A stretch of DNA of 60,568 nucleotides, counting the filler. It is 4 parts of 4 records of this genome, joined end to end, with 100 filler letters (N's around TTAATTAATTAA, not from the genome) between each part and the next. Parts side by side here need not be neighbours in the genome. Positions count along the whole stretch, not along the records: positions 1 to 27,214 come from DRR378314_2629; 3 more parts are not named here. The stretch is one strand, 5' to 3'. Below are positions 1 through 60,568 of this stretch, piece after piece. Position 1 is the first letter of the stretch; each line of letters begins with the position of its first letter. The notes below the pieces were generated by a model, which made no database searches, was not told the origin of the DNA, and saw nothing but the letters and a program-made list of their open reading frames with translations. Both the position numbers and the translations under genes were made by a program.

Positions 1-1167
1 AATGCCGATCTCCGCCCCCATGCCGAACTCTCCGCCATCGGAGAACTGGGTCGAGGCGTTATGCATGACGACAGCGCTGTCGATGCTGGTCATGAAACGC
101 CGCGCAGCCTCTTTGTCCTCGGTCAGGATCGCGTCCGTGTGACCTGACGAGTGCGTGCTGACGAACCGTATGGCTTCATCAAGACCGTCAACCACTTTCA
201 CCGACGCAATTGTATCGAGATATTCGGTCGACCAGTCTTCGTCAGTTGCCTCTGCCAGACCGGGCGCGATCTTGCGGGCCTCGGCATCGCCGCGCAGCTC
301 ACACCCCTGCATCACATCTGCAAGACGCGGGATCACTGCCTCAGCAATGGCGCGATCCACGACGATGCTTTCCGTCGCGCCGCATACACCGGTGCGCCGC
401 AGTTTGGCATTGCGGACGACTTCCAGCGACTTCTCTATATCAGCGTCTGCATGGATGTAGCTGTGGCAGTTGCCATCCAGGTGAAGCAGCGTCGGCACCT
501 TGGCCTCATCACGAACCAACTCAACCAGCCCGCGTCCGCCGCGCGGAATGACGAGATCAACATACTCAACGGCGTGCAGCAGAGCGGTCACAGCGTTGCG
601 ATCTGTCGTCTCGACAGTCTGCACCGCCGCCCTGGGCAGACCTGCGGCTTCAAGCCCCTTCTGCATGCAGGCCACGATCTCTTTCGTGGAATGCTTGCTT
701 TCCGATCCGCCGCGCAGAATGACCGCGTTGCCGGATTTCAGACAAAGCGCACTAGCATCCGCGCCAACGTTCGGACGTGACTCATAGATCATGCCGATCA
801 CGCCAATCGGCACGGCTACGCGCTCAATGGTCAGGCCGTTTGGGCGCTCGGTTGTCGACAGAAGTCGCCCAACAGGATCCGGAAGGTCTGCAATCTGCTC
901 CAACGCAGAAGCCATCGCCTCCACGCGCTCATCATTCAGGCGCAGGCGGTCAATAAAAGACTCCGGGCGACTATCCGCGACACTGTCAACGTCTGCCTTG
1001 TTGGCGGCCAGAAGTGCGTCCTTCGACTCGCGCAGCGCCGCGGCAGACGCGCGCAAGGCTTCATTCTTCTGCTCGGTCGTCGCAGTCAGCAAATCCTTGG
1101 CCGCGTCCTTCGCGTTTTGGCCGAGGCCGGAAATGTAGGCGTTCAATTTGGAATCAAGTGTGGTCAC
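1..1167 (-). CDS. proA: Glutamate-5-semialdehyde dehydrogenase (gamma-glutamyl phosphate reductase), 3' end cut by the window edge
   Basis: Missing from the ORF track. Hand translation from GTG at 1167 (GAAGGA RBS upstream) gives [16 protein letters not shown]...IYESRPNV...[13 protein letters not shown]...IPRGG...GNCHSY...[10 protein letters not shown]...EYL...HSSGHTDAI...[20 protein letters not shown], all ProA signatures. Confidence 0.97.
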
Positions 1168-1197
1168 TTTGTATCCTTCGATCTTGTGTTCAGGTGC

Positions 1198-1977
1198 CTA
1201 GCGCAGCTCGATTGCGCGCTTGTAGGCAGCCTCAGTTGTAGCCTTCAGCAGGTCTGACAGTTTGCCGTCACCATTCAAGGCCTTGAGCCCCGCTTCCGTC
1301 GTACCGTTCTTGCTGGTCACGGAATTGCGGAGGTTTTCCGGCTTGTCGCCGGTCTGCAGGATCATGCGAATGGACCCATCAAGTGTCCCGAGCACCAGGT
1401 CTGTCGCCTGATCCTCGCTGAAGCCGAGATCCTTTGCGGCCTCAATGTATGCGCGCGCCAACTCGAATACATAGCCAGGCCCGCTGCCTGCCACCGCCGT
1501 CACCCGATCAATCTGGTCTTCATCATCAACCCAGACAGCGGTCCCGGCGGACTTCATCAGCGTCTCGACGGCGGATTTGTGTTCATCCTTGGCATCGCCA
1601 CTAGCGTAGAGGCCGGCAACACCGGCTCCGATCGCAGATGGCAAATTGGGCATGATGCGAATGACCGGATAGCCCGGTAGTGCGGATTGCAGGCGTGCAA
1701 CCGAACATCCCGCCGCGATGGAGGCCACCGCGCCGGTATCGGCGAGCACATCTTTGTAGGCAGGCAAAATCTCGTCGATCATCTGCGGTTTGATCGCGAC
1801 AATCAGCAAATCGAACTTTTCCGCTCCAAGCGCGTTAATGTCCTTGAAGAGCCGGGCCCCATCTACTGGTTGGTCAAGGAACGGATCGACGATGGTGTAT
1901 TCATCCTCTGTCGCGCGCATCCATTGGGTAAGCAACGCGCCGCCCATTTTCCCGCATCCGACCAATAGTGTTCTCAT
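1198..1977 (-). CDS. proC: Pyrroline-5-carboxylate reductase
   Basis: GCGKMG Rossmann motif, AIKPQ, SIAAG, RIMPN, TAVAGSGPGY, VTSKNGTT; 30 nt upstream of proA on the same strand. Confidence 0.97.
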   Translation of the reverse strand: MRTLLVGCGKMGGALLTQWMRATEDEYTIVDPFLDQPVDGARLFKDINALGAEKFDLLIVAIKPQMIDEILPAYKDVLADTGAVASIAAGCSVARLQSALPGYPVIRIMPNLPSAIGAGVAGLYASGDAKDEHKSAVETLMKSAGTAVWVDDEDQIDRVTAVAGSGPGYVFELARAYIEAAKDLGFSEDQATDLVLGTLDGSIRMILQTGDKPENLRNSVTSKNGTTEAGLKALNGDGKLSDLLKATTEAAYKRAIELR

Positions 1978-2021
1978 GCCCTAGTATTCCTTTGTCCGCT
2001 TGGTGCGCCAGATAATGATAT

Positions 2022-2040
2022 TTGTTTAGAATTCAAACAA
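2022..2040. promoter_or_regulatory. Inverted repeat TTGTTT-N7-AAACAA in the divergent proC/proB promoter region; candidate MarR (CosR/EctR) operator
   Basis: Sequence TTGTTTAGAATTCAAACAA is seen directly. The minus strand contains TTTGA-AT-TCTAA. Confidence 0.6.
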
Positions 2041-2189
2041 TCCATTACAGAAGCACAAGGTTCCACCTCGTGCCTCAGTATCGTCAAATTTCCAATTATG
2101 CCGTGTCTTTACCCTTGGTATCGACCCTATGAAGAAACTCTCAAGGTCTTTTGTAAGCTAATTATTTGCATCGTAACCCAAACCTACTT

Positions 2190-3386
2190 ATGTCCGCCCC
2201 TAAGCAACTACCGGAGCCAAATTTGTCTTCCAATAAACGCATCGTCGTGAAAATCGGATCAAGCCTTCTAGCCAATCCAGACCTTCTCACACCGCGCTGG
2301 GCATTCATGCAACGGCTATTAGAAGACGTCACTAAATTACGGAACGACGGATATGAAGTCGTTCTTTGTTCTTCTGGCGCCGTTGCGCTGGGCCTGAACA
2401 TGCTGAACGAGACTCCCGAGACTGCGGGTCTGCGCGACAAGCAGGCCGCCGCCGCATGCGGGATGCCGCTTCTGTTGAATGCGTACAAGCAGGTCGCCCA
2501 TGAATTTGGATTCGATATCGCGCAGGTTCTGGTAACTCTGCAGGACATGGAAGAACGCAAGCGCTTCCTGAACACAAAGAATACGGTTCACCGCCTTCTA
2601 CAGGGCGAAATCCTGCCGATCGTGAACGAGAACGACTCGATCACGACCGAGGAAATTCGCGTCGGAGACAATGACCGCCTCGCGGCGAAAGTTGCACAGA
2701 TGATCCAGGCCGACCATCTGGTAATCTTGACCTGCATCGACGGCCTCTATGACCGCAATCCGGAAGAACCCGGCGCAAAGCTGGTCGAGGAAGTCCACGA
2801 TGTCAGCGAGTACATTGCTGTCACTGAAGGCACGAGCAGCCTCGGGAGCGGTGGCATGCTCACAAAGATGCAAGCGGCCAACATGGCCCAGAATGCAGGC
2901 TGCACGACGCTGATCGCCAATGGTGAACACGAAGCGCCGGTATCGTCGGTGTTGTTCAACGAACGCCCGCATACGAAATGCCTCGCCCACACAAAGCCCG
3001 CATCTGCCTGGGCAACCTGGCTGACAGATCGACTTCAGATCGCGGGCAGTATCGTTATCCGTGATGAACTCGCCAACAGCCTGTCGCACAGCCCGGAGCA
3101 CGTCCTGCATGAAGACATCATCTCGATCCAGGGCCAGTATCTGAAAGGCGACGTCATCCACGTATATGACGAAAAAGGCGATGAGATTGCGCGCGGAATG
3201 ACCAATTTCTCTTCAGAGGAAACCATGGTCCTCGCCCGACACCCGGAAATTTCTCCGAAGGAACTGCTCGGCTACCAAACTGGTGGTACGGTTATCAGCC
3301 GAGAGAATTTGATCGTTCTGGAAGATCGCCACCTACTCTGGGACAAGCCGGATCAGGAGACGATGGTTGAAGTTGCTGAGACCTAA
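2190..3386 (+). CDS. proB: Glutamate 5-kinase with C-terminal PUA domain
   Basis: RIVVKIGSS, SSGAVALG, KQAAAACG, NENDS...GDNDRLAA, DGLYDRNP, GSGGMLTK, plus a PUA-like C-terminus. Start placed at ATG 2190 rather than TTG 2166. Confidence 0.96.
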   Translation: MSAPKQLPEPNLSSNKRIVVKIGSSLLANPDLLTPRWAFMQRLLEDVTKLRNDGYEVVLCSSGAVALGLNMLNETPETAGLRDKQAAAACGMPLLLNAYKQVAHEFGFDIAQVLVTLQDMEERKRFLNTKNTVHRLLQGEILPIVNENDSITTEEIRVGDNDRLAAKVAQMIQADHLVILTCIDGLYDRNPEEPGAKLVEEVHDVSEYIAVTEGTSSLGSGGMLTKMQAANMAQNAGCTTLIANGEHEAPVSSVLFNERPHTKCLAHTKPASAWATWLTDRLQIAGSIVIRDELANSLSHSPEHVLHEDIISIQGQYLKGDVIHVYDEKGDEIARGMTNFSSEETMVLARHPEISPKELLGYQTGGTVISRENLIVLEDRHLLWDKPDQETMVEVAET

Positions 3387-3863
3387 TCAGTCTTCGCGGC
3401 GCAGATCGCCCACATCCAAAATCGGTGCTGCATCGAGACTTCCGGCATTCATCATCGCCGCCAGTCTCTGAACTGATGAGATGAGCAGGCTCTGCTCCCA
3501 CAGCTCCAGTGAATCGAAGCGCTTGAGGAACCCTTCCTGAAGCGCTTCCGGCGCATCTTCGAGACTGTCTCGCCCTGCGTCAGTGATGACGATATCGACT
3601 GTCCGTCGGTCGGTATCGTTCTTTTGGCGCGCCACCAGTCCCGCAGCCTCAAGACGATCCACAATGGTTGTGATCGTTGCTTGGGAGAGATGAACCTGCC
3701 GGGCAATCTCTGACGGCTTGACCGACCCGGCTGCCGACAGAGTTTGAAGTACAAGCAATTGCGGCGCCGTGAGACCGGTGGTCTTCGCCAATCGCTTGGA
3801 GTTCAGATCGATCGCCCGCGTGATCTGGCGAATTGCTGTGAGAAGGTCTCTGTGTTGGGCCAT
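3387..3863 (-). CDS. MarR-family transcriptional regulator, EctR/CosR-like
   Basis: AIRQITRAIDLNSKRLAKTTGLTAPQLLVL, SQATITTIVDRLE, DRR, and a C-terminal AAMMNAGSLDAAPILDVG typical of the EctR/CosR subgroup. Its stop codon directly abuts the proB stop. Confidence 0.85.
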   Translation of the reverse strand: MAQHRDLLTAIRQITRAIDLNSKRLAKTTGLTAPQLLVLQTLSAAGSVKPSEIARQVHLSQATITTIVDRLEAAGLVARQKNDTDRRTVDIVITDAGRDSLEDAPEALQEGFLKRFDSLELWEQSLLISSVQRLAAMMNAGSLDAAPILDVGDLRRED

Positions 3864-3932
3864 GAACTGTTCCTAAAGAGACAGTCCACACGTCGTCAAT
3901 TGCACGCACTGCGGAGGAAAGTCAGCGCTTCC

Positions 3933-5480
3933 TCAGGCGTGTGCAGTCTCGACGGTCTCTTCCGCCTCGGTCAGCGCTTCGCCTAAATCACCTTCCTCGG
4001 AATATCGATACCGCCCCAGAAACAGGAGTGGAACGGTCGAGACGAACAAGATGATCCCAGCCGTAGTGAGGGTAAATTGCCAATCCTTGCCAAGAAGCAG
4101 ACCGGTCTCCCACTCCACCAGCTTGATACCATTGCCGGTCGCCAAATTTGTCATGATGCCAGGGCCAAGACCGGCCCCCATGCCGAAGAAGCTGTAGATG
4201 GAACCGTAGATGGCGGAATAGGAGCGCATGCCAAAATACTTCGACACCATATAGGCCATGAAGTCGTACTCCACACCCGCACCGAACCCGATCATCAGGA
4301 TGGCAATTGTCGCCGTATTCGCATCCACGTCGGGATGACCCAGCATCCACAACGCAATTGCTGGCGAAGCAAGAAAGAAGAACGCCACAGCCGGGGCCCA
4401 GAACCGGTCGATCAGATAACCGCCGATAACTCGCCCTCCGAGAACTGCTAGGCCCGTCAATGTTGCCAGGCCAACTGCCTCATCCATGCCCATACCGGAT
4501 TGGGTCAGCACTTGCTCGATATTGGGAATAACAGCCCCTACCGCATACGAAATTGGCACGAAGCACAAAGCCAGAACCCAGAAACGCCAATGGCAAAGCG
4601 CCTGCCCCAACGTCATTCCTGGCAGAACAATGGCGTCACCATTCGCCTGCGTTTTGATTTCAGGTGGCCTGGTACCAACCTTGAAGAGCAGCATGCAGAC
4701 AATTGGAAGGAAGATGAGTGGGATATAGCCGAACGGAAGCAGGTATTCGAACCGCACTCCATTGTTTGATATGGACTGCAGAACCTGACGCACTACGATA
4801 CCTGTAAACCCGACGGCGCCAATCAAACTGATGGCGAGGATCGGCACCTTGAATTTGGTGATGGCTGATTCCGACGCAGGCGTATCGTCGACATCCCTCA
4901 AAGCGATGAGAGACAAGGGCAATGAAATGATCAGTGGCAGGAACCCAACAGCGACATATGCGGTGCGCCAGTCCGAATGCTGCACCATGAACTGCGCAAA
5001 ATATTTCGCCAGGGCCCCAAACACCCCGGTCGTAATAAGAGCGATCCCAAGTGCGATACCGCGATTGGACTTGAACCAGTTCGCAACTGGCCTGGTGAAG
5101 GTAATGGGCAGCGTGCCCACGCCAGAGATCGCCATGAGTAACCACAAGGCAATGTAAAGCGACTTCGAGCCCGTGTTCAGCGAGATCGCCATAAGCGACA
5201 ATGAGAATGTCACAATGGAGATAAGCGCTACACGCCGCGCTCCGAATTTTTCAGCAACGATCCCGATGATTGGCGACGCGGCCATGCTGCCAAATGTGTA
5301 GATCGCCAGCGCGTTGATGATGAACCCGACATCCCATCCCTCAGAGCCAAACTCTGCCAGCAACGGCGGAATGAATACTCCAATCGTGTAAAATGGCAGA
5401 GGCGACATCCCCAAGCCGATCCCAACGGAAGCGGCAGCCAGAACCGGCCAACCTCGCCGAAACTCTCCGGATTTCTCCAT
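3933..5480 (-). CDS. MFS transporter (OFA/MCT-like)
   Basis: Many hydrophobic helices, motif A (GIVAEKFGARRV and GYLIDRFWAP), WFKSNRGIALG, YFGMRSYSAIYG. ATG 5480 has an AGGAG RBS. Confidence 0.92.
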   Translation of the reverse strand: MEKSGEFRRGWPVLAAASVGIGLGMSPLPFYTIGVFIPPLLAEFGSEGWDVGFIINALAIYTFGSMAASPIIGIVAEKFGARRVALISIVTFSLSLMAISLNTGSKSLYIALWLLMAISGVGTLPITFTRPVANWFKSNRGIALGIALITTGVFGALAKYFAQFMVQHSDWRTAYVAVGFLPLIISLPLSLIALRDVDDTPASESAITKFKVPILAISLIGAVGFTGIVVRQVLQSISNNGVRFEYLLPFGYIPLIFLPIVCMLLFKVGTRPPEIKTQANGDAIVLPGMTLGQALCHWRFWVLALCFVPISYAVGAVIPNIEQVLTQSGMGMDEAVGLATLTGLAVLGGRVIGGYLIDRFWAPAVAFFFLASPAIALWMLGHPDVDANTATIAILMIGFGAGVEYDFMAYMVSKYFGMRSYSAIYGSIYSFFGMGAGLGPGIMTNLATGNGIKLVEWETGLLLGKDWQFTLTTAGIILFVSTVPLLFLGRYRYSEEGDLGEALTEAEETVETAHA

Positions 5481-5513
5481 TCGTGACGCTCCTGTCATTG
5501 ATCAATCGCTATA

Positions 5514-5525
5514 TTGGTATACCAA
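5514..5525. promoter_or_regulatory. Perfect palindrome TTGGTATACCAA upstream of the MFS gene; GntR-type operator (motif A)
   Basis: Seen directly. Related sites at 6748, 10579, 10851, 12557 and 13509. Confidence 0.7.
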
Positions 5526-5731
5526 ATAAGCTGCAGGTCGAGGCCAAAACTTCATAAATCGGCATTCCGCACAGTCGTGACTTGTTCTTTATCAAGTCTG
5601 CCAAACCTTGCATGGGCCGTTCCTCATAGAGGCGATTAGCCAATCAGCCCTGAATGGGGGGCCGAAAGCCCGATCGAGCGCTCAGGACAACTGAAGGGCG
5701 CCGGTTCGCTCAAATTAGGTCAGCCTTCGAT

Positions 5732-6679
5732 TTATGCAGGCTCGACGACCGACGCTCCTTCGAAACCAAGTGGCACACCCGCATTCGCAGTGAAGCCATA
5801 GAGTTCCTCTTCCGGCAGACCTTGCGCGAGCAGTTCACGCGCCTTGAACAAACCATCCAGATCCACGCCCGTTTTGACGCCCATCGATTCAAACATGAAG
5901 ACGAGGTCTTCAGTTACAATGTTGCCGCTGGCGCCAGGAGCCGTGGGGCAGCCCCCCAACCCGCCGAGTGAACTATCGAATGTGGTGATGCCTTCCTCAT
6001 ACGCGGCCAAAGCATTTGCGAGCCCCAATCCGCGCGTATTGTGCAAGTGAACACCTGTTACGTACTTTGCACCAATAGCCTCGCGCACAGAGCGGATCAG
6101 CTTACGCACAGACGTCGGATCACCATACCCAGTCGTATCTGAAATTCCGACTTCGCTGCACCCGGCCCCCATCAACCGTTCTGCACAATTCAGAATCACA
6201 CTCTCGGGAATCGCGCCCTCCAGCGTGCACCCGAAGGCTGTCGAAAGAGACCCCTCGAAATGCGGCCTTTTGCCCTCGGGCAAAGACTTGATCAGATCAG
6301 AAATGCGGCCGGCTTCTTCGATCACCTGATCATGTGTTCGACGGATATTTCTTATCGAATGCGTCTCGCTGACCGACATCGGAAGCGTGATCTTGTGCGC
6401 GCCAGACTTGATCGCCAGCTCTGCTCCTTTGAGATTCGGCACAAGAACCGCGACTTCCAGCCCCTGAATTTTTACTGCATTCTCAACGATTTCCGCCGTA
6501 TCGGCCATCTGAGGCAGAAGCTTCGGAGACACGAACGACCCGACTTCGATTTCCCGAAGGCCCGCTTCAGCCAGGGCGGCGATCCAACTTGTTTTCTTCT
6601 CTGTCGGCATGATCGTCTTGCAATTCTGCAATCCGTCGCGCGGACCCACTTCGCTGATAAGCACCTGATTTGCGGACAT
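5732..6679 (-). CDS. Hydroxymethylglutaryl-CoA lyase family (DRE-TIM) CoA-ester lyase
   Basis: EVGPRDGLQN, EVGSFVSPK, HLHNTRGLG, GGLGGCPTAPGASGNIVTEDL. Start ATG 6679 with GAAAGG RBS. Confidence 0.93.
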   Translation of the reverse strand: MSANQVLISEVGPRDGLQNCKTIMPTEKKTSWIAALAEAGLREIEVGSFVSPKLLPQMADTAEIVENAVKIQGLEVAVLVPNLKGAELAIKSGAHKITLPMSVSETHSIRNIRRTHDQVIEEAGRISDLIKSLPEGKRPHFEGSLSTAFGCTLEGAIPESVILNCAERLMGAGCSEVGISDTTGYGDPTSVRKLIRSVREAIGAKYVTGVHLHNTRGLGLANALAAYEEGITTFDSSLGGLGGCPTAPGASGNIVTEDLVFMFESMGVKTGVDLDGLFKARELLAQGLPEEELYGFTANAGVPLGFEGASVVEPA

Positions 6680-6747
6680 GCGATCGTACCTTTCGAAAAC
6701 AACAAACATTTCGCCTCAGGATTTCTCCAGAGAAGCAATTGCCATAA

Positions 6748-6759
6748 ATGATATATCCT
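6748..6759. promoter_or_regulatory. Motif A variant ATGATATATCCT between the divergent lyase and CoA-transferase genes
   Basis: Palindromic core GATATATC in a 111-nt divergent spacer; nearly identical to the site at 13509. Confidence 0.55.
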
Positions 6760-6790
6760 TTAAAACGGTTTGAAGCCAAGGGTATTGTTT

Positions 6791-7978
6791 ATGAATAATT
6801 CTTCGAAACCGCTGGACGGAATACGAGTGGTAGAGTTCACCCACATGGTGATGGGCCCCGCCGCAGGCCTCGTGCTTGCGGATCTCGGCGCAGAAGTCAT
6901 CAAGGTTGAGCCGATCGGGGGCGACAAAACCCGCCGTCTGAAAGGGTCCGGCGCGGGCTATTTCTCGATGTACAATCGGAACAAGAAGAGCCTTTCGATC
7001 AATCTGAAATCAGATGCGGGCGCTCGTGTAGCAAAAGAGCTGATCGAGAGAAGCGATGTATTTATCGAAAACTTCCGCCCCGGCGCGCTCGACAAGCTCG
7101 GTTTCGGATACGAAGAGCTCAGCAAGCTGAACCCTCGCTTGATCTACTGCTCTGAAAAAGGATTTTTGCCGGGGCCGTATGAGCACCGGACAGCGCTTGA
7201 CGAAGTCGCCCAGATGATGGGCGGGCTTGCCTATATGACAGGACCTCCCGGACGTCCGCTTCGCGCCGGCGCGTCAGTGATCGATGTCACGGGTGGCATG
7301 TTTGGGGCGATTGCAATTCTTGCCGCACTCCAACAAAGGCAGGTGACGGGCAAAGGGCAGCAGGTTTCCGCCTCCCTGTTCGAAACCACCGCTTTCCTCG
7401 TTGGACAGCATATGGCGCAGTACGCCGTCACCGGCAGCCCTGCAGCCCCAATGCCCACACGTGTATCGGCATGGGCCGTGTACGATGTGTTTGACGTCAA
7501 GGATGATGAGAAGGTTTTCGTCGGGGTCGTATCTGATGGTCAGTGGAAGTCCTTCTGTTCCGCATTTGGCCTTACCGAATGGGAAAACGACCCAAGTCTT
7601 GCGGAAAACAACGCGCGTGTTGCACGCCGCGAAGAAATCATCCCAGAACTCCGCCAACTGTTCCTGACCTTCACCAAGGCAGACCTCATGGACCGCCTCG
7701 AACAGACCGGCCTTCCGTTTGCACCCATTACCCGACCAGAGGACCTATTCGAAGACCCTCACCTGAACGCCCAGGGCGGTCTGCTTGAACTGGAGCTGCC
7801 AGAGGGCGGACAAGTGAAACTCCCCGCCATGCCATTGACGATGAATAATGAACGTTGCGGCCTGCGGCTCAATCCTCCGAAGATCGGAGAGCACAGCGTC
7901 GAAGTGTTGACATCTCTTGGATATTCTTCCGCTGAAATTGAAGAGTTGGTGGGCAACGAGCTCATCGACGCGCACTAA
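6791..7978 (+). CDS. Class III (CaiB/BaiF) CoA transferase
   Basis: PLDGIRVVEF, GPAAGLVLADLGAEVIKVEP, NRNKKS, ENFRPG, LDEVAQMMGG, catalytic Asp in SVIDVTGG, PKIGEHS. Confidence 0.95.
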   Translation: MNNSSKPLDGIRVVEFTHMVMGPAAGLVLADLGAEVIKVEPIGGDKTRRLKGSGAGYFSMYNRNKKSLSINLKSDAGARVAKELIERSDVFIENFRPGALDKLGFGYEELSKLNPRLIYCSEKGFLPGPYEHRTALDEVAQMMGGLAYMTGPPGRPLRAGASVIDVTGGMFGAIAILAALQQRQVTGKGQQVSASLFETTAFLVGQHMAQYAVTGSPAAPMPTRVSAWAVYDVFDVKDDEKVFVGVVSDGQWKSFCSAFGLTEWENDPSLAENNARVARREEIIPELRQLFLTFTKADLMDRLEQTGLPFAPITRPEDLFEDPHLNAQGGLLELELPEGGQVKLPAMPLTMNNERCGLRLNPPKIGEHSVEVLTSLGYSSAEIEELVGNELIDAH

Positions 7979-7995
7979 CGCCCGAACGATCAACA

Positions 7996-8034
7996 GAGGG
8001 GACCCGCTCGAAATTAGCGAGCGCGGGAGCCCCT
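7996..8034 (+). terminator. GC-rich hairpin after the CoA transferase; probable terminator
   Basis: GAGGGG-ACCCGCTCG ... CGAGCGCGGG-AGCCCCTC imperfect stem followed by CTTTGATTCT. Confidence 0.55.
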
Positions 8035-8281
8035 CCTTTGATTCTCAAGAATTGCACAGCCAGCGCCTTCAACGCGGCATCCCCCCCTTACTTGCTCCAC
8101 ATGCAAATTCAGTGATGGATGATCGTGCAGATCCTCTGAACGCAATCAATCCCGAAAAAGCCAGCCCGTTCGCTCTTCATCCAATGAAATGGATGAAGCG
8201 TTCGTCGTTGCGCAGTCGAGTGTGATGAGCCCTGCTCTGCAAAGAACCGACACCCCTAGTCAACGCCGCGCGCAAAATGTC

Positions 8282-8315
8282 AAAACGCCCCGGCACCAAA
8301 ATGGCACCGGGGCGT
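8282..8315 (-). terminator. Intrinsic terminator of the TonB-dependent receptor gene
   Basis: Minus strand reads ACGCCCCGG-tgccattttggtg-CCGGGGCGT-TTT, about 40 nt after the stop codon. Confidence 0.7.
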
Positions 8316-8357
8316 CCTGGGTTTTAGCGTCAGGGGGAGGAGGAGACGAATCTGACG

Positions 8358-10517
8358 CTAGAATTCGTACCCAAGGTCGACACCGAAGGTGAGCGGTTCT
8401 GCAGCAAATACAGTTCCGCTACCCAGACCTGCACGCCAGTATGTTTGGTCGCCCACGTTCTTCGCCCAGACAGCAGCTGACCAACCAGCGTTGTCCTCGT
8501 ACTTGGCACGCAAGTTCAAGATTGGCGCAACTGTGTTGAATGCAGTGTACGGCGTGTTAGCAACCAGGGACCAGCTATCATCCTCGAAGCTGACGTCACC
8601 GGAGAAGATGAACTCACCGCGGTCCACAGCCAGCGTGTACAGTGCGTTGATGGCGCCCTTGTATTCAGGAGCATTCTTCATGCTGAGCCCGTAAGCACAT
8701 TCGAGGGTGACAACACCGTTACAGGCTGGCGTCGCACCTTGGTTCGTCAATGCAGCAGCAGTCGCCAGATCAAGTTCCGTGTATTCCGCATCCAGAAGGC
8801 CAAGGTTGGCACTGATCTGGAAGTTGTCTGTCGCCTGCCAGGTTGCTTCAAACTCCAGACCTTTGATTTCGGACTCTGGCACGTTGAAACGTGTGAAGCC
8901 CAAGCCCGGCACCGTAGCACTGATTTGCAAGCCTTCATACTTGTTCATGAATGCGGCGGCGTTGAAACGCACAGTGTCGTCGAACAGGTCGGTTTTCAGT
9001 CCGACTTCGAAGCTGTCGAGAGTTTCTTCTTCCACAGGAAGGAAGATCGCGGTGGAGCTGAAAGCATCCGGAGACCAGCCGCCGCCTTTGAAGCCAGTGG
9101 CATATTTGGCATAGGTCATGACACTTTCATTGAGGCGGTAGTCCGCACCAATAGAGAAGCTGACATTGTCATAATCAGCATCATCAACACGGGCGAAATT
9201 CAAACCCGAATTCAAGCCGTCAAACGTTTTGCTTTCCTGCGTGTAGCGAATACCGCCGGTCACAGAGAGCTGATCGTTGACATCGTATGTCCCCTGAGTG
9301 AACGCAGCATAGGACTCGGTTTCACCAGTGATCGAGAATGGGAAAAAGAAGATCGTATCGAGCTGAACGTTCTCTTTGTAGTAATACACACCGCTGATGA
9401 AGTTGAACGGACCATCATAATTTGAAGCGAAGGTAAATTCCTGGCTGACCTGGTCCTGATCATTTTCTTCAGAGAAGAATGAACCAATCAGCACGGATGT
9501 CAGATTGTTCAGCTCCCGATAGGCCGTGATCGACGTGAAGTCGAAAGAGCCAAGCTTACCTGCGATTTCAGCAGAAACGCCCTGGGATTGCGAACGCGAA
9601 TTGTACGCTGTGAAACAACCGGTGCGCTCAGTCGTGAAGTTACATTCCGTTCCTGGTGCGGGCTCGATGGTGTAGACGTCGCCATCGGTATCAAAACCTG
9701 GCGGCAGGGAATCTGGAATAGAATCCGACCGGTCGAGCGTACGGTCTGCAGTGATGTAGAGGCTCCAGTCGTCATCAAACTCGTGCAGCATGCTGGCACG
9801 AACAGACAAAAGGTCTGCGACACCGACATTGCGGCCTTCACCCGCACGATCGCCATTCGGAATAACATCCCAGAAACCGTCGCGTTCACGCTTCAGACCT
9901 GCAATACGGAATGCCGTTTTGTCGCCGACCTGAAAGTTGCCCATCGCGCGAAGATCGCGGCGATCATAGTTGCCCAGCGTGGCCCCTACTTTGCCGGAGT
10001 TCTCAAACTGCGGACGCACAGACTCAAGCTTGATGGCACCACCGATGGTGTTCCGGCCATAGAGCGTGCCCTGTGGACCACGAAGCACTTCGACCTGCTG
10101 AAGGTCGACGACATCAAGCAGTCCGCCGGCTGCACGGCCGAGATAGACCCCATCGACGTAGATACCTACGGCTGGGTCAACCATGCCGCGGCTTTCGTCT
10201 TCACCGACGCCGCGCAGGAAGACGCGAGCCGTGTTTGCCGTACCGGTGTTTGTACCAAGGTTGATGTTCGGAATCTGATATTGAAGATCCAGGACGCCGC
10301 GAACCTGGCGATCCTCAAGAATGTTTGCGTCCAGAGCAGTAACAGCAACAGGAACATCCTGCTGGCTCTGCTCAGTCCGTTGTGCCGTTACGGTCACGGC
10401 GCCAAGACGACGGGAATCGTCCTGCGCTTCTTCTTCCTCCTGAGCGAGTGCCGGGGCTGCGGCAAGAACCGACAGCATGGCGCCGCAAGCGACGGTCGTG
10501 AATAGTTTCCGATTCAT
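8358..10517 (-). CDS. TonB-dependent outer-membrane receptor
   Basis: Signal peptide (MNRKLF...APALA-Q), TonB-box region VTVTAQR, plug motif VEVLRGPQGTLYGRNTIGGAI, beta-barrel ending in YEF. ATG 10517 with AGAGG RBS. Confidence 0.96.
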   Translation of the reverse strand: MNRKLFTTVACGAMLSVLAAAPALAQEEEEAQDDSRRLGAVTVTAQRTEQSQQDVPVAVTALDANILEDRQVRGVLDLQYQIPNINLGTNTGTANTARVFLRGVGEDESRGMVDPAVGIYVDGVYLGRAAGGLLDVVDLQQVEVLRGPQGTLYGRNTIGGAIKLESVRPQFENSGKVGATLGNYDRRDLRAMGNFQVGDKTAFRIAGLKRERDGFWDVIPNGDRAGEGRNVGVADLLSVRASMLHEFDDDWSLYITADRTLDRSDSIPDSLPPGFDTDGDVYTIEPAPGTECNFTTERTGCFTAYNSRSQSQGVSAEIAGKLGSFDFTSITAYRELNNLTSVLIGSFFSEENDQDQVSQEFTFASNYDGPFNFISGVYYYKENVQLDTIFFFPFSITGETESYAAFTQGTYDVNDQLSVTGGIRYTQESKTFDGLNSGLNFARVDDADYDNVSFSIGADYRLNESVMTYAKYATGFKGGGWSPDAFSSTAIFLPVEEETLDSFEVGLKTDLFDDTVRFNAAAFMNKYEGLQISATVPGLGFTRFNVPESEIKGLEFEATWQATDNFQISANLGLLDAEYTELDLATAAALTNQGATPACNGVVTLECAYGLSMKNAPEYKGAINALYTLAVDRGEFIFSGDVSFEDDSWSLVANTPYTAFNTVAPILNLRAKYEDNAGWSAAVWAKNVGDQTYWRAGLGSGTVFAAEPLTFGVDLGYEF

Positions 10518-10578
10518 GTGTTTTCCTCTTTTGATCTGAAGACTGCTGCTCTCCCCACAGCATTTCGCCTCAGTTAAA

Positions 10579-10590
10579 AAGATATACCCT
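10579..10590. promoter_or_regulatory. Motif A variant AAGATATACCCT upstream of the receptor gene
   Basis: Core G-R-TATA-Y-C, about 60 nt from the receptor start codon. Confidence 0.45.
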
Positions 10591-10850
10591 TTCGGAATTT
10601 TCACAATCGCTCATTCGTGATTTAGCTTGAATGGTCTGATGTAGATAACATATTGGGCACCTGCGCACAGCGTTTGTTCGCCGCGTTTTCTTCAGTCGCA
10701 ACAGGGCTTTAGACTATTGGTGTGACTATCGCGCCACAGTTTTCGTCACATTTTCAAGGTGTTCCACTTTTCAGGATTAATCGGAGCCAAGCCTGGAACG
10801 GAATCCCCCCAATGCTCAGCGAAAGACCATTTGCTGAGCGGCTCTCTCTA

Positions 10851-10862
10851 AAGTTATACCAA
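10851..10862. promoter_or_regulatory. Motif A variant AAGTTATACCAA in the receptor/YciI divergent spacer
   Basis: Right half TATACCAA is identical to the perfect site at 5514. Confidence 0.45.
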
Positions 10863-11004
10863 TAAACCCTGCCAGCAGGTATCGCCATCCAAACGCAGAT
10901 CGCCAATGAAATCGGCCCTTTCAGCGAAAAAATTAGCAAATGAAACAGCTGGTAAACCCTGACTGTCGGCTCGAAACCACACATATCAAAACAGGATAGA
11001 TCAA

Positions 11005-11403
11005 ATGACTCCTCCCAAAACCGTCCCCCGCCTCGATCAACCATGCTTCCTTGTAATCTGCCGCGATGGTCCGGATTCAGCTGCACCTCGGGTCGAGCAT
11101 TTGAAGGCGCATCTCGATCACGTTGAGAAGCATTGGGAACGATACATCACCGCAGGCCCGATTCGAGATCCGGGCAAGGAAGCGCTCGTCGGATCCATTT
11201 TTCTCGTGCTGGCCGATTCTCTGGAGGATGCTCAAACGCTGATGAATGGTGACCCCTACCTCACCTGCGGCATGTATGAATCCATTGAGTACAAGGAATT
11301 CTCGAATGCGATCGGACGCTTCATGGGTGGGAAAACCTGGGAAAGCGCCGAAGCTGTCGCCCATCTGGCCGCTGGCGGGCCGACCAAACTCACAGCGGGA
11401 TAA
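11005..11403 (+). CDS. YciI-family protein (dimeric alpha+beta barrel)
   Basis: FLVICRD...RVEHLKAHL...AGP...GSIFLV...DPY pattern; AGGA RBS. Confidence 0.88.
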   Translation: MTPPKTVPRLDQPCFLVICRDGPDSAAPRVEHLKAHLDHVEKHWERYITAGPIRDPGKEALVGSIFLVLADSLEDAQTLMNGDPYLTCGMYESIEYKEFSNAIGRFMGGKTWESAEAVAHLAAGGPTKLTAG

Positions 11404-11411
11404 GATGAGCC

Positions 11412-11440
11412 CCCCGGGCGTTATCTGATGCGTCCGGGGA
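11412..11440. terminator. Hairpin between the convergent YciI and nitrilase-like genes
   Basis: CCCCGGGCG...CGTCCGGGG stem just after the YciI stop; no clear U-tract. Confidence 0.4.
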
Positions 11441-11529
11441 AATGCTCCGCCGATTGGACAGGCATCAAGGCGCGGCAATAGACTTCACGCGCCACATTGT
11501 GACTGGCCCGGCCAATTCAGCAACCGCCG

Positions 11530-12552
11530 CTAGATCAGCCCCGCCTTGTCCAGCTTTTCGATAACGCGCAGCTGTCGGGATACATAATGGTCGCGGGCCG
11601 GAGGGTTCGCTCCATCTCCGAGGCCATTCTGTTCTGCTACGTCGAGCTTTCCATATGCTTGAGCCCATAGCTGCATCGGATGCCGTGACAGCAGGTTCGC
11701 CATACCTGGGCGCCGCCGAAATTCTCTCAATGAATCGAGGGAAATCTCCGCATACGCGACATTGCTTTCGCCAGTGCCTGCCCGCGCCAGAACCCGCCCC
11801 TTATAGTCAATGATTTCCGAACCTCCATCAGTCGAGTTCTCCGGAATATCAATGCCATATAGGCCACCAGAATTTGCTGAAACAATATAGGCAACGTTTT
11901 CCACAGCCCGCGCATGTCGTGTGATGGATTTGGGTGTCGGCAGTGGACTGGACACTTCAGAACTCGAATGCACCATCACTTCAGCACCCTTGCTGGCAAT
12001 CATCCTCGCAATTTCAGGGTACAGGATTTCTTCAGAAGCAATCGCTCCCAACTTACCAATCTCTGTATCCGCCACGGGGAACAAGGCATCCGCGCCATAG
12101 ATATCCAGATACTTGTCCCAGACATCGAAAGGAGATGGCGAAAACATCGAGATGAGTCGCCGGTATCTCAGTACGAGTTCGCCACTTGGCGAGAAGATGG
12201 TACATCCCTGAAAATATAATTCCGGGAAGTTCGGGTCGGTCTCATAATGGTTCCCTGCGAGGTAAACGCCATTGTCTGCGGCCGCTTTGGCAAGCGCCTC
12301 GTATTCTGGTCCATCAGGTGCCAAAGCCGCTTTCGCGATCCACTCCGGTGCAGTCTCGCCCCACGGAAACCCGGTTAGACTGTACTCCGGCAAGACGACA
12401 AGTTTGGTATCTGCGCCAAGAAACCGTTTTGAGTTGGCAATCTTGGCAGAAATTTCATCAATTTTTCCGAGTATTGACTTGCGTGCATCACTTGCTGTCA
12501 GACTGTTGACGGCGTGACATGCGATCTGGAGCGCTAAAGCAGAATAAGCCAT
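11530..12552 (-). CDS. Nitrilase/carbon-nitrogen hydrolase superfamily protein with non-canonical catalytic residues
   Basis: LVVLPEY, YRR (for YRK), FPVADTEIGKLGAIASEEILYPEIAR, GAEV, ARAVENVAYIVSAN, GGSEIIDYKG. Confidence 0.9.
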   Translation of the reverse strand: MAYSALALQIACHAVNSLTASDARKSILGKIDEISAKIANSKRFLGADTKLVVLPEYSLTGFPWGETAPEWIAKAALAPDGPEYEALAKAAADNGVYLAGNHYETDPNFPELYFQGCTIFSPSGELVLRYRRLISMFSPSPFDVWDKYLDIYGADALFPVADTEIGKLGAIASEEILYPEIARMIASKGAEVMVHSSSEVSSPLPTPKSITRHARAVENVAYIVSANSGGLYGIDIPENSTDGGSEIIDYKGRVLARAGTGESNVAYAEISLDSLREFRRRPGMANLLSRHPMQLWAQAYGKLDVAEQNGLGDGANPPARDHYVSRQLRVIEKLDKAGLI

Positions 12553-12556
12553 TCGA

Positions 12557-12568
12557 TTGGTATACCTT
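12557..12568. promoter_or_regulatory. Motif A site TTGGTATACCTT overlapping the nitrilase RBS, divergent from the first GntR gene
   Basis: 10 of 12 positions match the perfect palindrome at 5514. Confidence 0.65.
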
Positions 12569-12645
12569 TTAGGGTTTGCCGTTCGATGTCTGATATGAGG
12601 TGCAATGAGTCAACCTCGGTACGATGGAAAAGTGGACGGGATAAA

Positions 12646-13434
12646 ATGAGAGAAGACGCGCAATTGGCTCTATCGGCGAAAGACCTGGATGAGAACTCCA
12701 GCGTACCGCTTTACCAGCAGATCTACTCCAAGATCCGACACGCAATCGTATCGGGTGAAGTCGCACCGCAGTCTCGCCTGCCCGCTGAACAAGAGCTTGT
12801 TCAACGCCTTGGAGTTTCACGCATCACCGTAAAGCGCGCCTTCAATGAGCTTGCTATTGCGGGCCTGGTGCGCCGCTATCGAGGCCGCGGCACCGTGGTC
12901 ACGTATGACTCGTCCACGCCTACCGTCAAAGGCAGTTTTGAGAATTTGATCGATGGCCTGAAACGCATGGGTCTCGAAACAGAGGTTCAATTGCTGGACA
13001 CCGAAATCGTCAGCCCGAGCCCGGCCATAGCAGAAGCCTTGAAGCTGGGGCGCGGCGCCAGCGTTCAGCGAATTGTGCGACTGCGCCGGCTTGCTGAAGA
13101 GCCATTCTCTTATCTGGTAACCTACGTTCCAGAAGACATTGCCGAGACCTACACCGAGGACGATTTGGCAACAGCGAGCTTGATCGCACTCCTGGAGAAG
13201 GCTGGGCACCGCCCCTGTGAAGCCACACAAACAATCACGGCAGTCCCCGCTGAGCCTGCGGTTGCGGCAGTTCTTGGTGTCACAACCGGATCTCCGCTGT
13301 TGAGAATTCACCGCATCATGCAGGATGAGACCGGCCGCCCCGTTCAGGACATTACCGCCACCTATCGGGCGGACCGATTCCAATACGAAATGCGCCTCAC
13401 GCGTGAGAAGAATGCAGACTGGACCGCTGAGTAA
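12646..13434 (+). CDS. GntR-family regulator, HutC subfamily (wHTH + UTRA)
   Basis: PLYQQI, LPAEQEL, GVSRITVKRA, RGRGTVV, and a UTRA-like C-terminus (YRADRFQY). Start ATG 12646 chosen. Confidence 0.93.
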   Translation: MREDAQLALSAKDLDENSSVPLYQQIYSKIRHAIVSGEVAPQSRLPAEQELVQRLGVSRITVKRAFNELAIAGLVRRYRGRGTVVTYDSSTPTVKGSFENLIDGLKRMGLETEVQLLDTEIVSPSPAIAEALKLGRGASVQRIVRLRRLAEEPFSYLVTYVPEDIAETYTEDDLATASLIALLEKAGHRPCEATQTITAVPAEPAVAAVLGVTTGSPLLRIHRIMQDETGRPVQDITATYRADRFQYEMRLTREKNADWTAE

Positions 13435-13464
13435 GTAACGCCTTCCCTGCCGAAGATGACGCAC

Positions 13465-13480
13465 ATTTGTCCGGTCAAAT
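13465..13480. promoter_or_regulatory. Motif B site ATTTGTCCGGTCAAAT upstream of the oxidoreductase operon
   Basis: One mismatch from TTGTCCGGACAA. Sits just upstream of a TTGACC -35-like hexamer (13485). Confidence 0.65.
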
Positions 13481-13508
13481 CCACTTGACCAGGATCACCT
13501 AGTCGAAA

Positions 13509-13520
13509 ATGATATATCTT
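13509..13520. promoter_or_regulatory. Motif A variant ATGATATATCTT in the -10 region of the oxidoreductase operon promoter
   Basis: Palindromic core GATATATC, about 20 nt downstream of TTGACC. Confidence 0.55.
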
Positions 13521-13637
13521 TGATGCTCTCATCAGGGATACGGTTCGCCTTTACCGGTGCATTCCTGCTTTTTGAGCACGATCATTTTGCGCAGCTTCCA
13601 GCAGAAGCGGCAACAACGTACTCAGGAGGAATGCCTC

Positions 13638-15230
13638 ATGTCTGGAACCAACACGACCGAAACTCTCAACCAATTCAAATCTGTACTCACACAATTGCTG
13701 GGCCAGGACTCTGTGCGAGACGATTTGGCGACGAGAGAGCTATACAGTCAGGACATCTGGACAAAAGGCGAACTGGCCGAAATCGTCGTGTCTCCATCCT
13801 CACTGGAAGAGCTCTCCTCTGCAGCAGCTGCTGCAAATGAACGCAATATTCCATTGAATCCACGGGGGGGTGGAATGTCCTATACTGAAGGATACACGCC
13901 AGACCGTGAAGGCGTGGCCATTCTTGATATGATCAGGATGGATCGCATAATCGAGCTGAACACCGATGACATGTACGTCACGGTCGAAGCAGGTTGCACC
14001 TGGGAAACGCTTCACAAGGCACTGAGCGCAAAAGGCGTACGCACACCGTTCTGGGGTCCGCTCTCGGGGCTGACCTCCACAATCGGCGGCGGCCTATCTC
14101 AGAACAATGCATTCTTCGGCGCCGGAAAGTACGGAACCACCGGCGATAGCGTCCTCAGCGTTACGGTCGTTCTTGCGGACGGTACAATCGTTCGAACCGG
14201 CAGCGCGGGAACCGAAGGCGCTAAACCTTTCTGGCGTCACTATGGCCCGGATTTGACAGGCCTGTTCTGCGGTGATTGCGGTGTACTGGGCTATAAAGCC
14301 GAGATCACTTTGCGCCTTATCAAGGCCCCCCGCGAAGAGACATGGGCCAGCTATGAATTCGACACTGCAGCAGACTATGCCACTGCATTGTCAGCGCTGA
14401 TGCGAGAAGACATTGCTACCGAAATCTTTGGCTTTGATCCCACACTTACGCGTGTTCGTATGGCAAGGGCTTCCATGCTCTCGGATGCCAAAGCACTCAA
14501 AAACGTGATGAAGAAACAAGGTGGCCTCCTGTCTGCGCTCAAGGAAGGCGCGAAAGTGGCTATGGCTGGTCGTGGCTTCATGGACAATGCGAACTACAAC
14601 CTTCACTACACGGTTGAAGGTCACAGCAAGACCGGTGTGCAGGAAGAAATCGCAATACTGAACAAAGTGTGCGAAGCGCATGGCGGGAAATCGATAGAAA
14701 ACTCAATTCCGAAAATCATTCGTGCCAATCCGTTCGCGCCGTTGAACAGCATTCTAGGACCTTCGGGAGAGCGCTGGGTGCCCATTCATGGCATTGTTCC
14801 GGTGTCTGAAACACGAGACTGCCTCACTGAAATCGACCAGGCGTTTGACGCCATGCGGGCAGAGCTTGATCAGCACGGAGTGGTCACGGGCTACCTGCTG
14901 ACTTCCATGAGTACGACAGGCGTGATCATCGAACCTGTATTCCTGTGGCCTGAAGAATTGTTCGAACTTCATCGCCAGACCGTGGAGCCATCAATGCTGT
15001 CGAAAGTCGGCACACATGACGCGAATCCGGACGCCACGGCAACGGTCAGGAAAGCCCGGCAAGCGGTGTTGGACGTTTTCCGAGAGCACGGTGCTGCGCA
15101 CTTCCAGATCGGCAGAACCTATCCTTATCTTGAGACCCGCTCAGACTCTACCCGCGACCTTCTCGAGAACATCAAAGACATCGTCGACCCCCAACGCCTC
15201 ATCAATACCGGCGCGCTGGGTCTGGAGTAA
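13638..15230 (+). CDS. FAD-binding oxidoreductase, VAO/PCMH (FAD_binding_4) family
   Basis: PRGGGMSY, VTVEAG, TIGGGLSQN, VVLADG, YGPDLTGLFCGDCGVLG, C-terminal KDIVDPQRLINTG. AGGAGG RBS before ATG 13638. Confidence 0.92.
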   Translation: MSGTNTTETLNQFKSVLTQLLGQDSVRDDLATRELYSQDIWTKGELAEIVVSPSSLEELSSAAAAANERNIPLNPRGGGMSYTEGYTPDREGVAILDMIRMDRIIELNTDDMYVTVEAGCTWETLHKALSAKGVRTPFWGPLSGLTSTIGGGLSQNNAFFGAGKYGTTGDSVLSVTVVLADGTIVRTGSAGTEGAKPFWRHYGPDLTGLFCGDCGVLGYKAEITLRLIKAPREETWASYEFDTAADYATALSALMREDIATEIFGFDPTLTRVRMARASMLSDAKALKNVMKKQGGLLSALKEGAKVAMAGRGFMDNANYNLHYTVEGHSKTGVQEEIAILNKVCEAHGGKSIENSIPKIIRANPFAPLNSILGPSGERWVPIHGIVPVSETRDCLTEIDQAFDAMRAELDQHGVVTGYLLTSMSTTGVIIEPVFLWPEELFELHRQTVEPSMLSKVGTHDANPDATATVRKARQAVLDVFREHGAAHFQIGRTYPYLETRSDSTRDLLENIKDIVDPQRLINTGALGLE

Positions 15231-15233
15231 ATC

Positions 15234-16658
15234 ATGTCGCAAAACATCTCCATTCGGAATCCTCGAACCGGTGAGGCTGACTTCTCATTGGCCGCCATGG
15301 ATGCTCGGCTTGTCACAAGCACCGGTCAGGCACTGCGGCAGGGTCAACGTGCTTGGCATAATCTTGGCTTTCAAGGTCGCGCGGAACGGTTGCGCGATCT
15401 GGCCAATGCGCTGCTGGCCCATATTGACCCGATTTCGGCGGCTCTGGAAATTGACACCGGACGGCGTCGCATCGCCAGAATGGAAGTCGAAGCTGTGGCG
15501 TCGTCGCTCGTCGCGTGGGCGAACCAGGCACCGGCCAACGCCGAGGGCGACTGGATACAAGGCATCAGCAATCCGGCAATCAAACATAAATCCCAACTCA
15601 TCCCCTATGGTCTTGTTGGAGTGATCAGCCCGTGGAACTTCCCATTAATCTTGTCGATGATCGACGCAGCACCCGCCCTGCTTGCTGGGTGCTCGGTCAT
15701 GATAAAGCCAAGCGAAGTCACCTCTCGCTTCGTGAAGCCACTGGAAGATGCCATTGAGACTGCAGGGCTGTCATCCGTTATCCGTCTGGTAACTGGCTCC
15801 GGAGAAACGGGTGCCGCGTTGGTCGATACGGTCGACGCCGTTTGCTTTACAGGCTCCGTCCCCACCGGCCGCAAGGTCGCGATACAGGCCGCGGGCAGGC
15901 TCATCCCGGCCTTCCTTGAGCTCGGAGGCAAAGACCCCCTGATCGTGTTGGCCTCATCAGACATTGAAGCCGCAACGGATGCGGCTCTGAGAGGGTCTGC
16001 GCAATCTACCGGCCAGGCGTGTCAATCGATCGAACGGATCTACGTTGATGCAGCCATCTACGATTCATTCCTGGAACGACTGGTCGAAAAAGCTGAGACC
16101 ACCCGCCTCAACGCATACGACATTTCAAAAGGCGAACTCGGTCCGATCATCTTCGATAAGCAGGCCGACATACTCGCCCGCCATATCGAAGACGCGAAAC
16201 AGAATGGCGCGATAGTTCTGACAGGTGGCGACATTGAGCGACACATGGGCGGCGTCTGGCTACGTCCAACTGTGTTGTGTGAGGTGACGCACGACATGCA
16301 AGTAATGACAGAAGAAACCTTTGGCCCCATCCTGCCCGTCATGAAGTTCCAGACCGTCGAAGAAGCCATAAAGCTCGCAAATGATACAGATTACGGCCTA
16401 TCGGGCGCGGTATTTGCCGGCACGCTGGAGGAGGCTGAATCTGTTGCCCAACACATGGATGCAGGCGCTATTTCCCTGAATGACGCAGCACTGACAGCAC
16501 TTTTTCACGAAGCCGAAAAGAACGCGTTCAAATCCTCCGGATTGGGCGGTAGTCGAATGGGCGCGGCTGGCCTAAACAGGTTCCTCCGGCGCAAGGCGAT
16601 CATCGCTAACACGATTGCCCCGCTGCCCCTGTCTGCTCTGGCCGAGGACGCCTCATGA
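15234..16658 (+). CDS. NAD(P)-dependent aldehyde dehydrogenase
   Basis: ISPWNFP, KPSE, FTGS, catalytic Glu in LELGGKD, catalytic Cys in GQACQS, EETFGP. Confidence 0.96.
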   Translation: MSQNISIRNPRTGEADFSLAAMDARLVTSTGQALRQGQRAWHNLGFQGRAERLRDLANALLAHIDPISAALEIDTGRRRIARMEVEAVASSLVAWANQAPANAEGDWIQGISNPAIKHKSQLIPYGLVGVISPWNFPLILSMIDAAPALLAGCSVMIKPSEVTSRFVKPLEDAIETAGLSSVIRLVTGSGETGAALVDTVDAVCFTGSVPTGRKVAIQAAGRLIPAFLELGGKDPLIVLASSDIEAATDAALRGSAQSTGQACQSIERIYVDAAIYDSFLERLVEKAETTRLNAYDISKGELGPIIFDKQADILARHIEDAKQNGAIVLTGGDIERHMGGVWLRPTVLCEVTHDMQVMTEETFGPILPVMKFQTVEEAIKLANDTDYGLSGAVFAGTLEEAESVAQHMDAGAISLNDAALTALFHEAEKNAFKSSGLGGSRMGAAGLNRFLRRKAIIANTIAPLPLSALAEDAS

Positions 16659-17440
16659 ATTCTTCACGCATTTACTCCGAAATATCGAATGGCATCGGAG
16701 AACTCATTCTGAACAAGCCGGAAAAGCGCAATGCGCTTTCCAGCGACATGTGGGGTGCTATCCCCGAACTCATCGCTGAGTTTCAGGAAAACCGTGATGT
16801 CAAAACCGTGATCATTCATGGCGGCACGGCAGGAGCGTTTGCTGCTGGAGCAGACATATCTGAATTTGAGTCAATCTATGCCACCGCAGAAAGCGCCGCA
16901 AATTCCGCCGACCTGATTTCAAATGCGCTCACCAGCATTGCAGAGTGTAGAAAACCGGTAATTGCGGCGATTGACGGAGCATGCGTCGGCGGCGGCGTCA
17001 GTGTCGCGCTTGCAGCCGACATCAGAGTGGCGGGTGAAGGCTCAAGATTTGCGGTGACACCGGCGAAACTTGGACTCGTATACCCGGTCGATGACACAAG
17101 ACGATTGATCGAAGCCGTCGGGGTACCTGCCGCTAAAGATATACTTCTAACCGGCAGACTGTTTCTGACAGAGGAAGCCTTTCGACTTGGATTAGTCACG
17201 CGCATGGTCGCCGCTGGGGAGGCCCTTGCTACCGCCAGAACACTCGCCGAGCAGATCGGCCAGAACTCCCTATGGTCTCATGGCGCAACCAAGCGCTCAT
17301 TCAAAGCTGTCAACGAAGGCTGGACCGACAAGACTGCTGAAGCAAAGGCTCTTTTCCTGGAGAGCTTTTCAAACGAAGACTTCGAGGAGGGCTACACAGC
17401 CTTTCTTGGCAAGCGACCCGCAAAATTTACTTACCGCTGA
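16655..17440 (+). CDS. Crotonase (enoyl-CoA hydratase/isomerase) superfamily protein
   Basis: NKPEKRNAL, AGADISEF, KPVIAAIDGACVGGG, ADIRVA, AFLGKRPAKF. ATGA overlap with the ALDH stop. Confidence 0.93.
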   Translation: MNSSRIYSEISNGIGELILNKPEKRNALSSDMWGAIPELIAEFQENRDVKTVIIHGGTAGAFAAGADISEFESIYATAESAANSADLISNALTSIAECRKPVIAAIDGACVGGGVSVALAADIRVAGEGSRFAVTPAKLGLVYPVDDTRRLIEAVGVPAAKDILLTGRLFLTEEAFRLGLVTRMVAAGEALATARTLAEQIGQNSLWSHGATKRSFKAVNEGWTDKTAEAKALFLESFSNEDFEEGYTAFLGKRPAKFTYR

Positions 17441-17448
17441 ATACCGAC

Positions 17449-18678
17449 CTATTCGAAACCAGGAGGCATAGGCGGTTTGCCGCACAAGGTTTCGATCGCG
17501 GCAGCGACTTCCAGCGTCAATCGATCCGCTCCATAAGGGCCTATGACCTGAACAGAATGGGGCAGCCGGGTTTGCGCATCAATTCCTGTGCAGACAGCCG
17601 TCGCTGGCAGAGCAGCAAAGTTCGCCCACGCCGTGAAGTCCGCTTGGTTGGCAGGCACACGATCATCGAAAGAAAATGCCTGCTGCGGCGCCGTAGGCGC
17701 TATCACTACATCGACTTCTTGAAACAACGCGTCAGCAGCCGCTCGCACACGTTCGATATGCTTGTAGGCTGTCGAAACGTCATCTGGTGGCCGGCCTACC
17801 CCCCACTCGAGCAAGCTGCGAAACGACGGTGTGAACCCTTCGGGATTAGATTGCAGCTGTTCCTTGTGCACAGAGAACGCCTCAACTTCCGAAATCAGTA
17901 GTCCCGCGCGGCGTGATTTCCCATACGCGTACTCCGGTGGAGCAACCTTCTCTGGTTCCAAACCGGCCTCAGATGCCAGCAGACCGATAAAGCGCTCAAA
18001 TGCCTCCGACACAGGATCAGTCAACGCTATTTCGGAATCGCCGTCCCAAAACCCGACTCTTAGCTGGTTCAATTGTGACGGGATGAGCTCCCCCGGCTTT
18101 CCCCAATCTGCCAGAACGTGCATGGACTGCCAAAGCGCATTAATATTCCGCGCGAGTGGGCCGACATGATCTAGCGAGTGAGACAACGCCATCACTCCAT
18201 CATTCGGAACGACACCCGTGGTGGGCTTATGCCCCTGCACACCGCAATAAGCAGCCGGGATTCGTATACTGCCCATTGTGTCTGAGCCGAGCGCCACATC
18301 ACAGAGTCCAGCCGCTACGGCTGCGCCTGACCCACCAGAGGATCCGCCTGGTGTGAAGCCATACCTCCACGGGTTATGAGTGCGCCCATAAGCCAAATTG
18401 TCAGTCGTCGCACCAAGAGCTGCCTCATGCATATTCAAGGTGCCGAGTACCGAACCTCCAGAGCTTTTTATGCGTTCTACCACCGTCGCGTCACGCGGCG
18501 CAATGTTATCTCGATAAGCCTCTATACCCGCAGTAAGAGGCAATCCGGAGACAGAGATATTTGACTTCACGCCATACGATGGACCATCGCCGAGATCGCC
18601 TTCGCCAAGATCAACAAAGGCGTTTAGACGAGGATTGAACTTCTCAATTCTCCTCTTGTATTCAGACCCGGTTCTCAC
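17449..18678 (-). CDS. Amidase-signature family amidase
   Basis: Lys in GVKSNI, GGSSGGS, LGSDTMGSIRIPAAYCG (Ser-cisSer-Lys triad intact). GTG start overlaps the upstream stop (GTGA). Confidence 0.93.
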   Translation of the reverse strand: MRTGSEYKRRIEKFNPRLNAFVDLGEGDLGDGPSYGVKSNISVSGLPLTAGIEAYRDNIAPRDATVVERIKSSGGSVLGTLNMHEAALGATTDNLAYGRTHNPWRYGFTPGGSSGGSGAAVAAGLCDVALGSDTMGSIRIPAAYCGVQGHKPTTGVVPNDGVMALSHSLDHVGPLARNINALWQSMHVLADWGKPGELIPSQLNQLRVGFWDGDSEIALTDPVSEAFERFIGLLASEAGLEPEKVAPPEYAYGKSRRAGLLISEVEAFSVHKEQLQSNPEGFTPSFRSLLEWGVGRPPDDVSTAYKHIERVRAAADALFQEVDVVIAPTAPQQAFSFDDRVPANQADFTAWANFAALPATAVCTGIDAQTRLPHSVQVIGPYGADRLTLEVAAAIETLCGKPPMPPGFE

Positions 18679-20063
18679 TTGAATCTCTCGTCAATCAAGC
18701 GAACTGGCTTCTGGCGAACTTCTGTCTGCGTGAGTGGCGCGAGGTCTCCCGGCGCTGATAATTCGATACTGCAGTCGATACCAATGCTACGCTTGAGAAT
18801 GGCTTTAAAGCGATCTGCGACCTCTTCACCGCGATCCCCATTCACCTCCGCGCATACGATGAATTCGTCTCTGCCCTGTTCGTCCCGAACAGCTTTGCAG
18901 ATAAATTCGCCAGCGAAACTCGAATCCGCCTCAAGCAACGGTCCCATCGCCTGAGGGAATACATTGATGCCGCGAATCTTCACCATGTTGTCTGAGCGAC
19001 CAAGAAACCCTTCTATGCGCTGCAAGTTCAGACCAAGAGACGATTTTCCAGATACGATCTTTGTTACGTCGTGCGTATTGAAACGAATGACCGGATATAC
19101 ATCATCCTTGTGAATACATGTGCAGACAATATCTCCCGGTTGGCCATCGGGGACTGGTTTTCCAGTGTCGATGTCACAGACTTCAACAATCTGGCCGTCT
19201 TCCATGACGTATAGCCCGTCCCGATCCGGCCCTTCTCCCGCAACCACTCCGGTATCACCAACTCCGTACCAATCGAAGCAGTCAACACCGCCCCACGCTT
19301 CAGAAAGCGCGTTCTTGTCTTCTCGCCCGAGATGACCAGAAATCATTCGAATGTTCAAATCCCGCACTGGATCGATACCCAACTCTGTTGCCACGCGCGC
19401 CAACTTTTTGATGTAGTCGGCAAAACCAATGATGACAGTGGTACCGAAGTCCCGCATCAGCTCGACTTGTTTTGCAGAGCGCGTTTCTACGCCCGTGCCG
19501 GCCGACATAAAAATCGCATTCGTCCAATGAGTCACGGCCTCACGAACGTAGTGCCCTCCATTGATCATGCCGTGCCCGTACACTGAGTGGACAACATCAT
19601 CCGGTCGCATGCCCTGGAACTGGTAAAGCCTTCCGAGCATCAAGCTTTGAACCTCCCGGGATTTCGCACCAAACAGCAACACCTGAGGATTTCCCGTCGT
19701 GCCCGATGTCGTATGCATGATCACAGGCTGGCGACCATTTGGACCGCTTTCAATTCCCCCGAAATCCCCAAATGGCGGATTGGCATCGATCGATGCCATG
19801 ATATCTGATTTGTCGAAAACGGGCAGACTGTTCAGCGTCTCCAGGCCTTTGATATCACCCGGCTCGATGCCAGCCTCGCCCCACAGCCGCTGATAGAACG
19901 GTATCTGCCAAGCACGAGCAACACATCGCTTGAAAAGCCTATCCTGATGGGCGCGAATCTCATCGCGGCTTTGCTTTGCAAACTGAAGGAAGTCCTGACC
20001 AATCGGGTGATCCTTACGCAGCTCTGCCCAGTTGATCGCATCATGATAGACGTTGTGTTTCAT
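18675..20063 (-). CDS. Phenylacetate-CoA ligase-like (PaaK family) acyl-CoA ligase
   Basis: PFYQRLW, TTSGTTGNP, WYG, RFNTHD, GRSDNMVKIRGINVFP, C-terminal KPVRLID. Start ATG 20063. Confidence 0.9.
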   Translation of the reverse strand: MKHNVYHDAINWAELRKDHPIGQDFLQFAKQSRDEIRAHQDRLFKRCVARAWQIPFYQRLWGEAGIEPGDIKGLETLNSLPVFDKSDIMASIDANPPFGDFGGIESGPNGRQPVIMHTTSGTTGNPQVLLFGAKSREVQSLMLGRLYQFQGMRPDDVVHSVYGHGMINGGHYVREAVTHWTNAIFMSAGTGVETRSAKQVELMRDFGTTVIIGFADYIKKLARVATELGIDPVRDLNIRMISGHLGREDKNALSEAWGGVDCFDWYGVGDTGVVAGEGPDRDGLYVMEDGQIVEVCDIDTGKPVPDGQPGDIVCTCIHKDDVYPVIRFNTHDVTKIVSGKSSLGLNLQRIEGFLGRSDNMVKIRGINVFPQAMGPLLEADSSFAGEFICKAVRDEQGRDEFIVCAEVNGDRGEEVADRFKAILKRSIGIDCSIELSAPGDLAPLTQTEVRQKPVRLIDERFK

Positions 20064-20115
20064 ACTAGGGCACCCTTTGCGTCCGCAAGACTGTAATGTT
20101 TGATGGCTGATATAA

Positions 20116-21429
20116 TCATGACAATAGATGTTCACGTATCAGGACGAGTAGATCACTCGATAAAGATTCGGCTTTATCGATGATTTGTTGGCTTTGATTT
20201 TGCTCGACACCCGAATGATCCATCAATGCATAGGCCTTCTGGTGGATCTGCGCTTTCGTTAGGGGATTCTCAGGATCACCGAGTGCATCAGGGGCTTCCG
20301 CCGAGACTTGGCTTCCATCTTGGAAGACAATCGCAACTTGGGCACCGTATCTCGCGGGGTATGCAGACGCGTACGGCTCTCCGCATTGAACGGAAACCTT
20401 GCTCCTGATTTCTGCGATATCTTGCCGATCTATTGACAAACTGTCGAAATCAGCGATTTCCGGCCGCCCTTTGATAAGAACCGTCGCCACACTATGTTGA
20501 AGCGAGAATTTGGCTTCTATCGTAGATTTTGGGTCAGGCCGATCACAGAATGTCAAAGCGTCAGAATAGGTACCCACTTCGACCTGATAAACATTGGTCA
20601 AATCCACTCCGCTCTCGAACAGTTCGAGCGCTGCGTCGATGGCGGCGTGCGCATGACGACATGCGGCCCATGGCTTGAAGCTGACTTGTTCAATCTGCCA
20701 GTCGTACTCATACGTTGACAAAACTGCTTCAGGGTCTGCCTCCGGTGCACAAGCGGCGAAAAAACCTTGTTGACCCTCGAGAATTGAAAGCGGCCCTTTG
20801 AAGCCGGCAGCCGCCAAATTCGCCGAGTCGACGCCTGCCCTCGCAGCGTTGGCTGTGTGTAATTGCTTCCCCATACTTTCAGGCTCATGCCGCGTTTGCC
20901 ACAAACCAGAAGCTTGGCTCATTGCAAGTGCCAGTGCATGAGATGTCTCCACGGGGCTCAACTGCAACAATCTCGCGCAAGCAGCTGCAGCCCCGACCGA
21001 ACCGCATGTTCCAGTCGTATGCCACAGCTTATAGTGGCCTGGCCCGGTGGCACGACCGAGCCGGATCGTCGCCTCATATCCAGAGACGATCGCTTCTGGT
21101 AGTCGGTTCAGACGCTCCGGATCTTCAAGGCACATTGCCAGCGCGGCAGGAATGATAGACGGCCCCGGATGGAGAATGGCACGCTTGTCGACGTCATCCA
21201 TTTCCAGAACGTTGCCGAGTACACCCAAATAAAACGCATTGGAACTCGCATAGTCTTTGCGTACCCGCATCGCTGCTTTTGCAACGGCCTCCTGACTGCC
21301 GGCAATGGCACAACCAAGCCAGTCAATCAGGTGCAGTATTGCCCGCTCCTGAATGGCTTCGCTTACAGGCCGGGATACTAAACTGGCCAAAGACTGAATT
21401 ATGGTGGGGTTAGCTATTTGTCCGGACAT
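20116..21429 (-). CDS. MmgE/PrpD family protein
   Basis: DWLGCAIAG, LEMDD, HPG, GYE, WHTTGTCG, KQLH, ILEGQQGF, FKPWAACRHAH, AKFSL, GDPENPL. Confidence 0.93.
   Translation of the reverse strand: MSGQIANPTIIQSLASLVSRPVSEAIQERAILHLIDWLGCAIAGSQEAVAKAAMRVRKDYASSNAFYLGVLGNVLEMDDVDKRAILHPGPSIIPAALAMCLEDPERLNRLPEAIVSGYEATIRLGRATGPGHYKLWHTTGTCGSVGAAAACARLLQLSPVETSHALALAMSQASGLWQTRHEPESMGKQLHTANAARAGVDSANLAAAGFKGPLSILEGQQGFFAACAPEADPEAVLSTYEYDWQIEQVSFKPWAACRHAHAAIDAALELFESGVDLTNVYQVEVGTYSDALTFCDRPDPKSTIEAKFSLQHSVATVLIKGRPEIADFDSLSIDRQDIAEIRSKVSVQCGEPYASAYPARYGAQVAIVFQDGSQVSAEAPDALGDPENPLTKAQIHQKAYALMDHSGVEQNQSQQIIDKAESLSSDLLVLIREHLLS
21418..21429. promoter_or_regulatory. Motif B site TTGTCCGGACAT overlapping the MmgE/PrpD start codon, divergent from the second GntR gene
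   Basis: 11 of 12 positions match TTGTCCGGACAA. Confidence 0.65.
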
Positions 21430-21610
21430 TTTATCTTTTTACCATTTTGCGCGCATAAGAAAACCCACTAAATGGCGATGCGCGCGATAGCGGATGTATT
21501 GCGCAATCTTATTCAAGACTTGACTGTTTTTGTGTCAGAACTGCTCTATTGAACAATCCACTCGAACGTGCGGTTCGTGTAGCTTTTATCCAGAGGACGC
21601 CCACAAGCTC

Positions 21611-22333
21611 ATGCCATCACGAAACACCCCTCGTTACCGCGTATTGGCAGACCAACTCAAAAAGGACATCCTGTCCGGCAGGCTTAAACCTGGCGACCAA
21701 CTGCAAACAGAACTCGAACTATGTGATATACATAACATCTCACGATATACCGCCAGAGAGGCCCTACGCATTCTGTCTGAGGAAGGACTGATTGCAAGAC
21801 GACGCGGCGCGGGTACCGTGGTGGCAGAACTGCACGCGCCCGCATTCGCTCAACCGATTGGTGATTTCGACTCCATCCTGAAGTACGCGAGGGACGCTCA
21901 TTTTGAACTTCACTCGACGCGCACAGCGGAACGAGAAGAGCTGACCAATATTGGTTTGAAAGGACGCTATACGCTGTTTGAAGGAGTGCGCAGACAGGAA
22001 ACGGCTCCGCCAATCGCGATGACAAAAATATACGCCCTATCGACTCTGGCTCCCGATAAAGAAACTCTTGTAACGCTGCAAACCTCAATCTCGGAATGGA
22101 TCGAAAAGACCCACTCCATACCCGTAAACAAAGTCAGTCAACGCATGGAAGCTGTTGCCCTATCTCGAAATGAAGCGAAGGCTTTGCAGGTAGAAAAGAG
22201 CTCGCCCGCACTCAAGACGACTCGTAGATATTTTGATCCAACTGGAAAAGTCGTCCTCTACTCGGAAAGCCTTCACCCTTCCGGAAGATTTGTCTATGAA
22301 ATGCAACTCGATCGAAAACGCAACAGAGAATGA
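21611..22333 (+). CDS. GntR-family regulator, HutC subfamily (wHTH + UTRA)
   Basis: PRYRVLADQL, LQTELEL, ISRYTAREAL, RRRGAGTVV, C-terminal SLHPSGRFVY. GAGGA RBS before ATG 21611. Confidence 0.93.
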   Translation: MPSRNTPRYRVLADQLKKDILSGRLKPGDQLQTELELCDIHNISRYTAREALRILSEEGLIARRRGAGTVVAELHAPAFAQPIGDFDSILKYARDAHFELHSTRTAEREELTNIGLKGRYTLFEGVRRQETAPPIAMTKIYALSTLAPDKETLVTLQTSISEWIEKTHSIPVNKVSQRMEAVALSRNEAKALQVEKSSPALKTTRRYFDPTGKVVLYSESLHPSGRFVYEMQLDRKRNRE

Positions 22334-22340
22334 CGCAAAC

Positions 22341-23507
22341 CTATATTGCGCCTTTCTGTATCAGTGCCGCGATATCATCGTCAGATATATTCAGAGATTT
22401 CAAAATCTCCACAGAATGCTGGCCATATGATGGCACCGCCGGATTCGGACTAGCAGGCTCTTGTGCAAACTTGATTGCAGGACCGATGTGCCTGTTACCA
22501 TCATCATCGGTGAAAACCATCTGGCGCTCCTCTGTAAAAGGATCATCAAACGAATCTTTCAAGCTGCGAACCCAGCTCCAACAGCAATCGACATCCTTGA
22601 GAAACGCCTTCCACCACTCCAACGGCCGTTTCGAAAACTCTTCAGTAAAAAAGTCTCGCAATGGTTGTTGCGCCGGCCCCGGAACTTCGTGAGCATAGCC
22701 CAAAAGGTCTTCCCGGTTAAACGCCTTCAGCAAATTGGCGGCGAATTTTACTTCGCTACCACCAAGAATGATGAATTCATCATCTGACGTCTTGTAGAGA
22801 TTGTACATTGCGCTGCCACCGAAGCTCCGCATCTCTTTTGGCGCTGGGGCACGACCTTCTCCGAAAGTGGGGCCAAGCACATTCGGCGTCCAAGCGATCG
22901 CCGCATCGTACATGGACAGATCAATGAAATCGCCCTCCCCCGTAATGCTCCGACGATAGAGCGCCATCAGAATGGCTGACAACGCCATCAAGGATGCCGA
23001 AGCGTCCGCGAAAGGAATACTCGGCATAGCCGGTTGATCATCCTGACCCCGGTTCAGGTCGACCAGCCCTGCCATTCCCTGCACAGTCAAATCATGAGCA
23101 GGCTTGCGAGCCAGAGAAGAATCCTGACCAAACGCTGAGATCGAACAGTAAACGATACCGGGGTTGATGCCCCGCAAAGTTTCGTAATCAACGCCCAAGC
23201 GCTGGACGACACCTGGCCGAAATGCCTCGACTACAACGTCAACTTCCGCTGCAAGTTTGTAGAAAGCAGCTAGTGCGTCTGGATCTTTCAAGTTCAGCTT
23301 GAGGCTCCGCTTTCCACGCGAAATGTTTCGAAACCAGACAGACACGCCGTCTGCCGCTTTCTCTCCAATTTCCCTGACTGGCTCACCGAGACCATTGGCT
23401 GGCTCGATCATGATGACATCCGCACCGTGATCGGCCATCATCATCGTCATGTGAGGCCCCGGCAGGAACGCGGATAGATCGAGTACTTTCAGGCCGTCGA
23501 GCTTCAC
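22341..23507 (-). CDS. Class III (CaiB/BaiF) CoA transferase
   Basis: LDGLKVLDLS, PGPHMTMMMADHGADVI, RGKRS, EAFRPG, SISAFGQ, AHDL, PFAD, PSYGQHS. GTGA overlap. Confidence 0.94.
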   Translation of the reverse strand: MKLDGLKVLDLSAFLPGPHMTMMMADHGADVIMIEPANGLGEPVREIGEKAADGVSVWFRNISRGKRSLKLNLKDPDALAAFYKLAAEVDVVVEAFRPGVVQRLGVDYETLRGINPGIVYCSISAFGQDSSLARKPAHDLTVQGMAGLVDLNRGQDDQPAMPSIPFADASASLMALSAILMALYRRSITGEGDFIDLSMYDAAIAWTPNVLGPTFGEGRAPAPKEMRSFGGSAMYNLYKTSDDEFIILGGSEVKFAANLLKAFNREDLLGYAHEVPGPAQQPLRDFFTEEFSKRPLEWWKAFLKDVDCCWSWVRSLKDSFDDPFTEERQMVFTDDDGNRHIGPAIKFAQEPASPNPAVPSYGQHSVEILKSLNISDDDIAALIQKGAI

Positions 23508-24643
23508 TTGAGCAACTCACTATTATGCTCGCCCAAATCAGGCGCTCTGGAAGAGCGAACTCTAACTCCATTCACCTTGAAGGGGGATGCAAGCGTTCTC
23601 AGGCCGTCACTCAGCTTCGGGTGTTCCACTGTTTCCAGCATACCAATAGATTCTACATACGGATTGTCCAACGCTTCTGCGATGTTGAGAACGGGGGCAA
23701 ATGGAACCTTGCCGCCCAGGATTCTCATCCATTCCTCAGTGGAGCGTGTTTCGAGTATGGCATCTATTTGCGCGGTCAACTCCTGCAGATTCTCGCGCCT
23801 GTCAGCTATGGTCGCAAACCTCGGATCTTCCCGCAAAGATTCTGCGCCAACGATCTCACAGAACATATCCCAGAATTTGGGCGTTTGGCACATTAACATG
23901 CACCAGCTGTCTCGGGTTCGAAAAAGCTGTGAAGGTGAAATCGACGGGTGCGCACCACGCGGTAAGCGCCCGGTGACATGACCTTCATTGAGATACCACG
24001 TCGCAGGATACGAAGTCTGGTGAAGTGCTGTATCGAACAGGCAAACATCGACATCACATCCGACCCCGGACCGACTTGCCCCCAACACGCCTGCGAGCAT
24101 AGCAGTCGCCAAATGGCTGCCAGTGTGAAAATCAACCATCGACAAACCGGATCGGGCCGGAGCGCCGTCCGGCTCGCCTGTCATCATCATGAACCCTGCC
24201 TCGGCCTGCATCAGGTAGTCATAGCCCGGCCAGGAAGCTCTCTCACCATCGCGCCCGTAAGCCGACAAATGCGCACAAACGATCCGTGGGTTCACCGACT
24301 TCAGGCTCTCGAACGTCAGCCCCAGCTTTGCAGGTTGATCACCCCGCAGATTATTGGAGACCACATCTGATTCAGCTACAAGTTTGTGAAACGCACCGCG
24401 ACCCTCTGCAGATTTGAGATCCAGACTGACTGACTTCTTACCTTTGGAAAAGGTCTGAAAAAATTGACTGTCTCCGTCCCCTATCGGATAGGGCCTGACC
24501 GAGCGAGACACGTCACCACCTCGCGCCGCATCCTCAATCTTGATCACTTCGGCACCTAAATCTGCGAGCAGCATCGTGCCATAGGGACCGGCACCATACT
24601 GCTCAACTGACAGAATTCGGATCCCTTGCAACAAAGAAGACAT
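23504..24643 (-). CDS. Class III (CaiB/BaiF) CoA transferase
   Basis: LQGIRIL, AGPYGTMLLADLGAEVIKIE, KGKKS, GYDYLMQAEAG, SMVD, APDLGEH. Confidence 0.94.
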   Translation of the reverse strand: MSSLLQGIRILSVEQYGAGPYGTMLLADLGAEVIKIEDAARGGDVSRSVRPYPIGDGDSQFFQTFSKGKKSVSLDLKSAEGRGAFHKLVAESDVVSNNLRGDQPAKLGLTFESLKSVNPRIVCAHLSAYGRDGERASWPGYDYLMQAEAGFMMMTGEPDGAPARSGLSMVDFHTGSHLATAMLAGVLGASRSGVGCDVDVCLFDTALHQTSYPATWYLNEGHVTGRLPRGAHPSISPSQLFRTRDSWCMLMCQTPKFWDMFCEIVGAESLREDPRFATIADRRENLQELTAQIDAILETRSTEEWMRILGGKVPFAPVLNIAEALDNPYVESIGMLETVEHPKLSDGLRTLASPFKVNGVRVRSSRAPDLGEHNSELLK

Positions 24644-25827
24644 CAGACTGGATTCCGTTTCACAAGCTGCTTGGCGATAATGATGCGTTGCATCTCATTC
24701 GTCCCCTCACCGATACACATCAACGGCGCGTCTCGATACAGCCGTTCAATCGGATACTCCTTTGAATATCCGTATCCGCCATGAATGCGCATCGCCTCGG
24801 TTGCACAGTACACAGCAACTTCTGATGCGAAGTATTTGGCCATTCCCGCTTCCATATCGACACGTTGCCCGGCGTCAAACATTCGCGCAGCATCCTCAAC
24901 GAGCAGCTCTGCCGCCCGGACTTTTGCTGCCATTTCACCAAGTTTCAGCTGGATTGCCTGATGTTCGCATATGGGCTTACCCATCGTCTTTCGAGTCTGA
25001 GAGTATGCGACCGACTCCTTAAGGGCCCGCTTGGCAATACCAACAGAACGGGCGGCCACATTGATCCGGCCAATTTCCAACCCGCCGGTGGCCATATAGA
25101 AGCCTTTGCCTTCTTCACCGCCAACCAAACTCAGCTCAGCGTCACATTCATAGCCGCTATAGATTAGCTCTCCGGAATCAATGCCCTTGTATCCGAGTTT
25201 CTCGAGCTTCTTCCCATTTGTGACGCCTGGTAGATGGTCTTCCGTATCTGGAGCTGTTTTGGTCAATGTGATCAGCATCGACATCCCCTTGTAGCGCGGT
25301 TGCGCGTCCGGATCTGTCTTCACAAGTGCAGCGGCACAATTGCCTTGTATGGCATTTGAAATCCAGGTCTTCGCACCCTCGACGACGTATTTGTCGCCTA
25401 CACGGCTTGCACGGGTCGTCAAAGCCTGCAAGTCGGTTCCAGCATTAGGCTCAGTCAGAGCAAGTCCGCCTCGAATCTCCCCGGTCGCGAACTTTGGCAA
25501 CCAATATTCTTTCTGTTTCGGCGTGCCGAATTTTTGCACGATGATGGCCATCATCAAGTGAGAGTTGAATATGCCGCTCAGGCTCATCCACTCTTCCGAA
25601 ATCAACGTCACAATCTTCGAGTAGAGCGACGCAGACAGATTCAAACCACCATAATCTTCTTCGATCAATGCGCCGAACAGGCCGAGCTCTTTCATATCCT
25701 CGACCAACGCATGCGGATACTCGTCGTCATGCTCCATCTGCATGGCAACCGGCTTCACTTTTTGCTCTAGCCATTTTCCAATGGCATCCAGCATCAGGCG
25801 ATCGTCTTCATTCAACATGTCAGTCAT
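24643..25827 (-). CDS. Acyl-CoA dehydrogenase
   Basis: EDYGGL, ALTEPNAGTD, GAKTWISN, KLGYKG, GRINVAA, AGMAK, HGGYGY, ERLYRD, catalytic Glu in IGEGTNEMQR. Confidence 0.96.
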   Translation of the reverse strand: MTDMLNEDDRLMLDAIGKWLEQKVKPVAMQMEHDDEYPHALVEDMKELGLFGALIEEDYGGLNLSASLYSKIVTLISEEWMSLSGIFNSHLMMAIIVQKFGTPKQKEYWLPKFATGEIRGGLALTEPNAGTDLQALTTRASRVGDKYVVEGAKTWISNAIQGNCAAALVKTDPDAQPRYKGMSMLITLTKTAPDTEDHLPGVTNGKKLEKLGYKGIDSGELIYSGYECDAELSLVGGEEGKGFYMATGGLEIGRINVAARSVGIAKRALKESVAYSQTRKTMGKPICEHQAIQLKLGEMAAKVRAAELLVEDAARMFDAGQRVDMEAGMAKYFASEVAVYCATEAMRIHGGYGYSKEYPIERLYRDAPLMCIGEGTNEMQRIIIAKQLVKRNPV

Positions 25828-25837
25828 CGCGGGGCCC

Positions 25838-26359
25838 TCAATAGTTTCCGACTTTGTCTTCGACAGCGTTGCCGCGCGATGGAATCAGCATATTGCGTTT
25901 GAAGGTGCACACCATCTTGGCGTCCTGGTTGAAACCTCGAGTCACAATCGTGACAATACCCTGACCTGGACGTGATTTGCTTTCGCGCTTCTCCAGCACT
26001 TCGCTCTCACCATATAGCGTATCGCCCGCAAAAACTGGCGCGGTGAACTTCACCTCATCCATGCCAAGATTGGCAATGGCTTTCTGACTGCAATCCGTGA
26101 CACTCATACCGATGAGTAGTGCGAGCGTATAAGGACTAACCACCAGATTCTTTTTGAATTCACTTGCGGCAGCAAATTCAGAATCAAAATGCATGGGGTG
26201 AGTATTCAATGTTAGCAACGTGAACAGATGATTGTCATACTCCGTCACCGTCTTTCCTGGACGATGCTCATAAATATCTCCCGGAATGAAATCCTCAAAG
26301 TATCGTCCAAAGGTCTCACGATATCGGTTTGGACCAACTTCTTTGATGTTCTGTACCAT
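25838..26359 (-). CDS. MaoC-family (hot-dog) hydratase, RipB/itaconyl-CoA hydratase-like
   Basis: GRYFEDF, hydratase motif DNHLFTLLTLNTHPMHFD, ANLG, PVFAGDTLY, RESKSRPGQGIV. ATG 26359 with GGAG RBS; the ORF-track start is too long. Confidence 0.9.
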   Translation of the reverse strand: MVQNIKEVGPNRYRETFGRYFEDFIPGDIYEHRPGKTVTEYDNHLFTLLTLNTHPMHFDSEFAAASEFKKNLVVSPYTLALLIGMSVTDCSQKAIANLGMDEVKFTAPVFAGDTLYGESEVLEKRESKSRPGQGIVTIVTRGFNQDAKMVCTFKRNMLIPSRGNAVEDKVGNY

Positions 26360-26375
26360 GTTTGTGACTCCGTAA

Positions 26376-27188
26376 TTATTTCGCGCGCGACAGAATGCGT
26401 TGTGCTGCCAGAACAACAGGGCGATCAACAAGCTTTCCCTTGTGAAGCACAGCGCCTCCCGCCGACGCCTCAAATGCAGCAACAATCGCGCGCGCCTCTG
26501 CAACTTCCGATTCATCCGGTGCGAAGACTGAATTCACGGGATCTATCTGTTTTGGGTGAATACAAGCTCGGCCGGAATAGCCGAGGGCCTTCACTGCCTG
26601 GGTAGACGTCACCAATCCAACTTCATCGGACACGTCAAGAAAGGGGACGTCGTAGGCCGGCACTCCAGCCGCGCCGCACGCATTTGAAATTTTACTTCTT
26701 GCGTACAACATTGCCTGCGAACTCGATAAATCAGCGCCCAATCCTGCGGAATAGTCCGCGCCGCCGAACAGCACGCCAAGGGGGCTTGCTGCCGCAATTT
26801 CCATGGCATTGGAGAGTCCTCGTCCGCTCTCGATCACCGCAACGAGACGGGTATCAGACAAAGCTTCTGAGACGATCTCCATATCCACACCAGTCTCAGT
26901 TTTCGGCACCATCACAAAGGTCGGATTAGCTCCTCCTTCTGCGAGTGCGGCAATATCAGCACATCCTTCAAACGTACGCGGAGAATTTATCCGCACCGCA
27001 GCACGAACACCCTCTGGTCTTCTGGATAGCCAGTCTAGCGCATCTGACCGAGCAGAAGCTTTTTCGGCGGGCAGTACAGCGTCTTCAAGATCAATAATGA
27101 TCGTATCGGCCCCGGACTTTACTGCCTTGTCAAAGCGGTCTGGTCTTGCGCCGGGCACGAACAGGAGAGATCTGAATGCAGCAACCAT
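26376..27188 (-). CDS. CitE-like (HpcH/HpaI) CoA-ester lyase, citramalyl-/malyl-CoA lyase type
   Basis: RSLLFVPG, DLEDAV, VRIN, MVPK, IES, FGGADY, CIHPKQI, GKLVDRPV. No citD/citF nearby. Confidence 0.93.
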   Translation of the reverse strand: MVAAFRSLLFVPGARPDRFDKAVKSGADTIIIDLEDAVLPAEKASARSDALDWLSRRPEGVRAAVRINSPRTFEGCADIAALAEGGANPTFVMVPKTETGVDMEIVSEALSDTRLVAVIESGRGLSNAMEIAAASPLGVLFGGADYSAGLGADLSSSQAMLYARSKISNACGAAGVPAYDVPFLDVSDEVGLVTSTQAVKALGYSGRACIHPKQIDPVNSVFAPDESEVAEARAIVAAFEASAGGAVLHKGKLVDRPVVLAAQRILSRAK

Positions 27189-27202
27189 ATTGAGCCCCTA
27201 AT

Positions 27203-27214
27203 TTGTCCGGACAA
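27203..27214. promoter_or_regulatory. Perfect palindrome TTGTCCGGACAA (motif B) upstream of the citE-like operon
   Basis: Seen directly, 14 nt upstream of the start codon, at the very end of the contig. Confidence 0.7.
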
Positions 27215-27314
27215 NNNNNNNNNNNNNNNNNNNNNNNNNNNNNNNNNNNNNNNNNNNNTTAATTAATTAANNNNNNNNNNNNNNNNNNNNNNNNNNNNNN
27301 NNNNNNNNNNNNNN
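27215..27314. other. Artificial contig linker
   Basis: 44 N + TTAATTAATTAA (stops in all six frames) + 44 N. Confidence 0.99.
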
Positions 27315-27367
27315 CGGTGCTTTGGATACATTGTGCACTTTCGTTCGGATGACACCTTTTCACTCAC

Positions 27368-27898
27368 CGATTTATCGTGTTGTAATGCGTCGTGGCTGGA
27401 AGATTGGTGAGTGCCAGGGCGCCCTCGCACAAGGTCGTGGATGTCGTCAAGATAGATTTCGAGGAACGACGCGAACACGGTGAAGTTCTTCTCAGGGTCC
27501 TGGCTTGTCATGCTAAAGATGTACTCGAGGATACGGGGAAGAAGCCCCCTATGTGCACCAGACTGACCAAATATACTGTATGTCTTTCCAGCTCCTGTCT
27601 GACCGTATGCAAAACAGCACGCGTTGTATCCGTTGAGGATGTGATCGACGAGAGGCTTGCCGACGGTGTCGAAGACGTGTTCTTGCGACGCGTCCGGGCC
27701 AAAGACATTGTCGTACCCGTACTCGCGCTCCTCCAGCGTGTCCGCCGTGGGGTCAAATGTTACGATTGTACGACTTTGTACGTTTTCACTCTCAGGTGGA
27801 ATACGGAAAGCCGGCGCGTGGTCTTTCTCATTTGCAGTGGTGGGACGCACGCGCACTGCTACGCGAACGCGCGCGTGCCCGACAGAGTGCTTGTCCAT
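27368..27898 (-). CDS. Kinesin motor domain, N-terminal exon (gene continues beyond the contig end)
   Basis: VRVAVRVRP, YDNVFGPDASQEHVF, GYNACCFAYGQTGAGKTYS, GLLPR, SFLEIY. Ends at a phase-0 GTGAGT donor at 27367. Confidence 0.92.
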
Positions 27899-28228
27899 CG
27901 CGGTCTCTACTTGTGGGACGCTTCCCGCAAGTTCTCAAACACAGCACTGAGTTCGCGCGCGTACGAAGAGAAAGGGACGCCTGCACTTTGAGGCACCCCA
28001 ATATTTCAATTTATGATCTTTCTCAAAAATTCGTGTCAGAATACGAACTGGAAGGGTTTTGGCGCCGGCTGACTTCGAGCACTGCACGTGAAGGTCTCGC
28101 TTCGCAGCGCGCCCGGATTCGTGAGCAACGTGAACCGCTAGCCTCCACGCGACTCTCGGCGGCAAGAGCGCTGCACCGCGTACAGCGATGCTGACGTGAT
28201 CTAATGTAAACCTTGGTAGGGTAACAAG

Positions 28229-31200
28229 ATGAAAAGTTTCCTCACTACAAATCGCGGAAAACGCGCAAGAGACCACAGTGGGGCGGAAGAGGAGGCAACG
28301 CGCAGTGGCGTGCGTGCTCGCGCTCCGCTTTCTGGCGGCGCCGCCGCGCGCACCTCGGTCGGCAGCGGCGCGGCGGACGTTGCTCGGCGGCTCGCGCGCT
28401 CTCGCCGCGCGCCGCCCTGCCGACGAGGGCCGCAGCGCCCTCGAGTGGCGCGCCGCAGTCCGAGTTGTGCTCGCTACCCACCGCGTGCCGTTCTCGGGTT
28501 TGGAGGCGCTCTTCCGCGTCTCGTCGTTGTGCGCACGGGGGCGCTCCGATGGACACTATGGATAAGGAGGATGGTGACTCGCTATTAGAGTTGCGGCAGG
28601 TCGGCGAAGATGATGCGGAGCGTTGTCGTCGTATCCTCAGTCTTGCGTACGTTTCGCATCGATTCCAACTGGTGCACACGCATTCCTTGCTGCCAATGAT
28701 TTCTACATGAGAACAAGAATACACAAAAGAGTGTCGAGTGCCAATCGTTGGCGGAGGCGTTCTCTGCGTGGCTGCCGCAAATATGTGCAGCTATTGACAC
28801 AGTGTGGTACAATGGCAAGTGTGATAATTTTTTTTCCGCTTGAATAAGCTTGCGCAGAGCGCGCAGCGCCGAGACTTTACGATGTATATTGCGACTTGAG
28901 ATGCTGCATGGCGAGATTCCCGCTACACGGGGATACGGTCCGCGCGCAATAGGCGGCTCGCTCGATATCTCATTCGCGAAAACTCTAGTTTGGCTTACAA
29001 GACCTTCGTAAGAACTACACGACTTTCGTTGGATTAGTAAACCATACGGACAATGAGTACTGCGAATCATTATCGAAGTCGGACAATGACTTGCTATGTT
29101 GCATGTGCTGCGTGCGCGTTTTTGATCCTATGCTTGACGTCGTGAGCAGACCAGACGCGCGCACGGCAGAAGATGTGCGCATGCTTGTGCTGCAGCTCAA
29201 GGGTATCAAGTTTTTCCAATCGATGAGCCAGGTTTGTTTCGGTGTGGAGAACAATATGCTCGACCATGGCTTTTTGATTTTTTAGCGGAGGAGCACCTCT
29301 GCACTCTGTTCTGCTCCCTGCCCCAAGAAAGTATTTTTGTCCGGTGAGATCCGCGCAGTGCTGGTGCTTTGCGCATGGCGGTGCGATCTATAATGTGTCG
29401 GTCGGATTTCTGTTTCCTTTGCGTCCTGGGGGAGCAACTGCATTCTCGTGCTGTCATGGTGATGATTCTGATACAGATTCTTCGAGCGTACAGTTTTTCG
29501 TTTGCTAGGAGCATATCGCGCACCCGCGTTTGCTAAATATCTGAGTGCAGAGGGATCAGGAGTCAGAAAGAAGGCAGCGGTGCCCTGCTTGGGGTGTACC
29601 GTGGTTTTTATCGGAGCGAGCGAGCTAGCGAGAGATTTCCAGACGGTTTGGGTTCCCTTCGATATCGTAAGCGACTGGCAGCGGCACAGGTCGTCCTTGG
29701 CAGTAGCATCGGGCGTACAATAATGAAGCACCGTTACCTTTGGTTTTAAAACCGATATAGATTTCGGGCGGGAAGAGGAGTGGATTTGCAGGAAAAGACA
29801 CCTCTGCTGCGCTGAGGGCGAAACTGTTGCGTTGGGAGGGTCAGAGCGGGATCACTCGGTGCTCCCGCGAGTTTCGTTGCCAGCTCACAGCTTCTTCAGC
29901 AGCATCACAGACTTATTGCAGACGACTTGTATCCTGTTCCCCTTGTTGTCGTGCACAGAACATTTTGACGGATATATCAAAGGTGCTGATCTATGAACAG
30001 GTAAATATTGATGAAGAGGTGTTTCGTCAAGGAGACGAGGGCACCAAGTTCTACATCATCCTCTCGGGCAGAGTTACGGTCGCCGTTGACGACATTGCGA
30101 CGCGCAGTAGAGTCGAGGTTGGCCATCTCTCGCAAGGGGACTCGTTTGGCGAGCTTGCTCTGATAAAGCAAGAACCACGCTCGGCAACGGTTATTGCGAA
30201 AGGAAGTGCTTGCGAGCTTATGGCAGTGCACAAGCAGGACTACATTCGGATTCTGAAGAGCGCACAAGAGCGTGCGCTACGTAGGAAAGTTGATTTTCTG
30301 GCGTCGCTCTATCCTTTCGGCGAAGTGAGGCGCAGTACTCTTGTGCGCCTGTCTTATTTCCTGAAAGAGCGGTCATTTCGACGCGATGAATTCCTTGTGC
30401 GCTTAGGAGATCGACCTAAGCTTCTGTTATTTGTTCTCGAAGGCGAGTGCGTTGTGTTCAAGTCTGTGAAAGTTGGCGTTCGAGACAGACAGAGCGCTCC
30501 TTCCGCGTCAAGTGCAGGGCAAACGCGATCGCTGGAGCTCGAGGTCGTCTCCACTGGCGAGTGCCTTGGTGACGGGGCAGTGATGAATAGCTGCGTGCAT
30601 CCGTATTCCGCAAAAGCGAAAACGGCACAGGTGATCGCACTTGTGCTGCGTCGTGAGGACTTGTGGCGGCGGTTCAGCCCAGATGTCCATCGGCGCCTGC
30701 GAGAAATGGCAGACCGGAAAGCTACGTGGCACAACTACCGTGCCACGCAGCTGCTGCGGCTGTTGCAAAAACCCATGGTAGTGGAAAGTCTCCGTCTGTC
30801 TTCGAATTTACACAGTATTGCTCGAGATCCCTCGTGTAATGTCAATGATGAGCGCGATCCCAAAATGCTACTGGAGCTGCCCGTCAGGACAGACCACGAA
30901 GACCTCGCTTCTGCACGCGAGGACGACAGTGCCACTGTCGTTTTGCGACATTTGCGAAGCAGTGAGTCCGAGGAGCGGTCCGAGCGCACGCCAACGGTTC
31001 CGTTTGAAACCACACGTTTTGCCATGACACTGCCAACCCTCCCAAGCCCAGAGATGTTGCACAAGTCCCCTCGCTCCGCTCGTCGTGGTTCCTTTCTCCT
31101 TGTGGAGCAGCGACTTGCCGGGTCTCCTCGCGTCCCGCTGCAGCAAAGCAGCGCCCCGGATCGACACGACCGTATCGCTGCGGGGACGAGTTCTGACGCT

Positions 31201-31455
31201 CCGTCAGAGCCCCCACAAACGGCGCGAGATAAAGTCCCTCGACTCTCATCCGTATCTGCAGATGTTGCTCATATGACTGCCTTGGGAAGCTCACCACGGC
31301 TACGTGCACGTGGAAACGAACGCGCGGGGCCAAGTCACTCTCCTGTCGCGTCTCCTCGCCTCGCTCTTGCGGATGGGAGTGGCGCTGCCGGCGAGCCGTT
31401 CCTCGCGCGCAGCCAGCTCCTCCGACGAATTCGGCGAGAAGCAACACCGACGTAG
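28229..31455 (+). CDS. Tandem cyclic-nucleotide-binding domain protein (eukaryotic, spliced)
   Basis: Phase-consistent exons 28229-28309, 28600-28646, 29150-29231 and 29959-31455 (first exon less certain; alternative ATG 28549). Motifs FRQGDEGTKFYIILSG and FGELAL...PRSATV, a second degenerate CNB domain, and a low-complexity tail. Confidence 0.85.
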
Positions 31456-32423
31456 CCCGAACTCTTTGTACAGTGCTCAATTTTCGCAAGCTAGCACCAA
31501 GGGCTTCACATTGCTTGCAGAGGCTCCCCTTGCAGTGTGGAGAAGACACCGGGCGGTGCATCTAGTACTCTGCAGGCGTACGAATATCCAGCCATCCGCC
31601 AAGAAGCGCGAGAATGTGGACGAGAATGTGGACCTGAAACGCGCCATTGGACTGCCATCGTGAGAGTATGCAGTAGGTGAGAGACAATAGGCTCTCTGCA
31701 TATTCCTTTTGCTCTGATAACAGAAATGCGCGATTTCGCAAATGTATGTTCTCTCTGACGTGGTTTGTGCATAGAAATGTGCCGCGGTTGCGCGGGGCTT
31801 GCTGTGCTGCGCAAAAAGGTGCATTGGCACCACCCCACTCCGCAGGGAATGGAAATCGCGCGTCGCGCTCCTTACTGCACCGCAAATCACCACGCGTCTT
31901 CGTTTCCTGCGTGCTTGTCTTTGCAAACTCAATACAAGTTCGTTTTTGTATAAGCCGTGATGTACTATTTGCCACGAAGTGAGCATGATAGGAACGTTCC
32001 TATGTGTATACGAATCTTTGCCGCTGGGTTGCAGCGAGGCGCGCTCCGTGGCGCTTGCCATCTGCGTGCAGCACGCGCGGCGGAAACGCGTTCCTGTTCG
32101 TCATGAGCATGGCTCCTGGGCCGACTAGAGGGAGGGCAAACCTCCCGCTAATTTCCTTTGTGTTTAGCCGCTCTGTGCGAAACATGAGTAGCGGCCAAGT
32201 AATGTTTTTGGTCGGGCCAGCGTGTCCAACATCCAGACTGCCACGTTCCGTCTCCGGAGCGAAATATCAGAATCTGATTCCTTCATTCATAGACCAGGAA
32301 TTTTTTTTTGCTGTAGCGCAGATTCACTTTGGTGTACAGACATGGATACAAATCATTACGTTCACATTGCTCACAGCAAGGTATCTGGAGAGCCACTCGC
32401 AGCTGCAAGTCTCGGCTCCCGCC

Positions 32424-35108
32424 TCACTCCGGTTTGTACCGCGCCGTATCCTTCCAGTACTGCAAGAATTCCCACTTGTCTCGAGCGTCGCGGGACACGC
32501 ACGGAACTCCCGTGGCGCTTGCAAGCTGCGTGCGGACCTTTTCTGACCAGAAATCCAACCTGCATCGTTAGGTAAAGAGCGACAAGCGAGTGCGTTTTCT
32601 GAGACAAGAGGCGATTCACGGAGGATTCCCGCGCGCTGCATCGCATTGTATCGCCTGGCGGAACTGGAGTGCACATCGCTGCAGTATCGCGGAGAGGGAA
32701 AGGCCGCGAGAGCAGAAGCATTCATGCGCAGCCTATCTGCCGAGAGGCTGTCCTTGAGTAGTACACAACACATAGATACTTGCGCGCGTTCAGGGCGTAT
32801 GCGAGTGTTCTTTCGTTTTGGGGGAGTTCGTGACAAAAGGCCGAGGGTGCAGCGAGAAAGCCATCGCGTACTTACTTTGCCCCAACAGCACCAGAAGCCG
32901 GAGGTATGAGGTCTTTCGGAATCGACCGAATGCGGAGCGTATGATGCGACGCACAGACTTGGGCGAAATGCGTAAAGAATGATCCGGCCGGGTGCGCGGG
33001 GGAGAATCTTTTGTACAAGTACTGCGTTGATAAAAGGTGCAGGTACGAATACGCGCACAGGCAGAGCATGTTTCGCATGGGCTAGCTCGTACTTCCGTAG
33101 CACAACATTGAGACTTTTGCGGATTTCTGCGGAGAAGCCATTCACACCCTACAGGCACCTCCGCCGCAGATACAGCTGAAGCTGAAAGATTCTGCAACAG
33201 TCTCTGCAGTGAATGATTGCTCATGCAGTCTCCCCCAAAGAATGGTAGTGATCAGTAGGGATTATGTCATAGTGCCGCGGGGAGTCGCAGCCAGCAGGAG
33301 GCACAACGAGTCTGGCTGGCCAGTATCGCGCACGGGCCTCGCAAGAGGGTGGCGTACCTTGAGACCTAAAATTTCAAGATCGACGTTTTCACCAGCTACA
33401 GCTAGCTCTGCAAATCCACGCATCGATGGCGTCGGGAAGCGCAAAATCGCGAGATTGTTCGAGGTGCACCCTTCGCACAGAAATACGATCGTGCGGCTCG
33501 GCCACTCGCGCACGAGATCGGCCATTGATGTCGCACTGTTGTATGTGTGCGCGCGGTGAGTCTGCCATGCATGTCGCAAACGTCCGAGCAAGTGGCAAGT
33601 ACCGCACATCACGTGTCATTGAGATTTGGAAAATATATTTCATTTCGTGCGCACATTAAGACAGCTGGCTCAATTCGTGCATCGTTTGTGGGTATACGCT
33701 GCACTGTGCAGCACGCTGCGGCAGTGGTCAGCGCGACTCGTGCGCACGTGGAGGATGCGCGCTCTACTACCGTGTATGCACACTCTGGGACCGCCCCCAT
33801 TTCGTGCTCTGGATAATAATGGGTCAAAGCAAATGTTCAAGTGTAAAATAAAAGATATGTAGAAGTGTTTTTGATACTCAACGGGGAGGGGGCCCCGTAT
33901 AGTAAGCACCTCGCGCGCGGCTCTGTTCGCGCGCGGGGTCTGCGATCAGCGGCGACGACCCGCGCAGTCCACAGCCAGAAACGCTGCTACTCACCCGGTG
34001 AAACATTGCATCCATGAGCGCCTGCGAAAAGCTTCGTCGTACAACATGACCGTTCTGATACGTGAAGGAAAAACGAGTATCCAGACAATAAGTAGAGAGA
34101 AATCGGTGGTACGCGCGTAAGCAGGCCGCAGAGTGCGTTCTGTGGGAGCCTCCCAGCGGTGCAGCGACAAGCTGTTTTGCACAGTCAATTACACAGTAGA
34201 AGCACTACGGTATTCAATGGAAAGGGCAAACAAACAAACAAACAAACAAACGCTGACGTCGGTTCGTGCCTCTTCGCGCGAAGTGCGCGGGCGTTGTGGC
34301 TGCTTCGCACCTTACGCGTCCAGCAAGTAGCAAGGAGCAAGCGCGGCTATGGGTATGTACAGCAAAATTAATGCTCTCGGGACGACTATTCGCACAAACT
34401 TGATGGGTTTGTGCGGATGGCGCAGCTTCCTACCAGTCGGCTTCGCCCACAGCGCACTGCTCTTGTGCGGCGACAGGTCGATGTGCGCCGAGGCCTTGGG
34501 GCGCTGCCGGCGCAGAGCAAGGCGACAGGAAGAACGGCCAGCCGCCCTCCGCGCAAGTTGTCCGCACGGCTGTTGGGCGCGCGTGGGAACAATCGATGCG
34601 GAAGTCGGCGTACCTGTCCTCCATCTGCGATGGACATGATGTATATGGGCGAAAATCGGAACTCGAAGTAGAGAATGTCTATGTAAGAGCTCCAGTTTGC
34701 CATGACGATCGTCGAAGCGGACTTGGCTCCCGTTGTCGCGCTTGCGGTCTGGTGTGCTCGCGAGGCCGCAGCGGATACGACGCGCTTCTCGCGGAATTCA
34801 CTCCGTTCAATCCACAAAAATCCGAGGAAAAAAAGCTCCAATCGCGAAAAAACTGATAAAAACGGCCTTCGGAGGAGCATAAAGACCAGGGTGGCGATCC
34901 CGGGTACTTTCTCGCCTATGCAGAGGATTGTGTCTACGACAACAAGGGCCAGGAGCAGCACGAGCGCCAGAGGAGCGCGCACCGCCGCCACAAGCCCGCG
35001 CAGGGCAGTGCTTATCAGCGTGAGCCCTCCACGACGTCCTTCCGGTCGATGGGGAACAAACGGTTGAACGCCCGTCGGGCCATCGGCAAATTTGCGATAT
35101 TTTTCCAT
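32424..35108 (-). CDS. Loa1/Vps66-like lysophosphatidic acid acyltransferase (5 exons, about 346 aa)
   Basis: Exons 35108-34614, 34054-33995, 33561-33358, 33021-32876 and 32559-32424, all GT-AG and in phase. N-terminal MEKYRKFADGPTGVQPF, TM helix, NWSSYID, FLCEGCTSNN, C-terminal DKWEFLQYW. Confidence 0.85.
34227..34251. repeat. (CAAA)n microsatellite in an intron
   Basis: About six tandem CAAA units. Confidence 0.85.
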
Positions 35109-36019
35109 GCTTGGTGCAACGACTGTCGCGCGGCCCGAGCTGCGCGTGCGCCGTGATCGGAACTTTTCTGCTAGAAGAGCTGCGTACGTCGAAGTGAGTT
35201 TTACAAATTCCTGATGATACAAAAAGTAGCATATTTGAATAATTTTGGGCACGATTTGTTAAACGGACGCAGACCCTGCGTCCAACTGCTCTTGTCATAT
35301 AAACGCGGGAAGCATGCCGGATGGGTGTGTGAGTGCTGGAGGTTCTGGTGGATTTCTGGCTTTCTTTTTGCGATCCATGGAATGTTTTCACATATGTTTT
35401 TCGACTCATCGTTAGGCTCTGTGCTCTCCTTTTCTTGGTGGGACGGCGCAAACTTGCAAGGCGAAAGATGGCACGTCTTCCTCGCTGCCACGTGGCTTGC
35501 TGTTGTCCTCCTGTGGAACGTTGTCGTCGGCGACTCCACAGCTGTGTCATCTGCCAAACATACAAACAAACAGAAAAAAAGAACAGCGCAGAATGCCTTC
35601 CGCCCATCATCCACTCGAACGTAACAACTGTTGAACCACTCCCGAGCCTCGATCGAAATGAATGGAATCGATATGTGCTAGGGGCCCAGAACTTGCGGTG
35701 CTCATGGGTCGTGCCTTCCACGGTGTGCGGTTCCGTCCCTCCTGGTTTCAAGTTTCACATAGTAGGGGCAAGATTTATCTCCCCACACCGCGGCGGGCGA
35801 CGTCCGCCACCGCAGACAGGCGTCACTGAGAGTGCTGCAGCATTTTGGCGACAACCCTGGATCCTGCTGCTGCTATTTTCGTCGTGCGCTGCCACGGGTT
35901 TACGTGTTTTCCACTGCTGTTCCGTCTGCATTCGTTCTCTCCAAGCGCGCTTATTGCGGCGAAGTTGAACCGATCCTCTCCTCTACGCTTTTCACATCGT
36001 TGATTGATCACATTCTATC

Positions 36020-39000
36020 ATGACTGCTAACGACACGCGCGGGCAGCCAGTTACGCTGCGCGTGGGTGGCGTGCCCGAGCACTTCAATATTCCTTGGGCG
36101 CTAGCTGAAGAGCGCGGGTGGTTCGCCGAGGTGCGCCGCGCTGCCGCACCGTGTCAGCGACGCTGCGCATTCGAGCACCTCGGCCTGTTTTGCCGCGCTG
36201 CGCTCTTTTGATGTCCCTTTCTTGCCCATTACAGTAGTAGAAAGCGAGGGATAGAGAACTTGCTTCAAGCAATACTTGCGAAAGTGGTGCGGGAGCTTCT
36301 TATGGCTGCAGGCGTCCTCCGGCTGCAGCACGCCTGCCGGGTGTGCATGCTGTGCGCGCGCGCAACGCCGCAAGGACGCCTGCGTCGCGGCCGCAGGGTG
36401 CTGTGGGTTCGATTGCGAAACACAAACGCCGTCCGCAGTTGTGCGCTTCTCCATCAGAAAATCCAGCGCTAGCCCTCTCCTGTACAATTGATGGCATGTG
36501 TCGATTTTTTCTGTCCTCCTTTTCTGCACGTTTAGGAAGGAGTCGAGGTCAAGTTTGATGAATATCCAAAGGGAACGGGATCGATGTGCGCAGCTCTGCG
36601 CGGCGGAGAGTTGGTGCGTCTGGAGCGCGCGCGGTCGAGGGTGGACCCGCGGATTCGACACAGCGTCGTGAGTGCGAGCGCGCTCGCCTCCGCGTGCCGT
36701 TGTCCGGGAGTCGCCGACGGGCTCGCGGCAGCGCACGCGTGTGGGCCCTCGCTCCGAGAAACGCGCCCGTGCACTGCGTGATTGAGAATGCGGCGCATCC
36801 CAGTTCGCCTTCTTTTCTTCTGTTGACACCTCTCTCTCTTGTATATGCTTACCTGCCACCTTGCGCGGTATGTGCGTGTGCTGTCGTTCCGGTGCTGCTG
36901 TCGTGGCTTGCGGGGGCAGGATGTCGCAATTGCGCTCACTGAAGGCCTGGTGGCAGGTATGAGATTTCACCGCGCACCACGCCTGACATGAGCCGAGCGC
37001 CTTCTCTCCGGTGCTGGCCCTTCCCCGTGCGCGCCTCCCCATATCCCTTTCCCAACGTAGTTGTGATCATCATACACCCTTTACAACGAACAGGACTGTG
37101 CGAGCTCTCTTGCGTGGCTCTTGCGCGGTCTGTTGGAGAAGCACGAGTGCGAACGATGCTGTTCCGCCCGTCTGTGCCACGCGTGCACTTGTCCATGACT
37201 ACTTGCCCAAGCCCGTGCTGTGTTGGGAGATTGACCGCACTGTCAGTCCTTTTTCGATTCCTGACGCCCGCAAGGAGGGCTACAGGTCGTACTTTGTGCT
37301 CTTAAGCTTCTAACGTACAGTGTGCACTTGCACATATGCGATTCGAATTGAATTTGGCAGCTCCGTGCTGTGCTGCGGGTATCTTCGCGCTTGTTGGAAA
37401 GCGTCTGTGCATTGGCTTCGCATTCTTGTGCAGGGCAAAGGGGCTAAAGCGCAGTGTTTGCTGAACACCGCGCGCCCGTCGTGCAGCATGTCGCTCGAAT
37501 AGGCTCTAATTTCTCTCGAACACGTTTTTTTTCTGTCGTACCTAATTTCTGTACAGATATCGTTCGTGGAGGGCCAGGCTATCGTATTGCTGGGGCTTAT
37601 GTGTCTTCTCCGTTGAACGTGCGTTTCGGTCGCCAAGCCGCGTGCGCGTTGTTCCAGAAGTGGACACTGCTACTCCAGGGCTAGTCGCCCCGTTTCAGTA
37701 GAGCGTATGGGCATGCGAATGGCGTCGTAGCTGTGCCCTTGCGCAAGGTTATGCAAATATTATTAGCGCATTTATTCGCGTATATCTTATTCAAAGGGGA
37801 TCATGGAAAATTCCGCTCTCTGTCATGGCGTATTTCATCGACATCGTTGCAGTGGGGAATTGTCAAACGCTCGGGAAGCGCAGCCGAAGGTGGACTTGCC
37901 TCCCTCGCAAACGCCACGTTTGGTGTGAGCCGTCTTGGGTCTGGCTCGCACATCATGACATACCTTCTGGCAAAGAATAACGGATGGAAGGTATGTTACG
38001 CCATGGAGCCTTTGCTTGCAGCGCATGGGAATGAGTGGAGAGCTGCGGGCGGCATGTAGGCCGTTTCCGCGGCCATGCGTAGGGCTATTTATCGTTGCTT
38101 TCCTGCTTTGTTGGTTCTCCGGAATTACAGCGCGCACGGTGCACCGTTTGCATGTTCGTTGCCCACTGTAAGGATTGAGTTCGCTTCGCGCGCGATTGCC
38201 ATGTATATATCTTTATGAATACATGATCTTTGATGAATAGCGATAATGGTACAATTGTAGGGCGCTCTGTGCTTGAGCATGCGCACGTTTCGTCGGGGTC
38301 CAACGCAGCGAGGCGGCTCTCTGGGATTCGGCTGCAGGTGGCTTCTTCATCGGGCGAAGGTGCCGGAGTGTCTTTCAAGGTTCTTGGTGGTATCACGGAT
38401 CTTGTAGACGGTGTTGTATCTGGAAAGTCGGATGCATTTCTATGGGAGGTACGCTGCTGTTGCTGACGAAGGCGAAACGTTGTAACTTTGCGTCCGCTGC
38501 GTTTGGAAAAGTAACAGCCTCTGCGCTGCTCGCTGCTGCTGCTCTCTGCTGTGTTGCTTTCCGCGCTACCTTGCGATTGCAGTACTTCATGCTGAAGCCG
38601 CGCGTTGATGCTGGCGAGCTATCGTTCGTCGGTTCGATTCCTACCCCATGGCCGTGCTTCATGTTTGCCGTTCGTGAAGAAGTGTATGAGCAGCACGCTA
38701 CTGCTGTACACGGCATGATACGTGGCGTCTTGCGTGCCGCGGAGACTTTTGTGGAGAACGCTGCAGATTCAATTCCCCGGATTTCCGCCAAGTGTTTACT
38801 TACTAGCGATGATGCTGCCGCATGGATGAAGACAGTACGTTTGCAGTAGTGGTGCAGCGACTTCACTGCATCACCTCTGGGATGGATAGAGAAAGAAATG
38901 CGTAGCGAGTGGATCATGTGCGTGCGGCGTCCTCATCTTGGCCCAGCAGGTGGCGTGGGTACGTTGCCGAGTGTCCGATTGGTCCTGCCACGGCCGGGGC

Positions 39001-39222
39001 ACATTCTGGCGGTGGGGTTCGTTCGGGACGCTAATGCGTTGCGAATATTCTCCCCTACGCTTGATATACTGTACCGTGTAGGTACGGTACCCGAAGGACT
39101 CTCGAGTGAGCAGCGAAATGATCGGAGAAGTTGTGCTGACTCTCAAAGAGGTCGGTGTTCTATCAGCGGACGCGGAAGGCACCAGCGACAGCATCGTTTT
39201 TGCCGACGCGCTGCAGTCGTAG
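36020..39222 (+). CDS. Ca3427-like type 2 periplasmic-binding-fold protein (NMT1/SsuA-like; 8 exons, about 309 aa)
   Basis: Exons 36020-36130, 36536-36613, 36920-36956, 37557-37618, 37853-37990, 38338-38448, 38583-38834 and 39082-39222. Motifs LRVGGVPEHFNIPW, GTGSM, DVAIALTEG, YVSSPLNWGI, VSRLGSGSHIM, DAFLWE, TPWPCF. Confidence 0.88.
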
Positions 39223-39974
39223 GCGCGCGGCCGTTTTTTCTCTTCTCCCATATTGCGAGCTTGCGACGTGAATGGGGCATGCTGGTAAATTGGTCCTAAG
39301 ACGGGGCGGGAACGGATAAAGTTTTCCCATATGCCGCCTGTAATTGCTTTTTGGGATTGCACTTGCTGAAACAGAAGGCACGTGGGTGCGCCACGTCAAG
39401 CGATAAAAGAAACGAACAAGCACACACAATGCTGGCAGTCCGGAATGTCAGCGACTGGGACTGTACGTTCTTGCCGCCCACGTAGTGCAAGAGCTGCCGC
39501 CGGGAAGCGCCCTTTTTCTTTCCCAGCTTCCATTACATCTATCTAGGCTGCTCAGAAGAAGAGTTGCTTTATTGCAAAGTATGTGTTCCTATCAAGGCAA
39601 TGAATGCCGAAAAAAGGAGGTCATCACCACGTCAAGGCTTGGCCATGCGGATTCCTCGCTTCCAGTCACGCGCGTTGCTCTTGCCATTGTGCGAGGGATA
39701 CTGCACAATAGGGCTAGGGCTGGTAAGTAAATACACTTATGTTTATATATTTGTAAAATCCAAAGCTGACTGTGACATGTTGAACTAATAGAGGAGGCAT
39801 GAACAGTAGTAATCCTGTTTTCGTATTCAAGTAAGAGAATCGCACACGCGAGCGAAGTGGCGCATCAGACCGGCATTGCGCTTCCCGCCGTGTCGCACCC
39901 GCGAGTGCGGTTCGGTGTTTTCTGTGCCGCTTGCAAGCGAACGGCAGTCGCTTGTATCCACCCTCTCACCGAGT

Positions 39975-42900
39975 ATGCAGAATTTCCAGCGCCCAGAAAA
40001 TGCGCTCAAGCGCGCCAGAGGTACTTTGCATGTCGCGCTGCGGAAACTGGGCATCGCGTATCACTTTTGCGCTGCGGGGAAGTGGTGTTTTCCGACCGCG
40101 GGTGCAGCGTTCGCAGCTGCTAGCGCAACGAGCTTGAGCGCGGCTGCTTCTCGTTGTACGCTGTCCGTCTTTGGGGCCCTATGTTTCTTGCCGTTCCTTG
40201 CCGGGTTTGCGAGTGCCTGCTTTCCCACGCGATCCCTTTCGCATGTCCAATGAATCTATTCGTTATCTAGCCGAGTGGAGAGGTAGATCCGCGCCGTTGT
40301 GTTTCCTCAGCGTGGCGCCGGGGCGGCATGCTGCTTGAGCCCTCGTTCTGTGGGAATCGCGCGGCGGCGGCGGGCCGCGAGGGCCCCCCCTTGTGGTGCT
40401 CGAGTTGCGGCACTGGGGCGCAACACGCACGGCGCGCGTGTTGCTTGCTGGCCCCCACTCCCCACACTTCCGTGGGGATGTATTGCAGCGCTCCTTGCGT
40501 GCGGTAATCTTGTGGTACATTTTTCTTTTTTTTGGTTACATGCGGATAAAGAAGCGACCGCTGTTTGCCGTAGTCTCCGGTTGTCGCGTCTGAGTTGGTT
40601 GCGAATGAGCGGTGTCTACGCAAGCATCGCGTGCGCCGTGGTTGCATGTACCTGAGCAGAAAGCGTCCTGACCACTGCTGTCCTCTCGCCGCGAGCACTG
40701 CGCGCGATGGAGCCTTTGCACTCGACTATACATCTGCAAACCAAAAAAAGCATGTATTCTTCGTTGGATTGCTTCTTGTCGAAATGCACGTAATCGGGTG
40801 TTCCTCGCGCATGCGCTCGTGTAGTGGGAGGTGGCGAGCGCGTGATACCAAGGCTGGGCAGTGGCGAGTGTACTGCCTTTTCCCTCTGCCCTTTTCTCGT
40901 CCGACCTCCCGTTGCGCGTTCTTGAGTACGATCTTCCACGACAGGGCTGATCTTGTGGTGGCTACCGGTTAATATACTAACGCACACTCTTTCTGGGTGG
41001 CAATATTTCTATCCTCTTTGCAGAGCTTGCCTCGCTCGGGCAGCACGAAGATGCTGTGCAGGCACTGGAGAACGTTCTCCGCTCGAAGCGCCACAACAAG
41101 ACGTGGTCGCAGGGAATGGAGGATGTCGCACTGTTCTTTGTAGAGGCGTGCCAGTCTGTCAGCAACGGGCGCAGGGCCAAAGATGGTCTGCTTCAATTTA
41201 GAAACATGTGCTCCGTGGTACGTCTCTTTCTGCGGCCGGTGTTTTTTATTTTGTTTTTTATTTATGTTTGGGGAAGCGCGAGTGCCGCGATGCGTTGCCA
41301 AGGCGCGCGTGGGAAGTTCGCGTGAGGCGTGCAGTTTGCGAGGGCCGCGAAGCGCACACCGCCGGTCCGCGGCGATCCCTGCGTGGTGCTGCTCCTGTAG
41401 CGCAGAGCAAGGGTACCGCAGCGATGCCTTCTACAGCTGCTGTTACTGGCGGCGTTTGCTTCGTATCGAACTCGGGCAAGAGTGCGCCGTTGTTGCTCTC
41501 GTGCGCGCGGGGTCGCCTCTCGCGAGCAAGCTGCAAGCCCTCCTCTCTCTTGGTAGCGGAAGTCCAGGAGTATGCGCTGTCGTTTCGTGGCGATGCGCTC
41601 TGTTGCAGCTCTGCGTGCAAGGTCGTGTTGTAGCTCCTGCGGTACTCGGGGCGAGAGGGCCCAAGCTGTTCCCAGTTGCTGACTGCATGCTCTGGTTGAC
41701 GCGCGCGGGCGTGGCGTGGCCGGCTTTCGTTGTGCGATTTTCAGCCGAATTCGGCTTCTCTGGAGCAAGTAATGCGCAAGTACCTTTCCCTTGCCGAGGA
41801 CGAGACGAAGCGCGTACACAAGGAGACCGAGGACGTCGCGGGCGAAAAGGCTGCCCTTGAGGATGATCTCGAGGCTGGCACGAGTCCAGAAGTGATGATG
41901 TTGCGGCTAGTGCACGGCGATGCTGTGGAGGAGAAGCGTGCGGGGCGCAAGGTGCGTACATGTGCGCAGTCGTGCAATGCGCGTCGTCTGTCGTGCTCGC
42001 GGTCTGGAGCACATTTCGGTACTGCGCGCCAGGCGACTGGCAGCGGACATGTCGGCAGGGCTCGTGTACCTGGCCGCGCGTCTTCTGCAGGGCAGCAGTG
42101 TGCGGCGGTATTCGGGAATGCGCGTTCGTTCTGCGGAGCGTGACGCGCACGATTCCGTGCATTCCAGTCCTGCCTGCGCAGCTGCTGTTCGTTCTCTGAC
42201 GCTCTTCTCGGTGCCTCCTTTCGGCTTTTCGACGCACAGCTCCTGCCGGTCCTTCGCTACAACTGGGAAGCTTATCGCAATGTGCTCGACCTCCTTCGCC
42301 ATAATGCGAAGCTCGAGCACTTGTATCACAGCACCGCGCGCCGTGCGTTTGTGTTTTGCACAACGTACAAGCGGACGATTGAGTTCCGTCGCCTCTGCGA
42401 GCTCCTCCGACTGCACGAGAACGCGCTGCAGAAGATGCGCGAGCCATCGTCGAACAACAACACTGTATCGCTTGCGAATGCCGAGACCATGCAGTACCAC
42501 TTGGAGACTCGTTTCGAGCAGCTCAAGGTCGCGTCCGAGCTGGAGCTGTGGCAGGAGGCGTATCGCACGATCGAGGACATTCACAAGCTTACATCGATTG
42601 CAAAGAAGGCACCCAAGGCTTCGTTGATGCAGATCTACTACGAGAAATTGGCGCAGGTGTTTTGGATGTCTAAGAACTACCTCTTCCACGCGTTGTCGCT
42701 GTTCAAGATCCTGACGCTCCAGGAGAGCGAACTGGGCGACAGTACTGACGGGTCGGCGGCAAAGTCGCCGAGCGGAAATCGCGCGCAGGACACGGCGGCG
42801 CTTGTGCTTCTTGCGGCGCTTGCGGTCCCTGTGTACGAATCGACCGCGCAGGCTACGTCCATCTTCGAGTTTGATGTGGAAAAGGAGCGCAATCAGCGCA

Positions 42901-45056
42901 TGGCAAATCTCCTGGGGATCTCGCTGTCGCCGCGTCGCGAAGTTCTGCTGCAAGAGCTGGTGGGCGAGCTTGGCGTTCTCTCTTCTGTTCCGCCGGCTGT
43001 GGCCTCGGCGTACAAGCTGCTTGAGAAGTTTGACCCGCTGAACATGTACAAATCGATGATGCCTGTGCTGGAAGAGCTGCGCGCCACGGAAGCGTTTGCG
43101 CCGTACTGCGTGCTCCTGGAGCGGATGTCGCTCCTTCGTACACTGCAACAGCTGGGGCTTGTGTACGATCGCATGGAGATTTCCGCGTTCCTGAAGATCA
43201 TCGGCGGGCAGAGCAACATGGGTGACATTGAGTCCTTCATCGTGGGCGCCGTGCGCAATCGCCACTTGCGTTTGCGCATTGACCATCGTGAGAGCATGCT
43301 GCACTTTGAGCGCGAGCACATTGGTGCAGACGCAATTCGCCAGCAGCTGCAGGGCTTTGCGCGCGGGTTGTGGCGCGCGTCTCGCATGAACGAAGCGGAT
43401 GCCGAGCGCCGTCGGACGGCAGAAGCGCAGCGCCTGGAGCTTGTCGTGCGCGCAGCACGCGCCACTGCAGAGAGTGACCACACGCGTATTCTCGAGCGGA
43501 AGGTCACTATCGAGCGCCGCAAGGAGGAGGAAGAGCGCCAGCAGATGGAGGCGGACGAGGTGGAGGCGCGCCGCGCTGCCGAGGCCGCGCAAGTCGCCGC
43601 AGAGGCGGAGCGCCGCCGTCTCAAGGAGGAGGAGGAGCGTCGCCAGCAAGAGAAGCGCCGCAAGGAGCAAGAGGAACGCGAGCTCCTCGAGACGCAGGCG
43701 ATTTATGCTGAGATGGCACGCAAGCGCGGCAAGGAGGTCACGAAGGAGGACCTCGAAGCCCTGCGCGGGAAAGATCGCGACGAGCTGTTCCGCCAGCAGC
43801 AGGAAGAGGCCGAGAAGGAAGAGCGCGAGCGCGAGCAGCGCCTCAACGCGCGCGCGCGCCGTATGGACCATCTTGAGCGTGCGATGCGCGAGGAAGAGAT
43901 CGAGGTCCTGAAAGAGTCGTTCGCCGAGGAGCGGAAGGAGGATCGTGTGTTCTACGACCGCCAGCGTGTTGCTGCGCGCGAGGCTGCGCTTGCACAGCAC
44001 AAGAAGGACACCGAGAACCGCGATCGTCTTGCCAAGACGCAGGCGTACCGCGTCGCCTTTGAGCAGGCGCTCGAGGCGCGGCGCCGCGCGGTGTACGAGG
44101 CAAAGAAGGCGCAGCAAGACGAGCGGCTTGCTCGCAAGATGGCCGAGTACAAGGAAAAGATGGAGGAGGAGCGCCGCCAGCGCGAGATCGAAGAGGCGGA
44201 AAAGCGCGCGCGTATCGAAGAGCAAATTCTGGCGCGCGGACCGCTGGTTGGCGGCGACGAGGAAGCGCGCGCGCCCACCTTTGGGTCGTGGCGCGGCGGT
44301 CCGGAGGACGGGCCTCTGGACAGCGGCGAGCCGCGCGAGGATGTCGATTTCAGCGCGGTGCGCCGCCGCGAAACCGAAGACGAGGCGCCGCGCTCCTTTG
44401 CGGACATCCGCAGCGAGGCGAAGCCTGTTGCTGCTCCCCGGGCGGAGCCAGAGGGCCCGCCGCGCTCGTTCGCCGACATTCGCCGCGAGGCAAAGCCAGT
44501 GGCTGTCCCGCGTGCCGAGCAGGCGGCGCCCGAGCGGTCGTTTGCCGGTATTCGTCGCGAAGCACAGCCGTCTGCTACGGAACGCGAGGCTGAGAGTGAC
44601 GGGCGGCGCGCTGGCGCTCGCGACGGCCCTCGTTTCGGCGGCGCTCGCGATGGACCGCGTTTCGGCGGCGCCCGCGAGAGTGCGCGCGACGGACCGCGCG
44701 AAGGCGTTCGTGACGGCGCTCGTGACGGCGCTCGTGACGGACCGCGCGAAGGAACTCGGGACGGCCCGCGTTTCGGCGGAGCGCGCGACGGCCCGCGCGA
44801 CGGCCCGCGTTTCGGAGGGGCGCGCGACGGCCCGCGCGACGGCGCTCGCGATGGACCGCGTTTTGGTGGCGCTCGCGACGGCCCGCGTGACGGACCGCGC
44901 GAAGATGCTCGTGACGGCGCTCGCGATGGACCGCGTTTCGGCGGGGCGCGCGACGGCCCGCGTGACGGCGGTCGCGACGGACCGCGTTTCGGCGGTGCTC
45001 GTGACGGCGCTCGCGACGGGCCACGCGACGGACCGCGTTTTGGCGGCGCTCGTGAC
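39975..45056 (+). CDS. eIF3a: Eukaryotic translation initiation factor 3 subunit A (3' end truncated)
   Basis: Exons 39975-40020, 41024-41217, 41745-41951 and 42240 to contig end. FQRPENALKRA, AKDGLLQFRN, WEAYRNVLDLLRHN, EFRRLCELLR, ELELWQEAY, YYEKL, LFHA, PCI domain, charged coiled coil, DHLERAMR. Perfect TACTAAC branch site at 40975. Confidence 0.96.
44385..45056 (+). repeat. Coding tandem repeats in the eIF3a tail: three RSFA(D/G)IR(S/R)EA(K/Q)P units, then a DGPR/DGAR/FGGAR array
   Basis: Visible in both DNA and translation; the assembly breaks inside the array. Confidence 0.92.
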
Positions 45057-45156
45057 NNNNNNNNNNNNNNNNNNNNNNNNNNNNNNNNNNNNNNNNNNNN
45101 TTAATTAATTAANNNNNNNNNNNNNNNNNNNNNNNNNNNNNNNNNNNNNNNNNNNN
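45057..45156. other. Artificial contig linker
   Basis: 44 N + TTAATTAATTAA + 44 N. Confidence 0.99.
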
Positions 45157-45178
45157 GCCAAGCGCCGTCGGCACGTAC

Positions 45179-48100
45179 CAGATGCTCGACGATGATGTGT
45201 TTCCCATGCGGTGCAATGCAAAGTACGATGCAGCAAGCGCAGTATCATCCAGATGCAGTTCCCGTTGCAAAACCTCAAGCACCTGCACATGAACAGATAA
45301 ACAGAGAGCAACCCGAGAAAAAATGTTTTCGTCGCTACATATCAGCTTGCGCTGCCGCATTGCGATCGAAGTTGCGCCCCGGGAATTCTTCCGAAGAGGT
45401 ACCCGGACACGAGCTCTCGCGGAAATATCACTTGTGCATGGCACAGCGGCCGAACGCCCATAAACATGCAATGTACATCAACACCTCCTTAACGCTAATT
45501 AACACACGCCAGGCCAGTGCAACACGAGAGGGGCTCCTCCCTACCCCGCACAAGCGCTGCAGGTGCAAGCCGCGTGGAGCGCTTGTGCGGGACCCATAAA
45601 GGCACATTTCACACACGACCATGAAGCGCCCAATAGCCGAACGAAACGAAACGAATTCGACGCTGCGTACTCATTCACGGCAACGTTCACATAAAAATCA
45701 ACCGCAACCTCCCCCCTTTTGAATTTGCATCTGCTCTCATCATTCCAAACGCCGATGAGCGCATCGGAACTCTGCAACGCAGACGTACCGCTCGGCCGCC
45801 GGCGTGAATGCAGATATGCTGCGCAGCTTTTGTAAAGTCTGGCACGTAGAGAGCACGGGGCTTGCGCCCGCGCAGCCGGTCCACAACGCTTGCGACTAGA
45901 ACAACGCCGTAGCGCACAATCTCATCGATCGGAAGAATGCGCGGGGCAAGCATCGTAATATTGAGTCGTACAACGCGGGCTGCAACACCGAGAATTTCCG
46001 GTGTGAGCCGAACGCCAATGACTCCCTGGAAGATTGACATACGAACAGCGCATTTGCATCAGCGCAAGCGGGAGGAGGGCGTCCAATAGCGCAATACACC
46101 GTGCTGAAGATGACGCGCGGCATACATGAACTGAAATGCACCAACGCTACGCTTTGCAATGGCTGCATCGAAAAATTAAAATCCGACGTAGGTTCAGTTG
46201 ACTAGCATTCGAGCGCGTGAATCCGCACCAAGAAAAGACGAGGCAAGCTGCAGAGACCAGCCGCAGTCGCACCACGAACAACTGGCTCGATGCGCAATGT
46301 CTCCTTTGTCACCCATTCTTACAACATCGAACACACGACGCGACGTGCAGAGTGCCAGATTATCTTCTGCGATACACACCCGTTCAGGAGAGGCTGCGAC
46401 TATACCACAGCCAAATAGATAACTGCGCCACGCAGACCACTGACTCCATGACACAGTCAAAAAGCCGAGAGAGAGATCCGCCAAGCTATACACACGAGTG
46501 TGCAGGCGGAAGCGCACCGCCCTCATCCAATGGTATTTTTCATTTTCTTCCCCAAGAAAAAGGAGAACAACGTTTCTCCTTGTTCTTTCTAGGCCGATTT
46601 TGAGATGCGCTGGTCGTGGAAATCGAACTCCAGCGTACATTATCGTCCTCACATTGGTAAATGCATCGGTACGCCTCGTCATTCGCGCCGCGATGAACTC
46701 GCACGATATGCTCCAGCTCATACTTGGCGCGAAGCCTGTCCCAAGGCCACGTAGAAAGGATCATTGCAGCACCTCCCATGCGAAAGATCGTGTTGCTAAC
46801 AAGCATGGATCGCTCTTGTCCTCTGTTCAAGCAAACGCCAGAGTGCAACAGCATAGAAAAAGAGGGTAAGCGGGTGCCGCAGCTGCAAGCATGAGCTAGA
46901 CAAGGGCGGCGGGATTCTACCGTACAAATACGGAAGCGCAAACGTGCGCTTGCCGGCCGAGACTCACAGCCGTGCCGCTAAACACACCCGATTCGGAGCT
47001 GCGTGGGCGCCCTACCTACACACTGCGGCAGCAAACAAAAAGTACTTGTCGAAGCGCAGCCTTCTATCCTACGCTATGGGCAGTGGACGTCCCTCCAGAA
47101 CATGACATGTTTATGATGTGGAGAGAGCCCGACACCCGACGGTGCACAGAGGTTCCGCCTCGGCCTAGCGCAGTGCTCAGCGTAGCAGGTAATCTAAAGG
47201 CGACTCATGGTACGGGAAGGCACGCGTCTCGCAACCACGCCCGTCAGCAAGACACGCGGGTACTGAGCACGCTGCCACGCACGACTGCAAAGCATCGTTC
47301 AATGTAACCAGATGCCCCGCATGGGCGTGACACCGACGCATATTGTATATACAAAGCCATTAGAACACCCCGTCCACGCTATTCCACAATACTCTGCTCT
47401 GTTATTTCACTCGCCAAATGCCCTCTCATAGCTGCAGCGCAAACGCGCGATCTTACGCGCCCCATATCAGCAGCTCAGGAAGCGCACGTCCTAGAGCGGA
47501 CCTGTACCAATTTTGCGTAATATTCTCCATACTACACACAAGAGCTCGACCGCCAAGTCTTCGTGTCTGTATTTCCAGGGGAGCATCGTTCCATACAAAA
47601 AAACCAATATAAATCGACCCCAAAGCGGCAGAAAATTGAGCGCAAGAGCCGAGTCGCCGCGTCGTTAAGCAGCGGCAGTGCTGCGCGCACTTTGGTTCAT
47701 AGAAACGAGTTGCGCCACAAACCTGCGCTTCATCGCCAGAAGGAGCGCCCATTGCAGCACTGGACTCGAAACCTCGGCCATTTCAACCCAGTTCAGCGTT
47801 GCCCTATACATTCTACACACAGAACCCGAATCATTCTCGCAAACGCGGGAATGCAAACCCAAACTTGTGACGCAACGGAACAAGGCCCGGCGCCGTGGCA
47901 AGAGAAGCACCAGGTAACCCGCCCGATTGCCGGCAATCTGGAATGCATCCTCGACAACCTGCTGCCAACCCTTTTCCAGTGCTAAACCAAACAATGCTAG
48001 CCTACCCCCTGGTGCGCCTCGACCTACAGGCCCATCCTAAAACCTCCACTGGAGACGCCAACGTACCCGTAACAGGTCGCGCGCAAGGGCAACCGCCAGC

Positions 48101-50093
48101 GGGGACGACGAGCACCCCATTCCGCCAAGATTGTACAGCACAACGTCCGAGCGCATGCGGAAGCGGTTGACAACCATAGCCGCCAGCGAAGGAGTTGGGC
48201 AGAAAAGCTAGTAGGACATTCATGCCGTACATGCAACAGAGTGGCCGTTGTCAGAGCGAGCACATTTCCGCCAGCTGCCCAAATAGGAAAACAAACTCCT
48301 GCGCGTTTATCTAGCATTCGCAAGCACCCCGGTCGCCTGCCCACACTTATCCGCCCAGCCCCATACGGAGCTGGTTCCCAAAACTATCAATTCTAGTTCC
48401 AGCAATAGGAATATTGGGGTTGGGCTTCGACGCACCGAACAATTCACAACGAGGACATCAATGTCACGGGGACGAAGCTTACAGGCGTCGAGCGCCTTTT
48501 GGACCGCGCCGCCCAGCACCTCGAGCGCCTCTTCACGCGCTCGCGCCATCGTTGGCTGTGGTGGATTCATCATCGATAGGGAGGCCGGGAAAAACGTATG
48601 TTCGCTCAATCTGGTGGAAGTGATCGCACAAAGAAAAAAACATACATAAATATGCGATATGCCCTTAGAAATAAATAACTATGAGAAATGAGTGCTTCAC
48701 CGCGACGACAACGCGTCCCTGCACAACGGGAAGAGCCAAGCACCTGCCGCGCAGAGCTGCCTACGCACCCGGATCGGTAAAGCATGCGCTCCTGGAACTC
48801 CATCGACTCTTCAGAGAATGCGCCAGCGGCTCGCGATCGGTTCGAAAACTGGTATTGCAAGAATACAACGTGACGTTCAACATGAGAAATAAATATACCG
48901 AGTGCATGGGCACGGCACGCGGACAATGCCAGACCACAGATTCGCCGTTGCGCGTAGAGCAAGCCGTCGCTCCGTGATACTGCCTTGGACAAGCTGAGCA
49001 CCAAACCTTTCACACGACCGCAATGTACCGGGAAAATACGTGTGCAGAAAGATCAAACCGAACATCAGTACACCCGTGTAGACGCTTGGGCAGAACGCCG
49101 TCCGTTAGAAGCGCACCTTGGAAAAGGAAACCTCGTACTCCGGCGGAGGCTCATACGTGGCAAAGTCCAGCAGGTACACAGGGCGCCGGAAAGGCCAAAC
49201 TCCAACCAGACGACAGGCGTGCAGCGCGAATGCGGCAAGTGCGCACACGAGTGCCAGATGAACACCCTTAGTCAGCAGGTCATCGGTAGAGAGACACTCG
49301 CACGTAGCATCGGGAAAGGCGAGGCGGCAAAGGCTGTGTACCCGCGCGTGAGAATCGTTGAGCACACGTGAGGCGGCGTCGCCGAGGCCAAGCCACCGCT
49401 CGGAGCAGACGCACGCGGCGAGAACTAGTGCAATGCCCCCGACTCTCTGCGCAGCACGCAATTCCTGTTGTCGCGCGCCAAACAGTTTCAAAGTCCGCCA
49501 TCGTGCAAGCTGCATAAACAAAGAATAGAACACGGATAGAAGTGCAGTCAGAACACCTGCCCAGTGACACCGAGAGCTCTGCGGCACGCCTCGTGGTAGC
49601 GGGACCAACGTGTGCGCTCCAGCAATGCCGGAGTGCAGCACGAGCAACGCTGCAAAATGCCTTGCACTGCACGTGCAGAAAACCTTGCACAGCCACCAGC
49701 CAACGCTGCGGTAACGCAGCGCTTTATAGCTCGCTGCCAGCGAGGATTTGCGTTTCTCCAGCTCTAACGTTCACGCTTCAGTAAGGAACGAGAAACGTTG
49801 ACGCCAGACACCTCGCACGTTGAAAGCTCTTCCCTCACGTCCAACAAGGACACATGCCCTTCAGCAATGTGCGCGGCACGGCCTGCGTGTTACTTGACGA
49901 GTCGGCAGCGAAAACCTAAGTGCGGGCACAACCCAACATCCTATCCTAGCCCACTCCCTGTTTCCAACCAACACATCACACTCGGTGGACAATATGCGCC
50001 AAGCTCACGTACGCTTGGAATTTTTTGCCGCACAGCCTCGAGCTTTGTGGGAAAGTCGCGGCGTGAGCGAGCATCCGCGCCGCGAGTTGCCAT
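45179..50093 (-). CDS. FAE1-type 3-ketoacyl-CoA synthase (KCS, very-long-chain fatty acid elongase condensing enzyme); 3' end truncated
   Basis: Exons 50093-50013, 49509-49117, 48848-48769, 48610-48436, 48207-48067, 47566-47502, 46822-46639, 46025-45789 and 45282-45179. [25 protein letters not shown], catalytic Cys in [23 protein letters not shown], His in [11 protein letters not shown], Asn in GNTSSSS. Confidence 0.93.
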
Positions 50094-50874
50094 CTCGCTT
50101 CTGTAGCGACGAAGAGCGCGGACAGAGTTTACAACAACCGCTTGCCCACAAGGCTTGCGCAAGATAACGCGATTCAATAGAAAACAGAAGATATGATACG
50201 ATGAAACGAACGATAGAACAGGAACAGGAAAAAACGCAGAGTGCAAGGTGCAAGGTTGTCGCCAATGCACACTGTCGCGCAGCGCACAAAGTACACGCGC
50301 AGAACCCCGGATTGTTTGCGCTGCTTTCTTGCGGCGATCCACGAACATAGCAAAAGCACGGGGAGTTTGCGTCCGAATACCCCTAATACGCGAGACGGCA
50401 ATTGTGCTGGCGCTGTTGCAGAAACCGCAAGGTGCAAGTTGACCGTTCTCGCAAACGGGGCACGCAGGAGCAGCCTCCACGGAACAGAGGTGCCAGAAGC
50501 TGACTACATGTGCACATTGGCAAACTTCTCTCCCTGTGGTCTCCGTCATTCCATAGTGCACTCCGCGTCAGACTATGCAATCGAATGCTTGACGTCTCTG
50601 CACGATTCTCCGCCCAGCTACTACGCATACGTGATGCGGTAACGCTCGAAGCCGTGCGGTTCGTTTCTCGCAATTCTCTTCTTCTGCGATTACCTACCCT
50701 AAGCCCAACCATAAGATGTACGGTCGGTGCTGCCGCAGCGTTCCCCGCGCACGGGTGCGCGCGTTGGCCACCACGCTGTTGGCTCCGTACAGCGCTGACG
50801 CTTCCTTCGCAGGCGCGCGAGTGCAACTCTTATCCCTCACGCACTCTTCCTGCGCGCAGCAGCTGTCAGCAACC

Positions 50875-50947
50875 ATGCTGCGAGTGCCTCGCTCAAGCTC
50901 GTACGCCGTGGCGCTGGCTGTTGTGACGTTGTTTGCCTTTGATGCAG
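50875..50947 (+). CDS. Probable first exon of a secreted or membrane protein (signal-peptide-like), truncated
   Basis: ACCATG start, MLRVPRSSSYAVALAVVTLFAFDA, then a GTACG donor at the contig end. Confidence 0.45.
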
Positions 50948-50952
50948 GTACG

Positions 50953-51052
50953 NNNNNNNNNNNNNNNNNNNNNNNNNNNNNNNNNNNNNNNNNNNNTTAA
51001 TTAATTAANNNNNNNNNNNNNNNNNNNNNNNNNNNNNNNNNNNNNNNNNNNN
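50953..51052. other. Artificial contig linker
   Basis: 44 N + TTAATTAATTAA + 44 N. Confidence 0.99.
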
Positions 51053-51095
51053 CGTCTTCGTCTTCGTCTTCGTCTTCGTCTTTGTCTTCGTCTTC
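51053..51095. repeat. (CGTCTT)n microsatellite at the contig start, within a kinesin intron
   Basis: About seven hexamer units, one imperfect; likely cause of the assembly break. Confidence 0.9.
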
Positions 51096-51259
51096 TGTAC
51101 TTCCTCTTCTGTACTTCCTCATCATCATTGTCAGAACCGTCTACTCTTACCTCTGCTTCTATATCTCTCTCCTTTCGATGTTTCACAACCCATTCTCTTT
51201 TACTTTTTAATGCGCATTAACGCAATTCGCTGCATTATTTGTTGCGGAATCCATTGCAG

Positions 51260-54200
51260 CACGATTGTACCATCGAGAAAGATCCCGACTCGATAAAAGT
51301 GGAGCAATTCCGTGTTGCTCAGCTCTCCACCATTCCTATCAGAAACTTTACGGAAGGAATGAGGTACATGTCGGGTATAATAGTTCTTGAAACATACAAA
51401 AGAGGAATGCAAATGATTTAAGAAATACCGCGAATTCAGGATCAGAACATTATGGCATAGGGAATGTGATTCGCGTGCTTTTGGACGAGTATTGCTTGTG
51501 TGTAGCTCAAATGTAGAGTTTTCGCAGTTCTACGTTTACAAGGTGATACAACCTTTGTGAGAAGCACGTTTTGTACGTTTGCTTCACTTGGTGCGCTTTT
51601 CTCTGCGAGCATTGTAGTTATTCTTCGTTGTTTATGATGGGTACGTGGTTCGAAGCCGAATCATCTAGATCGCGTTCGAAACAGAAACCTTGTCGGTTTT
51701 TTGTTTCCTGGAAACCTCCAAAGCGGTTTTTTTCCGCCCACGGTTTCCCTGTTTTCCTTGTAAAGAGAGCTGTATTGTTAAAAAATAGTAAAAGAAAAAC
51801 AGCAAAACTGCATATACTTTCCGTTACTCCCTTTAAATCCTCCGCTATCTCAAGTCTTTCATATCCCCCTCCCTTTTCCTCCAAAAGTCACTCCGGTATT
51901 GTACGTTTTTACGTCTATTTTCCTCTGCGAATAAGCTCGATTATCGCACGGGAATCGATGCAAAAGCAACTCGTCATACATCTTCGTACTGACGATTCTT
52001 TTGCTCTCCCTCGTGGGAATCTTGATTCATTTCAGGGTGATCGCGGATGCTGTGAGTATTCGAGAAACCGCTTCGACGTCTTTCAACGAGTATTCTTCTC
52101 GATCGCACGCGGTTACGTCCGTTGCTCTCGTGCGCAGGTACGAACGCACAACCGTTACACATAAACCGCAGTATAGATGACAACCGAAGAACCGTAGCGT
52201 CAGAACCACGAGTGTTGAACCGTAAAAAGCGAGTGTGATATAGCGCGAGATATGGTGGTGTTTTGTGCGTGGTGGTTGACTTTGTGAGTCTGGTGGAAAG
52301 AGAAGAAAGTCATCAGGAGTACTTTCCCATCTCGCTTTCTCTCTCTCTTTTCGCGTTTTGCTTCCAGTCGCTTTCTTTCTCTCTTTTGTTTCTCTGCATT
52401 GTCCCTGCTGGGCGATCGACGACTTGCTCAGCACATTTCCGTTCTTGTGCCGTCGTACAGATTGGGAAAGACACAGACAAAGAAGCAGACCGTTACGGCG
52501 CATTTCGTGGATCTTGCTGGTTGCGAGCAAGCGGTGGACAAGACAACCCCGTACGTGTAGTGGATGAGTGTGCGATGCAGACACGGTGATTTCTGCTGTG
52601 ATTGTCAGTTACAGGTTGTGAGTAGGTGGAAAGGGGGGTAGAACTGGTACCCTTTGCCCATTACGTGATGCCGTTGGAGCGATGACAGTTACCCAATGGC
52701 TTTCGATCAGTGACCCTTGGTTGCTAACCGTTGACCGTTTGTGATTGCAGCTCATTGCATGTATTCGTAACGGTTGCTCGTTCATCGTTGGCCGCTTAGC
52801 ATGGCCCTGTACGTAGCAGCCGTTAACCGTCTAGCAACACCTCTCTCTTGCTTGTCGATGGTCGTTTTCCGTTGACCTCCAGAGCCGTCGGCTAACCACT
52901 GACAACGCGCAACCGATAGAAAGTACCAGTTTTGACTTCCCTGTTTATCACTGAATGCTCTTTCTCTGCGCCCTTGCGTTTCTTTTTTCATTGTTCTTTC
53001 CATTTATCTTCGTCTCGGTATCTCCCTCGCGCGCTGAAGCTTTATCAACACCACCCTGAGCTCGCTGAGTACAACAATCCGCGATTTAGGAAAATCACAA
53101 AAGAAAGACAGCAAGGTAACGCCGATAGCGATCGCTGCACATGTAGAATCTTACGTGCTATGCCTGTATCATCGTTCACAGAGGAGTTCATGAGTGCTGT
53201 ACGAGGACGAGTGTAAACGTGGAGAGTGGGTTCCGCGGCAAAGTGATCGCTGCGCGCGTTTCTGCACGTATCTGCGTATCGAGCGACCAAATGAGGCAAA
53301 AGAAGCAGAAACAAGGCGTGGAATCCAGTATTTATTCCTCGTTGTACCCGAATCGTTCGTATACAGTAAAACTGGTGTGCGTTTCCTCTCTCTCTCTCTC
53401 TCGCTCACTCCGCTTTTCAGCTTTTTTTTCGTTCATGGGTAGACTCGTCGTATTCTCTTTCACCTATTAGTTCTTTTGGTGGATTTTGTTTTTCCAGAAC
53501 GTCTTCAACCGTTTGCACTTTCTTCAGTTTCGTGATCGATAATTTCGCAAAAGACTTGCGTTTGTCTTCATCGCAGAAGATTAGTCACGTAGTCTCTGGC
53601 TACTTCATCAGTCGATATGTTTACATTCGATGTTCTTCCGCATCGTCTCTCGACGGTAAGAGACTGATCCTCCACTCTCGCTCTTCATCTGCTACTTTTC
53701 CAGATTATTTGGCGCGCAAACAAGCTTTTGCAGCTGCTGAAAGGAAGTATGACGGGAAGTTCGCAAACGATTCTCATAGCAACAGGTCTGCTTCTATCGC
53801 TTGCTCCTCGATTAATCCAGGAAATTGCATCTGGGTGACACGAGGAGTGTCGCGGACCTCCGTTTGTCCTCGTGGGATTGTTTATTCATCCAAGAAATTG
53901 CATCTGAGAGAAACGAGGAGTGTCGCAGAACTCGTTACCGTTCTTGTAAGATTGTGATGAAATCGTAGTCGCTTCTTTCCGTTATTCAGCCGAGATAACA
54001 ACGCGCGAGGTCGCGCTGAGACGGATGATAGAAACGAGATAATCTCATTCACTTCCGCCTTACACTACAATCCTCCCACAATCAACTTATCCCGGATAGC
54101 AGCATACAGCATCCCGCATTCAGCGTCGCATTATGAGCTTGCTCGTGGGGCTTGGGGGCTTGTTGGGTGCGTTTTGCTCAAGTTTTGCGGTTTTGTGGTC

Positions 54201-57200
54201 GTTGTGGTGCGCACTAGGGTATGGAAGCGTGTTGGGGAGTACGCGCCCGTTCACGATCGGAACCCTGCAATTCGCCGAAAACTGCAAAAAGGTACGCGTT
54301 CCTGCTGTGTCGAGACGCTAAATGTTGTACTACATATGCTGTACGAAAGGTATTGGTCGAGGTCGAGGCCGCTTTGAGCAGTTTCTTCTGCGAATGAAGA
54401 CGTGTCGTAGTTGCTGATTCACGCACTTGATCAAGACCGTTAATCATTGTTATATAAGTCACAGTGATACTATTTAAGTATACTTGGGATGTGGTTAGAA
54501 ATAAGATTGGGAAGAGGGCTGATCTCACTCGGTCTGTTTCCTCTGCGTGGCTCCGGGTTGCGTGCAGGTCAAATTCCGCACACAGAGAGCGGAGACACAC
54601 TTCGATGAGAAGAAGGCTGATGAACTCAAGGCAACGTACGTTGCGAGAATCGATGTTTTCATCTCCGTATCGTGTGATTCGTGATCTGTCCGAGGCTCCG
54701 GGGCGTCCTGTTGTCGCTCCTTTCTCGATTTTCCGCTTCCGCCTGGGCTCTGTGTTGCATCGCGACCTGTGTGAACGATGTGGCGCAAAAGAAAGATGAT
54801 GGTTTCTTATTAGTTGGGAAGATCACACAGTTCTCTGCGCGTGCTCATGCGTAGCGCGTTGCCGTTGCTGGTGTCAACATGGTGTGAGTTCGAAGAGGCG
54901 CCGTTGCTGCTTCCCCCACACACGAACCGAACACGCGCAACGAGAGCGCGCCGATCTCTTCCACATGCTCGTTCACCGTAGGTATTTGACACCTTCATAC
55001 TCCTGAACCTGAAAATGCCAATAACATGCGATTGTGTACGTGTTCTTTCCTTGTTGTCGCGCGCAGCGTCCTGCAAAAGATGTCCGAGCAGCGCAAGCGC
55101 ATCCAGGAGCTCGAGGCGCAATTGGCGGAGATGCAGCAATCTACCGAGTCTTCGGCCTCTGACCTCGTGCGTTCCAGCGCTCCCTTGCTCCCCCCCCCCG
55201 CACTCTCTCTCGTTTTGTACACTACAGTACCTAATCCTTTGCTTTATTTTTACCGTAGTTCCCTTTGGGGCTACGTACGGTAGTGTGGTGGGTCGCGGTG
55301 GAACAGCTCGCCGGCGTTTCCGTGTTGCGCAGCGAAAAGAGCGACGGAGGAGACGAGAGCGGAGGATTTGTCGACGAAGAGCTACATTTGCGTGTTCCAC
55401 CTAGACTGTGCTGCAAAAAGGAGTTTCTCCCGCCTCTTTCTGATTCTGCATGCCGCGATAGGGCAGTTTTCTGATCTTGCTGTGGTTAACTTTGTCCTTG
55501 TATATATTGTCGAACGGTTGTCCATTTGCCTGAGAGGGTTGACACCGATCGATTCTTCTGCAAGATTTATGGTGCTTGCAAGTTGATAAGAAAGAAATCC
55601 CCCAGACCGGATCTGTTTCGCTAGGAAGCGATTATCAAGGTTACACTACTTCGATGTGTGCGTGTGACGCAATTGCATGAGAGCGCGTTAGTCCTCCGGT
55701 TTCCGCATGATTCGTTGACGTGGAGAGCGGCATGTAGTACATTCTGAACACTGATCGAGTCTGGAACTACTTATCAGGGTCCTTCATTGCATTTCGCTGT
55801 GCAAATCGAGTTTTTTTTTCTGCTATATCCTACGAAGCTTACGTGGACCTATTCTCACGGTCCCTGCGGGTACGAAATCACGCTTTTTACAGGCGCAGCG
55901 CGAGGAAGAGCTTGCGAGCCTGCGCGCGAGTCGCGCAGCGCTGGACGAAGAGCGCGCAGCGCTGGAGAAGGAGCGAGACGGTGCGCTACAGTGTTTCCCT
56001 CCAGCACGTCCACGATCTGCGTATTGTGTTCGTAGCTGCGTATCATGTCGTTCTGTGCAATCTTATTACCGTCTGTGAGGACATTGAAGCGTGTATGAGT
56101 GTATTTTCAGCGTCTGTGAGTCCGTTTCAACGTCTACGAGTTTATTTTTCAGCGTCAGCGAGTCCGCTTCAGCGTCTGTGAGGTTACTCTTCAGCGACTA
56201 TGAGTCCGTTTCCACGTCTGCAAGGTCGTTGTGGCTTCTTTATCTGTATCAGTGTCTACCTGCCTGTTGCTTCTGCATATCACATTCCGTTATGTGCGCT
56301 TGGCAGCCTCTGCGTTTCTATCTGTTTCTCGCTTTCCATTTGTGTGCGCGTACTTCTACGTGTCGGTCTCTCCCGCTCGCTCGAGCGCTGCATCTTTCCT
56401 TGTGCCATTTCGAAGTCTATTTTGTTGTCCCGTGTACCGCAAACTCCCTTAAAGACACAATTTCCACTTCCGTGTTCTCGTAGTGCGATACGGGGAGGTG
56501 CTTGTGGGTTGGCAATGCTTCCATTACACGTGCTTTCGCGGTGTTGACAGCTCTCGTATGCGCCGTGCTTACACAATAGCTCCGAGATTCTCTCCTCCGA
56601 CCGCACATTCGCTCTTTGTGATACTCACTGTGTTCTCCGGAACTCCACACTTGTTCATATGCACGAATTACTCCTTTTCTTCGTACCAGATGCTCTCAAG
56701 GAGCGTGAGCTGGCCATGGAGGACCTTAAAACGGCTCATTTCAAAGAGAAAGAAGTACGTATTCCTCCTGCCGTTTGTCACCGTGTGGCGTTCTCGTTCC
56801 GCCATTCGCGTGCGCATCAACACGCGCAACGGAGAGACTATACTCTGCCTATTCACCATTCATGTACTCTGCGCAGCGAAAAAAAACGCAGAGAGTCAAA
56901 TGCTTCTTATTGCACTGTCCTTTTTCTGTGAGAGTACGTGCACCAGGCCGTTCTTTCGTGATACTCCGTCTCTATTTCTCTCTCTCCGCGACCACTTTCC
57001 TGTCACCGCGCTCCCCTCTCGGTTGTGGACGGAGAGCGCGCGGTCGTCTTTTTCCCCGCGGAGCACGAATACTGGTCGCCCACATTATTTCCCCGCTCCG
57101 TACTGCTCCATGAAACTGTAGCGCATTGTGGAGGAGCTCCTGCGCTTCAACTCGGAGAGCGTGAGTAAAGAGCTGCTGGATATTGATGACGATGAAGATA

Positions 57201-58635
57201 TCGATGAAGAAGACGCGGACGCGAGCGACGACTCGTCGCAGCGCCTGCTGGCGGAGCGGAGGCAGTTCAAGGTAACCCTAACCCAAACACTGTGATTCTA
57301 TCCAGTTCTCACGGGCTACAAGGGATCGTCGCACTACCCATATGCATCGTAGTGATAGAAAGTGGAAGAAAGTGTGGAGTCAGCATCAAAAATCCTCCCT
57401 GTGTGCCGTGTCGCTGATCCTTCGGTTGGCAGATCCAGTGTGCGGTATTCGCTCGTGCGTAGTTGCTCGTGTTTCATCCCTCGCAATGTGACTGCGCGCG
57501 CTATTTTGCCCAAACGTTGCTACGAAAAGCTTCCTTGTTCCCGTCTCCGCTCCTTTTCATGTTACGTACGTGTTGTTTCGCGTGGATGAGAGTTTGGCGG
57601 TTGTTGGTGTTTGGGGCTGATAGAGCGTGCGTGCAGCTGGCGACTCGGCTATCCCGCTCGCCCTCTCTTCGGCCGGCCCGGTTGTGACGCGCGCTGCCGG
57701 CGCTCGCTGGCCGATAAGCGTACTTACACGCCCTGCCCGGTACTGGGTTTACAATCGTACCCCCCGCATACTCACAGGCTGCCAAGGAAGCGCTTGTGGA
57801 AGGCCGGGACAAGGTTATGGGCCAGGTGGGAGCGATGCTGCGCGACAGCACGCTCCCGCTCGACGAGCGCGTCGGAGCAGCGATGAGCCAGGTGACCAAG
57901 TACCTGTCTGTCCTGCAGCACCAAACGTATTCTCTTCTCAAAGAAAACTACGATCTATCGTGCAGGGTATGTCCATATATCATTATACACGCAGAATATC
58001 ACAATATTGACCCCGAGGATGACTTGCAGTAGCTGCTCGCGCGGCGATGTTTCGCTCTATTGCGTTGTGCTGTATCAAGCGTGGTGTGGGCGCAACTCCG
58101 CATTGATAAGCCTTCTCCGGATAAAAGTGGCATTGTACGCGGAGTGCAAATGCTTGGATAAGTAAAAAGATAATAGAGGAGCGTACTTGGAGAGACAGTA
58201 TCTGGTCGTACTCAATTTCAAAGGCGCCATTTGTCGCCGTCTTTTGCCCTTTGTGCTCGTGGAAGTATTCACCTGGAGGGCCGTTTCCTCCTCTGGGATT
58301 CCGGTCGCCAATTTCGTTCACTTGTCTCTGCCTGTACTTATACCTCATCCGATTACGAAGTTCCTAATTTTGATCGATAGAGAAAGATAAAGAGTAAAGT
58401 TGGTGTGAGCCCATATGTACCGCTGATTGTTTTTGGTGACGGTGTGTGGATGGGTATTCGTTTTCTTCTGCTTTTATTTGGTTTACAGCTGGAGCTTGCG
58501 GACTCGGAGCGCGAGGACGTCGAGCGTGAACTCGAGACGACAATTGCAAAGTGCGATCAAACTGCTGATCAGCGCGATCGTCTTTACGATTCGATTGTTG
58601 AATTGCAACGGGCGGTTGGATTGGAAGACTTTTAG
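51260..58635 (+). CDS. Divergent kinesin: second half of the motor domain, neck and coiled-coil tail (5' end missing; 13 exons)
   Basis: Exons 51260-51363, 52036-52137, 52461-52550, 53040-53115, 53704-53785, 54218-54291, 54568-54635, 55067-55166, 55893-55980, 56690-56754, 57122-57271, 57778-57891 and 58489-58635, all in phase. Switch I NEYSSRSH, switch II FVDLAGCE, INTTLSSL, WRANKLLQLLKGSMTGSSQTILIAT, TIGTLQFAENCKKVK. Confidence 0.88.
53815..53936. repeat. Imperfect direct duplication of about 50 nt in a kinesin intron
   Basis: ATCCAGGAAATTGCATCTGGGTGACACGAGGAGTGTCGCGGACCTC at 53815 versus ATCCAAGAAATTGCATCTGAGAGAAACGAGGAGTGTCGCAGAACTC at 53888. Confidence 0.85.
56069..56225. repeat. Degenerate 20-22-nt minisatellite in a kinesin intron
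   Basis: About eight units of consensus AGCGTCTGTGAGTCCGTTTC, with alternating variants. Confidence 0.8.
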
Positions 58636-60060
58636 CTGGTTTTTATTTGAGTGGAATCACGAGTCTCCTTGTGGAGTTGGCGCATCGAAGACGTCCGAGG
58701 TTACCAGGAATAGGAGTCCTGGGCATCGATGTGTCTTGTCACCGCAGTGCGGAGAGAGCTTCTCTCCTTCCTCCGCTCTGCAAAGAAGCTGTGTGCTCCT
58801 TTGTCCCTCAAAGAGTGTATGTCGGTCATAATGGCATACAGGTAAAGGTATTACTGCAACTCGCCTGTGGGCGCAGGGAAGCCATATCAGCTTGCACGGT
58901 GCCGTTTCCATAATCCTGCCCGATGAGCTAGCATGCACCCTCGATAATGCCGCAGCGGATACGAATAGGGGCGCACAACAGTCGCAGCGTCGAGGTTTCA
59001 CGAGGAGTGTGTGCACCAGACCGCAAAATACAAGGATCGAGTGCCTGGAGTAGCTGCGCAGTTGCCATGGACTGTAATGCGACCGCTCGTGTGCGATGTT
59101 GTGTATGTGTTCTACCTGATCGCTACATCTCTCACATGTCGATACGTTCCACCTGTTGTGTCAGAGCACAGCTCATCTCGCAGCAATCACTACGCATGCG
59201 TTTTCTGTAGCACTGTCCCCGCCGCATACAAAATGGAGTATTCTATCATCTCACAATGCGATATTCCGCATAGAAAGATTGGTGTATGTGTGGGATTGGG
59301 AGTGCTATGCGCACGATCCTTTATCATCGCGCGGCACAGCGGTCGCCCTTGCGCAGCTCCTGGGCAAGAGGGGCACTCTGGTACCAACCATGGAACAAGC
59401 TCGAGTGCGATACCTGCGATGTACAGCGATACAAGGTACGCCTTCGTCAGCAAATGTACTGCTGCAAATGACCACTCGAAAGAAAAAGGGCACAATATTC
59501 AAGCTCATCTTCGTGTATTTCCATCGTCGCCTCCGCATTCTTGGAGCCTTCTCCTCGCAGAGCGGGTGTGTGTACACAGTGCGACCATAGGGATGTACAG
59601 GAAGCGCTGCTGTAGGACAAAACAGTAAACATTGCGACGACGTAACCCACAGCAGAATCCAAACACAGGGACCTAACGTTCAAAGGAAACAAGATAGCAA
59701 ACAAGAAAGAAAAAAACCATCTCACTTGCGCAGCGAGCAGCCGAGAAAGAAGCAGAGCGCGCGCGCGTCCGTGCTTGCTCTCACAGGGCAAGTGTGTGGC
59801 GACAGCTTCTCCAGGCAACATATCACACTGGCACTTAACAAAATACTTGCAGACTTTGTGCTTTCTGCAAAGTCGCAAGATTTTCAGAAATCGCATAACA
59901 AAGTATCACCTCGCTGCCGTTTGCACCCATCGGCGTCAGAAATGTGAAACTGAGGGAGTGCGCAGAGCAGCGGGTGGCACAGTAGAGCGGTTTTGCTTTA
60001 CGAATCCGACCGGTGCCCAAATCAAGGCAGCTTGCGCTATATTTGCACGTTGCGGTACGT

Positions 60061-60568
60061 TTAATCCTCGATAAACACGTCATCGTCCGCATCGTCATCG
60101 TCGAGGCCAGTGAAAACGCGTGCAACTCTTTCAAAAACCTGGCTAATTAGCGGCCGCTGCAGAGGCTCAGCGTGCGTGCAGTCGGAAATAATCTCCGCGA
60201 GACGCTCATGAGCTACGCCTGCGCTGCTGTCTCCCTCGCCGGCCTCCTCCTCGGTGAGAATGAATCGCGCGACTGCACCAAGCGCCCACACATCTGCAGG
60301 CTTCCGGTTGGTCATGAGTTTACTTCGTCCGCTGGGAACAGCGGTCTTGTTCTCAGGCGCAGCGTACGCTGGAATCTGCTCATCCGGTGGCGTGTTCGCC
60401 GCGTCGCCCTCGGGGAACACGGCGCTCGTCCCGCACATATCCATGAGAACACGGTCCAGCCCTGTCAGCATGACCAGGTAGGCGCCTTGCTTTTCCATTT
60501 CACGAATGCGGAAGCTATCTGGATTGATTTGGCCATGAGGCTGATCCATTTTGTGGAAAGACTGGATC
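60061..60568 (-). CDS. Protein-kinase-fold C-lobe, probable pseudokinase (5' end outside the window)
   Basis: The frame is open to the window edge (IQSFHKMDQPHGQINPDSF). YAAPE, ADVWALG and C...P..RP are retained; HRD, the catalytic-loop Asn and DFG are replaced. Confidence 0.8.
   Translation of the reverse strand, partial: IQSFHKMDQPHGQINPDSFRIREMEKQGAYLVMLTGLDRVLMDMCGTSAVFPEGDAANTPPDEQIPAYAAPENKTAVPSGRSKLMTNRKPADVWALGAVARFILTEEEAGEGDSSAGVAHERLAEIISDCTHAEPLQRPLISQVFERVARVFTGLDDDDADDDVFIED

Follow-up and report, generated by a model that had tools for sequence, protein, structure and literature searches.

The window analyzed here, a stretch of 60,568 nucleotides including filler, consists of contigs joined at 27215 to 27314, 45057 to 45156, and 50953 to 51052 by N-padded 12-base stop linkers. 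Bases 1 to 27214 are bacterial, and two stretches within them are 98.5% identical to Hyphomonas atlantica 22II1-22F38; the rest of the window is eukaryotic and encodes kinesin and eIF3a domains. A Hyphomonas contig among eukaryotic contigs indicates a companion or contaminant in the assembly. This contig, from a marine bacterium, carries a nitrilase-fold gene (the Ser173 gene) that sits in a catabolic cluster and lies divergent from a GntR/UTRA regulator (Table 1).

Table 1. Features of the Hyphomonas contig, with positions counted along the window
Feature	Position	Strand	Basis or remark
Nitrilase-fold protein, Glu-Arg-Ser clade (P0001), 340 aa	11530..12552	-	ORF, alignments, Pfam, model, Foldseek
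Glu56, catalytic-base position (AmiE Glu59)	12385..12387	-	Alignment
Gln115, in place of Asn of the FNT/YNT motif; serine-clade-specific	12208..12210	-	Row counts
Arg132, catalytic-Lys (oxyanion) position; also in Cys-bearing sister clade	12157..12159	-	Alignment
Asp143, second catalytic acid position (AmiE Glu142)	12124..12126	-	Alignment
Ser173, nucleophile elbow (AmiE Cys166)	12034..12036	-	Alignment
Glu174 (Glu or Asp in serine clade)	12031..12033	-	Row counts
Glu199, invariant acid, probable pocket-wall position (after PMC4812014, in excerpt)	11956..11958	-	Row counts
Lys208, clade-specific; Trp in most Cys-bearing relatives	11929..11931	-	Row counts
Candidate GntR operator TTGGTATACCTT, imperfect palindrome, overlaps weak ribosome-binding site	12557..12568	.	
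Second candidate operator copy, perfect 12-bp palindrome, 16 nt upstream of MFS gene	5514..5525	.	
GntR/UTRA regulator, divergent; probable start at second ATG of ORF from 12586	12646..13434	+	
FAD-linked oxidase; probable start at internal ATG	13641..15230	+	
Aldehyde dehydrogenase, commonest neighbor	15234..16658	+	
Enoyl-CoA hydratase family protein	16655..17440	+	
Amidase-signature family protein	17449..18678	-	
PaaK-like CoA ligase	18675..20135	-	
MmgE/PrpD family protein	20116..21429	-	
Second GntR, two class III CoA transferases, acyl-CoA dehydrogenase, MaoC (Ich-like), CitE (Ccl-like)	21530..27188	.	Ich and Ccl models both below cut-off
YciI family protein	11005..11403	+	
TonB-dependent receptor	8358..10604	-	
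MFS transporter, HMG-CoA-lyase-like protein, class III CoA transferase	3933..7978	.	

By descent and fold, the Ser173 protein is a nitrilase superfamily homolog. CN_hydrolase (PF00795; 120 bits against a cut-off of 23.2) was its sole Pfam match, and with this family alone matched, neither an amidase-signature nor an alpha/beta serine hydrolase domain was found. The AlphaFold model has a pLDDT of 96, and its best Foldseek match is 2uxy (TM 0.72), to which structure comparison gave a Z of 33.1 and an rmsd of 2.8 over 290 residues; the fold outside the triad is intact, as a preliminary description of this DNA had stated. That description had also placed Glu56, Arg132, and Ser173 at the positions of the Glu-Lys-Cys triad, and alignments together with structure comparison confirm the assignment. 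The three residues lie in the motifs LPEY (residues 54 to 57), YRRL (130 to 133), and IASEEILYPE (171 to 180), with Arg132 encoded by CGA and Ser173 by TCT. Aliphatic amidases have the triad Glu59-Lys134-Cys166 (numbering from PMC11732141, in excerpt). In alignments to the solved ones, Arg132 falls on Lys134, Ser173 on the nucleophile Cys, and Asp143 on Glu142; Asp143 also aligns with the Asp of 4lf0, an E142D mutant. The catalytic Glu (Glu56) and the second acid (Asp143) are present, while Lys and Cys are absent, and we therefore do not class the protein as a canonical Glu-Lys-Cys member. Its scores with the NCBIfam equivalogs for AmiE (78 bits against a cut-off of 427), AmiF (82 against 406), AguB (53 against 410), and deaminated-glutathione amidase (44 against 355) all fall below threshold. 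That another cysteine occupies the active site is unlikely: the protein has only C12 (Cys in 107 of 121 rows) and C117 (24 of 121), and neither is invariant.

The unusual triad is a property of a clade. The first homolog search, which was unselected for Ser, returned 4637 proteins at E ≤ 0.001 among 8000 scored candidates. Among the query and the best 120 of these (56 to 100% identity), all 121 rows have Ser173, and each of the 120 rows that cover positions 56 and 132 has Glu and Arg there, bearing out the conservation among orthologs that the preliminary description had proposed as a check. In a pool of proteins and loci at ≥45% identity, Ser occurs in 264 of 264 rows covering the site; 10 of 274 rows did not cover it, rows with fewer than 120 aligned positions were excluded, and the pool includes 80 loci found by a scan with three seeds, one of them holding the Ser motif. 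Median pairwise identity within the serine clade is only 56%, and catalytic positions 56, 104, 132, 143, and 175 are 99 to 100% conserved. The window gene is under purifying selection: in comparisons with two orthologs, dN is 0.16 to 0.18 and dS is near or at saturation. Across 117 loci, Ser173 has a TCN codon in 93 and an AGY codon in 24. Other conserved serines (e.g., 198, 225, and 245) likewise use both codon families, which weakens such usage as an argument special to Ser173.

Members of the serine clade occur in Proteobacteria, Actinomycetota, and Cyanobacteria, named examples including Niveispirillum, Phenylobacterium, Actinomadura, Streptosporangium, Leptolyngbya, and Anabaena. A profile matched 33 of 151 Hyphomonas-family genomes at E 1e-30, with Glu-Arg-Ser in all 30 loci returned by the search; in a phylum sample, 8 of 401 genomes matched, three to four of them from the Hyphomonas family. 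An ESM Atlas search with the Ser173 protein gave unnamed CN_hydrolase clusters only. The wider clade presumably resembles the uncharacterized CDD subgroup cd07582 (nitrilase_4), whose consensus we take to be Lys/Cys; nothing relevant was found in a literature search that included this accession. The literature searched, which left out most subscription journals and so does not establish absence from print, yielded no account of either a Glu-Arg-Ser or a Glu-Arg-Cys branch, nor any of the gene cluster. We conclude that the Glu-Arg-Ser proteins constitute a real, widespread, and uncharacterized catalytic-site variant of the nitrilase superfamily.

The preliminary description treated Lys-to-Arg and Cys-to-Ser as a paired substitution, a view that the relatives contradict. 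Among domain rows of 50%-identity representatives, the triad states are Glu-Lys-Cys (61), Glu-Arg-Ser (15), Glu-Arg-Cys (14), Glu-Lys-Ala (8), and Glu-Lys-Ser (7); another 14 fragments show Arg-Ser, and the remaining rows are partial or degenerate. A search with an Arg-Cys query found Arg plus Cys in 119 of 120 matches, so that Arg in place of the Lys does not preclude conservation of the nucleophile. Both a FastTree phylogeny of 149 rows and a quick IQ-TREE phylogeny of 43 of these rows, with triad columns kept in each, part Lys from Arg proteins and place the serine clade (SH-aLRT support of 99 in the latter) among Arg-Cys rows. Since Arg is common to the sister clade and the serine clade is nested within it, Lys-to-Arg came first, with Cys retained, and the changes were sequential. 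The large Glu-Arg-Cys clade (P0381 to P0499, L018, L023, and L028) is itself noncanonical in its triad and has an invariant Gly after the Cys.

The serine is accompanied by other changes that the preliminary description had missed, namely, a clade-specific acid at 174, Lys208, and Gln115. Positions 57, 115, 173, 174, 177, and 208 are fixed in the serine clade and different in Cys relatives, although Tyr57 is not unique to the clade because AmiE has it too. Position 115 is Gln in 248 of 248 serine-clade rows and Asn in 21 of 22 Glu-Arg-Cys and 62 of 67 Glu-Lys-Cys rows. Residue 174 is aromatic in most Lys-Cys relatives and Gly in most Arg-Cys relatives, and Lys208 is nearly invariant in the serine clade; Gly174, Asn115, and Trp208 occur in 117 of the 120 sister-clade matches. 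Among 109 new matches near the base of the clade, 104 have serine, all with Gln115, Glu/Asp174, and Lys208; four are Arg-Cys and lack Gln115, the acid at 174, and Lys208; and the last, a degenerate-looking relative with Ala173, has also lost Lys208. Most Cys relatives pair an aromatic residue or Gly at 174 with Trp at 208, from which we infer that the two residues touch. Both trees also contain a small separate group of three Arg-Ser rows without Glu174 and Lys208, and Ser thus arises without these changes as well.

The wider clade is rich in deviant forms. Three Rhodospirillaceae genomes (G003, G004, and G005) have 12 to 24 matches each to one profile, a strong expansion. Stand-alone Glu-Lys-Ala paralogs and tandems with one degenerate domain (L031, L033, L038, and L039; P0186 to P0254) are probable pseudoenzymes. 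A second deviant nitrilase-fold type, ENS, has Asn at the Lys position and an elbow without Cys (L072:1157-2293, L087:2756-3763, L124:59-1270, and L037:1369-2559); its genes adjoin the serine gene in three loci, and some of the N termini are signal-like. The repeated production of Ala, Gly, and Ser states and of the ENS type indicates that covalent catalysis is often lost in this wider clade.

Gene context was surveyed in 60 loci of ≥9 kb, which were not dereplicated. Aldehyde dehydrogenase genes were present in 37, GntR in 25, FAD oxidase in 24, and a membrane protein of no known family in 20; at least one of CpeT, DUF3598-like, DUF1838, and DUF3108-like genes was present in 30, and 14 carried none of the cluster genes tested. 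Ring-opening neighbors were in the minority (PuuE-like in 11, isochorismatase or LeuCD in 14). Hyphomonas beringensis shares the block found in the window and additionally carries PuuE-like genes of the deacetylase fold, an isochorismatase, and LeuCD. The window is without the DUF3108-like gene, the PuuE-like pair, the isochorismatase, and LeuCD at 11403 to 11530 and 10604 to 11005, where H. beringensis has them. Also missing from the window is a membrane protein of ∼220 residues without a Pfam or NCBIfam match, which lies between the GntR and FAD oxidase genes in relatives (e.g., L001:6353-7015). The nearest matches of the H. beringensis isochorismatase are N-carbamoylsarcosine amidohydrolases together with 4l07 and 3ot4, two structures that we take to be maleamate amidohydrolases. 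Judged by the established functions of their families, the neighbors (ring-opening and half-amide hydrolases, a maleate-type hydratase, CoA transferases, and C-C lyases) hint at a route from an N-heterocycle to (alkyl)maleate. A bilin or pyrrole substrate is a guess, since the DUF3598 matches are weak (E of 0.004 and 0.069) and the fold test was uninformative: the DUF3598-like neighbor gave a poor model (pLDDT of 54) with no significant match in a fold search. The DUF3108-like neighbor retrieved only hypothetical clusters from the ESM Atlas, the CpeT-family neighbor had no sequence match among solved structures, and the FAD oxidase has only distant solved relatives.

The preliminary description also credited the Ser173 gene with a ribosome-binding site and an operator. 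The former exists, as a weak AAGG that lies 12 nt before the ATG; the latter is a candidate only. Its pattern has 3 matches in the window against 0.88 expected, and 7 of 100 shuffles reach 3, which is not significant alone; a TATACCAA-like half-site recurs upstream of several orthologs. Scans for sigma-70 promoters and terminators performed at chance level, and an Rfam search gave no match.

In canonical members, the Glu acts as base and a second Glu assists, and the oxyanion hole is made up of the Lys together with the backbone NH of the residue that follows the Cys (PMC4812014 and PMC10741476, both in excerpt). Each of these roles has an invariant occupant in the serine clade (Glu56, Arg132, Asp143, and Ser173), as judged from the alignments, and the pocket appears to have gained an acid and a lysine. 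The explanation we favor, for which we put the chances at even, is that the protein is a hydrolase active on its own, that its catabolic cluster, controlled by GntR, probably serves the breakdown of an N-heterocycle, and that Ser173 is the covalent nucleophile on an amide or imide. Ser173 would attack an amide-type carbonyl, most likely an activated one (a cyclic imide, lactam, or N-acyl or carbamoyl group) formed during N-heterocycle breakdown. Glu56, backed by Asp143, would serve as base, Arg132 and the backbone NH of residue 174 would form the oxyanion hole, and an acyl-ester would replace the thioester intermediate. Gln115, the acid at 174, and Lys208 may adjust the base, or they may reshape the acyl pocket, to make a hydroxyl an effective nucleophile. 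The more specific C-C hydrolase function offered in the preliminary description is supported by nothing in the present analysis.

The main objection to covalent serine catalysis, to which we give an even chance, is experimental, as Cys-to-Ser inactivates canonical members: the excerpted reports describe human NIT2 C153S (PMC12864753) and beta-ureidopropionase C233S (PMC10741476) as inactive and the activity of MtCPA C158S as "strongly diminished" (PMC4812014). Invariance, moreover, is equally expected of a ligand-binding site, and both noncovalent catalysis and a binding-only role explain the conservation almost as well as a covalent serine does. It is possible, though we think it distinctly less probable than an even chance, that the enzyme is active without a covalent serine intermediate; Ser173 and Arg132 would then only bind or polarize the substrate while Glu56, Glu174, or Lys208 activates water or performs a lyase, isomerase, or decarboxylase step. 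The inertness of serine at the nucleophile position in those canonical enzymes speaks for this reading, as do the new acid beside the elbow and the new lysine, the residue after the nucleophile being one that lines the substrate pocket of MtCPA (PMC4812014, in excerpt). However, the base, second acid, and oxyanion cation of canonical enzymes all have counterparts at the aligned positions, and no Ala, Gly, or Thr replaces Ser in the 264 close rows, the Ala173 row found later being the one exception. A noncatalytic role as a ligand-binding or regulatory protein, one that would retain an intermediate of the pathway or attach to an unrelated enzyme of the cluster, seems to us unlikely. In its favor, canonical Cys-to-Ser mutants retain substrate binding (PMC4812014 and PMC10741476, in excerpt), the wider clade has its probable pseudoenzymes, and the cluster already holds other amide hydrolases and a dedicated regulator. 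Against it, no single neighbor is constant, the best, aldehyde dehydrogenase, being present in 37 of the 60 loci, and the catalytic residues taken together vary less than those of the Ala-type paralogs, in which, as in the dead domains of tandems, pocket positions vary.

Two further possibilities fare worse. That the protein is the dead subunit of a hetero-oligomer, with a Cys-bearing paralog of the same clade as active partner, is very improbable. In its favor, tandem fusions that join a Glu-Lys-Cys domain to a degenerate one occur commonly in the wider clade, the three expanded Rhodospirillaceae genomes include Cys paralogs, and an ENS paralog adjoins the serine gene in 3 loci. Against this, sister paralogs, where present, score 1e-41 to 1e-97, and 10 of the 14 genomes that have an intact serine gene and in which all candidates were scored (genome completeness not reported) have no second match below E 1e-12; one of the others has weaker matches (1e-28 and 1e-18), and the remaining three are the Rhodospirillaceae with many paralogs. 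An obligate sister partner is therefore unlikely, and this arrangement is largely rejected. Decay or sequence error is hardly credible. The copy in the H. atlantica type strain is broken, with a premature stop at codon 71 and truncation near residue 151, and the catabolic cluster around it has been deleted in its entirety, to either side of the GntR gene (L009 7058-8523), which makes this strain a natural knockout. The window copy, however, is whole, and a protein identical to it (P0002) is recorded from 15 contigs, which excludes an assembly error; the clade-wide invariance of Ser and Arg and the dN and dS values reject decay, in agreement with the preliminary description.

An extended form of the serine-nucleophile reading is speculative, and we regard it as improbable: Lys208, held by the acid at 174, might be a new base for Ser173, and the cluster might belong to an undescribed aerobic pathway from pyrrole- or bilin-derived rings through maleimides to alkylmaleates. 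The pathway part draws on the PuuE-like, maleamate-amidase-like, and LeuCD-like neighbors, the CpeT/DUF3598-like/DUF1838/DUF3108-like genes, and the cyanobacterial members.

A review states, in the excerpt available, that the Glu-Lys-Cys triad occurs in all superfamily members (PMC11732141). Cys-to-Ser is the standard way to inactivate nitrilase-superfamily enzymes, and the serine clade may be a natural switch to serine chemistry; together with its Glu-Arg-Cys sister and the changes at 115, 174, and 208, it offers a ready-made series on a cysteine-to-serine hydrolase switch and could be a source of oxidation-resistant amidases. Even if the proteins are noncovalent or noncatalytic, several hundred now called "nitrilase" or "predicted amidohydrolase" would have to be annotated differently, and the cluster points to a catabolic pathway, as yet unassigned, in aquatic and soil bacteria.

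Among known systems, AguB/MtCPA, NIT2, and beta-ureidopropionase have the same fold and, in the excerpted reports, supplied the mapping of the mechanism (PMC4812014 and PMC10741476), but Cys is the nucleophile in every one of them, and its replacement with Ser abolishes or nearly abolishes activity. The closest solved structures are AmiE (2uxy and 2plq) and AmiF (2dyu and 5g3o), with Z of 31.5 to 33.1 and with the Glu, the second acid, and the elbow in register; identity to these is ∼25%, and the Ser173 protein has Arg for Lys and Ser for Cys. The sister clade is made up of uncharacterized Glu-Arg-Cys proteins (e.g., P0148, 32% identical, and P0130), which have Arg at the Lys position, Asp143, Glu175, and His195 in common with the serine clade and differ in keeping Cys and in having Gly174, Asn115, and Trp208; one Glu-Arg-Cys copy adjoins the same accessory gene families as the serine clade. 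Serine hydrolases with an acidic base do exist in unrelated folds, namely, sedolisin (Ser-Glu-Asp) and patatin/cPLA2 (Ser-Asp plus Arg), in which a carboxylate-activated serine works with a cationic or acidic oxyanion site, and to these the proposed Ser173 chemistry would stand in analogy only.
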